Below are positions 1 to 64,000 of a stretch of DNA of 64,000 nucleotides, one piece after another. A program made the position numbers and the translations under genes. This DNA is from Balanoglossus misakiensis (taxonomy: Eukaryota > Animalia > Hemichordata): contig CM082576.2 in assembly GCA_040954595.2 (NCBI GenBank), forward strand, positions 16,353,028-16,417,027, written 5' to 3'. Within the stretch, counting starts at the first letter, position 1. The number at the start of each line of letters is the position of its first letter. The notes below the pieces were generated by a model. That model searched no databases. It saw nothing but the letters and a program-made list of their open reading frames with translations, and was not told the DNA's origin.

Positions 1-3000
1 ATATAACAAGTTTGATGAAAGGTTTCGTGGCCAGAGTTCCTGCTGCAGCACTTCATATTGTAAGTGTTAACACAATCTGATATTGGTTTGGATGGATGGA
101 TCTATGTATGTATCTATGAGTTTGATTTAATGTCATATTGTAAGGAATTATACGGGATTAGACGCCAAGTAATCTGACGTCGGTTACTGAATAGCATGTT
201 ATGAAACATATTTCTGCCTTAATTGTGACCAGTAAAGTGTTATTATTATCAATATTCTCTCTTCTCATAGCTGCGCTGGATGGACGAGGTAGAATTTGTT
301 GAAGAAGACGAAGTTGTCCATAAAAATGCAGATGACACACCCTGGGGTTTGGACAGGATTGACCAAACTGACCTACCCTTGGATGGCGTGTATCGTTCAA
401 TCGTTGGTAAGTTAACATATTTTTTTTTTCAAAACTATTTACATAGTTTTTGAAAGGTCACGATAGGCTTTTGAATGGGTCAGTTTTATACCGATCGCAA
501 GGACACGGTAGAGAATTCTATATTATTGCAACTACTTTAGACAGTTGTCGAAGAATAAAATACCCACCTTTTAATGTTAATCGACCCGCACAATTTGTGG
601 CTGTTGAATTTCCTCTCTATATTTACTGCTAACTTCCTGAATTGATTGTCTTGTATTTAGGCGATGGCAGTGGCGTCAACGTCTTCGTATTGGACACTGG
701 CATCCATTTCACACACGATGAGTTTGGTGGAAGAGCACGTACATTTTACGATGCATTCTCAGATGGCAAAAATGTAAGTAACCTAATGATAATTTGCCGA
801 GCTTCGTACTGAAAAATAACATGCAACTTTTAACGAAAATATTCATTTCTGTCAGTCGATTGCAGTCCTTTCACAATGTTCATGATATTTTTGTCTACAC
901 ACACTATTATTTATTTCTATACCCAAAACTCGCAATCAAATAAATTACTTCTGTTACTTGGATTGGAGATTATAGTCAGATCCGACGCGACCATAAAGCC
1001 TAACTTCACCGCCATGCGTTTGTGTATGGACAAATCGGCACGTATCATGCGACATATTCCAGAAAGGAAAAAAATAAGAATGTCACTTTCTTTTCTTACT
1101 GTAATCTTACACAGAAAAGCGGTCTTCGATATAAATTTTGCACTTCGCATTCAAGTTGATATCATAAAGTCTTGCATTATCATTTTCCCCATGCATGATC
1201 ATTAACATTTCACAGGGAGCTGACTGTGAGGGACATGGCACTCACTGCGCTGGAACCATTGGTGGAAGAACTGTTGGTGTTGCACCTGGTGTAACTTTAT
1301 ACTCGTGTCGTGTTCTGGATTGTAGGGGTGATGGGTCATTCAGTGGCATTGTGGCAGGTAAGCTCGGTTGGTGACGGCATCTTATTAAAAGCCCCGGGAA
1401 CAGCTTGTTAAAGTCCCAGCTCCGACCATCTGCAGCGTTCCCGCGCTGTTTTTTCGTGTTGTATACACATTTTCATTTCGCATTCGACAGACTGTGTATT
1501 AAAACTGAAATTACTGCTTATTTTCGGTTGGTCCTAACTTTAATCTTACTTGTATATTCACACAGCTATGGATGCAGTGGCTGGCGCCAACATGAAACCA
1601 GCGGTGGTTTCCATGTCTTTGAGTGGTGGCTTTTCCTCAACTTTGAACTATGCGGTCCAGCGCTTATCTGGTGCCGGCTACATCATCGTTGTTGCCGCTG
1701 GAAACAATGCCCGGGATGCGTGTAATTTTTCTCCCGCGTCTGCTCCTGAGGTATGCAGGATTCTATTTTTGCACGACAGTGTTTGGTCAACATTTTTTCT
1801 ACGATCTGTTAAGAGGGAAATGGGGCTACAATGATCAAGGCAGTATGCCCCTAGGGAAATATTTAGAGAAGAAACTAGACAGAATAATTACCGAGCAAAA
1901 CAGGGGAAACGTTTCAAACGTTGATTTTGGAGGCGCATGCTACTTTAAATGGTTTCTTACAAAGAAACTCTGGTGTTGTAGAAACTTATTTGATATTACA
2001 ATATCTTTCGCTGTAATTGCAGGCAATTACGGTGGGAGCTACCACGTCAAGTGATGACCTAGCCTATTACTCCAATTACGGCAGCTGCGTCGACATCCTG
2101 GCCCCTGGATCTGGCGTCTACAGTGCGTACAACACTGGAGACTCCGACTACTACACAGAGAGCGGAACCTCCATGGCAGCGCCCCACGTCGCTGGTAAGA
2201 TTGCCCTCGGTCACTCTTGGATGTAGTTGGACTGGTATAACGCATGCGTGTATGGGTGATTTCGATTGGTCTGTGACATGTATCCCAAGGTGCTTCATTC
2301 TGGACATGACAGGACGCCTGAGGATCACACATGCCTGGCAAAACAGTGATTTTAATATATCTTCTTGGGAATGTTTTCTGCCGCTGTTGTTGGTCAAGCT
2401 AATATTTCTGACATATACATGTACTGACAGCTCTATTTGCATACCGCTGTATGCAAACGACGCTTTTAATGAACCCACACTAAATGTAACATATTGCTTC
2501 CTATTTTCTAAGGTGTTTCGGCTTTGATACTAGAAGAGAACTCGTCTATAAACCAGGATCAGATGAAAAATGAGTTGTTGAATGCTGCTCAGTCAAACAA
2601 AATCGACCTGTCCCGAGTACCTGACAGCTATCGTTGGTCAACACCGAACAAACTTCTGTACATCTCCCCAACGTGGGCTCCACCTCCTCCTACCCTTCCC
2701 CCTCTTGGTAAGTTTGCATGAATGTGTCTGAGGCAAATGATATACCAATTGTCTGACGAAGGTAACTTGCATTGGAAACACAGGGTAAAATACCGACTTT
2801 GACGGTGACAAAATACTGCGCCAACTTTTCGCTGCTCTGACAGTTGGAAGGGTTCCCAGTCGAACAAGAATTTCACAGTGTTAATCAGCACACTTGTGTA
2901 GATAATGCATGATTAAAAGCCCCGGATGTTAGCTGATGAATATGGGCATATCTGCTTTTCAGTCTGCTCTGAAAGGGCAATATGGGTACGTCAACTGAGG

Positions 3001-4930
3001 CTGTAATGCTTAGAATATCGTGTAATAGTTAGAAATATAACGGTGCCGATATCAGCAAAGTTGTAATACTCTGTCTGTCTCTCTCTCCGTCTTCCTCTCT
3101 CCCACCCCCTCTCTCGTTTAGACCTATGCGAAGACACATGCCACTACCACGGTGATGGCGGATGTGACGATGGTGGACCTGGTTCAATATACAGTTTGTA
3201 CGATGCGTGCGATTATGGAAAAGACTGTTCTGATTGTGGGGCTCGAAAAGTGCCAATTACAGGTGAGTTTGTGCAAGATCGGAAGATAGTCTTGACGTTA
3301 ACATTATTTTTTAGTTGTTTAGGCATGTCTGGCGCTTCCGTGGCGTTTCTTCGGCGCTCCATGTCCCGCCTTTGGTGCTTTGCTGTGACATTGCATGCGC
3401 TGGCCTGTGCCTGCGTCGCTAATTCAGACAAAGAAGTCTTGGGCGACTGCTGATAGAACCATGGAGAACTGTCGACAACAAACACATTCGGCACAAATTA
3501 CATGTGCATCTTGCAAGAAATATGATAACGATGTTTTCCGATATACTAGTACTCATTTCTCTTCTCATCTTTATGCATCAGAACTATGCGAAGACACATG
3601 CCAATACCAAAGGGATGGCGAATGTGACGATGGTGGACCTGGTGCAAAATACGAGGCGTGCGATTATGGAAAAGACTGTTCTGATTGTGGGGCCCGAATA
3701 CCGCCAATTACAGGTGAGTTTGTGCAAGATCGGAAGATCGTCTTGACGTGAAAATTATTTACTACAGTAGGATCGAGGAAAGCAGAAACGTTCAAACAGT
3801 TCAAGTCAGACCTGAGAACTTACCTCTTTGGTAAATTCTAGGCGCCCGTATCCATTTCATGCAGCAAGTACATGAACATGGTTTGGGACTTTTTTACGCT
3901 GAACAGTTAGCACTTAGTTGTATGGACACTGTTTTGTACCTTTTCATCTGAAGTTACATGTATTTTTCTTCTTTTTGGTTACCGTCGACACCCGCTTTGT
4001 GTCAGTCTAGCCATTGTTTCGCGAACTGTATAACTGTGCCTAGTTGATTCGGCATGTCTGGCGCTTCCACGGCGTTTCTTCGGCGCTCCTTGTCCCGCCA
4101 TTGGTGCTTTGCTGTGACATTGACTGCGCTGGCCTGTGCCTGCGTCGCTAATTCACACAAAGAAGTCTTGGGCGACTGCTGATAAGAATCACGGAGAACT
4201 TTCAGTCACAAACAAATTCGGCACAAATTACATGTGCATCTTGCAAGACATATGATACCGATGTTCTCCGATATATACTAGTACTCATTTCTCTTCTGAT
4301 CTTTCTGCAGACGGATTGTGTGAGAACACATGCGGCTACCGAAGAGATGGCGAATGTGACGACGGTGGACCGGGTTCTCTGTACGGTTATTGCGACTTTG
4401 GAACGGACTGTGCTGATTGTGGGGGCCGAAAAGCGCCAATTACTGGTGAGTTCATGCAAGATTGGAAGATCGTCTTGACGTGAAAATTATTCACTACATT
4501 GGCAGTTAATCAGTAAATACTTGGTACCCTATAGTTAGAATCTTTTGACAACTATCATTGTCATCTACATACAAGATTATGCAAAGTGGAAGAAATGCTT
4601 GAACATTAAAATTTGTCGATAATGACTCATTCGGTTTTGTTTTAGTTGGTTTGGGTGATTGGTTGGTTTGTTGGTTGGTTAGTCAGTACTATGAGTTTGA
4701 AAGAATTCACCCCAGATGTAAAATAATTTGGTACTAGTACTCATTTCTCTTCTGATCTTTCTGCAGACAACGGATTGTGTAAGAACACATGCCGATACAA
4801 AGGAGATGGCAAATGTGACGATGGTGGACCAGGTTCAGAATACGATGACTGCAATTATGGAACCGACTGTTATGATTGTGGAGTCAGGCGTACGCTTAGG
4901 AAGAAACATCTCAATCATCCAACCACTTAA
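1..4930 (+). CDS. Subtilisin-like serine protease (S8A, proteinase K/aqualysin-like), 5' part outside window; I9 propeptide, catalytic domain, Pro linker and four Cys-rich repeats
   Basis: Approximate GT-AG exons: <1-59, 271-406, 661-773 (VLDTG, catalytic Asp), 1216-1357 (GHGTHCAG, His), 1566-1750 (VVAAGN), 2023-2194 ([12 protein letters not shown], Ser), 2512-2707 (TPNKLLY-PPPP), 3122-3262, 3582-3713, 4311-4445, 4767-4930 (TAA). Confidence 0.9.
3122..4930 (+). repeat. Four tandemly duplicated phase-1 exons encoding a ~45-aa six-Cys module (CxxTCxYxxDGxCDDGGPGxxYxxCxxGxDCxDCGxR)
   Basis: The exon translations align with each other. Flanking intron sequence is also duplicated (about 3322-3575 vs 4051-4305). 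Confidence 0.85.
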
Positions 4931-6585
4931 ATTTATTTTGTTGTTGGAGTTAAATCAACACAGTGTTCTTTTTCTTCTTCGCATGTTAATTTTCGCGGTG
5001 TATTTTCGACTGTCAATTGATATGATTTCAGAAATAAATAAGTTATATAGTATTCTCCAGTATTCTTCAATGGCACAATCCACACTGAAATGTTCAATGG
5101 AAACGCAATATTCAAGTATTCATTTTAAAATATCAGTACATTTGCTATGTGCAAATTCCGAAACAAATGTAAAACGAAAAATTTGTATTAGTATAAAAAT
5201 CAACGAAATACTAGAAAATCAACAAATTACCTAAGGCCGCTGTTCCGATTACCCGACCTACCGTAATTTTAGCCGCCGACCCAAAACTTTTTAGAGCTTC
5301 GTAAACCGGAAGTAAAAATAACGATGTCAAATATACAACATTTATAGCACTAAAAATATAAATAGACCAGTTGTTGCTATCCATAAAGACATGTTTATTA
5401 ATTCAGATAACCATCACAGAAAGACAACAATATTCTGAATATAATCACGCCGGATCTTAAGATGGTAAACACCGGTCCAGGGTTACACTCGAGTGGAACA
5501 CGCATGGATAATTTCAAATGCATTTAAAGAGAACTGTAGGCATGCAATCGTAAATAGTACTAAGATAGGCTATGATTGTTTCCAAATTAGTTAAGACGCT
5601 GCGTTTTGTCTGAATCTTATAAAGCCACGTTGATTCTTATCAAAGACAACATGAGAACTCCCGTATATCATACATTTCCAAGCTGAATATCTGAACATAT
5701 CTTAATCGTGGAATCCCAAACCGGATATAGACTCTTTTAAGCTATATTTTTACTTCTGCATTGTTCTCACAGATTTTGAAGCTTCAACTATTTATTTATT
5801 TTTTATCTGCGGGAGGTTAAATAATTTCTATAATACATTTCATAACTAAGGAACATTGGGATGTCGAATATGTTTACTGGAGAGGCTTTAAAATGTATTC
5901 GCATGATATTATTGTTCGCACGAGACCAACACTTGTGTGGGATTTGTCTTACAACCACCGGTGCTTGTTACAACGCCACGTTAAATGATATTATCCAAAA
6001 GAAATTACATCAACCTAATTTGAAAATAATCAATTGAATACATTACTTTCTCAAATGATTAACCATCACCTGACTTTGTTTCATATTATCTAATTGACAA
6101 AAAATACGTCGCATGCTACCACTGAAAGAAGTTATATAATTCGTTTTAGTCTTGACCATTTCCTGTCCAGTGACGCCATGACGCACCTGAAGATGAAATA
6201 CATAATCGCAAAGTAAGAACGGATTTGTGTGCTTTGAAATGTGCATGGAATAAACTTATAGTATGAAAGAAATTCTAATAGTGAAGGAACCTTACAACAA
6301 ATGTTGGAGGCCCTGCAATTTCAATGATAATGTTAAAATCTGTGATTATGAATCTTGCTATTAATTTCTGCTTCCCACGTCACATACAGTAAAGCAATGC
6401 TTGGAAAATATTTACTTTGATGTACTGTTTGAGACACAATTTCTAATGTTCGATAGTTTGCAAATATATCTAGTTAATATGCATGTTTCTAAAACAAGGA
6501 AATAAAATTAAAAGTACAAAAATATAAGACCGTCCCTCTATTATTCCCTACTATCAAATGTCATTGTTTAAATGAAATAATCACC

Positions 6586-9500
6586 TTATTTGATGTATGC
6601 CACTGACGTCACACACTGATTGTTGGCAATCTCGCCTACCCAGCTGGATTGGTACTGTGACCGTTGCCAGAGTCCGCAAGATCCTCCAATACCAATGAGC
6701 CTACCATCGCCATTAACGGATATGTCACTGACAACGCCGTTATCGTCTACTTTGGACCAGCTTCCTTCTACGCCGCCACGTATCCATATTTTCCCGGACA
6801 TGCCCACACCGAGCAGTTGGCCACTTGGAAGGGGTGATATAGACTGGACGCAGCAACTGGAACCCACGGGACCACTCCATGTCCCCTCGACGCCAGGACG
6901 CGTGTACAGCTCATTACCCATACCAATACCAACGATCGTACCATCTGGCAGAGCAGTGATGTCTATCACGCAGCAGCTGTTGGCTACAGGTCCTACCCAT
7001 GCAGCGGCTTCACTGGTTTTAGTATTAAGCTGGTTTCCAGTACCAACACCAACGACAGTCTTGTCCGCTAAAGTAGTAAGGGCGATAATACAACAGGAGT
7101 TGGGGAGAGGTCCTGTCCAGACGCCGTTGATGTTGTCACGTTTATACATCTGTTGGTCTGTTCCGACCCCATAGATTGGTGCTGTAAATCATAAAAACCC
7201 TAATTAATATCAAAGTAACTCTGAATGTGTTAATACCGATGTGTTGGCTAAACTAATGATCTTTCATCCTTGAGATTAAGTTAAGAATCAACTCGGAGGG
7301 AATTAAGAATATATACGCTCTGCTAACCCAGAGTTCCTATCTGCATCATGCAGGGTTAGATTTTGTAAAAAGCTTAGTTGTTGAAATTTAATTCTGGATT
7401 AAAACCGTACTGTCACTTTGCTTAACTTTAGGAAAATATCTTGGAACGCATTTGCCCAAAGAAGAACATTTGAAGGAAAATGATAAAGTTTTGCAAATAT
7501 CTAAGTCAAGAGATATAACAACTGAGTACCTGAAAACGGTAAACAAACAATTAACGGCCTTATATTCGAAACACAGACGCAGTGACGACCGTATTTTTAT
7601 TAAACATTTTCATAACACTTAGGAAGGAAACTTGGAAAAAGTTGCAATCAAGCAAATTGGCAATACGTACACCATTAACGTTATTTTGCCCACTTATTCT
7701 AGGATACCGTAGTATGCGGTGCAGTCCTTCCATCTTTACTGGTTGAATGGTATACTCACCAGATTTCATGAACGCCACTGACGTCACACATCGACTGTTG
7801 GCTATCTCGCCTACCCAGCTGGATTGGTACTGTGGCCGTTGCCAGAGTCCGCAAGATCCTCCAATACCAATGAGCCTACCGTCCCTGTTAACGGATATGT
7901 CACTGACAACGCCGTTATCGTCTACTTTGGACCAGCTTCCTTGTACGCCGTCACGTATCCATATTTTCCCGTTCATGCCCACACCGAGCAGTCGGCCACT
8001 TGGAAGGGGTGATATAGACCGGACGCAGCAACTGGAATCTGCGGGACCACTCCATGACCCCTGGACACCAGGACGCGTCCACAACCTATTTTCCATACCA
8101 ATACCAACGATTGTACCATCTGGCAGAGCAGTGATGTCTATCACGCAGCAGCTGTTGGCTACAGGTCCTACCCATGCAGCGGCTTCACTGGTTTTAGTAT
8201 TAAGCTGGTTTCCAGTACCAACACCAACTATTGTACCATCGGCAAGGACAGTGAGGGCGATAATGCAACAAGAGTTCGGGAGAGGCCCGGTCCACGTCCC
8301 TTCAATATCCCCACGTTTATATATCTGTTGGTCTGTTCCAACACCGTAAATTGCCGCTGAAAAATACAATTTTATGAATAATCACTGCGAGTCTAAATAT
8401 ATATCTTTCGATAAGTGAGCGACACCGATCTCTCTTTCCCATTGCTATGATTCCCTTTAAAGTTAATCACATTGGTTGTTTCTCTGAGAAAATAATCGTA
8501 CTGGGTTTATTTTAGGCAACTCCAGTACTTATATTATGATCTCAGCGATGATGAAGTCTGTCTTCCGGTAAACTGGATGAATGAACCGCGCGATAAAGTT
8601 TCGTTAACCCTTAATACTCGATCATCAATTTACTCTTGTTCAGATATTCTCTGGTGAAGACATCTAGGTTTAGGTCCTCGTGTGAAGGTTGGTTATTACT
8701 ATCTGGGCACATATGCAATGACTGCATTGCGGGTAAAACAGCCGAAAAGTTAAATGTGTCTAGATTTTCCATATTTTCGTCTCACTTCTTATGTTTTTTT
8801 TACTGGTACAATATTTCACCATTTCACAAACATTAATTCTACTGATGATTTTCCGCGAGCTCAACATGGCAAAATCCGCCACCCGGAAAACTGAAAGTTG
8901 TCAGAATAGAGCGTTCAATTGTCATGAAGCACGGGTGTGGAAATGGAATAATAAAATGCTTATCAACTCACCACTCACACTGCCTCCTCCTCCGCCTCCA
9001 CCTCCGGGAATATGGAGAAGCTCGTTTGGTGTTGAACCACGGCGACTGGAAGGCACAGAAGACAGGTCAATTTTTCCAGACTGGGCAGCATTCAACAAAG
9101 CGGTTAACATCGAGCTTTGTGTGAGTGTGGAGTCTCCTGCTAGAAACAGAGCTGCAACACCTGGTGGAAGTATAAAGAAAAACAATAACGCGAAGAAATT
9201 ATTGTTTCGCACAACAGGAAAATGTAAACATCACTTGACAACAGTACAGTACAGTTGCTGTGACCAAATATCTCTACATTTAGCCATAGCACGTAGAAAT
9301 AATTTCAGAAAAACTTGAAATATCGTTTGGCAAACTGTCCCTATTTTAAGTTACGAGGCAGTTAGCAATGATTTCGGAAGAAGTTATCAAATTTAACTAA
9401 TCCTGGCGCAATGCTGTCATTCGTGTTTGATGTAATCGGGTTTACCAAGAGCCTGCTTGCAGAATTATCAAACCACTCTTACCAGCCACATGAGGAGTTG

Positions 9501-12500
9501 CCATCGAGGTTCCACTCATAGTGGTGTAGCCGGCATCCCCATTAATGTAAGCGCTATAAACGCCACTTCCGGGTGCCAGAATGTTGACGCAGCTTCCCGA
9601 ATTTGAGTAGTGAGCGAAGTCATCATCGGATTCGGTAGCTCCCACTGTGATTGCGTGCAACACACATAAATAGTAGCAAACAATACGTCAGTCTCCTGAG
9701 CCGGTGCAAAGGGATAACACGTCTCGGCAACACATTGTCTATGGGACCAAGCGTCAGGGTCCATTCTGAAACTTTGTGTTCACACAAAGCGACTCACATG
9801 ATTAATCCCCTGTGTTTACAAATGACAAATAATGTCTCTGAAACGTTTCTGGTTCATCCAGTGTGAATCTACTATAAATTTTATACCTCGGGAGCCGATG
9901 CAGGTGAATAGGAACAGGCGTCTGAACCGTCGTTTCCAGCGGCAACGACGACGATGTACCCAGCATCGGTTAATCGTTTGACAGCCAGATTCATAGACGA
10001 GGAAGCTCCACCGCCAAGCGACATGGAGACCACTGCTGGTTTCATATTCGAAGCGGCGACCGCATCCATGCCTGTAAGGAAAATTGGTGACAACCTGTGT
10101 GTTGGGGGCGGCTACTAAGCATTTTGAATGAATTCCATATATCCTTCACATTGCATTTGTCATTCTCTTTGTATAGAATCGACAACTACAGACTTTCTTA
10201 TAGACTTAGCTATCCAACTCATCGTATGACGCTGTAGTGTTGCGACAGGCCAATCTTACCTCCAATAACGCCGCTGTTTGACCCACTGCCTTGGCAATTC
10301 AAAACACGACCAGCATAGAATGTAACACCAGGAGCAACGCCAACAGTACTCCCGCCGACAGTGCCAGCGCAGTGAGTACCATGTCCTTGGCAGTCATTCC
10401 CCTGCAAAGTGCAAATGTCATTGAGTTATGTTGCAATTCTCCCTACCTAAAATCAAGTGATATGTTGGCATTAGTGTCAGCTTTATATTAAGGTGCGAAG
10501 CAGACGAAGCTTGTTCAGTAGACAGAATATCTTGCGACATTATTTTTCGGTATGATAACGCTATTTGCAGTCGATGGATACAATTGATAGTGTCAGTCTT
10601 AAACAATACTTTCTTGAGGTACAACTCACGTTCTGTCCATCTGAGAAGGCGTCGTAAAATTGATGTGCTCTTCCGCCAAACTCGTTGTGAGTGAAACGTA
10701 TGCCAGTATCCAAAACAAAGACATTCACTCCGCTGCCGTCCCCTGCAAACGGCAGAAGGCGGGAAAACGAAATGTGAAGTATTTTTATGCTTCGCTATGT
10801 TTAAGGCAGTGTGCGTCGGGATAGATTCTGGAATAATTATAGTGCTCCAATCTTCTTGAATTTATTTCTATGTTAAAGGCACATAAGCTGCAACTTTTGG
10901 GATAATTGTCATAATTTTTGTTTCAAAGTCTACTACCATTAGTCCATGCATATGAAGGCAGTGAACTATACACAAGAATTATAAACCCTAAATATGAGTG
11001 CATATGCAAGTTTTAACCAGATAAATAATAAAGCTTTGCCGCAAGCGATTATGGCCGCCACCGTGGGAAAATGCCAGAAACAATGAAAATGTTGCATTTC
11101 CGGTTATGAAACTTCATAAACAAAACATGATCTCATCCACTTGAGCTCATGGAAGTAAATGTACACTGCTGAAACATTATATTTTCCTTTTTCATTGCAA
11201 TATTACACTTTTCTAAAAATTGCAGGAATTTTCGTTTTTCTTTAACTTTTGGCCATTTTGTCATAAATAAGTGTTGAGCTTGATATATTATCATGAAATA
11301 TCATTTAATAGATCTAATTAAAAGCATATATGAGATTATTTAAAACTTTAATTTTTTTATCCAGTTGCAGCTCATGTGCCTTTAAAGTGTGTTAGGAATC
11401 GTTTTAGAAAACAAAGAAAAACCGTCTCGTCTCTAGTTTTCCCAATAGACTCAACACAGAGATTGGCGGCCATTTCGAATTTCATCTTTGGGACAATTTG
11501 AGACAATTTTTCTCTGATGTTGAGTAATTTTGTACAGTAACCCCTAATATTTAGGCCATTATTCTGAGCAAATATTAGAAACACGTTTCGGTGCTTGGAT
11601 TTCAAGGCGCATGGAAGTAGTTATACAACCATATTTATTTATGAGGAGAATAAGTGAATATCCTCTAACCAATTTGATTACTTGGTTAATACACGGCCCC
11701 AAAACGAGTGAACAATCAGGCTCAGATCCATTTGATTGTAACATTATATAAATGGTTATCCTCTACTAAATATTGATAACCATATTTTCAGTAGATCATG
11801 CAAATCAACTTGGCCAGAGCTATAAAGACGACTGTAAAGTTAATTCCCAGACTTACCCATTGACGATTGATAAATGTTGTCCAAAGGAAGGTCGGCTTGA
11901 TCGATCCTGTCCAGACCCCACGCCACTGTTCCATGAACAACTTCGTCTTCTTCAACATACTCCACCTCGTCTAACCACCGGAGCTGATAGAATGAACAAG
12001 ACACAATTGGCATTAAGAAAAACAACCATCTAGTCAATTTATCCATATTGTCATTATGCATCATACAAGTGTTTTTGTGAGAAGTTTAGTGTTCAAACAA
12101 ACAAATAAACAAACAAATAAACAACAACAACAAAACGAGCGAGCGAACGAAAGAACAAGCAAACAAAATCAACAAACACTCATGCACACACAAAACAAAG
12201 CATACAAAACACATACATACATACATACATACATACATACATACATACATACATACATACATACATACATACATACATACATACATACATACATACATAC
12301 ATACATACATACATACATACATACATACATACATACATACATACATACATACATACATACATACATACATACATACATACATACATACATACATACATAC
12401 ATACATACATACATACATACATACATACATACATACATACATACATACATACATACATACATACATACATACATACATACATACATACATACATACATAC

Positions 12501-13745
12501 ATACATACATACATACATACATACATACATACATACATACATACATACATACATACATACATACATACATACATACATACATACATACATACATACATAC
12601 ATACATACATACATACATACATACATACATACATACATACATACATACATACATACATACATACATACATACATACATACATACATACATACATACATAC
12701 ATACATACATACATACATACATACATACATACATACATACATACATACATACATACATACATACATACATACATACATACATACATACATACATACATAC
12801 ATACATACATACATACATACATACATACATACATACATACATACATACATACATACATACATACATACATACATACATACATACATACATACATACATAC
12901 ATACATACATACATACATACATACATACATACATACATACATACATACATACATACATACATACATACATACATACATACATACATACATACATACATAC
13001 ATACATACATACATACATACATACATACATACATACATACATACATACATACATACATACATACATACATACATACATACATACATACATACATACATAC
13101 ATACATACATACATACATACATACATACATACATACATACATACATACATACATACATACATACATACATACATACATACATACATACATACATACATAC
13201 ATACATACATACATACATACATACATACATACATACATACATACATACATACATACATACATACATACATACATACATACATACATACATACATACATAC
13301 ATACATACATACATACATACATACATACATACATACATACATACATACATACATACATACATACATACATACATACATACATACATACATACATACATAC
13401 ATACATACATACATACATACATACATACATACATACATACATACATACATACATACATACATACATACATACATACATACATACATACATACATACATAC
13501 ATACATACATACATACATACATACATACATACATACATACATACATACATACATACATACATACATACATACATACATACATACATACATACATACATAC
13601 ATACATACATACATACATACATACATACATACATACATACATACATACATACATACATACATACATACATACATACATACATACATACATACATACATAC
13701 ATACATACATACATACATACATACATACATACATACATACATACA

Positions 13746-13776
<31 letters not shown>

Positions 13777-14411
13777 GGAGTGCGTCTCCTGGAACTCTTG
13801 CAACAAAACCTTTCATCAGTCTTGTGACATTTATTTGAAAGTCAATATGCAATCCATGTTCTTCAGAAAGTGCTTGGAATTTTTCTTCAAACTCTGCCAG
13901 TTCCTCGTCTGTTAGGCCGTCCTGAATGAAAAAAGAATAATTATGTACTTGTCCACAAACGTCCTCAAGCAGTATTGCCAGTTTCGGGTAAGTACATTAG
14001 ACCCGTTACATGCCCAACGGGGGCGCAGCGCTTCACTCCCGTAGAGACTTATACTGCTTTTATCCACCGCCATTTTGTCCGACCAAAGCAACGTGATTGC
14101 GCATGCGTGTGTTTGACCGTTCACAACACTGAGCATGCTCCCCGTCTGCTGTATACGCACACGCCATGATGGGCGACGATTGGACTAAACAATCTGCTTA
14201 CCCTCAGTTTCACAATATATTCATCTTCTATTTTCTCATCTCCAGCATGAATCAACGGAGCTTCAATTTCACGTTTAACAAAGCTTGGACGCAGAGCACG
14301 GATTCTTCTCTGTTCTCTTAACGTCTCCTCCGATTTTCGGGATTCTGCGATCTGTATCCCAAGGAAGGCAATCACACATAGCCAAATCACAACTGAGTGC
14401 GATTTGATCAT
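6586..14411 (-). CDS. Secreted S8A subtilase paralogue with Gly linker and two C-terminal tectonin/tachylectin-like beta-propeller exons; possibly a young pseudogene
   Basis: ATG at 14411 ([24 protein letters not shown], signal-like). Approximate exons: 14202-14411, 13771-13921, 11857-11983, 10630-10742 (DTG), 10260-10401 (HGTH), 9887-10071, 9483-9654 (GTSMA), 8972-9161, 7760-8358, 6586-7183. The last two contain repeated GVGxxxxLxxR..W.GP..SCC units. The acceptor at 9655-9656 reads AC rather than AG. Confidence 0.82.
10877..11381. mobile_element. Non-autonomous DNA transposon/MITE with TTAA target site (Kolobok- or piggyBac-type) in a protease intron
   Basis: ttaa|aggcacataagctgcaact ... 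agttgcagctcatgtgcct|ttaa: ~19-bp TIRs with one mismatch, flanked by TTAA. Confidence 0.7.
12211..13774. repeat. Perfect (ACAT)n microsatellite, about 391 units
   Basis: Uninterrupted ACAT run. It abuts and overlaps the exon-2 splice donor of the minus-strand protease. Confidence 0.98.
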
Positions 14412-17400
14412 GGTTGTCTGAAAAAACATGACGTCCGATATTAATGTTCTAGACTTGACTTGACAAACAAATGTTACAGTAATGGCTTGCAGCCACAAGT
14501 ACACTGGGATTTTCATTGCAGTTCACTGCAAGAGTTAAATGCCATTTTCTCGATCCCAGGGCAGAACAATGAAGGCAAACAAGAAATCCTTAGTGTTAGC
14601 ACGCAACTGTTCATTGGAAACAAAAGATTTGACCCACTGTTGAGCAGAGTAACAATGGGCATCAAACAACGGACAAAACTACGTGAACAAAATTCGTTAT
14701 GCGACCAGACATACAATAGTACATCACTTGACCCATGACATAAAATTATTTTAAAATTCACGAAATAATAATTGTAATCGTCTGAAGCAAAATACGTGAC
14801 AATTAGCTAAATCGGATGTGTGCTATAAAGCTCCACGCCCGTGTTCAAAAGTTGTGAAACGTTTCAATTCGTTTAGATAGTAACATATGTTTATGACTGC
14901 AAAGGATTCTCAAAACCACACCTTTAAGTATACTTGTTAGAAGTTATCACAGTGATTAGTTTCAGATTTGAATTTCAAATATGGCACATTTTGGCCCCTC
15001 GTTCAAACCTCTCAATGCTTCCCCTAATTTTTAATTTTCGAATTTTAGAGAAACTGATCCTCAGCTGCCTTGATAAAAGAGCCTGAGCGAAATGTGGGGA
15101 AACGTCTTCGACAATGTTAGAGCACTTGATGAAGGAATTCATATACTATCAGTGCGCAGAAAACAGTCGACGACAAGTTAAACATACCTTTGCTGATGTC
15201 ACTGCCCGAGTCACATACGATGGAAGTCGAACAGCCGATGCCTTCGTACAAAATGTACTAACTTTTCCTTCGATACGCTGACTTTATAAACATTCTGCTG
15301 TTTTTGTTAGCACTGAAATAGTTATTGCCACGTTGTCAATTCCGTGCATATTAATTATTTTAACAATAGAACGAATGACGTTCTCCCCATCGCTGAGTTC
15401 TCTCAGAACGATCGATCACTGACCCTAACAAAGTTACCCGCAGAAGTCAAACATCACAACCACGAATAGAAGTAAATTGAAACCTAAACCCTTCACCGTT
15501 ATATCTGCAAGGAAAGACAACCGCCAATCAAAAGTCCTGTTACATCTCCTTGCATGAAGTCTAAGCCTATGCAACAGTGTGGGTTCAACCATGCATGATT
15601 TGAGTTCCGGCTGAGACCATAAAACCTTTCCTCAAGTGTTTAACCTAGACTTTGTGCAAGCAAGGTAGAAGATGTGCAATGGAGACTATGTTTGAAATAC
15701 ACACACGGTTCGTGTGCATTTTATGAGCCTGACAAAAACAAAATAGCACTGGCTTGGCCCCGCAGCAGCTACGGTTGAATAATTAGCACCAAAGATGGCA
15801 TATGATAAGGCTGAGTATGAGCTAAGGAAACACACACGTACACACAAAACAATTAACCGAACGCAAACTGGAAAGAGGATCTACCCAGCTACATGTACAC
15901 AGAACATTAAAACTACACTTTAAAAATATCCTTCTCAAGTAGATATGGCTATATGAATTAGACATTTGGCATGTAGAACCATGGCCGTTCATTCTACAAA
16001 GATGGTGTACATGATTTTGATTATGATTATGATTATGCAGATTAGGTTAACTTTAAATCCAATAAGGTCGCCACGTCAGTGGACCAACATGGTTTGTTAT
16101 AGTCATATGGGCAAACAATTTTTTTCGACAGCTGTTACCTATCTGTCATAATCAAGTCATGAGACCAGTGGTATCTGTACTCTTATTGATGCAGGGACAA
16201 AATCATACACGAAAAGAAACACCATGTACAAATGTGGCATGAGGAAAACCCTCTGCACAAACTCTGTTGCTAGACAGTGATTAACATAACAATGACAAAG
16301 TGAGGCTGATATTTGCACTCCAATATTAACAACCAACATCTTTCTATATAATTTTTCTGTTCAGTGTGTTGACCAAGACGTTCACACTTCAGTTATAATC
16401 CCCCAACCGGAAAACCGCCGTTAGTGGGAATACTACCTACAACGTTTGTGCAGGCCTAGTTTGGCATGGGGGACTTTGAAGCAAGGACACAGTGACCTCC
16501 CGCCGTTTTTTTTCATTTAGTAACGTCCTGGATACTAACAGACATTCCATTTACTTTGTAATTGGTTTTCTTTTGTTATATAAAGTTAACTCACTTTCAT
16601 CAACAAATGTTGCTGGTGCTCAAAACCTAATAAATGTAAAAATAAAACTGGTGGTTTAGCTAATCCAAATAGGCAAGCCGATCAATTTTTTTCTCTCTCA
16701 CTCTCTCGCCCACTCTCTCTGTCGCACTCTGTGCGTCTCTCTCTCTCTTCCCCCCTCTCTCTATCTCTCTCTCTATGTCTTTTGCATGGCTTCTTAGCTG
16801 GCCAACGGACAAAAGTCCATAAAAACCGTAAGGATATTTAAGTCACAAACGAGAAAAGAGAGAGAGAGAGAGAAAAACTTTGGGCGATCATTGACACAAG
16901 TTCAATACCATACGTTGGTTCTTTTCTTCTTTCAGAATGACAGAGCCAGATATTTATAATATGAGGGTAAATGGCAAACACTTTTTCTCTCGTTATAAAA
17001 AAGATATCCTACACCTTTTGTAGGGGACAAAACCAACTGATAACTCTCCTTGACTGTCATGTTGCTGTATTTTGTGTAAAAAAGCTAACTGTCATCTGTT
17101 GTCATTTATTTATTACTTTGTTTCCTTTTTTATCTGCCTAATTTTTCCCCTCAGTTCATGAATAAAACTTCATGAATAAAACTTCAGACCAATGATGTGC
17201 TTACATAGATATTTTATTTCTGTTGTTCCAGATTACATGCGATTCGGCATGATCAAAGACAACCGCGACCAATGAAAACTGTTCACAACGGTGACGAAGG
17301 AATGGTCTATCTCATGTATGTATGTGTTTAAGGACTGGCAGAAGTAAATACGTTTTAAAATACACTATCTCTCTCCCTCCCTCTTCCCTCTCTCTCTATA

Positions 17401-18905
17401 TATATTCCCTCTCCAAATCTTATAATAATTTCAACGATCAGGGACAATAATATTGCGGGAGTCACATTAAAACACAATGAGACAGGTGTGGTTTATTACT
17501 TTCCCACGCTAGGTTTATTAATGCAGCTAATAACCGATTATCGTTGTTGTTGCCTGTTTGTAGGTGTGACACTTCAGCCAATCATCTAAACATCACCGAT
17601 ACACCATCTCCCTACCCTAAATACAATGTAGGTCTACCTAAGTGAGTGATGGAAATCTCATATGGTCGACACAATTTCAAGATGGCCGATTTTTGCCATG
17701 TTTAAGAAATGGGAGTTCATAAGCTAAAGTGATGATGGGTCATTCTCAAACTTTTTAACAGAAAAAATAACAAAATGTGAAAAAAGTTAATGAGTTTAAT
17801 ATGCTAACTACAAAGACAGACATATTTGACCAATGGAAGTCATGAAATACAGTAAACATATAATTTCTTCCGCCCAGAATGAAATGTGATTTGACCCCCT
17901 AGCACAAAGTGAAAACCTATTTAAGGTAGGGAGAATTGCCAGCAATTGATTATATGTTGTTCTATCACAGATTATTTGGGTATAGTCAGTGCACATCTGT
18001 TAGTATATAATCCATGGCACTAGCTAATGCGTCAGCCAGTCACAACATAGAAAATACAAACACAGAATAATAAAACAAAATGATCTAATTCCTATGTAGA
18101 AATCTTTTACAACGTCTTAAATTTAATCTAACAGATGAAATAATGTTTAATATCACAAACTGACGATTTGAAAGTGGTACTGTACTGAAGTAATTTTCTG
18201 ACCATATCTTTTTCTTCAGTTCAGGTGACAAAAAGCTAACAAGTCATTGTAAAAATTGTTGCAATTATATTTTAGAGTCATACATTCTTATTAAAAAAAA
18301 ACATTTATTGCGATCTGGACCACACGTGGTGTTTCTTCTTGAATGGAAAAAAGCATACAGCTGATTTTATTTTATTTTACTATGTCGATCAGGAAATGGA
18401 TTACTCAGTACAATATCTCAGAGCAGCTCCAACAGTTTTCATTGTACTAAGTATGTTCATGCAATTATAAAGGTTTATTAAATACACACATATATAGAAT
18501 AAAAGGTAAAAGTAAGTGGCGCTTAACGTGGAAAAGCCTCGCAACACACACGCCCATGCATTAACGTTAACAGACGAGTTAAAATAAAACATTATTTAAA
18601 ACTTGTAAATACATATAACCCTTAACTGTACTGTCACCCTAACTTAGACTTAGATAAACACATTTAACCCCGGATTCATCAACTTAATTAAACGTAATTG
18701 GTCGTGAATACCTATCAATAATTGTTATTTTATACGCATGTATGTTTGTCTTCTATCTGCATTCTGGCTAAAGAGGAAATGGTTTCCTAAGTCAAAGTAA
18801 TTATATTATAGATTTTTATCTTGTCAGGCGAAAAATGGTCTGGTTCAAATACATGTCGATTTAGTTATACTCTGTAAGGCTGATCAGCGAAATTGGTCCA
18901 CAGAT

Positions 18906-20155
18906 TTATGTGAAAGTTTTGTCTCCATGGACAACTTCGTCTTCTTCGACAAATTTAACCTCTTCCATTTTGCGGAGCTGCGGAAAGAAATAACTAAACA
19001 TTAGATGAATATATCAGGATTCTTACATTAAATTGAATACACAAACACATACTTTCTTCCACTGTGTCTCTTTGTCTCTGTCTGTCTGATGTCTGCCTGT
19101 CTGTCTGTCTGCCCCTCCCTCTCGTATACGTTTTATATGTTAACACTATATTAACATGATACAAGTATACGTACTATTTCGACAGCCTCAGCAGGAACAC
19201 GTGCAACAAAACCTTTCATCAGACTTGTAAAATCGATCTGAAAGTCAACATGTAACCCATGTTCTTCGGCAAGAGCTTGGAACCTGTCTTCGAATTGTGC
19301 CAATTGTTCATCAGTGAGGCCGTCCTGAATGAATACAAACACACGGTGTTCAAGACAACACTTTTGTATATACTTAAAATATGTTGTATGAACATGATGA
19401 ACATGGATAGGACACGACAGAACAATTTCACAAAATTTTTAATGTTCACATGGCGTCCGAAGGTTAGGTTGTGGATAAGTTTACATTTCTAATTAAGTAC
19501 GCTAACGACTGAATGTTTATGACCTAGACAGACTATGCAAAAATGAAAAAGTGTGTATATGTTTGTCAGCACATGGAATACCAAGGTAATTTCGCAAAAA
19601 TTCCTTGACAGGGAAGAATAACTTATAGCATGATGAAATTCGTCGATACCTACTTAGCTACTATGGACGGTTTCCAATAACAATACCTGTGTTTACTCAG
19701 TGGCTTTTTGTAAACAACCAGACTCGAAAGTGAAAAACTTGCCAAAGTGAATAATTGGTCTCTACCATTCATTCATTTTAGGCGAACTTTTACTCTCATA
19801 TAATACAAGCAGGATGGACGTTGTGTGTGGTCGGTCGAATGTTGATTCACTATAATATATCCTCATGTAGAATAACATAAACGGTGTCTCAACCCTAATT
19901 AACAGAAAAAGGGCAGCGAGAGAGAGAAACTTTGTCCATTTAACCGCAATGCACATTTACCTTTAGTTTGACAATGTATTCATCGTCAATTTTCTCGACT
20001 GGGGCATGGATTAATGGAGCATCACGTTTCTGACGCAGTTCACGGACTCTGCGTTCATGTTGGACCTTCTTTATGCTTTTTCCGGAAACTGTGATTTGCA
20101 TAACAAGTAATGCAAATACGAAGAACCAAATCTTCATGAAGTGCGATTGGATCAT
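18906..20155 (-). CDS. Signal peptide plus stand-alone I9 (subtilase propeptide) protein of ~138 aa, or a truncated protease paralogue
   Basis: Three phase-0 GT-AG exons: 19961-20155 (MIQSHFMKIWFF...DEYIVKLK), 19175-19324 (DGLTDEQL...MKGFVARV...), 18906-18977 ([23 protein letters not shown]). They are homologous to exons 1-3 of the neighbouring protease. No catalytic exons were seen downstream. Confidence 0.75.
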
Positions 20156-22680
20156 GGTCGTCTGAAATATATATTTTTAAAAAGTCTGTGAAGTTATGCT
20201 GAAATATTTTTTATCATGTGTGATATGTGCCGCTCACAGTTGATTTATGTAGTTGCATTGACAGCACCAGCTTGGGAAGACTATATGTAGAATAGGCATA
20301 TAAGAATCCCCTACTTTTTTCAATGTATCTTTCCGTGTGACATGCAATGCCAGCATTTACACGCATGTTTATTATTTATACCCTCGGGAATTAAGTTGGT
20401 AGTGGATGATTCGCTATTGACACTGTGTTTAAAATGACGAAAGGAATCGGGGGGGGGGGGGGCAATGCAAAAGAATCAAAATCACTGGTTGGTTCCGATC
20501 GACTTTTGATGTAAATAAAACAGTTAAAATTGGTTTATACCCGGTAGGTTTGGACAGTGCTATTTAGCATTTCTGCATGTGATATAATAACATTATACAT
20601 GCAGATGATATTACCATGTTACCTTTACATAAAGTTAGAACTGTTACTGTTATGTAAGCTTGACACTGAGTTAGTCGTATAGTGTTTGAGTGACTTTAGA
20701 TGAGTTAGCCTATTATAGTAAGTAACACGTAACACGTAATTAATGTGAAGGGGTTGTCGCGCGGCAGTTGTTGGTTTATAAACATCACAATTCATCCACA
20801 AATCCCTGAAATTGGATAATTCTTGGAATGAACGAAGCAGCCAAACGTAGCATAGACTGGACATGACAGCAACTGAAGGTCTTAGTAGGTTTTGGCGACT
20901 GCAATGGGGGTTGCGCTGGTATGGGAGGGATATATTCTCATCAAGGGGGACAGAACTACATAGGATAACCATAACATAAGGAGCCCTGGAAAAGCGCTGA
21001 CAGAAGTGTATTTGTATTTGAAAGTTCATTAAACATCAGTGTCGGGTGACTGCGACAGCGCTAGCAGAATAATCAATTGAATATATTTCATTTTCACAGA
21101 TTGTTTCAGTGCAATGTTGCTGCGGTTTGGAAAAAAACAAAACGCGTGATCGCGGCTACTTTGCCATTTCTGTGTAAATTTGTGATTGTAAGAAATCAAC
21201 TTGTTGCACATGAAAACTACTTTTACCAAATCTTCGCTAACAAGTTTTACAGACTATAGACATTCTAAAGCCATATGTCTTAGTTTTTGGGTGTTTTATT
21301 GTTGACATGAAAACCATGACACATCTGGAAAAAATCTTGATATAAAGAAAAATGTACTCTTGAATTTAGAAAATGAACATTTACAACTACTGTGTCTACT
21401 GACCCTCAAGGGACAAGGGTGTTTCACTTCTGTTGCAATGTCATTTCCATTGACACAAGTTCAGTTGCCAGTTAGCTATTCATTACACATAATAGCAAGA
21501 CATAACAGTCTGTTTACGTCTGGGTGTGTTTAATATTAACAATAAAGGCTGTCCCTTATATGATCAGAATATGTTGATTCCAGTAATTACAAGAAAACAT
21601 ATCAATTTAGTTTCAATTGTAGCAACTGTTATGATTTATCTGAGCTGAGACAACATCTCTGCTTTGAAGATTTGTTTTGTGGCATCCAAACACAAAGTGA
21701 GTTTCCTATGAAGACAACGTTCAGAAAGATTTTCAGGTTGGCTTGGAGGAAATAATGCTATCCAAATATGCGTTAGAGTACAGGTATAAAAATCTGTCAT
21801 AACTACCCATCATGCATCAGTCAGACTGTGCTACTTGTATCATAGAGCAAAACTAGCAAAAATATCCAAATATCAAATTTTACTGTTGAAAAGTTTTATA
21901 CAATACCATATAACTTTTAAATAGCTTCCAAGAATATTGTAATACATTGAGTGTTCAATGGGAAAATGTACATAGATAGCGTGAAAACATTCTAGACATT
22001 TGATGAGCACAAAGTGAAAAGACACTGATCGAGTTATGATATCAAGTCAAAATGGATTGCAACAGTAATTACCACTGTAACTGGACATGCTGGTAGTAGA
22101 AACAACATTGGTTAGAGTTTATGGTTGAACCTTGTGACTTGACAAGCATTTGCAGACACTGTACAGGCCATCCAGATGAAAAAAACATTGGAAACGACAC
22201 CAAAACATGCTAACATACTAAGTGACTTGGCAAACAACTGATATCAGCCATATGTGGTTTATTTTCCAGCCATCGATGACAGCGCGAGACTTCATTCTGA
22301 CCTTTCCACCCCGATAGTATGGTTCAGCCCATTGTTTTCAATGATATGGTTTAACCCATATACTAGAAATGGGGTGAAAGTCTCTCTCTATGTTCTATTT
22401 TTTTGTGAAGCTGTTAACTTAATAATCCTTCTTTCCAAGTGGGCATTGTGTTGTTGCAGGTATCTTTAGTAATCATATCAGCTTGCTTCTCCAAAACATC
22501 ATCCACCTGATTACTATCCCTGTAACAAACACAATACAAAAACACTCATTAAAATCACGAATTTACTTCAATTCCAAACCAAGGTAGCGATTTGACGCGC
22601 TCGCCTTTGTGAGTGGCTGGGCAGCAGGTGTCTGCCGATGTCAAACTGCCATAGCTGTAGTATACTATGTTTACAGTATA

Positions 22681-22845
22681 CAGTCAAACCTGTATTAGTG
22701 GCTACCTCTATATAGTGGCCACTTTGTTACAGTCCCTGTGCAATTTACATATGCATTAATTGACCTGTATATAGAGGCCATTATCTGTCTATAAAGGCCA
22801 GTTCAGGAGAGTCCCTTAACTGGCCACTATAGACAGGTTCGACTG
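22681..22845. mobile_element. Tc1/mariner-pogo-type MITE
   Basis: TA|cagtcaaacctgtattagtggc ... gccactatagacaggttcgactg|TA: imperfect TIRs starting CAGT, with a TA target duplication. Confidence 0.75.
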
Positions 22846-24412
22846 TACTACAGCAGATCAACATCATCATGCACCTGTGCATGGGTCCTAATACAATGTA
22901 ATTGTTCTAACTGTGGCCAAAACAAATTTGCTGGCATACCAAATCCCCACCCCCAGAAATCAAATGGTTAATCTCCCCCAAGAAACAATACAACAGATTT
23001 ATTCCACATAAAGTGTAGAAAGAATTGTTATCATACAATCAGCCACTGACTCACACAGTAACCTGCAATATAGGCAAACTCTTTCATTCTCTGTCAAAGT
23101 TTGCAACTAGACCACGAGCCAGTAGGGGTTTACCTCCCCCCCCCCCCCCCGGGGGGAATATTTGAGACAATGTTTTTCTGAAAGCCTATCATATACTGAG
23201 TAAAATTCACTTTGTTTGCCATCTGGGCACCGGGGCGTTTTCGAGTTATTGGCTTCTAAATTATATTGGGTAGCGTATGTAGAAAAGCCTAAAAGTGCAT
23301 ATAAATTGACGTAGGGGGGTAAATTAGTCTTGTAAAATACTGTCTCTCTGAATGTATACCTAGAACAACAGGGAAGTATTTGGTATCAAAAGAAAGCTTA
23401 ATAAACAAGCTTTCCATTAATTACAAAATAAAAGTGATATGACAAATCATGACATCATAGTGACGTCATAAGTCAAAATACCCTTACGAAAATGGTGTTC
23501 TGTTCACCTATAAATGTGAGGTTTTGCAAAACACGTCTCTGAGCAATTGTACTGATAAAAACTGTGATGTGTTTGGTATCAACAGAAAGCTGATTGAGTA
23601 AAGTATCTAATTATTGCAAAAAAATTGATATAATAATCAATTACGTCATCATTACGCCATACTTCCAAGTACCCTTACCAATTAGTGACTATGATGACAA
23701 GTTATTACCGTAGGAGATAGGTGCCTTTAAATAAAAAAATTGGTAAAGAAGGTTTGTGAAGTCCATTCTATGTAAAAATTGGTGCTGATTCCAAAAAAAG
23801 GCAGTCTTATTGACCCCACCCAAGACAAAATTGCCATTTTGGCACTTTTTAACCCAAAAAAGGTAATTTTTAGAAAACACTAAAAACACACTGTTTTCAT
23901 CACATTCGAAGATCTGATGACATATGATATGCCTATTCTATATAAAATTACGAAAAAAGCAGTCTGACTGACCCCACCCAAGACTATCTCCTGTAGAAAA
24001 CACACAAGAGGAAGAACATACTCTATTCATTGTTTCATTACAGGGACATTATTTTATTTTCAGTACTTTCGTTCTGTGTACCAAATGTAATTTCTTGTTC
24101 TACATCAAACAGTCTGCTTATAACTTGTCAACATAACTATAGCCGTAGGTATGTAACGGCCGATGTTAGTGTTGCGAATACATGATGTATAACCTAACAA
24201 TGTTTATAATTCAAACAGCTGTAAACATTAAAAAAAACTTTTGCTTAATTGTACCGGATGAACGTTGGTGTTTACGTGCATTTCATAAATAAAAAAGATG
24301 TATATGCAAATTTTGATGTCTGCAAGAACATCCTTATTGACAAACGTGTACAGTACAACAGTACAGGAATGTGGCGAGACATGTTTGCATGGCAAAACTA
24401 ATGTCTTCCTAC

Positions 24413-25832
24413 CTGCGTTTCCGGTATATTCTCCAAGAGTCAGTTTATATTTACTGAATTCATCACCAATGACGAATCTATCATATTTTGCGTATCTGGT
24501 TTCGTTGTCAAAGTCTTCCATGTCGATTCTGAGTTCGTAAGTCCGTTGATTTGTCAATCGATGCAACTTATCATTTCCCAGCCAGAACTCGGCAGCAGGA
24601 AACCCGAATCCATTTTTGTAGTCATTCCAGTAGCGGTATAGAAATCTAAGCTACCATCGAGTCTCCTTTGAAATACCTTATAATTAAAAGAATGAACGCG
24701 AAAACCATCAACGCCAGACTGAGACCAATTAAGGTGTGTACCTTCCACAGGAATTACTTTGAATCGGACACCAAGAAATCGGAAGTAGCTGAATTGCAAA
24801 AATATAAAAAATACCAGAAGTGATCGGCTTTCATCCGGTGAGAAAACAATTGTATCAGGCAATCTATCATAATCGTGTATTCCAGAACTATAGTTTTACA
24901 CGTTTGCAATACAGATTAAATTAACAGTTTTCTCTCGAAGCAGCGCTTTTATTTTTAAGAAAATACTAGCCCTGCTTCGCTAAGTATTCTAATAGACACA
25001 TACCGTCCACCCCCCGTTATCTGTCTCCATATCACAATAGACCTTGAATGGGGTTCCGTCGTCCACGGGTTGCACAGTGTACACGCCACTTGGGGTTTCT
25101 TTGTCCCGCCGATAAATATCATAGCAATCCAACCGTGGCCGACGCTCTAAAATACACGCATAATCTTTGAATCATTATTGACGCTTTTATAATCGATCAA
25201 ATCCAGAACGTGTACGTCTAAGATAAGAGGAGTCTGATGATTCTAAAAAATTATTAATGAAATTTGATGTGGCATATTGCGAAAGTACATGTAGAGCTCC
25301 ATATAACACATGAATAAGTGCTGGCATATTATTTGCTAAGCGTACTGTATATTAGTTCTATGGGTCAAAACTGACGTCATTGTGTACATCGGTACACAAC
25401 GGTATGCGAAGCACTATTTTCTGAACAGCGATAAATTTTCGATATTATTGTGCATCTTTATCTCCCAAACCTATAAGATTATTTTAACAATTATTTGAGC
25501 TTATGATTAAAAATAATGTACAGCCATGATGCAATGGCGCTTACATAAAGTAGCTTCATGGTACCACAGTTATTAGATTGAGCGGCACAATACAAGGAGA
25601 TAGCAACAACGTCTTTTCATGCTAACTGTAACATCAGAATCGCGCCATCTCAATGGATATATAGGCACTCCGACACACAACCTCGGTCCGAAAGGCCCGT
25701 ATCATTATCAGTGTGCAGAAATTAATACTTGCCTTGTTTGTGATCGGTTTCCACATGTTCGTCTGTAAGTAACACATTAGCAGGTAATACCAGTAACAGT
25801 ATGAATGTCACCCATACACACGTAAACTCCAT
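24413..25832 (-). pseudogene. Fibrinogen-related domain (FReD/ficolin-like) gene, frameshifted and apparently lacking its last exon
   Basis: Signal-like exon (MEFTCVWVTFILLLVLPA, ATG 25832). Exon ~25004-25146 reads DCYDIY...SGVYTVQP...VYCDMETDNGGWT. Exon ~24413-24677 reads VFQRRLDGSLDFY/YWNDYKNGFG...EFWLGND...GNAG, with a 2-nt insertion near 24636. No FSTxDxDND/GGWW exon was found. Confidence 0.8.
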
Positions 25833-26499
25833 TTTACAATATATCTGGAGAGAAAAAACAACCACGTGACTTCACCTAAATTGGTTTGATAAACATGGGA
25901 AACATGTAGGCGAGCATAATGGTTTTCGGAGATTGAGATCATGTTTAGATCATATATGCGTTTTGTATTCTGTCGTTGGAAAAAAATACAGTAACACAAT
26001 TTAGAAACAAGTATTTCATTCCGATAAAATGCAACAATTTTCCACCTTTCTGAATTTAGCGTCTTCGGAAAAGTATCGGTAAAAACCTTCGAAGTTTCGG
26101 AATAATACTGTCTATACCAACCTCACGTGTAGACTGACACATGACCAGTAATGCTCCCGAGTGAAATGTTGTCCAATGATACAATTTACTGCCGAAAAAT
26201 TGGTGATAATATGCTTTCTGCGTCTCGTCTAAAGGACGATTCTAGTTCAGTGCCGATATAGCATCACGCATATTGTTTTACCTGGCGTTGTGTTCACATT
26301 AGACAGATCTGGAATATATGGCGCACGCTCTTACATATAGGAATGAGTGAAATGTTGTACTTACCACTGAGTGGATGTTCTGTATGCGTTGGCACAACCT
26401 GTTGACTGGCGAAGTAATAACTTCCTAATGTTAACGAGAAGGGCTTGTCGCAAATTTATTTGGAAGAAAATATGAATGGTACATCAATTACATTAATTA

Positions 26500-26850
26500 A
26501 AGGCTGCTGGAGTCATATATTTCAAACAAATTAATTACTTTAACACGGATGTTTCTCAGCATGGCGGAAGGTAGACTTATATTGGGTTTCGTGCTTGTAC
26601 AAACTTATTATTTGAACAATAATGAAAGGAGACAGTTTAGAAGTCTGTTGGAGCTAAACATTTAACACAAATTAAATACACCAGGTACAGAGGTTTCTCA
26701 GCAAAGGTAGAATTTATTGTGTGTACACGATTTATTCGAAAAAATAATGACAGGTACATTTCATTAGAGGGCTGCTAGAGCCATACATTTTGCACCAAGT
26801 AAACATGGACGCGGAGGATTCTCAGCACGACAAAGGTCAGATGTTGGGAA
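26500..26850. repeat. Three degenerate ~140-bp tandem units
   Basis: Recurring ctgYtRgag...ttctcagca...aaggt motif near 26503, 26644 and 26772. Confidence 0.5.
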
Positions 26851-28068
26851 TTCATGAGTTATATGTACTTTACTTGTTTGTGGATAATATATCTGGTTGA
26901 ACGAGACATGTATGTAGAGTGTACAGGCAGACAAAAATGAAATTGTGACTGATACGATTTCGGTCCATTGGACCTTTCTGTGTTATCAAGAATACGTGGA
27001 ATACTTGCATAAAGTCTCTCAGTGTACGAAATGATGACAATTTGTACATTAAAAGGAGTTTAAATAATTACCGCTTTTTCTGTTTTGCAATAGAAAATAA
27101 TGTTGTTAGTCAGCTCTAAAAATAAACTTTGCCACAGAGTTAAAAAAAAGGCTTTTATCCTCTGCCATTAGAGTTCTTTCACGTATCACGTCTGTGTGGG
27201 GTACAATTTCAGGCTTTTCAAACATACAGGGCGAGCATCGAATCTCGCGTAAATGAAATAACGCGTTTCTCCATTTTATCTGATCATATTAAAAATTATT
27301 TTAGTTGGCCTCGCGAGATAATCGAGAAATTCTAAAGTAACCATGACAAATTTCCATATGAAAGAATTCTCAATGAGCAGAGAAAATAAAACCATTGGCC
27401 TGTGAATAATGACCCCATGGTTGATTATGGTTCACATGTCAAGAATGTCCGGCAATCCCCGAAATGACTAACGAGGTAACGTGCACGTTAATTCCAGGCG
27501 GAACAAATGTGTAAACAAAGATAAGACTGGTTGTTAACTGAGTTAAATTACACACACTGGGATTTCTCACACTCTGTGTTAATGCGCACACAGACAACTG
27601 TTATCTGACACTAGTTCTGATTGGAGAATGATATTCGTACCCCTTAATAGAACGAGCAAATATTATCCAATTGTGTGAATTGTGGATGTGTTGTACACGA
27701 ACCGGAACTACAATGTGACCAGGTCATGTGCAGACGACAGTGGTGTACGTGGTTGGCGACAGACTCGCAAAAAGTTTAAAACGGTTGATGTTGGCGAAGT
27801 GGAACCATTACAACCACAGGAGTATTGCACAATTTGAATTTAACATATACTCTCAATATACAGGTAAAGTCACAATCAATTAATATTTAGTCATTGATGA
27901 TATCAAGTGGGAAAGACGTGGTCGTCGACACCATTCTATAGCCATATGTACTAAGAAAAAAAGTGAGCGTTTTATCACTGGCACACATTTTTGCCATTGA
28001 ATGCAGTAAATTATTTGCTTTGTCGATTATATTTCGATATAGAAAATTGTAAATCTATGTCTACACTT

Positions 28069-30093
28069 CGGCGATGACTCAACATACATGTACAGTATGT
28101 GGTATTGGCAGTAAAGTGTATTGGACGAATTTATATGAAGAAGTGTGTAAAAGAAAGATGTGCACATTCAGAGCTATAGGGGCGCTATTTACCGAGACCA
28201 TGCCCATCTCCTCACAGCAAATGCAGCATCGAGTTGTCAAAATTAATAAAATGCAAACATGATTCCCTTAAATAGATTTAATAGGCAATTTTCTAAACAA
28301 CTCGAACTGTATGTTAAGCTTTAATAAATTGTTTGGTCGTATTTAGTGTTTGACGTTGAAAATCACACTTTATTTACTGTCACAAGATGGTGGGAATTAC
28401 CCTAGCCAACTGTGACATGAGTTTAGAATTGCCAAAAATAGGCGTTTGAGAACCAGAGTATTGTACAGAAAAGAACTCACTCACTCACTCACTCACACAC
28501 AATGAATTATGCTTTAACTAGTCTGTAATTTACGCCTAAAGCACCGAAATACAGTATGCAGATTAAAACGTTTCTCTAACTACTTAGAGAATAATGAACG
28601 CCCCAAAGACCCATAATGGACGAAAGCACACATTGTGCGTCATAATATACGAGGCGAAGCCGAGTATATTATGGAGCACAATGTGTGCTTGAGTCCATTA
28701 TGGGTCTTTGGGGCGTTCATTATTCTCATTATTTTATAGTTTTGTCAATGCGAGTGAATTTGCAGACTTCAAAAAGTATAGGTGCGAACAATTCAGACTC
28801 GGACACGGAGATCGAGAACAGAGCAATGGCGTACGCGTAAACAAAAGGTCACCTGATCGCGGTGTATCAGTGTACTGTACATTTCTAGTATCATATTCAA
28901 ACATCAGGAAATAAATAATGAAGGTTTATTAACGCATGTGAAAATTCATTTAAGGGTTCTGCTGAAATATATCTGAAAAAGTTTCGATTTTTGCGTAATC
29001 TTGGGGATGACTCGGGGAATATTTGAATTCGTTTGCGTTCTCAGGAAAGTTCACGTATACGGGCGCTCGGAAGGTTGCAATACATAAACAAACTCGCCCT
29101 CGATCGACCCTTCGTACCGCGTAGACAACATGACAGTGACACTTGCGGCATAATTTTTTTTTACGTATAGCTTCGTTGACATGACTGCTTGGTACATGGT
29201 ACACGGTATGTATGGTGAACGAATGTCAAATCCAGCATCATCGAGAGGTTTGCTTTACGTGCGTGAGCGAGCCATGTTGACTGCGCGTGATTCAAGAGCA
29301 GACGACATGTACTGCATCCGTAGGAAGACAAAATAAACAAAACGCCAGTCGAGGACAGATTTGGAAATTAATAAATATCGCCGTATTTATTCTGTGTACG
29401 TTTGCATTTCTTTTTTAGCCCTTAAAATGTTCGCATTGTTTGAAATCCTCCGTTATTCAGTCGGAAATTGTACATGTCCACTGGTTCTTGGGCGCGTCGC
29501 GCGTCCATCGAATAACACGATACATTATCAGTAATAATGTATAGCTATGACGTCACAACATTCACTGGTATTGATAAAGCTATAATATAATGTATAATAA
29601 CGCGGGTGATGAAATGTTTGCACACACAGTTTCACGACATAAACAGTGTTCACAGTCCCCAAATTACTGTTAATCGGGTTTCTCGTCCGTCGACTGTTAC
29701 CAATTTACATTCGGTTTACTCCACTGCTTCTTAGGCCTATACATGTAGGTGTCGTCGGTTGCGAGGTGCGATCGAGTCGCTTGTGAAGCGAAAGCGACAT
29801 GACAGCAAACCACGCTACTGACATTAGCAGGAGTCCGGCGAATGCACCGAATAGTTTGGCCCTGTAGTCTGGCAGATCGTATAGAGCAGACAGTTCCCTT
29901 GTTCATCGCACGCCGTCCGTCCCCACAACATACATGCACGCCGAGTCGATGAGGGCCCCGGTGTATATCGGCGCCGGTATAGTGGCTGGAAGGGATTTGT
30001 TGTATATCTTAGGCTAGGTTTACAATCATGTCTTCATTATAACCCTGCCAAGTTAGGCGACATACATGTATATTTAGTAGTAAGCTGGGCAAA
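28069..30093 (-). pseudogene. Direct duplicate of the SLCO terminal exon and 3' region (52415-53421), frameshifted
   Basis: Near-identical to 52415-53421. A 4-nt insertion near 29934 (aacatacatgcacg vs aacatacacg) breaks DSACMLWG. The copy is interrupted by a 1-kb insertion. Confidence 0.88.
28585..29591. mobile_element. ~1.0-kb non-coding insertion starting with a ~140-bp fold-back hairpin (GGCGAAGCC apex)
   Basis: Absent at the paralogous site (ctact|gtataat near 52917). gagaataatgaacgccccaaagacccataatggac pairs with gtccattatgggtctttggggcgttcattattctc. Confidence 0.8.
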
Positions 30094-30628
30094 TCTCAAT
30101 CTGATTAAAATCAGATGTAGGGAACGGAGACGCGTTTTTTTACAGCCCGGAAACTGTGATGTCGTGAAGACAAAAAAGAATGACAGAGAAATCAACAGAT
30201 CATATTTTGCTCAAAGGCAGAGACTGTACTCACCGAGGCTGTACTTACTGAAAACATGCCAGGCGCCGATGTTGTCCACTTGAGATAATGTTCACAATTT
30301 TGTTCGGAAGTCTTCTTCCAGTTTCCATGTGTCGCACATGTTTTCATTACATACAACATTATGTACACATAGCCGTTCTGTCATTCTTTTATGTTTCCAA
30401 AGGACCCACATTTAGCTCCCGTGGTTACCCACACGAATTGTTCCGTATGTCTGCCCTTCTGTACATGCCTATTTCTGTGTCATCGATATTCAAAGAACGG
30501 CTTATCACATTTGAACCCAATTTGATGGACATGTAATGATTCAAAATGGCGAGGCTTACCAGTGTTGTGATAAGCCATTGGATGATTTACAAAACGGTCG
30601 CCCCAAAAACAAACTACAGGACAATTTG

Positions 30629-30910
30629 GAGACTCCTCGAAGCCGAGCGGCTCTGGGGTTTCTTTACTGTGCCGGGCATTTCACAGTAAAACTTCACTGA
30701 GAACCGATACACCGACGTATAACCCTGAACAAGGAGTACAGAGATTAGTGTCAAGATGAAACAGACTTTCCTCGACCTGCCCCGTTGCCAGAGCAAGGAG
30801 TACTGAGTTCTGCGTCAACAGTGCACATAACCTTTTCCTCAACCTGCCCACATGGCTACATCAGTGCACAAAAAACAGCTACCCACGCGGCCATGGCTTG
30901 GAGAAGTCTT
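30629..30910 (-). ncRNA. Unassigned structured RNA, variant C (282 nt, single copy)
   Basis: Shares the conserved ends (GCCAUGGCCGCGUGGGUAGCUG ... CAGUGAAGUUUUACUGUGAAAUGCCCGGCACAGUAAAGAAACCCCAGAGCCGCU) and covarying stems with variants A and B. Confidence 0.7.
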
Positions 30911-31594
30911 TGATGTCAGTTCTTTAGCCCGGAAACATGAAGACAAAAAAGAATGACAGAAGTTTGGCGCAAAAGCAGAAGAAAAACAAGATTGTACTCA
31001 CCGGGAACACCCCAGGCGAGGGGACTTACCTGAAATGTTCCATCTCTGTTTGCGCTGTCCACGTATATACAACGTTGATCCCGTAGACAATATCGTTTTC
31101 TCAATATCTCGAGTGTTTCCGTAGCACCGACGTCATATACGACTGGGTTTCTCAATCTCTTTTACATTCCAACTGTCATCATCCAAATATCATGTCTCCT
31201 GTCTTCTGGTTCGACGTTTAGGTTAATTTTCTTAATTTCGAACCTGTGATGCACACCTTCCTACTATTTACAACAAAAGTTTGATATGTCTATAAATCTT
31301 AGAATAGTGGTTTGTTTACTTTGTTTCTCGCTTGACAAAAGTGTTTCCTTACGAATGCTGAGCCCCATTCGGTAAGCCGATGCAATTTTACAAATTATCG
31401 TTGGGAGTTGCTCGACTTCTTTGGTAAAATGAATGATACTGCTATAATACAATATAATATGCTAGCTTAATAGATTTGTGCATATGGTTTTCAAAGTTGA
31501 TGTGAAAAATATGGTTCTAATTGTTGGCAAAAGTAACCTTATCTGTCGTTAGTCTAATATTTTAGAGAAAGAAACAACGAAAACATTTTTTACG

Positions 31595-31836
31595 GAGCCC
31601 TGTAAGCGGTTCTGGGGTCTCTTTAACGTGCCGGGCATTTCACAGTAAAACTTCACTATGTATTCATAGACCAGCGGAGGGGTGGGTACAAGATTTGACC
31701 CTGAACAAGGTCTACAAACGGCGATGGGTCGGCTCGTTCTCTCCCCTTTCACTCAACCACCTGACCCCTGCCTCGACCTGTTCACTACTGGTGTAATTTC
31801 CACAGCTACCCACGTGACCATAGCGTACAAGGGCTC
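31595..31836 (-). ncRNA. Structured RNA variant A, copy 1 (242 nt)
   Basis: GAGCCCUUGUA...UACAGGGCUC closing stem. This copy has one mismatch in the conserved hairpin (tttaacgtg on + strand). Confidence 0.65.
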
Positions 31837-32474
31837 ATAGACATGGTCTATTTTACCCGGAAATGGCTAGCTAGCTGCAAGAATTTGTCAAGACAGTGAC
31901 AGATAAGATTACTTTCCTATAGCATTGTTCTGTTGGAAATTATCACTTTCCTCAATTATAGTATACTACCCAAATAATAAAAAATATATTCTCTGCGAAT
32001 TATGGTGTGTTTTTAGTGACTGTATGTAAAGTAAGTTCAAATGTTGATCCTTCCAAAGGAGGACAATGCTCAGAAAAGTTAGTCCTTTCAAATTTCCCCT
32101 TCAGAATTTATCACCGTCACATTCGACCTTCAAGCCACGTTCTGGACACACAGACCCATACTCGCGTAAACAAAACCATTTGGGTCTTACCATCAGGCAG
32201 CGCTCTTAAAATAATGCTATTTATGTCCTAGAATCTTACTATCTTACTGAGATTAACACGGTAACGACCTGAACATCAGTGTCGTTTACCTCATACATTC
32301 ATGGTTGTTAAAAGTGTCCCATATGAGTGTTCAGTCCCCGTTCGTTTTGTAAGCCTGTTGTTTTTAGGGTATGTGAAAAACACTGCCGTTTTTTTTTCAT
32401 TATTAGCAAAAGTTACCTTATCTGTCGTTAGTCTCATTTTTTAGAGAAAGAAACAACGAAAAAAGTTTTTTACG

Positions 32475-32716
32475 GAGCCCTGTAAGCGGTTCTGGGGTCT
32501 CTTTACCGTGCCGGGCATTTCACAGTAAAACTTCACTATGTATTCATACACCAGCGGAGGGGTGGGTACAAGATTTGACCCTGAACAAGGTCTACAAACG
32601 GCGATGGGTCGGCTCGTTCTCTCCCCTTTCACTCAACCACCTGACCCCTGCCTCGACCTGTTCACTACTGGTGTAATTTCCACAGCTACCCACGTGACCA
32701 TAGCGTACAAGGGCTC
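32475..32716 (-). ncRNA. Structured RNA variant A, copy 2
   Basis: Same 242-nt element, 880 bp from copy 1. Confidence 0.7.
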
Positions 32717-33355
32717 ATAGACATGGTCTATTTTACCCGGAAATGGCTAGCTAGCTGCAAGAATTTGTCAAGACAGTGACAGATAAGATTACTTTCCTAT
32801 AGCATTGTTCTGTTGGAAATTATCACTTTCCTCAATTATAGTATACTACCCAAATAATAAAAAATATATTCTCTGCGAATTATGGTGTGTTTTTAGTGAC
32901 TGTATGTAAAGTAAGTTCAAATGTTAATCCTTCCAAAGGAGGACAATGCTCAGAAAAGTTAGTCCTTTCAAATTTCCCCTTCAGAATTTATCACCGTCAC
33001 ATTCGACCTTCAAGCCACGTTCTGGACACACAGACCCATACTCGCGTAAACAAAACCATTTGGGTCTTACCATCAGGCAGCGCTCTTAAAATAATGCTAT
33101 TTATGTCCTAGAATCTTACTATCTTACTGAGATTAACACGGTAACGACCTGAACATCAGTGTCGTTTACCTCAAACATTCATGGTTGTTAAAAGTGTCCC
33201 ATATGAGTGTTCAGTCCCCGTTCGTTTTGTAAGCCTGTCGTTTTTAGGGTATGTGAAAAACACTGCCGTTTTTTTTTTCATTATTAGCAAAAGTTACCTT
33301 ATCTGTCGTTAGTCTCATTTTTTAGAGAAAGAAACAACGAAAACAGTTTTTTACG

Positions 33356-33597
33356 GAGCCCTGTAAGCGGTTCTAGGGTCTCTTTACCGTGCCGGGCATT
33401 TCACAGTAAAACTTCACTATGTATTCATACACCAGCGGAGGGGTGGGTACAAGATTTGACCCTGAACAAGGTCTACAAACGGCGATGGGTCGGCTCGCTC
33501 TCTCCCCTTTCACTCAACCACCTGACCCCTGCCTCGACCTGTTCACTACTGGTGTAATTTCCACAGCTACCCACGTGACCATAGCGTACAAGGGCTC
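33356..33597 (-). ncRNA. Structured RNA variant A, copy 3
   Basis: Same element with two substitutions. Confidence 0.7.
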
Positions 33598-34236
33598 ATA
33601 GACATGGTCTATTTTACCCGGAAATGGCTAGCTAGCTGCACGAATTTGTCAAGACAATGACAGATAAGATTACTTTCCTATAGCATTGTTCTGTTGGAAA
33701 TTATCACTTTCCTCAATTATAGTATACTACCCAAATAATAAAAAAATATATTCTCTGCGAATTATGGTGTGTTTTTAGTGACTGTATGTAAAGTAAGTTC
33801 AAATCTTAATCCTTCCAAAGGAAGATAATGCTCAGAAAAGTTAGTCCTTTCAAATTTCCCCTTCAGAATTTATCACCGTCACATTCGACCTTCAAGCCAC
33901 GTTCTGGACACACAGACCCATACTCGCGTAAACAAAACCATTTGGGTCTTACCATCAGGCAGCGCTCTTAAAATAATGCTATTTATGTCCTAGAATCTTA
34001 CTATCTTACTGAGATTAACACGGTAACGACCTGAACATCAGTGTCGTTTACCTCAAACATTCATGGTTGTTAAAAGTATCCCATATGAGTGTTCAGTCCC
34101 CGTTCGTTTTGTAAGCCTGTTGTTTTTAGGGTATGTGAAAAACACTGCCGTTTTTTTTTCATTATTAGCAAAAGTTACCTTATCTGTCGTTAGTCTCATT
34201 TTTTAGAGAAAGAAACAACGAAAACAGTTTTTTACG

Positions 34237-34478
34237 GAGCCCTGTAAGCGGTTCTGGGGTCTCTTTACCGTGCCGGGCATTTCACAGTAAAACTTCACTA
34301 TGTATTCATACACCAGCGGAGGGGTGGGTACAAGATTTGACCCTGAACAAGGTCTACAAACGGCGATGGGTCGGCTCGTTCTCTCCCCTTTCACTCAACC
34401 ACCTGACCCCTGCCTCGACCTGTTCACTACTGGTGTAATTTCCACAGCTACCCACGTGACCATAGCGTACAAGGGCTC
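34237..34478 (-). ncRNA. Structured RNA variant A, copy 4
   Basis: Same element; its flank leads into the variant B block. Confidence 0.7.
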
Positions 34479-34883
34479 ATAGACATGGTCTATTTTACCC
34501 GGAAATGGCTAGCCAGCTGCAAGAATTTGTCAAGACAATGACAGATAAGATTACCTTGTACCATTCCCGTGGCATTTTTCGTTAGGGAAATTGTCAACTT
34601 CATCAGCTATGTGTTACCCCCCTCAACTCCCCCCCCCCCCCCCAAAAAAAAAAAAAAAAAAATTCTAAGGAAATTTGTGTGTGTTAGTGACTGTGTGTGA
34701 AGTCTACCGTTCACGGTAACATAGAAAATTATTTTGCCAAACTTAGAATAGAAAATATATGTTGGAGTTTATTATTTACATTTATTCACATATGCAGCTC
34801 AATTCAAAACACGGTTTAAAAGGACATAAAGTTGTATGCCGGTGCCGAATCACATTGTTTTTTAAAATGTAGCAAATTTTGTT

Positions 34884-35093
34884 GAGTCTTCCAAGCGGTT
34901 CTGGGGTCTCTTTACCGTGCCGGGCGTTTCACAGTAAAACTTCACCGTGTACTCCTACGCCAGCGTTTTTTAGTGGAGACAAGGAATGACGGGATGGCCG
35001 AACCACCAACATCAGTTCTACTTGTTCAACACCAGTGTACTTCCCCCGGCGTACTTTCCACGGCTACCCACGTGACCATAGCTTGGCGGTCTC
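34884..35093 (-). ncRNA. Structured RNA variant B, copy 1 (210 nt)
   Basis: Conserved ends, CCAAGC/GCUUGG closing stem, and compensatory CCGUG/CACGG and UACGCCGG/CUGGCGUA stems. Confidence 0.7.
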
Positions 35094-35479
35094 TTTGATG
35101 CAACCTCTTAAAGCCCAGAAATATATACTGTTTTCATTCAGAAGACTAACGACAGACACCGCTGAATATTAAAATCACTGTCTATTGAAATGAGCTGTAT
35201 ATATGATACCAATGGGCCTAATCTTTACGATAGTTACGCATCATACCCTTGCCTTGAGTAGGATGTTGTATGTGTAACGCTCTTTAGGAAAATAATAATC
35301 ACAGTCGCGTGAGAGTTTGTTACACGTCGAACTGTTCCTATTCTTCTGAGTCATAGGGGCAATTCGCCGTGTAATAAAATGCTCTTTAAATACGACTTTA
35401 TTTACCCGAAATACCAAAGTTTATGCAACAATCACTCCCACTTTTGATCCACGTGTGACCCCCTAGATAGGTTAGAATT

Positions 35480-36545
35480 ATCCTGCGCTACAATCTCTGT
35501 ACGGCAGCGCGTTTGACGTGAGCAGGGCCAGGGGGAACGAACGCGCTACTTGACAACATGTCATTCCATTCGTGCGACGCGCACGCAGCCGTGCGCACGA
35601 TGCATGCAATGTGATGTTTGGCCGAAGCACAGCGACTGCGGCCGAAGCTTGTGTATCGCTGTTTGTATAAAGTTTACTGGCATACAGTACCTCTTCTACG
35701 ACTTTTTTTGTAAAATTAGAATTCATTGGTTATTTTGCATAGTTTTTAACCAATGGCCAAGACGATTACGGCCTGTATTAAATCGCTAACTTTTCCCGAG
35801 TTGCTTAGCATCGCACTGTATGCATCACACGACAAATATTACAGAAAACAAAAGTCTCTCACGACTCTTACCCGAGGGAGGCGCTCTTCATATTTTATGT
35901 CCAGTAGTTCCAGTGAACACTGCCAAAACAAGTGCGTGAAGAGCGGGTTCTCAACCAGCCACTTTACAACAAAGAAAATGAAACGAAAGCAGAGAGTGTA
36001 GAGCCGCTGCTTGTGCTTTGTGATCGTGAGGAGTCGTCTATGGCAACAGTGACACAAATAGAACATCAGAACACTTCCTGTTTTCTTGCGACAAAAGCAT
36101 GATGGGAATTTCATCGCGAGAACTTTCGCGCGTCCGTGAGCGGGTAACTTAGCAACAAGTATGGCGAACATTCCTTTCTTTACGGCGTGGTGGCGACAGC
36201 CTTTAGGCGCGGCTTTCCGCGGACCCGAATTTTCCTTTCATTTGGCGAAGGAGGAATCTTTGCCTGTACAGATTATTCTAAACCTTTAAATCTTGTGAAC
36301 AAGGGGTAAAACATTCCAATGATAAAATGTACTTATTTTTAGTTGGAGTTTTTGACCTAAAATTTGCGTATAAAGTTTCCTTTTAGACTTGCTCTCGTCG
36401 TCGCCTCGTAGCATTGTCTGTGCGACAGTGCTGTAAAAAAACAACAGTTAGACATGAATCTTACCGAGAGGCGGCGCTTTTCGGATGGCAATGTTAAGTA
36501 CTTGAAGTGTGGTAGAACTACCAAATGATGAAAACAGGATTTCAG
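35480..36545. promoter_or_regulatory. CpG-rich promoter-like block, duplicated at ~44730-45767 and ~50440-51507; the last copy continues to ~52400
   Basis: Elevated CpG with ETS-like (acttcctg, acttccgg at 52055), RFX X-box-like (gtaacttagcaac; gttgccgacagcaac), TCTCGCGA-like and YY1-like (aagtatggcg) motifs. Confidence 0.45.
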
Positions 36546-36689
36546 ATTTGACCCTGAACAAGGTCTACAAACGGCGATGGGTCGGCTCGTTCTCTCCCCT
36601 TTCACTCAACCACCTGACCCCTGCCTCGACCTGTTCACTACTGGTGTAATTTCCACAGCTACCCACGTGACCATAGCGTACAAGGGCTC
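36544..36689 (-). pseudogene. Truncated variant A copy (RNA 3' half lost) at a duplication junction
   Basis: Junction caggatttcag|atttgaccctg fuses the promoter-like block to the middle of A. Confidence 0.8.
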
Positions 36690-37325
36690 ATAGACATGGT
36701 CTATTTTACCCGGAAATGGCTAGCTAGCTGCACGAATTTGTCAAGACAATGACAGATAAGATTACTTTCCTATAGCATTGTTCTGTTGGAAATTATCACT
36801 TTCCTCAATTATAGTATACTACCCAAATAATAAAAAATATATTATCTGCGAATTATGGTGTGTTTTTAGTAACTGTATGTAAAGTAAGTTCAAATGTTAA
36901 TCCTTCCAAAGGAGGATAATGCTCAGAAAAGTTAGTCCTTTCATATTTCCCCTTCAGAATTTATCACCGTCACATTCGACCTTCAAGCCACGTTCTGGAC
37001 ACACAGACCCATGCTCGCGTAAACAAAACCATTTGGGTCTTACCATCAGGCAGCGCTCTTAAAAAATGCTATTTATGTCCTAGAATCCTTCTATCTTACT
37101 GAGATTAACACGGTAACGACCTGAACATCAGTGTCGTTTACCTCATACATTCATGGTTGTTACAAGTATCCCATATGAGTGTTCAGTCCCCGTTCATTTT
37201 GTAAGCCTGTTGTTTTTAGGGTATGTGAAAAACACTGCCGTTTTTTTTCATTATTAGCAAAAGTTACCTTATCTGTCGTTAGTCTCATTTTTTAGAGAAA
37301 GAAACAACGAAAACAGTTTTTTACG

Positions 37326-37567
37326 GAGCCCTGTAAGCGGTTCTGGGGTCTCTTTACCGTGCCGGGCATTTCACAGTAAAACTTCACTATGTATTCATAC
37401 ACCAGCGGAGGGGTGGGTACAAGATTTGACCCTGAACAAGGTCTACAAACGGCGATGGGTCGGCTCGTTCTCTCCCCTTTCACTCAACCACCTGAACCCT
37501 GCCTCGACCTGTTCACTACTGGTGTAATTTCCACAGCTACCCACGTGACCATAGCGTACAAGGGCTC
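37326..37567 (-). ncRNA. Structured RNA variant A
   Basis: Full 242-nt copy. Confidence 0.7.
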
Positions 37568-38503
37568 ATAGACATGGTCTATTTTACCCGAAAATGGCTA
37601 GCTAGCTGCACGAATTTGTCAAGACAATGACAGATAAGATTACTTTCCTATAGCATTGTTCTGTTGGAAATTATCACTTTCCTCAATTATAGTATACTAC
37701 CCAAATAATAAAAAATATATTCTCTGCGAATTATTGTGTGTTTTTAGTGACTGTATGTAAAGTAAGTTCAAATCTTAATCCTTCCAAAGGAAGATAATGC
37801 TCAGAAAAGTTAGTCATTTCATATTTCCCCTTCAGAATTTATCACCGTCACATTCGACCTTCAAGCCACGTTCTGGACACACAGACCCATACTCGCGTAA
37901 ACAAAACCATTTGGGTCTAACCATCAGGCAGCGCTCTTAAAATAATGCTATTTATGTCCTAGAATCTTACTATCTTACTGAGATTAACACGGTAACGACC
38001 TGAACATCAGTGTCGTTTACCTATATACATTCATGGTTGTTAAAAGTGTCCCATATGAGTGTTCAGTCCCCGTTCGTTTTGTAAGCCTGTTGTTTTTAGG
38101 GTATGTGAAAAACACTGCCGTTTTTTTTCATTATTAGCAAAAGTTACCTTATCTGTCGTTAGTCTCATTTTTTAGAGAAAGAAACAACGAAAACAGTTTT
38201 TTACGGAGCCCTGTAAGCGGTTCTGGGGTCTCTTTATCTGAATTGTCAGAATGACTACAAAGTAACACAGGCATGGGAGGGCGCTCTGCATCTGTCATCC
38301 ACGGAAACAGGGTTTGAACGCTCCGTGAGTTTTTTGACAAATTTTGTCATCGTACTGTTAAACTTGTTTACTGCGAAGTGTTCGGAGTGCAGTTTAACTA
38401 CCTATGTAGCAGAAGTAACCTTTATTGTGTTACTATCTGGTCATTTTTGGACGTTTGAAGGAGTTTTCAGTTTTCTCGTTACAACAAAGGAACCCCACCC
38501 AGT

Positions 38504-39790
38504 ATGGCGGCCGGCGCGGCGGGAGTCCGAAGCTACGCACAAGTCACCATGCCGTATGCAGACTCAGAAACTGCTGAGGACCACAAGTCCGTTCTATTTC
38601 TAAAACAATCAGATGTTGTTAGACCAGAGACCAAACAATGGTTAAAAGGTGAGGAGATCCTTGCTAGTATTGCTGAAGTAGTGCCAATTGAGAACATTGA
38701 CGGCTTGCAGCGGATTCGTGGTCTCTGGAGAATTTACCCAAGGGACAATGCCGATAAGCTAATACTGAAGCAACATGGTTTGTCTTTACGTGGAAAAGCA
38801 ATAGAACTTTGGGATAAGAATCCATTCAGGCGTGAGTTGCAAGAAGTTGGTGTCAAGATCATTGTGAAAGATTTGCCGTTGTCGTTAGATGACAGCGTCA
38901 TCGGGAGCTCTTTGTCTGCGATAGGCCTGAAAACTAAATCTAGGCTTTTGCGGCAGAGATGGCGGGTGAACGGCAAACTCACCAATATTTGCAATGGGGA
39001 CCGCATGGTTTTCGTTGAAAAACCATCCAAAGATCTACCGAAATTTATTAAAGTCGGACCGTTTTCTGCAAGGCTTTTCAGTAGCTTGCAGAACAGAAAC
39101 TCTGAGCAAGAAACAAAGTGTAACAAGTGCTTGCAACTTGGACATTTTAGCTACCAGTGCACAAATCCTTTGAAATGCAGACTTTGTTTCGGCAATGGGC
39201 ACCTTGCAAAGGAATGTGTTAATGCCAAGTGTGAAAAGCAGGCCGAACAGGAGGTGGAAAGTGGTGTATGCGCGTTGATTACTCCTGCGACGGAGGCAGT
39301 AATTATCACATCGACGCCACAACAAAGCACCACACCTACAAGTGACGCAGGCATTCCAACGCCTTTATCTACATCTGCTGCAGAGCAGGCTTCGTCAGCT
39401 CATTGTGAGAGCCAACAGACGAGGGAGGCTACTACGAAGTGTGGATCGAACATAGGCAGTACTAGTCATGACACAGTGTGCAACGACCCATCATCCTCAT
39501 CGAGACAACGAGCCTCGCAGCGGTCGATATCATCTTACTTTCCTGAGAAAAGGCGCGATCCAAGAATACAGAAACCGAAAGATTGTGACCAAGACGATTC
39601 CGTCGCTGCCGTCGCTGACACATCAGCGAATATCAGCGAGAGCGAGTCTGAACAGTACGTGGACTGTGACACAACAAAAGAGGAAATGTCCGATCTTTCA
39701 CCGGAATCACCCGTGATTTTAACGCCGGCTTCCGGGACGACCACGGACAATAGAAAGAGACGCAAGAGGAAGAGGAAACTAAAGAAATGA
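38504..39790 (+). CDS. Retrotransposon ORF1p (Gag-like, two CCHC zinc knuckles, basic C-terminus)
   Basis: 428-aa ORF with CNKCLQLGHFSYQC and CRLCFGNGHLAKEC, ending RKRRKRKRKLKK. The stop overlaps the ORF2 start (ATGA). Confidence 0.92.
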   Translation: MAAGAAGVRSYAQVTMPYADSETAEDHKSVLFLKQSDVVRPETKQWLKGEEILASIAEVVPIENIDGLQRIRGLWRIYPRDNADKLILKQHGLSLRGKAIELWDKNPFRRELQEVGVKIIVKDLPLSLDDSVIGSSLSAIGLKTKSRLLRQRWRVNGKLTNICNGDRMVFVEKPSKDLPKFIKVGPFSARLFSSLQNRNSEQETKCNKCLQLGHFSYQCTNPLKCRLCFGNGHLAKECVNAKCEKQAEQEVESGVCALITPATEAVIITSTPQQSTTPTSDAGIPTPLSTSAAEQASSAHCESQQTREATTKCGSNIGSTSHDTVCNDPSSSSRQRASQRSISSYFPEKRRDPRIQKPKDCDQDDSVAAVADTSANISESESEQYVDCDTTKEEMSDLSPESPVILTPASGTTTDNRKRRKRKRKLKK

Positions 39791-42700
39791 GTAACAAATT
39801 ACATATTGTAACTTTAAATGTAAGAGGTCTAGGTAATTACTCTAAACGTAGAGATATCTTGCAATGGCTTAAACACCAGAAGGCGTCTTTTGCCGTTTTA
39901 CAGGAAGTTTACGGTGAAAATATAAATATTGTTCAATGGGAAAAAGAATGGGGAGGTCGGATAATTATGTCGGAAGGAGCCAAAAATAGTAGAGGCGTCG
40001 CAATCTTTATTGCTAAACATTGTAATTTTCATATTGACAGTGTGTACAAAGATGACTCTGGTAGAATTGTTATTGTTAACGGTATGTACGAGAACATGGG
40101 TTTTTCAGTCAGTGGTGTCTATGCACCGAATGATGCTGTACAGAGAAATCGCTTTTTTGTCAACTTTATGAACATCATTGAGGTTAATTGTAAGTATGAA
40201 CGCCTTATAATAGCCGGTGACTTTAATTGTTCACTTAATAAGAGGCTGGATAAGAGATCTCGTACGGTATCTGTGGATAAATCCGTCCCGACCTTACGTA
40301 AAATGCTGCAGCAGTTCTCCCTGGTTGACATTTGGAGAGAACGCAACCCGTCACTGCAACAGTTTACATGGAGACGCCTGCATCCCAGCCCGACCTATAG
40401 TAGAATTGACTATATTTTTGTATCTAAGAGCATTCTAAAAAACACAAAAAGAGTTGACATCAGACCTGCATTGAAAACAGACCACATGGCTGTTTATTTA
40501 GAAATTATGTATAGGAAGTCTGACAGGGGTCCTGGCACCTGGAAATTTAACAAGCACCTCCTTAAAAAGGAGGATTACGTTATAAGTGTCCGTAATCTCC
40601 TGACACGGTGTAAAATTAAGTATGTGAATGTAGAAGCCAATGTTAGATGGGATTTGATAAAGAAAGATGTGAAGGAGTACACGATTGAGTATTGTCATAA
40701 TGTAACGAAGAATTCTAACACCCTCATTCATGAGTTGGAGAAGCATTTGCGTACTGCTGAACAAAACATGCTCCATGAGCCGTCTGATTCCAACATTGAG
40801 GCTTATGGTTTAATTAAACAGCGTTTGGAAGATCTTTTCACCCTCCGTGCCGAAGGTGCGCAGATACGCTCCAAGGCACGCTGGGTCGAAAAGGGTGAAA
40901 AAAGTACAAAGTTCTTTTTGGGTTTAGAGAAGACAAATGCCTCCAAAAAGGAGATGAATGTTCTCCGTACAGCGCAGGGTACCTATGTAACTGATACGGA
41001 GCACATTCTTGAGGAACAGAAGAACTTCTATCAAAATCTGTATAAAGATAAGCCGAGAGATAGTTGCCTTGACGATTTTCTAGGAGATGCAGCTGTTTCA
41101 CAGCTATCCCAGAATCAATCAGACATTTGTGAGGGTGAGCTCACAGAAAGAGAATGCTTTAAAGCACTGTGTATGATTGCTCCCAACAAATCTCCTGGAT
41201 GCGACGGGTTAACTGGTGAATTTTATCGTTTTTTCTGGAATGATATTTGCGATTATGTATTGTCATCTTTAAATAGTAGTTACAGGTGTGGTTCGCTCTC
41301 TTTATCTCAGAGACGGAGTTTACTTACACTCCTGTTTAAGAAAGGCTCCGAGGACGATTTAAACAACTGGCGTCCAGTGTCTCTTCTAAATACCGATTAT
41401 AAAATTGCTACTAAAGCCTTAGCTAATCGGTTACAGATCGTTCTTCCGTCATTGATCCATAGAGATCAAACCGGGTATATGAAGGGGCGTTTTATAGGTG
41501 AAAATGTTAGACTTATCTCTGACATCTTTCATTACTCAAAGAAGCACAATGTTGGGGGAGTTGCCATGTTCCTTGATTATGAAAAAGCCTTCGATAGCGT
41601 TAACTGGGACTATCTAGATGAAACTTTACGACGTATGAATTTTGGTCATTCCTTTCGTCAATGGGTAAAAACTTTCTACACGAACATTCAGAGCTGTATT
41701 TTATACAAGGGTTGGTCTTCAAGTTACTTCAGGTTAGAAAGGGGTGTCCGTCAGGGATGTCCCCTCTCTGCACTTTTATTTGTAATAGCAATTGAGTTTT
41801 TAGCTTGTAAGATCAGGCACGATAAAACTATCAAAGGGTTTCGTCTGCCTGCTGGTAATGGTCATGCCAAAGAAGCAAAGATATCTTTACTTGCAGATGA
41901 TACAACAGTATTCGTTGCAGATTTGTCTTCTGTTGTGTCTGTTCTCAAAGTAATGGAGAAGTTTCAAGGATGCAGTGGGCTAAGGTTAAATAAAAAGAAA
42001 ACGCAGGCTTTTAAACTTGGTAATTTAAGAAAATGTAACGATAAAGTGGGTGATATAAGTTGGACTGACAATCCTGTAAAAACTCTTGGAGTATATTTTG
42101 GGTATGATGATGCTCTGTGTAAGCAGTTAAACTGGGATGATAAGTTAAAATCATTAGGTAAAGTTTTGGAAATGTGGGGAAGACGGCAACTCACGATTTA
42201 TGGCCGTGTTCTCATTACCAAGTCTCTTGCTGTTTCAAAAATTATGTATTTATCATCAGTAATTGGTATTCCCAATGATATTCTCTGTAAAGTACAACGT
42301 CTCGTTGACAGTTTTGTAAAACGTAAAAGGAGAATTTCGAACAAAACTCTTGAAAGTGGCTACAAGCTAGGAGGAGTTAATCATATTAATGTGAAATGCC
42401 AAGTGGAAGCAATGATGGCTCTTTGGGTTAAAAGAATAATAATGTGTAAAGACGAGACATGGGCTGTCTTGCCCTGGTCATATTTGCTTTTAGATAATAC
42501 CACAAATTTATTGCATCAACACTCAATTTGGCAAAGGGTTCCTGATTTTCTTTTATCTGTACTCCCAGAATTTTATGTAAATGTACTGAATGCCTGGTAT
42601 GCGGTGAAACACAATGCTTCCCGTGCAGGGAACCGTACCCTTGTCTGGTCCTCCAAATTCAGGTGTTTTTATGCAGCTCACTCTGAAAGTGATGACTATG

Positions 42701-43356
42701 ATGTCACACTTGGCGTTTCTAAATCTCCGGTCCACAAATTAACTTGTAAGGTGTTGTATACTCATCTCATTCAGAGGCACTCAGTACAGGCTAGCGATAA
42801 ACTCTCAAAATGGTTTTCTAAGTTAAATATCACCCCTGTAAAGCCAGAGAGCGACTGTTACAAAATCTGGCTGAGTGTGTACAAGTTGACTAAAGAGACC
42901 AAGTTAAGAGAGTTTCAGTGGAAACTTCTACAACGCTTATTACCATGTAACAAGTATTTATACTTGTGGAAGTTAAATGAGTCAATGTTCTGTCCTCTTT
43001 GTCACCAGATTGACTCTCTGGAACACAGATTTATTTATTGTCAAATAGCTGTGAGATGCTGGAAAAAGCTGAAATACGTCATCTCTAAATGTTTTGAGTG
43101 TAGAGAAATAACACCATCAGACATTATTTTTACAAAAGTTGGCGAGAATGTCAAACCCAAAGAAAAACGTTATGTTTTTCAGCTTTTAATTCTTCTTGGG
43201 AAATGGAGCATCCATAAGTACTGGGTGACTAATGAAAACACACCGATTGAAGTTTTAATCAAAAATGAGTTTATGTTAAGGTATAAGATTGAAAAACAAC
43301 TGGATGCGAAAGCTGTTGTGCTAGAAACTTTTCAGAAAATTACGAGTTTACTGTAA
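39787..43356 (+). CDS. Retrotransposon ORF2p (APE endonuclease, reverse transcriptase, C-terminal Cys/His zinc motif)
   Basis: 1189 aa uninterrupted. Endonuclease motifs: TLNVRG, LQE, YAPN, GDFN, SRIDY, TDH. RT motifs: KSPGCDG, WRPVSLLN, RQGCPLS, LADD. C-terminal CPLC...EHRFIYC. Confidence 0.97.
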   Translation: MSNKLHIVTLNVRGLGNYSKRRDILQWLKHQKASFAVLQEVYGENINIVQWEKEWGGRIIMSEGAKNSRGVAIFIAKHCNFHIDSVYKDDSGRIVIVNGMYENMGFSVSGVYAPNDAVQRNRFFVNFMNIIEVNCKYERLIIAGDFNCSLNKRLDKRSRTVSVDKSVPTLRKMLQQFSLVDIWRERNPSLQQFTWRRLHPSPTYSRIDYIFVSKSILKNTKRVDIRPALKTDHMAVYLEIMYRKSDRGPGTWKFNKHLLKKEDYVISVRNLLTRCKIKYVNVEANVRWDLIKKDVKEYTIEYCHNVTKNSNTLIHELEKHLRTAEQNMLHEPSDSNIEAYGLIKQRLEDLFTLRAEGAQIRSKARWVEKGEKSTKFFLGLEKTNASKKEMNVLRTAQGTYVTDTEHILEEQKNFYQNLYKDKPRDSCLDDFLGDAAVSQLSQNQSDICEGELTERECFKALCMIAPNKSPGCDGLTGEFYRFFWNDICDYVLSSLNSSYRCGSLSLSQRRSLLTLLFKKGSEDDLNNWRPVSLLNTDYKIATKALANRLQIVLPSLIHRDQTGYMKGRFIGENVRLISDIFHYSKKHNVGGVAMFLDYEKAFDSVNWDYLDETLRRMNFGHSFRQWVKTFYTNIQSCILYKGWSSSYFRLERGVRQGCPLSALLFVIAIEFLACKIRHDKTIKGFRLPAGNGHAKEAKISLLADDTTVFVADLSSVVSVLKVMEKFQGCSGLRLNKKKTQAFKLGNLRKCNDKVGDISWTDNPVKTLGVYFGYDDALCKQLNWDDKLKSLGKVLEMWGRRQLTIYGRVLITKSLAVSKIMYLSSVIGIPNDILCKVQRLVDSFVKRKRRISNKTLESGYKLGGVNHINVKCQVEAMMALWVKRIIMCKDETWAVLPWSYLLLDNTTNLLHQHSIWQRVPDFLLSVLPEFYVNVLNAWYAVKHNASRAGNRTLVWSSKFRCFYAAHSESDDYDVTLGVSKSPVHKLTCKVLYTHLIQRHSVQASDKLSKWFSKLNITPVKPESDCYKIWLSVYKLTKETKLREFQWKLLQRLLPCNKYLYLWKLNESMFCPLCHQIDSLEHRFIYCQIAVRCWKKLKYVISKCFECREITPSDIIFTKVGENVKPKEKRYVFQLLILLGKWSIHKYWVTNENTPIEVLIKNEFMLRYKIEKQLDAKAVVLETFQKITSLL

Positions 43357-43480
43357 TTTTTAACCTCTTCAGGCCAGTGCAACAATACTGTCTTTTCTAT
43401 ATTTATATAAACATGTAATTGAGGTGAAGGTTTAAATAAAAGATAAAAAAAAAAAAAAACAACGAAAACAGTTTTTTACG

Positions 43481-43722
43481 GAGCCCTGTAAGCGGTTCTG
43501 GGGTCTCTTTACCGTGCCGGGCATTTCACAGTAAAACTTCACTATGTATTCATACACCAGCGGAGGGGTGGGTACAAGATTTGACCCTGAACAAGGTCTA
43601 CAAACGGCGATGGGTCGGCTCGTTCTCTCCCCTTTCACTCAACCACCTGAACCCTGCCTCGACCTGTTCACTACTGGTGTAATTTCCACAGCTACCCACG
43701 TGACCATAGCGTACAAGGGCTC
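43481..43722 (-). ncRNA. Structured RNA variant A, the copy at the Tx1 insertion (intact)
   Basis: Full copy; its 3' 31 nt are also duplicated at 38206-38236 as part of the TSD. Confidence 0.7.
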
Positions 43723-44128
43723 ATAGACATGGTCTATTTTACCCGGAAATGGCTAGCCAGCTGCAAGAATTTGTCAAGACAATGACAGATAAGATTACCT
43801 TGTACCATTCCCGTGGCATTTTTCGTTAGGGAAATTGTCAACTTCATCAGCTATGTGTTACCCCCCTCAACTCCCCCCCCCCCCCAAAAAAAAAAAAAAA
43901 AAAAAAAATCTAAGGAAATTTGTGTGTGTTAGTGACTGTGTGTGAAGTCTACCGTTCACGGTAACATAGAAAATTATTTTGCCAAACTTAGAATAGAAAA
44001 TATATGTTGGAGTTTATTATTTACATTTATTCACATATGCAGCTCAATTCAAAACACGGTTTAAAAGGACATAAAGTTGTATGCCGGTGCCGAATCACAT
44101 TGTTTTTTAAAATGTAGCAAATTTTGTT

Positions 44129-44338
44129 GAGTCTTCCAAGCGGTTCTGGGGTCTCTTTACCGTGCCGGGCGTTTCACAGTAAAACTTCACCGTGTACTCC
44201 TACGCCAGCGTTTTTTAGTGGAGACAAGGAATGACGGGATGGCCGAACCACCAACATCAGTTCTACTTGTTCAACACCAGTGTACTTCCCCCGGCGTACT
44301 TTCCACGGCTACCCACGTGACCATAGCTTGGCGGTCTC
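44129..44338 (-). ncRNA. Structured RNA variant B, copy 2
   Basis: Matches 34884-35093. Confidence 0.7.
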
Positions 44339-45765
44339 TTTGATGCAACCTCTTAAAGCCCAGAAATATATACTGTTTTCATTCAGAAGACTAACGACAG
44401 ACACCGCTGAATATTAAAATCACTGTCTATTGAAATGAGCTGTATATATGATACCAATGGGCCTAATCTTTACGATAGTTACGCATCATACCCTTGCCTT
44501 GAGTAGGATGTTGTATGTGTAACGCTCTTTAGGAAAATAATAATCACAGTCGCGTGAGAGTTTGTTACACGTCGAACTGTTCCTATTCTTCTGAGTCATA
44601 GGGGCAATTCGCCGTGTAATAAAATGCTCTTTAAATACGACTTTATTTACCCGAAATACCAAAGTTTATGCAACAATCACTCCCACTTTTGATCCACGTG
44701 TGACCCCCTAGATAGGTTAGAATTATCCTGCGCTACAATCTCTGTACGGCAGCGCGTTTGACGTGAGCAGGGCCAGGGGGAACGAACGCGCTACTTGACA
44801 ACATGTCATTCCATTCGTGCGACGCGCACGCAGCCGTGCGCACGATGCATGCAATGTGATGTTTGGCCGAAGCACAGCGACTGCGGCCGAAGCTTGTGTA
44901 TCGCTGTTTGTATAAAGTTTACTGGCATACAGTACCTCTTCTACGACTTTTTTTGTAAAATTAGAATTCATTGGTTATTTTGCATAATTTTTAACCAATG
45001 GCGTACATGGCCAAGACGAGTTGCTTAGCATCGCACTGTATGCATCACACGACAAATATTACAGAAAACAAAAGTCTCTCACGACTCTTACCCGAGAGAG
45101 GCGCTCTTCATATTTTATGTCCAGTAGTTCCAGTGAACACTGCCAAAACAAGTGCGTGAAGAGCGGGTTCTCAACCAGCCACTTTACAACAAAGAAAATG
45201 AAACGAAAGCAGAGAGTGTAGAGCCGCTGCTTGTGCTTTGTGATCGTGAGGAGTCGTCTATGGCAACAGTGACACAAATAGAACATCAGAACACTTCCTG
45301 TTTTCTTGCGACAAAAGCATGATGGGAATTTCATCGCGAGAACTTTCGCGCGTCCGTGAGCGGGTAACTTAGCAACAAGTATGGCGAACATTCCTTTCTT
45401 TACGGCGTGGTGGCGACAGCCTTTAGGCGCGGCTTTCCGCGGACCCGAATTTTCCTTTCATTTGGCGAAGGAGGAATCTTTGCCTGTACAGATTATTCTA
45501 AACCTTTAAATCTTGTGAACAAGGGGTAAAACATTCCAATGATAAAATGTACTTATTTTTAGTTGGAGTTTTTGACCTAAAATTTGCGTATAAAGTTTCC
45601 TTTTAGACTTGCTCTCGTCGTCGCCTCGTAGCATTGTCTGTGCGACAGTGCTGTAAAAAAAAACAACAGTTAGACATGAATCTTACCGAGAGGCGGCGCT
45701 TTTCGGATGGCAATGTTAAGTACTTGAAGTGTGGTAGAACTACCAAATGATGAAAACAGGATTTC

Positions 45766-45911
45766 AGATTTGACCCTGAACAAGGTCTACAAACGGCGAT
45801 GGGTCGGCTCGTTCTCTCCCCTTTCACTCAACCACCTGACCCCTGCCTCGACCTGTTCACTACTGGTGTAATTTCCACAGCTACCCACGTGACCATAGCG
45901 TACAAGGGCTC
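45766..45911 (-). pseudogene. Truncated variant A copy at the second duplication junction
   Basis: Same junction sequence as at 36544. Confidence 0.8.
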
Positions 45912-46551
45912 ATAGACATGGTCTATTTTACCCGGAAATGGCTAGCTAGCTGCACGAATTTGTCAAGACAATGACAGATAAGATTACTTTCCTATAGCAT
46001 TGTTCTGTTGGAAATTATCACTTTCCTCAATTATAGTATACTACCCAAATAATAAAAAATATATTATCTGCGAATTATGGTGTGTTTTTAGTAACTGTAT
46101 GTAAAGTAAGTTCAAATGTTAATCCTTCCAAAGGAGGATAATGCTCAGAAAAGTTAGTCCTTTCATATTTCCCCTTCAGAATTTATCACCGTCACATTCG
46201 ACCTTCAAGCCACGTTCTGGACACACAGACCCATGCTCGCGTAAACAAAACCATTTGGGTCTTACCATCAGGCAGCGCTCTTAAAAAAATGCTATTTATG
46301 TCCTAGAATCTTACTATCTTACTGAGATTAACACGGTAACGACCTGAACATCAGTGTCGTTTACCTCATACATTCATGGTTGTTAAAAGTGTCCCATATG
46401 AGTGTTCAGTCCCCGTTCGTTTTGTAAGCCTGTTGTTTTTAGGGTATGTGAAAAACACTGCCGTTTTTTTTTTTCATTATTAGCAAAAGTTACCTTATCT
46501 GTCGTTAGTCTCATTTTTTAGAGAAAGAAACAACGAAAACAGTTTTTTACG

Positions 46552-46793
46552 GAGCCCTGTAAGCGGTTCTGGGGTCTCTTTACCGTGCCGGGCATTTCAC
46601 AGTAAAACTTCACTATGTATTCATACACCAGCGGAGGGGTGGGTACAAGATTTGACCCTGAACAAGGTCTACAAACGGCGATGGGTCGGCTCGTTCTCTG
46701 CCCTTTCACTCAACCACCTGAACCCTGCCTCGACCTGTTCACTACTGGTGTAATTTCCACAGCTACCCACGTGACCATAGCGTACAAGGGCTC
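46552..46793 (-). ncRNA. Structured RNA variant A
   Basis: Full 242-nt copy. Confidence 0.7.
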
Positions 46794-47431
46794 ATAGACA
46801 TGGTCTATTTTACCCGAAAATGGCTAGCTAGCTGCACGAATTTGTCAAGACAATGACAGATAAGATTACTTTCCTATAGCATTGTTCTGTTGGAAATTAT
46901 CACTTTCCTCAATTATAGTATACTACCCAAATAATAAAAAATATATTATCTGCGAATTATGGTGTGTTTTTAGTAACTGTATGTAAAGTAAGTTCAAATG
47001 TTAATCCTTCCAAAGGAGGATAATGCTCAGAAAAGTTAGTCCTTTCATATTTCCCCTTCAGAATTTATCACCGTCACATTCGACCTTCAAGCCACGTTCT
47101 GGACACACAGACCCATGCTCGCGTAAACAAAACCATTTGGGTCTTACCATCAGGCAGCGCTCTTAAAAAATGCTATTTATGTCCTAGAATCTTACTATCT
47201 TACTGAGATTAACACGGTAACGACCTGAACATCAGTGTCGTTTACCTCATACATTCATGGTTGTTAAAAGTGTCCCATATGAGTGTTCAGTCCCCGTTCG
47301 TTTTGTAAGCCTGTTGTTTTTAGGGTATGTGAAAAACACTGCCGTTTTTTTTTTCATTATTAGCAAAAGTTACCTTATCTGTCGTTAGTCTCATTTTTTA
47401 GAGAAAGAAACAACGAAAACAGTTTTTTACG

Positions 47432-47673
47432 GAGCCCTGTAAGCGGTTCTGGGGTCTCTTTACCGTGCCGGGCATTTCACAGTAAAACTTCACTATGTAT
47501 TCATACACCAGCGGAGGGGTGGGTACAAGATTTGACCCTGAACAAGGTCTACAAACGGCGATGGGTCGGCTCGTTCTCTCCCCTTTCACTCAACCACCTG
47601 AACCCTGCCTCGACCTGTTCACTACTGGTGTAATTTCCACAGCTACCCACGTGACCATAGCGTACAAGGGCTC
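47432..47673 (-). ncRNA. Structured RNA variant A
   Basis: Full 242-nt copy. Confidence 0.7.
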
Positions 47674-48312
47674 ATAGACATGGTCTATTTTACCCGAAAA
47701 TGGCTAGCTAGCTGCACGAATTTGTCAAGACAATGACAGATAAGATTACTTTCCTATAGCATTGTTCTGTTTGAAATTATCACTTTCCTCAATTATAGTA
47801 TACTACCCAAATAATAAAAAATATATTCTCTGCGAATTATTGTGTGTTTTTAGTGACTGTATGTAAAGTAAGTTCAAATCTTAATCCTTCCAAAGGAAGA
47901 TAATGCTCAGAAAAGTTAGTCATTTCATATTTCCCCTTCAGAATTTATCACCGTCACATTCGACCTTCAAGCCACGTTCTGGACACACAGACCCATACTC
48001 GCGTAAACAAAACCATTTGGGTCTAACCATCAGGCAGCGCTCTTAAAATAATGCTATTTATGTCCTAGAATCTTACTATCTTACTGAGATTAACACGGTA
48101 ACGACCTGAACATCAGTGTCGTTTACCTATATACATTCATGGTTGTTAAAAGTGTCCCATACGAGTGTTCAGTCCCCGTTCGTTTTGTAAGCCTGTTGTT
48201 TTTAGGGTATGTGAAAAACACTGCCGTTTTTTTTTCATTATTAGCAAAAGTTACCTTATCTGTCGTTAGTCTCATTTTTTAGAGAAAGAAACAACGAAAA
48301 CAGTTTTTTACG

Positions 48313-48554
48313 GAGCCCTGTAAGCGGTTCTGGGGTCTCTTTACCGTGCCGGGCATTTCACAGTAAAACTTCACTATGTATTCATACACCAGCGGAGGGG
48401 TGGGTACAAGATTTGACCCTGAACAAGGTCTACAAACGGCGATGGGTCGGCTCGTTCTCTCCCCTTTCACTCAACCACCTGAACCCTGCCTCGACCTGTT
48501 CACTACTGGTGTAATTTCCACAGCTACCCACGTGACCATAGCGTACAAGGGCTC
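48313..48554 (-). ncRNA. Structured RNA variant A
   Basis: Full 242-nt copy. Confidence 0.7.
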
Positions 48555-49193
48555 ATAGACATGGTCTATTTTACCCGAAAATGGCTAGCTAGCTGCACGA
48601 ATTTGTCAAGACAATGACAGATAAGATTACTTTCCTATAGCATTGTTCTGTTGGAAATTATCACTTTCCTCAATTATAGTATACTACCCAAATAATAAAA
48701 AATATATTCTCTGCGAATTATTGTGTGTTTTTAGTGACTGTATGTAAAGTAAGTTCAAATCTTAATCCTTCCAAAGGAAGATAATGCTCAGAAAAGTTAG
48801 TCATTTCATATTTCCCCTTCAGAATTTATCACCGTCACATTCGACCTTCAAGCCACGTTCTGGACACACAGACCCATACTCGCGTAAACAAAACCATTTG
48901 GGTCTAACCATCAGGCAGCGCTCTTAAAATAATGCTATTTATGTCCTAGAATCTTACTATCTTACTGAGATTAACACGGTAACGACCTGAACATCAGTGT
49001 CGTTTACCTATATACATTCATGGTTGTTAAAAGTGTCCCATATGAGTGTTCAGTCCCCGTTCGTTTTGTAAGCCTGTTGTTTTTAGGGTATGTGAAAAAC
49101 ACTGCCGTTTTTTTTTCATTATTAGCAAAAGTTACCTTATCTGTCGTTAGTCTCATTTTTTAGAGAAAGAAACAACGAAAACAGTTTTTTACG

Positions 49194-49435
49194 GAGCCCT
49201 GTAAGCGGTTCTGGGGTCTCTTTACCGTGCCGGGCATTTCACAGTAAAACTTCACTATGTATTCATACACCAGCGGAGGGGTGAGTACAAGATTTGACCC
49301 TAAACAAGGTCTACAAACGGCGATGGGTCGGCTCGTTCTCTCCCCTTTCACTCAACCACCTGACCCCTGCCTCGACCTGTTCACTACTGGTGTAATTTCC
49401 ACAGCTACCCACGTGACCATAGCGTACAAGGGCTC
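49194..49435 (-). ncRNA. Structured RNA variant A
   Basis: Full copy with two substitutions in the variable arm. Confidence 0.7.
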
Positions 49436-49838
49436 ATAGACATGGTCTATTTTACCCGGAAATGGCTAGCCAGCTGCAAGAATTTGTCAAGACAATGACA
49501 GATAAGATTACCTTGTACCATTCCCGTGGCATTTTTCGTTAGGGAAATTGTCAACTTCATCAGCTATGTGTTACCCCCCTCAACTCCCCCCCCCCCAAAA
49601 AAAAAAAAAAAAAAAAATTCTAAGGAAATTTGTGTGTGTTAGTGACTGTGTGTGAAGTCTACCGTTCACGGTAACATAGAAAATTATTTTGCCAAACTTA
49701 GAATAGAAAATATATGTTGGAGTTTATTATTTACATTTATTCACATATGCAGCTCAATTCAAAACACGGTTTAAAAGGACATAAAGTTGTATGCCGGTGC
49801 CGAATCACATTGTTTTTTAAAATGTAGCAAATTTTGTT

Positions 49839-50048
49839 GAGTCTTCCAAGCGGTTCTGGGGTCTCTTTACCGTGCCGGGCGTTTCACAGTAAAACTTCAC
49901 CGTGTACTCCTACGCCAGCGTTTTTTAGTGGAGACAAGGAATGACGGGATGGCCGAACCACCAACATCAGTTCTACTTGTTCAACACCAGTGTACTTCCC
50001 CCGGCGTACTTTCCACGGCTACCCACGTGACCATAGCTTGGCGGTCTC
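49839..50048 (-). ncRNA. Structured RNA variant B, copy 3
   Basis: Matches 34884-35093. Confidence 0.7.
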
Positions 50049-53030
50049 TTTGATGCAACCTCTTAAAGCCCAGAAATATATACTGTTTTCATTCAGAAGA
50101 CTAACGACAGACACCGCTGAATATTAAAATCACTGTCTATTGAAATGAGCTGTATATATGATACCAATGGGCCTAATCTTTACGATAGTTACGCATCATA
50201 CCCTTGCCTTGAGTAGGATGTTGTATGTGTAACGCTCTTTAGGAAAATAATAATCACAGTCGCGTGAGAGTTTGTTACACGTCGAACTGTTCCTATTCTT
50301 CTGAGTCATAGGGGCAATTCGCCGTGTAATAAAATGCTCTTTAAATACGACTTTATTTACCCGAAATACCAAAGTTTATGCAACAATCACTCCCACTTTT
50401 GATCCACGTGTGACCCCCTAGATAGGTTAGAATTATCCTGTGCTACAATCTCTGTACGGCAGCGCGTTTGACGTGAGCACGGCCAGGGGGAACGAACGCG
50501 CTACTTGACAACATGTCATTCCATTCGTGCGACGCGCACGCAGCCGTGCGCACGATGCATGCAATGTGATGTTTGGCCGAAGCACAGCGACTGCGGCCGA
50601 AGCTTGTGTATCGCTGTTTGTATAAAGTTTACTGGCATACAGTACCTCTTCTACGACTTTTTTTGTAAAATTAGAATTCATTGGTTATTTTGCATAATTT
50701 TTAACCAATGGCGTACATGGCCAAGACGATTACGGCCTGTATTAAATCGCTAACTTTTCCCGAGTTGCTTAGCATCGCACTGTATGCATCACACGACAAA
50801 TATTACAGAAAACAAAAGTCTCTCACGACTCTTACCCGAGGGAGGCGCTCTTCATATTTTATGTCCAGTAGTTCCAGTGAACACTGCCAAAACAAGTGCG
50901 TGAAGAGCGGGTTCTCAACCAGCCACTTTACAACAAAGAAAATGAAACGAAAGCAGAGAGTGTAGAGCCGCTGCTTGTGCTTTGTGATCGTGAGGAGTCG
51001 TCTATGGCAACAGTGACACAAATAGAACATCAGAACACTTCCTGTTTTCTTGCGACAAAAGCATGATGGGAATTTCATCGCGAGAACTTTCGCGCGTCCG
51101 TGAGCGGGTAACTTAGCAACAAGTATGGCGAACATTCCTTTCTTACGGCGTGGTGGCGACAGCCTTTAGGCGCGGCTTTCCGCGGACCCGAATTTTCCTT
51201 TCATTTGGCGAAGGAGGAATCTTTGCCTGTACAGATTATTCTAAACCTTTAAATCTTGTGAACAAGGGGTAAAACATTCCAATGATAAAATGTACTTATT
51301 TTTAGTTGGAGTTTTTGACCTAAAATTTGCGTATAAAGTTTCCTTTTAGACTTGCTCTCGTCGTAGCCTCGTAGCATTGTCTGTGCGACAGTGCTGTAAA
51401 AAAACAACAGTTAGACATGAATCTTACCGAGAGGCGGCGCTTTTCGGATGGCAATGTTAAGTACTTGAAGTGTGGTAGAACTACCAAATGATGAAAACAG
51501 GATTTCAGCGAAAGTTTCTCGTCTTTTGTTACACTGAAGCGCGAAGGGTGGCGTCCATCCGGCGGCTGGCTGGTAGTGTTGCGGAGAGTCACGGTTGCCG
51601 ACAGCAACAGAACAATCGAAACGCACAAGAACGTTTGTGACCCAAAGCATGATGGGTATTTTGCGGTACGGTCCGCGAAAGAACCAATCGTTCGCTCTTC
51701 AGTCACTAGTAGAGACTTGAAGCCTAAAGAGAGCCGAAGAAATGTAGGGTTTTTTAATTGTTGACCTAGACAGCATAGACAAGTGACGTTAGTGAGAATG
51801 GGCTTGCACATGCACGTGACACCAAACTGTAATGACAGCATGAACAGCGCCACCGACGGTGAGAAATGTACAGAAATGTTGTGCGTGTGTACATTGTATC
51901 TACTATGTATTGGTTGTGTATCACTCGTGTATAAAATTGAACAGTAAATGATTTCACATTTTTTCAAACGTTTACAAATATTTATAATTTTCTGAAAAAT
52001 AGTACAAAATTGCCATGTACTGTTTATTAGTATTATGGTGTGTGTCACGACGTCACTTCCGGTTTAACCCGCTCTTAGTCAGCAAAACATGGTCGACCTA
52101 GCAGTGTCACGCGTGTAGCTTTCTGTGCGCAATCGACTTATGTTCTCGTAGGTTTTGTAAAGGAAACTCCGTTCGAACGAAAAACCAATCGATTTTTTTT
52201 AAAGTTTATGTATGTTAGCATCGTTCTGTGAGGAAAGTACTATCGATTTTGTTCCGAGTTGCGACTTTTTGGTGTTCTTTCATTCCGTATGTCAGTTGGC
52301 ATCATGGCGTACTGTTGCCAACGATCGTACTCGGGCGACGTAGTTTGAAGTTAGCAGGCACACTAAATAGCGAGCGCACAGCTTTGTTATGTGTATATTT
52401 TGAAAGACTAATATGGCGATGACTCAACACACATGTATAGTGTGGTATTGGCAGTAAAGTGTATTGGACGAATTTATATGAAGAAGTGTGTAAAAGAAAG
52501 ATGTGCACATTCAGAGCTAGGGGGCGCTATTTACCGAGACCATGCCCATCTCCTCACAGCAAATGCAGCAATGAGTTGTCAAAATTAATAAAATGCAAAC
52601 ATGATTCCCTTAAATAGATAGGGCAATTTTCTAAACAACTCGAACTGTGTGTTAAGCTTTAATAATTGTTTGGTCGTATTTAGTGTTTGACGTTGAAAAT
52701 CACACTTTATTTATTGTCACAAGATGGTGGGAATTACCCTAGCCAACTGTGACATGAGTTTAGAATTGCCAAAAATAGGAGTTTGAGAACCAGAGTATTG
52801 TACAGAAAAGAACTCACTCACTCACTCACACACAATGAATTATGCTTTAACTAGTCTGTAATTTACACCTAAAACACCGAAATACAGTATGCAGATTAAA
52901 ACGTTTCTCTAACTACTGTATAATAACGCGGGTGATGAAAGGTTTGCACACACAGTTTCACGACATAAACAGTGTTCACAGTCCCCAAATTACTGTTAAT
53001 CGGGTTTCTCGTCCGTCGACTTATACCAAT

Positions 53031-56000
53031 TTACGTTCGGCTTACTCCATTACTTCTCAGGCCTATACATGTAGGTGTCTTCGGTTTCGAGGTGCGGTCG
53101 AGTCGCTTGTGAAGCGATAGCGACAGGACGGCAAACCACGCTACTGACAATAGCAAGAGTCCGGCGAATGCACCGAATAGTTTAGCCCTGTAGTCTGGCA
53201 GATCGTAGAGCAGACAGTTCCCTTGTTCATCGCACGCCGTCCGTCCCCATAACATACACGCCGAGTCGATGAGGGCCCCGGTGTATATTGGCGCCGGTAT
53301 AGTGGCTGGAAGGTAAGAGCATTGTTGTATATCTTAGGCTAGGTTTACAATCATGTCTTCATTATAACCCTGCCAAGTTAGGCGACATACATTAATATTT
53401 AGTACTAAGCTGGGCAAATCTGTGCAGTGCTAGCTGTAGGAATGCGCATTATTCGGCATATATTTGTTGTTTACATAGACACATGCCATCTTGTTATGAA
53501 AGGTTGATTAGTTACAAACAACTTTGCTGAATTCAGAGTAAATAATATAGTTTAGACCAAAACATCAGAATAGGCAGTCGATGGCAATACGTACCTAGTA
53601 ACTGTGTTGTAATGACGCGTATACAAAGTGCATACGCTTTATCCTTCGGCAACACACATCTGTAAATATAACATGTTGATGTATTTCGCGTGGTATTTAG
53701 ATACTGAGATAATGTTTTGAATATTGCTTATAACGTGTATTTTTGAAAATATTTTTAATAAGGTGTGTCAATGTGTCAAACCAAAAACCTCAACAATGGA
53801 AATGGAACGTTTTTGCATGCCTTACACAATACTTGATGATTGTCAAGGGCTTACCTCATTGTCAAGGCAACTTCTACATTAGCAATTGCTGATAGAAAGA
53901 ATCCAAAGACAGCGACCAACACACCAAACACCACTAATTGATTGGTGCACGTCTGTCCACACATTCCTTTATGTGCATAGTCCACGGCAGTGTCATTTAT
54001 TGTTGCAATACATCCACAATCTGTGAAGTTCTGTGTGAAAATCGTGTATAAAACGAGGACATTTTGAATGGAATTCATCTAATACGCATTATATTATAAG
54101 AAATAAGCGGTGACCCAAATATTATAGTAAACCATGTCTTTACACGTACGGCAAGAATTTCACTTGTGAAATACAGACAACTTCAGCGTTCACTGGTGAA
54201 ACTACATGTATAAACTCCATCGGCGCCATCTCATGAATATTTACTCTGGGTAACAACGAAATTTGTCAACCCGCCACCCAGAACATTCTACCATCAATAA
54301 AATAAATGAACTCGTGTCCTCATAAAGACACAAAAGCAAGGCGCACTGTTATGCAACAATTTATAATTTATGTACACTCCCCTACAGAACCCATTTCCCT
54401 CTCTGTGAACATGAATATATAAGGACTAATGTATTATAAAGTAGATTACTTGACCATCTTGGCGAGTCTTGCACCCAGCATGGCAAGCTGAATAGTATGT
54501 GATGTCGTTAGAGCCGCAAATTGGCGCATAGGCGTCCGAGCAGCTACATTCAGAATTGCAAGCAGACTTCACATCCCCGAATCTTCGTACTTGCGGTATC
54601 TTAACTGTGCTGCTATAGAAAAAGAAATATTTTGCTGTAGATTAAATTCGAGACACAATTTACGTTATACTTTATAGAGTATCAGTCAGACTTCTTAGCT
54701 AGGTTAAATTTATCAAGGCTAGTCTCTGCATATAAAATGATGTAATGGACGTTATATGTCGCTGGTATAAATGTCGAGTGATGAATTATTTTTGGGCATC
54801 CAAGTGTCGCTAAGTAACTGGGGGTGGGCAGTGTTCTAGAACTGATAATATGAGGGTTTTTTTTCAGTGACTACATTTCAGATACTTGCCTTTCCGGGTA
54901 TGGTTCAGAGACACCGGCGAATTTCTCCATCCCACAACCAACACTCATCCCAATGAATGGGAGACTTGCATTTGCTGCCGCAGCGATCACTGCAAATATT
55001 CCCAATTTTATGAGCGTCGGCTTCCATCTACATGTACGCAAGAACGCGCCACTGACGATGGAAGCAAATATTGCGGCAGGAACGACTGTGGCAGCTATAT
55101 ACATGTATGTAAGCAAAAGAGGTTACATTTGGATGATGTGGAGCAGGTATCAATAATCAGAAAGCCAACTGTGTTATAGTAGGCCTATTACCGTTAAACA
55201 TCACTGTTTCGCTCAATGTTACATGCTGATGCAAAATAGTTCTTTACATACAGGTATGGCATTGAGCTAAGATTGTCTTCACGGAATAATCGCATAAAGT
55301 CTATATCTCATCAAACAACAAGGCACCGCTGGGGGTAATGGCGTTGATATGTTATATTTTATGAATGACAATATTTTGGTCAGTACGCCACTGCGCGACT
55401 ATTAAGTCCCGACGGTATGGTATACTTACCAAAGATTTTACCAGATATCGAAGGTGTAGTTCTGAAATGCTCTTCCATGTATTTTGGAAAGAAACGCGTC
55501 GAATGAACGACAGCCATGTAAGCGATTCTGGCAAAAACCAAGCTGACGAAGGGAACATTGGTGAACAAACGCAGGATTGCCCGTTGCCAATCTATCAAAT
55601 ACATAATATATATTTAGCTGTAATTGTGCTATACTTTTGCATCTTGCAAGTTACAAGGACACGATCACCAAGCGCATATGGTTTAACTATAGTCTCTGGT
55701 GATGTTTTTTGCAGACAATCTTACAAACCATTGTCAGCTATAAATAACCAAAGATGTAAACATTACACTGCCCCATATTTTGTTTTATCATGCCATAATC
55801 TGATCCCGTACAGCAACACAGCAAAGAAGGGCAACGTATTGTTGTGATCATATTCATTTTGTGACATTTTACAATTCCAAAAGTGTAATGGTCAGGTTAT
55901 CAGTTTACCTTGATGTGTCTGTGTGGAGCGATTGGGTGAGCGATAGAAGATATGTGAACCTATAGAATTAGGAAACCCGGTAAAAACGTCTACTAATATT

Positions 56001-58262
56001 AACTATTGTGCATATATCTCCACATGAGCAAGTGTGTAAGGTTGAAACTAATAAGGAATTCTTCTTACATTGAAAAGATTTTCACATTATAACAATTGCA
56101 TTGTGAGTAAGACTCGGATATCGACTAACTTGAAGTAACAGTTCTATGTTTATAGTTAGCATGCATAAATATTGTTTAATTTTTTCCCGCCTTTTGTTAT
56201 TTTTCTGTATTTATCTGTTGAAGCGGCTGACATGCGCTGTCTTGAAATTCTGTCGACCACATGAAAAATTTTCATCACTCCCCGTGGTGGCAAGAGCTAT
56301 TTATTGCAAGGTGGGAACTCCAACAAATTTTACCTTTAAAACGTCCCACTTTACTGATGGTATCGCCGCCTTCATCGTGTGGTTCTCTTGTAATCTGGTC
56401 TTGACATTTGGATTGTTTCGGAATCACCGATGGCATGATGAGAATAAAGATTGATAACACCACAGATAGAACACCACTGAGCAAATACCCAAGCCACCAA
56501 GCGCCAACCCAGCGTGGATCTTTTTGGTCGAAATCGAGTGTAGCTATGTCAACTCGATAAAAATCAACGAACAGGCTTATAGAATATGCATTTACTAACA
56601 CACCCACTATTTGACCAACCGAGAAAAAGGAATGGATCACGCCTAGAAGAAGAAAAAGGAGAAGGAGAAGAAACAAATGAATGTTGTGTGTCAGTTTAAG
56701 GTGTCCATATTTTATGAAGGAATACATTATGTAAATGTCAGCTTATTCACGCCAACACAACATCAAGGAAGGACTGGTAATAATATTGAAGGGTGTACGG
56801 TCGATTACATGGAAATTATTGTCATTTCTATCAATTTTTGATTTTAGGATTCCAAGTATACGTATAATAAAATATGTTCTTAAATATGGTCACCGTTTTT
56901 GAAATGCAAGGCTGTGAATTTAGTTGATAATGAAAATAAAATCACATTCAACAAACTTTTATCTCAAAACTGAATGCGGTGACCATCGATTCTGTTCGAA
57001 TTTTAAATTTAATTTTATTTGACAAAGCTGTGTTAAGTACTTCATGAAAGTATTAACAATACTATGGTTACATGACATGCATTTGCGTGCACCTTCAAGA
57101 AAATCAAGTTTCACTCCAGTTTGTTAAAGATGCTGAATGCCTGAAATCTAAGCTTAAAAGCTTACACTTAAAGCGGGTAGCTCGTCCCACGCGCATGCGC
57201 GTAACTTCCCAGCAAATTGTCCGTTCGATGCATTCAAATAGTGGACTGCCTTCGCTTCCTTCCATATTTCATGCGCACCGTATAAGTAGATTCTGGTTTT
57301 GTCCCTCCTTTTCACCCAAGCTAGTGTCTTTCCCGATCTCCGACACAGATTATGGTCGCCGCCATCTTCTCTGTTGTTAGGACAGAGCACTGCCTTATGG
57401 GATTGACTGTTCACTAAACGTCTGTAACCAGCGGCTACAGTTGGAACATGCGTGTGAGACGAGCTACGCGCTTTAAATCCTCAGGATGCGATCGCTCACG
57501 AATTGCAGTAATTTAGTCACGGCGTAATGAAAACATATGCCCAATCTAATATATTCATAGCCACTTGCCTATGTACATAGGTGACTTTGTCTTTGATACG
57601 CTGTCGTCCATATATGCTAATCCCAAGGAATACATTGGGGTGCTTCCAAACCCATTTAGAATATTTCCAATGACAATCAGGATAGTTGGTTCAGACCCGT
57701 GCTTGATGAGAGATGTCACAGCGCTTCTGCCGCGGCAGTTGGTTACATTTTCTGCGACAACATCATCACACAGTTCAACCACATTGGTGAGGTTGTCATT
57801 GGCTCCCAGGCGAATGTTCCAGTGGTCATATTTGTCAGACACAAACTGAGTCATTGCAATCATGAACTGTCCAACGGCAAAGACGAAGAGGCCACCGCCA
57901 ATCCAGCGTGGCTTGTTACTGCCCGGCCGACCTCCGAAGTAGGTGCACGCGATTAAGGATATGACGTCAGCTACCTCTTTAAGGGACATGAAAACTCCGA
58001 TCGTGGTGCTGGACAAATCATAACGTTTTTGCAGCGTTGAAATGCAAACACTATCCATGATTGTAGCCATGGAAGTGATGGCCCAGCCCAGTGCCACCAC
58101 TACCAAAACCGTCTTTGCACTTGCCAAACGCTGAAGCCATACTGGTCGAAATGTACCTACCCCACATGTTAACCTCTTGTTATCGTTTTGTGCCGGCGGG
58201 AAAACTTCGCTTTCCTCGGATAATAACGTTGGTGGCCTCTCCACTGCACCTTTTTCAACCAT
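53031..58262 (-). CDS. Solute carrier organic anion transporter (SLCO/OATP family)
   Basis: Approximate exons: 57567-58262 (ISTLQKRYDLSS, YFGG...KPRWIG, LGLAYMDD...SPMYIG), 56279-56642 (DPRWVGAWWLG), 55430-55584 (FFPKYMEEHF), 54888-55145, 54455-54615 (Kazal-like CNSECSC...PICGS...YYSACHAGC), 53855-54032, 53595-53659 (CVLPKDKAYAL), 53031-53305 (IPAPIYTGALIDSAC...GNCLLYD). Confidence 0.92.
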
Positions 58263-61221
58263 CTGCTGTTTAGGACAAAAAAAAGAATTGTTTCTGGTCA
58301 ACGCGCCAATCACTTGATAACCCTCGCGTCCAACATTTCTTCTTTTTTCTGTTTGTGTCTGGCCAGGCAGAACATAACCATGTCAAAAATACAGAGGAAG
58401 ACACGCAACCAGTAACTGTTTCACGAGAATTTGCATTGACAGAAGAGAAGAAATTCTAGTCATCGCCCAAATTGTGGTTTAAACACAACACAAGACAAGA
58501 CACATGTGTTGTCTTTTCTTTGCCTTAGTTTGTGATTGTCTACCGTGATGAGAACAGGGAATTTATGTCATCCTGCATTGACCACCTCGACAACATTTCA
58601 TCGATTATGTACAAGCCCGAAATACTGCTTCTTTAAAGTAATGCAATCTCTTGTAAAGACACAAATTGCAAAAATTACAACAACTTTAAGTGATTAGGTT
58701 ATTTGCTAAAATAAGGTCCATGACAAAGGTAAACTAACTTCTAAATTTCCCCTACTTATCCATTGATATTCGTTTAGCCTTGGCATAGAGTCACTGGGTG
58801 GGTGCATTTCTAAAATCCTGAAGACATCGTGGTAGAGCTCGTGACTAATACAGACTGTTGATTGACCCAGCTTATTATCACTAATCATAATGAGACAGGG
58901 CTCCTCCGAAAGTAATTGGGAAGATCATTTATAAGATAGTACTCCTGGCTCAGACAAGCACATAATATTGTGTCTTTGAAGAGTGTTTGTGGGTATGAAG
59001 TAGACTTGCTCCAAGTCTATGGGCTTCATTATGTGTAGGGAACGCGTCGACGCTACCCGAAACCACAATCTCAGTCCCAAATTCGAAACTCACCTCACTA
59101 CCAAAAACACGATCAAGGCAAGCATGCACGCAAAAAGTATTGCAATTATTTACTAAGACAAAAAACCACCGAAAACACAAAAAGTATTGAGATTTAAAAA
59201 TCGCCAAGCGACTAGTGGGCTAGTCTAGGTATGAAGTTAAATGAAGCAATTCAAATCACGCATAATTCTAAGGAAAGTGCGTGCACGTTCATCACCACCT
59301 CCAAAAGTTAGATACACCACTAAACACATTATTACTACAGACAGCATACTTGTTGTGACAAAACAGGCACGAATTTGACAATAAACATGTCCTCACCTGT
59401 GACATCGTTTCGACTCCCCAAATACTGAAGGTATTGTTTCTTGATAAATGCCTTGCTGTTTTTGAAGCAGTCAACCAATGACCATGAGGTTTATGAATGG
59501 GAAAGGTACAGTAAGCTGTACGCTATTTCAATGAAATTAAATTGTGTGTCACCTATAAAGCAGAAGTTTTCCAATTAAAAAAATTAGGAAGGTGCTGGTA
59601 CACACATTTTTATCGGGTTCGATCTATTCCGAATAGTTATTTTTTAACTTGAAGGGTTTACAGACAAAAAATACAGTTTAATATAGAAAGGAAAGAAAGC
59701 GGTATTAAAATGAAATTTAACTACTTCGAAAATCTTATCTATTTTTGCAAATTGTTTTTCTAACGTTTGTGCTTCTCCATTTAGCTTAATATCTCTATTG
59801 ATTGTAATAGAGTATATGTTAATTGCCCGTGCGTTTGATTGGCCGGAAATACAGGGATATTGCTCAGGTCAATTAACCTTGCTACTTTAATTACAGTTTA
59901 TAAATAGGGAATGCGGGTAGTAAGAAACTATACCATTTCCGTTTATATACGTACAAAATTAAGAGTAAATGTACCCACAGCATGCTCGAGTTTTGTATTG
60001 ATCTGATAACCATGCCTCCTTATATGATGGATATATCTTGGTTTCAATAATTCACCTTGCCAACTTTCTTTAGAATTACTAGTATGAGTATAGTGGACAG
60101 TTGACCATACCCGATATTGAGTATTCTCTATTAGCCTCCAAGTCCACGGAATGAGTGACGACATCAGCCAAAATATCTACTGTTTTAGGTTGTTTTCTCT
60201 GAAAGTGTTTAGACCACTGGCATGTCCATGCATGCATGCATAAGTACTAGACTCTCTCACAGCCATCGGACTTCCAAAGTATTTCATTCGAGAGACGAAA
60301 TATTAATGAAGAGGGTGCAATTATAAGACGCACTGTGATAGTTTGTAAATTTTTTTGTGGCACTGGCGCAAGTGTACGCACTGAAAATGTAACGCTATCC
60401 CATACGAAACCGTTAATATTAAACCTGTAGCAACGAATACTTGACCCTGCAGCCCTGAGCTGTGTGGCGCTGGTAGTCAGAAGGTTGTCGTTGGGGGCGG
60501 TGCGCGCGCATGCGGTGTATGGTTATTAATGGCTGATGATTGCCAAGGTGTACGGATAGGAGTTTGGACAACAATACGCGATGAGAGTTCTGCCTGGACA
60601 GATTCGTGAACTTTCGCGAGTGGTTTGAAAGAGGCGCCAAGCCCTCAGAATGGAAATACTATCAAGTATTGGCCAGCAGTCCGGGTGCAAGTTTTATCAT
60701 AGACGGTAGGAATTTCTATCGCGCAGGCGGTGTCGATGATGACGTCATGTGACATGGCCGCCCAAGTTTCTATCAAATTTGTGTACGCGTTTGAATCCAA
60801 GATTTGTGCTGGAGGAATCTCTGGAATTGGCCCGGGGTGCACAGTGTGCATGGAATGTCTTGGTCGTCTTGATGTTTCAGTGAGTATTATTAAGCTTATT
60901 AGAAGTTTTGCCATGAATTTGTAAATCATTTCAAACACAGGCTATTATGGTAAGTTGTGACGCAGTTAGTTTGAAGTAACCAGTTGGGTAACCGGACTAC
61001 TAAAAAAGACGAATTCTACGCAAGGGGTGATTTTTCCTTAGAATTTCTCAACTTTGAATCAATATTCTCTTTATTGCTGGATGTTCCATCAACCTGTGTA
61101 TGTTCCAAAAGTTGACCCATTTAATGATTTATATGTTGGGGATTTCTTGTCAAAATTTGGATCGCATTCATATCATATGGCCGTTGTTCTGTTGCATCAC
61201 AGGGGACTCTCCCTCCGCGAT

Positions 61222-61292
61222 TTTGTTTGTTTGTTTGTTTGTTTGTTTGTTTGTTGTTGTTATTATTATTATTACTGTTGTTGTTGTTGTTG
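61222..61292. repeat. Compound microsatellite (TTTG)n(TTA)n(TTG)n
   Basis: Read directly from the sequence. Confidence 0.9.
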
Positions 61293-61354
61293 ATTTTTGA
61301 CATAATAAACAAATACATATTTCTTTATTAATAAATATGGTTTGTTGACATGTA

Positions 61355-61455
61355 AAGGTTAGGGTATATTCGACAGGGGCCGTGGATCGAAAAAAATGCC
61401 AACACAAACCCTAACCGTTGATAATACCCTAACCTGTCGAATATACCCTAACCTT
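61355..61455. repeat. 101-bp element with perfect 23-bp inverted ends and CCCTAACC motifs (MITE-like)
   Basis: aaggttagggtatattcgacagg ... cctgtcgaatataccctaacctt. Confidence 0.6.
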
Positions 61456-62224
61456 GTCATGTACACCTTACCAGGAGAGTAATATGATCCCCCAGGGGGA
61501 TTATAACATGAAACAAACATGTTCAGTGTTCTGCTGTGGCACAATGTTGCAGCCCATAGTAATACGATAGATCAACAGATATAGACTACAGATTGTGAAT
61601 GCCTGCAGTTAAACTAAATTTCTAATTCTGACAAAGATTTACTGTACTTGGAAATATGGAAATTGTTCTTGAAGTGAGTGACTGAAATCATAGTTATCAA
61701 GTGATGCGCTGGACATGAAGAAATCAAATAAAAAATTGCTGACAGGTAATATCATTTATGTAAATGCATAATGGCTCCAGATAAAGACGTAAAATCAGTA
61801 CTTATTCTTTTTGCCAACATTGCATATATTTAATGCAGTTAAACAATCAGCTATTCATTGTTTGCAACACTTGAAGTCTACTTGCTACAGTAACAGTGCT
61901 AACTATGGACAATTAATATGAACAAGGTGTACATTTCTCAAAAAAGTGAAATGTTTCAAACTGATGGAACTTTAGTGAGATTTTAAGTCACCTTCTGGAC
62001 CGTACCGTCTGATTCTGTTTCAAGTCCAAGAATATTTGTTGCTTTAGATATCTCACTGGTATAAATTGCCTTGTGCTCAGATTTGAAAAGGCAAAATGAT
62101 TAATTTAGAATCTGAATGTGGTCAGCTCGATCAACTGATGTATTCAGTGTTTTTGCTAAGGTTGGGGAACATTGGTAATGGATTGGGGAACCCCGGTAAC
62201 ATTTCTACATTTTAGCAATTTTTA

Positions 62225-62556
62225 TTTAGGTCCCATTTGGTATGTTTAACCCTAATGCTACTGGGTGTCATATCTGTTTAGAATGTCCTTAAAATGTGTA
62301 TTTGCCACTTTTTCTTCTAAAACGTATTTTGACTGTCTTGACATGGCTCTCATATGTACTCAGACACACTTGGCAGTCTGAGCCCCCTGTAAAATGTACC
62401 AAATCATACTGGTTTCCCGTTTGCACTGTATTGGTCTGAGGGTCTTGTATAGGCCCTACTGATTAGCATGCACTTGGCAGTCTAACAGGCCCGGGAGCCA
62501 TTTTTCTATGCACCTTGGAAATCAAACCAGTTTCAACTGACTTGGCAGCGTTAGGA

Positions 62557-62588
<32 letters not shown>

Positions 62589-63250
62589 CCTTATGGAATC
62601 AGTTGCATCGGTCTGTCTGTTTGTATGTATGCCTGGCGGTCCAATCTGAAATTGATCAAAACTCAGAAACTCAACAACCACTGGTCATATTGATTTGAAA
62701 ATTGGTATGCATATATACCTTATGTTAATCTCACACAGTTCTGTATTTTTAGGTCCCATTGGTATGTACCATTGGACCTTATGGGATCGGTTGCGTCTGT
62801 ATGTATATGTATGTATGTTTGTATGTCCGTCCACATCAAAAACTTGAAAACCGCAGTGCGTATGACCTCGATATTTGGTGTGTAGATGCAGGCAGGGCTG
62901 TAGATGGGAGTTTGTTCAAATGAAGGTGTCATTGCCAAAAATATGCAAATTAGCTGGGAAAATGTGAAATTGGTCAAAACTCAAAAACTCGACAACCACT
63001 GGTCATATTGATTTGAAATTTGGTATGCATGTACCTTATGTCAACCTCATACAGTCCTGTATGTTTTGAGCTAATATTATCGATTTCCTATTTTTTATGC
63101 ATTTTTTTGTATTTTTCCATGTTATTGGTAAAAAGTCTTCATTTCTGAAAATGATGGGCTTACTTCTTTGAAATTTAGTATGAAGCTTCCTAATGGTTGT
63201 CTGAGTAACCATAGTTTTGTTCAAATTGTTGCAAAATTTGCATATTTATG
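62225..63250. repeat. Interspersed repeat-like region with internal duplications
   Basis: aaaactc...caaccactggtcatattgatttgaaa..tggtatgcat occurs at ~62660 and ~62977; tttaggtcccatt..ggtatgt at ~62225 and ~62748. Confidence 0.5.
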
Positions 63251-64000
63251 CACAGTCAGGACGTAAGTGGGGTAATCACGGCGGTGAGATCAAAGAGATC
63301 TATTTGAATGTGAAGGTCGCTGAGTGGCAGTTACGGCCAGTTCGAAAAATTTTCAAACGGAGATTTTCGGTACTACAAGTGATCGTAGTGCATCCATTTT
63401 TCTAAGACGTGTATGAAACACCATAGTCAATGATAGGATGATTTTTCGTGAAGTTTTAACGACGCGTTCCCGAGAAAGACAGTTTCGGTATGTTGGTTTA
63501 AATTGTGGTCCTTGACTCTCGGCAAAGATTTCTTGTCTTGAAAAAAATTGGGTAGGTTAGGAAGATATTGAACTAAGTTACCGTGAAATTATAATAGTGT
63601 GAGCCGCTCCGTTGTGGAGTAATGACGGTGTAAAAATTGCCTTCGCCATCGACGAGTACAGCCGTGTTTGCCATATGTGGGTCAACGCATGTTAACCCAT
63701 GACGTAATGGCTTCCTTTTCAACGCGTCGTTATCTCTCATTAGCATATTATATACGGAGTCTATACACTATTCACGCTGACTGACTTCTCAGGACTGACC
63801 TATGGCACTGTAAATTGTGGTCCTTGACTCTCGGCATGGATATATTCATGTCAAAATTATGAATAGAGGAGTTTAATAATATTTCTAAAACCTGAGGGGG
63901 TTAATTTTTGTGCGGGTATGGCTGATATTTTTTTTTTTATTTTTTAACTTCAAGGTCACTTTGAATTTCATGATCACAATTTTGTCAGTGGAAGTAAAGA

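Follow-up and report, generated by a model that had tools for sequence, protein, structure and literature searches.

Fourteen clustered repeats in an acorn worm are likely genes for a new structured non-coding RNA

Fourteen repeats on one strand of an acorn worm chromosome probably encode a new animal non-coding RNA, because the copies share a predicted branched fold that matches no Rfam family. The DNA analyzed, referred to below as the window, is a 64,000-nt stretch of Balanoglossus misakiensis (Hemichordata; GCA_040954595.2, CM082576.2, positions 16,353,028-16,417,027, forward strand). Hemichordates lie at the base of the deuterostomes, and discoveries of new mid-size structured RNA classes in animals are rare. 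That the repeats encode a structured RNA under selection is, in our view, very probable. The novelty of the family rests on searches of Rfam and of the literature, and a prior description in vault-RNA papers or Repbase is unlikely. If the family is expressed, it would be directly testable, with three natural variants marking the nucleotides that matter.

A P3 hairpin pattern (14 matches, all on the minus strand; none expected from 100 shuffles), a profile and a covariance model all recovered the 14 full minus-strand copies counted in a preliminary description of this DNA. The profile and covariance-model searches of the 64-kb window returned a 3' fragment (38185-38236) as well, and the profile search also found two A copies truncated at their 3' ends; no further match rose above noise. 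The full copies comprise ten of variant A (242 nt), three of B (210 nt, a length that includes an extra GAG/CUC stem) and one of C. The lengths first given for A and B were correct, while that of C is 280 nt rather than 282. The copies and associated elements are as follows.

49839..50048, minus: variant B core, copy 1 (210 nt)
49194..49435, minus: variant A core
48313..48554, minus: variant A core
47432..47673, minus: variant A core
46552..46793, minus: variant A core
45766..45911, minus: 3'-truncated A copy ending at a segmental-duplication junction, lacking P3 and the 3' strands
44129..44338, minus: variant B core, copy 2
43481..43722, minus: variant A core with a LINE inserted immediately 3'
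38237..43456, plus: full-length non-LTR retrotransposon with a poly-A end
38182..38236, minus: 55-bp target-site duplication carrying the RNA's 3' strands; second copy at 43457-43511
37326..37567, minus: variant A core
36544..36689, minus: 3'-truncated A copy
34884..35093, minus: variant B core, copy 3, representative for folds
34237..34478, minus: variant A core, representative (242 nt)
34264-34291, minus: P3 hairpin of the representative A core
33356..33597, minus: variant A core
32475..32716, minus: variant A core
31595..31836, minus: final variant A core of the array, with a single P3 pair disrupted
30630..30909, minus: variant C core, single copy (280 nt)
30140..30253, minus: remnant D, a paralogue of the region upstream of C, with a leader motif and no core

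Remnant D ends shortly before a duplication junction at 30096. The copies were multiplied by an 880-bp tandem unit together with three segmental duplicates, at 97-99% identity. The amplification to 14 copies proposed earlier thus holds as a copy number, but the independent sequences are only three, because the remaining copies stem from these recent duplications. Neighbors of the cluster are OATP exons, a fibrinogen-domain exon and the LINE, and no viral genes were seen among the ORFs of the window. The LINE at the 3' end of one copy had been overlooked. Its ORF1 (38459-39790) has a zinc knuckle and its ORF2 (39754-43356) has endonuclease, RT and zf-RVT domains; it appears to be L1/Tx1-like, and no clade names for its relatives occurred among the matches listed (120 of 262 homologues). 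Its insertion duplicated the extra 3' RNA fragment.

When A, B and C were each folded alone, the three independent folds converged on the same three-way junction, as the proposed scaffold with a variable rod had predicted. The representative A core is laid out as P1, GGU/ACC, an internal loop, GGGU/ACCC, a P2 arm with the rod, and the P3 hairpin. The helices listed in the preliminary description are present both in the sequences and in the folds, among them P1 of B (CCAAGC/GCUUGG), the change from GGU/ACC in A and B to GGC/GCC in C, and P2 as GCUGUG/CAUAGU in A, GCCGUG/CACGGU in B and GCUG/CAGU in C. The GGGU/ACCC stem is invariant in all three variants and paired in all three folds. Six shared helices hold 33 homologous pairs, of which 11 vary; all 11 are still paired and 5 are altered on both sides, in line with the covariation claimed earlier, although these counts come from three paralogues only and from helices picked after the sequences had been inspected. 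In a 34-pair structure, 96% of cells are paired (4/102 unpaired) with 5 double changes, a result reached in 5 of 500 shuffles, and slid controls gave 0-1 double changes. A 3-bp helix beyond the rod bulge fails in A, where two of its three pairs are broken, and is not counted among the six. The minus-strand consensus had an energy of -54.2, with the column shuffles averaging -27.6 (z -6.9; 0/150 as low), and the plus strand (z -4.4) likewise beat 150/150, this being a control that related sequences can beat.

Conservation is concentrated in particular parts of the fold. The single-stranded letters of the junction and loops are invariant, and P1 and the rod diverge. Among A, B and C, 17 of 20 columns are identical in the 5' block and 48 of 53 in the 3' block, and 9 of the 10 P3 loop positions are invariant; the rods share only 31/184 columns and are free in both length and sequence. 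The P2/P2b loop sequence of B is GAA/AGUA, that of the sarcin-ricin motif, and that of A is GAA/AAUA, which is not in the motif sequences listed (PMC1865062); C has no GAA/AGUA loop. In each of the three variants the minus strand gives the better fold (z -2.0, -1.4 and -3.5 versus -0.7, +0.5 and -1.1 for the plus strand; 200 dinucleotide shuffles), the -1.4 of variant B not being significant by itself. There are 32 G-U pairs in the minus-strand folds, and none of their seven 1x1 mismatches is A-C, in line with the minus-strand polarity argued for earlier.

Recent copies give a different view. Six polymorphisms among the 10 A cores fall at paired positions and three of them disrupt the pairing, and the core is not significantly less variable than the spacer (6/242 versus 21/477, p=0.22, 8 units). 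The lack of a significant purifying signal among the A copies is what would be expected of a repeat without function, either a satellite or a unit derived from a SINE or MITE, with a fold that would be a mobile-element leftover; the recent amplification, with spacers 97-99% identical, and the inverted arms that bound A and C fit as well. We nevertheless consider such an origin very unlikely, as the two conserved blocks pair mutually with compensatory changes around rods that have little in common, a conserved B box is absent, no poly-A tail or target-site duplication was seen bounding the units, and every copy within the window belongs to a single same-strand cluster.

The flanks of the variants had been called largely unrelated. 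They in fact have in common a TCTGTCR(T/C)T motif and a leader motif, which sits 39-40 nt ahead of the 5' conserved block in A, B and C.

35113..35121, minus: B leader motif TTTCTGGGC, predicted P3-loop partner or promoter element
34497..34505, minus: A leader motif TTTCCGGGT (alternative TTTTCGGGT in 4/12 A leaders)
30927..30935, minus: C leader motif TTTCCGGGC

The leader can base-pair with the P3 loop over 6-7 bp in all four alleles, and each of the three changes among alleles is a C/U facing G. When 40000 random 11-mers from the window were compared, 0.45% paired with the P3 loop at least as well by Watson-Crick pairs alone and 2.7% when G-U was allowed, figures uncorrected for the inspection of several unpaired segments. 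The motif may either pair with the P3 loop in a pseudoknot or serve as a promoter element, and its fixed distance fits the latter too. The earlier account missed the conserved leader; because it can pair with the P3 loop, the RNA may begin ~25 nt further 5' than had been proposed.

Inverted repeats flanking the units had also escaped notice.

31529..31916, minus: A module between inverted arms 31916-31898 / 31547-31529 (19 contiguous pairs)
30376..30961, minus: C module between inverted arms 30961-30947 / 30390-30376 (15 contiguous pairs, 11 further pairs close by)

The arms of the A module could form the outer helix of a precursor. Duplex shuffles for an outer helix gave 3/200 and 174/200 for A, 0/200 and 63/200 for B, and 177/200 and 61/200 for C, and a motif-specific null gave 0.73, 0.057 and 0.06, so the duplex and motif results are mixed overall. 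A reading of the arms as transposon terminal repeats was set aside because they differ among variants and no target duplication was seen. They could instead be the processing stem of an RNA that is released from an intron or from a host transcript made by Pol II and acts by base pairing, its P3 loop serving as antisense guide to a second RNA. C and D have splice-like motifs on their flanks, the loop is nearly invariant, and paired arms surround both A and C, all as this origin would have it. It is nonetheless highly improbable given the mixed outer-helix tests, the lack of any shared splice motif seen by eye near A or B, and the absence of a C box and an Sm site (consensus motifs) from every variant.

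None of the known RNA classes compared accounted for the repeats, in keeping with the earlier failure to recognize one. Rfam 15 gave no hits at the gathering threshold over the whole 64 kb; at E<=10 the sole match in 28-53 kb was a chance one outside the RNA, and B, A and C searched alone yielded one chance match apiece (E 0.55-4.9). ARAGORN found no tRNA genes in the window. Motifs for the C box, Sm site, GAUC, CR-I and CR-V were each found in 0/3 variants, and C/D snoRNA, Sm snRNA, 7SK and RNase P/MRP were rejected on these motifs and the lack of an Rfam hit. Permuted RNase P/MRP, U3, SRP, Y RNA and 5S were set aside by eye on their characteristic features, likewise with no Rfam support.

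In all three variants the best match to the A box (consensus TRGYNNANNNG) departs from it at one position, the A, and a T4-T5 run starts 13-21 nt past P1 in 3/3 (background 0.169 each). The best matches to the B box (consensus GWTCRANNC) have one mismatch in A and two in B and C, at non-equivalent places. Internal T-runs are present, with T4 within P3 in 3/3 variants and T6 at position 35 of the C core, in which a CAGGUYGAGG motif is also internally repeated. The lack of a conserved B box, together with the T-runs within the gene, speaks against placing the repeats in the VA or vault families. A vault (or Y-like) RNA that has diverged strongly, as a Pol III transcript with a bulged terminal helix to which TEP1 or Ro60, proteins with a TROVE domain, would bind, would fit the A-box-like 11-mer at the 5' end, the downstream T-run, the clustering of paralogues and the conservation of a bulged terminal helix around a variable center. 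There are precedents, in that the trypanosome vault RNA (about 190 nt) was recognized only via its bulged terminal helix (PMC9326685) and sea urchin vaults contain an RNA (PMC550661). The chance-level Rfam matches, a B box at no conserved place, the internal T-runs, the additional P3 arm and a length of 210-280 nt, versus 80-140 nt for vault RNAs (PMC7916137) and up to ~190 nt in trypanosomatids (PMC9326685), make this identity distinctly unlikely. If true, it would change the model for finding vault RNAs outside vertebrates.

The main rival to a protein-binding RNA is a new class of self-cleaving or self-processing ribozyme. Its active site would be built from the invariant junction, the internal loop and the pseudoknot between leader and P3, with the rod as a dispensable insertion, and its cleavage would release monomers from a longer transcript. 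Invertebrate tandem ribozyme repeats are reportedly known, and the present copies are in tandem, with invariant unpaired nucleotides, a freely varying arm and a predicted pseudoknot at fixed distance; the internal T-runs argue for a longer, non-Pol III precursor. Against these features, the Rfam matches at E<=10 were chance ones only, the hammerhead CUGANGA box is absent from all three variants with flanks, no poly-A tail or target-site duplication of the kind expected of a retrozyme-like element was seen around the units, and the long covarying P1 resembles the terminal stem of a stable RNA. We judge a ribozyme unlikely on balance, and the specific form of a pseudoknotted three-way-junction ribozyme, a new natural catalytic class with diverged acorn-worm paralogues that excise themselves from a longer transcript, slightly more so. 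If correct, it would add a new catalytic class.

Searches for homologues elsewhere say little, because the collections searched contain no animal genomes. Exact patterns gave 0, 34 and 3 hits in viral contigs, 4 in metagenome contigs and 0 in prokaryote genomes, and blastn against phages gave no match. All 41 pattern-matched loci were rejected, the best model score being 19.9 bits versus 94-105 for true copies: the 34 loci from the 5' pattern had 3' motifs within 400 nt in no case, and the 7 from 3' patterns lay inside stop-free frames of 242-684 aa and lacked the 5' block.

We tentatively favor a protein-binding scaffold or decoy acting in the manner of adenovirus VA RNA, a proposal to which we give slightly less than an even chance. 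VA RNA binds PKR or other dsRNA sensors and inhibits them. The RNA is predicted to have a bulged terminal helix, the GGGU/ACCC stem and a junction bearing the P3 hairpin, whose loop would form a pseudoknot by docking on the leader ~25 nt 5' of P1. A protein would recognize the surface made up of the invariant junction, P3 and the internal loops, and the long rod, rich in wobble pairs, would offer double-stranded-RNA-binding proteins an imperfectly paired arm that differs between paralogues.

Several known systems share parts of this architecture. The hemichordate telomerase RNA (436 nt, with template-pseudoknot, CR4/5 and H/ACA domains; PMC8480181) is likewise a structured non-coding RNA from a similar host group, but a template-like CUAACC is absent from all three variants with flanks. 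The tandem-repeat ribozymes of animals (hammerhead retrozymes, HDV-like and twister) have in common with the repeats tandem copies, an invariant unpaired core, a variable peripheral arm and a predicted pseudoknot; unlike them, the repeats match nothing in Rfam, have no hammerhead box and are separated by spacers outside any conserved mobile monomer. With vault RNA/nc886 (PMC10491885, PMC10498592, PMC7916137, PMC9326685), the family shares clustered paralogues, 5' and 3' blocks pairing as a bulged terminal helix around a variable center, an A-box-like 5' block, a conserved upstream element and a downstream T-run, but it lacks a B box, is longer, contains T4/T6 runs within the gene, gains a three-way junction through the additional invariant hairpin P3 and has no match in Rfam. 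In adenovirus VA RNA I/II, three helices meet at a junction that carries a GGGU/ACCC tetrastem, the apical stem is rich in wobble pairs and the central domain contains a pseudoknot (PMC6599070, PMC7589676). A 4-bp stem of this kind is short, and chance or convergent recurrence is possible. Unlike the VA RNAs, which have box A and box B with a U4 terminator, the repeats are chromosomal in an invertebrate rather than adenovirus-encoded, measure 210-280 nt versus about 160 nt, contain internal T-runs, lack a conserved B box and give no Rfam hit; their predicted pseudoknot spans 6-7 bp with a 5' leader versus 3 bp within the VA central domain. VA RNA and the acorn worm family have in common an A-box-like terminal stem, a three-helix junction flanked by a GGGU/ACCC stem, a long arm with many wobble pairs, another hairpin with a predicted loop pseudoknot and head-to-tail paralogues, and a VA-like cellular RNA, if that is what the repeats encode, would bear on double-stranded-RNA sensing in invertebrates and on the origin of VA-type folds.

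A pattern for P3, the near-invariant hairpin of the predicted RNA, matched 14 times in the window, always on the minus strand, versus 0 by chance. The 14 full minus-strand copies of the preliminary description were thereby recovered, and they comprise ten of variant A, three of B and one of C. Two A copies truncated at the 3' end and one 3' fragment were also found. Along the minus strand, from 5' to 3', the units run B A A A A A(truncated), B A (LINE) A A(truncated), B A A A A, C, D, where D is a coreless remnant. A repeats with a period of 880 bp, and segmental duplication at 97–99% identity accounts for the B-A blocks; copy number may be inflated by merged haplotypes.

Features of the RNA cluster
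30140-30253, minus strand: remnant D, sharing with the upstream region of C the leader motif and an exact match of 23 nt; RNA core absent
31035-30994 and 30253-30226, minus strand: two paralogous motifs resembling an acceptor, microexon and donor (TTTCAG...CGGTGAGTAC), lying 5' of C and D
33967, 33085 and 32205 (examples), minus strand: GAGCGCTGCCTGATGG motif in A spacers, one per 880-bp unit, 9 matches
34423, 35025, 30847 and 30780 (examples), minus strand: motif RCARG-UN-GAR, common to the rods of A, B and C
38182-43511, opposite orientation to the A copy: full-length, intact-looking LINE with target duplications, at the 3' end of one A copy

Beyond D lie a perfect small hairpin and then a duplication junction at 30096. 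An OATP/SLCO gene (exons 53031-58382, minus strand) has a duplicate of its last exon and 3' region (52415-53421) across the RNA cluster from it, at 28070-28584 and 29588-30096 (93–95%). Among named proteins, those of Ptychodera flava are nearest to the OATP exon, with 45% identity (two of three matches), which makes an acorn worm or another ambulacrarian the probable host. The window as a whole is eukaryotic in character: G+C is ∼40%, and it has microsatellites, spliced genes and a LINE. It contains a perfect (ACAT)391 microsatellite of 1.56 kb (12211-13775) and a fibrinogen C-terminal domain exon (24228-24650, minus strand; PF00147, E 4.5e-28). Nested inverted segments (6-2657 versus 9016-13825, 71–79% identity) suggest an old inverted duplication of >10 kb around the genes at 3100-8400. 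A minus-strand tandem ORF pair (6586-7188 and 7560-8381) has 88% DNA identity and W-x-G-P...S-C-C-V repeats; the first ORF had no match in Pfam, and the pair resembles tachylectin-type lectins.

When folded separately, A, B and C each gave the three-way junction that had been proposed: a terminal stem (P1), GGY/RCC, an internal loop, GGGU/ACCC, and a junction bearing the P2 rod and P3. In the centroid structure of C the junction stems are open. The proposed minus-strand polarity was supported in all three variants, with predicted stability gains over the plus strand of 12, 14 and 29 kcal/mol (A, B, C) and fold z-scores of -2.0, -1.4 and -3.5 versus -0.7, +0.5 and -1.1. The alignment consensus was better than 150 of 150 column shuffles on each strand (z -6.9 minus versus -4.4 plus). 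Covariation, also claimed earlier, is supported across only three independent sequences: 22 of 33 pairs in six homologous helices are invariant and all 11 variable pairs remain paired, five with both sides changed (the count excludes a seventh helix of 3 bp, which fails in A). A pair-count test found 96% of 102 cells paired with 5 double changes, matched by 5 of 500 shuffles, a control that related sequences such as these can beat; slid controls gave 0–1 double changes. Within the rods, RCARG-UN-GAR forms a helix with a two-nucleotide, U-first bulge in B and in C, where it is present twice, and the following helix fails in A. This bulge is reminiscent of that of TAR. The P2/P2b loop has the sarcin-ricin motif sequence GAA/AGUA in B and reads GAA/AAUA in A; this type of loop is lost in C.

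Identical columns are concentrated in two conserved core blocks (17/20 and 48/53), against 31/184 in the rod and 4/12 and 4/15 in P1. The feature is real and is uncatalogued in the sources searched. Invariant unpaired junction letters and a whole hairpin beside an arm conserved only in its pairing look like a protein-binding or catalytic core. A new ribozyme, which would also fit this arrangement, is unlikely. None of the three variants carries the signature motifs of hammerheads, C/D snoRNAs, Sm RNAs, 7SK, RNase P/MRP or telomerase RNA. In keeping with the earlier description of the family as unassigned, neither the window nor the variants had a real Rfam match at the gathering threshold or E≤10, and ARAGORN found no tRNA in the window. 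A non-functional repeat would agree with the lack of significant constraint among recent A copies (variable sites 6/242 in the core versus 21/477 in the spacer, p=0.22, for the 8 of 10 A units with a full spacer after them) and with the breaking of a pair by 3 of 6 paired-site polymorphisms. However, neither gene conversion nor a satellite readily accounts for two separate, mutually pairing blocks, and we give that reading little credence. Our leading, still tentative interpretation is a stable RNA serving as a protein-binding scaffold or decoy, because its two ends are closed by a long covarying stem and its topology is that of VA and vault-type RNAs.

The preliminary description had called the flanks largely unrelated, which is contradicted by two shared motifs: TCTGTCR(T/C)T, upstream of each of A to D, and a TTTYYGGGY leader at fixed distance in all 16 copies retaining the 5' end. 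The paired hexamer of the leader begins 40 (A), 40 (B) or 39 (C) nt ahead of the 5' block. In 4 of 4 alleles, whose three differences are each C/U opposite G, it is predicted to pair with the P3 loop hexamer GCCCGG over 6–7 bp. Equal pairing occurs in 0.45% of random window 11-mers with Watson-Crick pairs only and in 2.7% with G-U, both figures being uncorrected for the choice of segment. A pseudoknot partner of the P3 loop and a promoter element are about equally probable roles. A is bracketed by inverted arms of 19 pairs and C by arms of 15 pairs, with mixed shuffle tests. The microexon-like motifs could be part of a host transcript that is non-coding. Motifs similar to GAGCGCTGCCTGATGG also occur upstream of B; the spacer motif resembles a CTCF site.

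Polymerase signals point in both directions. An A-box-like 11-mer and a T4–T5 run 13–21 nt past P1 (background 0.169 each), present in all three variants, argue for Pol III. Against it stand a mismatch at the A of the A box, the absence of a conserved B box across A, B and C, a T4 within P3 in all variants and a T6 close to the start of C. One possibility is that Pol III transcribes A and B while C decays; another is that all three are excised from a longer transcript. That the product is a processed guide RNA we consider improbable.

The LINE appears to be L1/Tx1-like, with an unusually long target-site duplication (55 bp) and an ORF2 31–40% identical to its best relatives among the matches listed. 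Many Tx1 elements are described in PMC4494074 as preferring set targets, snRNA genes included. This element may belong to a family targeting the A/B/C gene, a specificity that the single insertion does not demonstrate.

No description of this RNA appeared in the literature listings covered, and homologue searches, confined to collections of viral, metagenome and prokaryote sequences, gave chance matches only. Conserved ends around a variable centre are common to vault RNA; a diverged vault or Y-type RNA is nonetheless rather doubtful, as the B box and length fail in comparison with the vault RNAs consulted. The closest architecture is that of adenovirus VA RNA, for which PMC6599070 and PMC7589676 describe an A box in the terminal stem, a three-helix junction with an invariant GGGU/ACCC tetrastem, a wobble-rich apical stem and a pseudoknotted central domain. 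Because its B box and viral context fail here, VA RNA offers not membership but a lead to how the A/B/C RNA may work.
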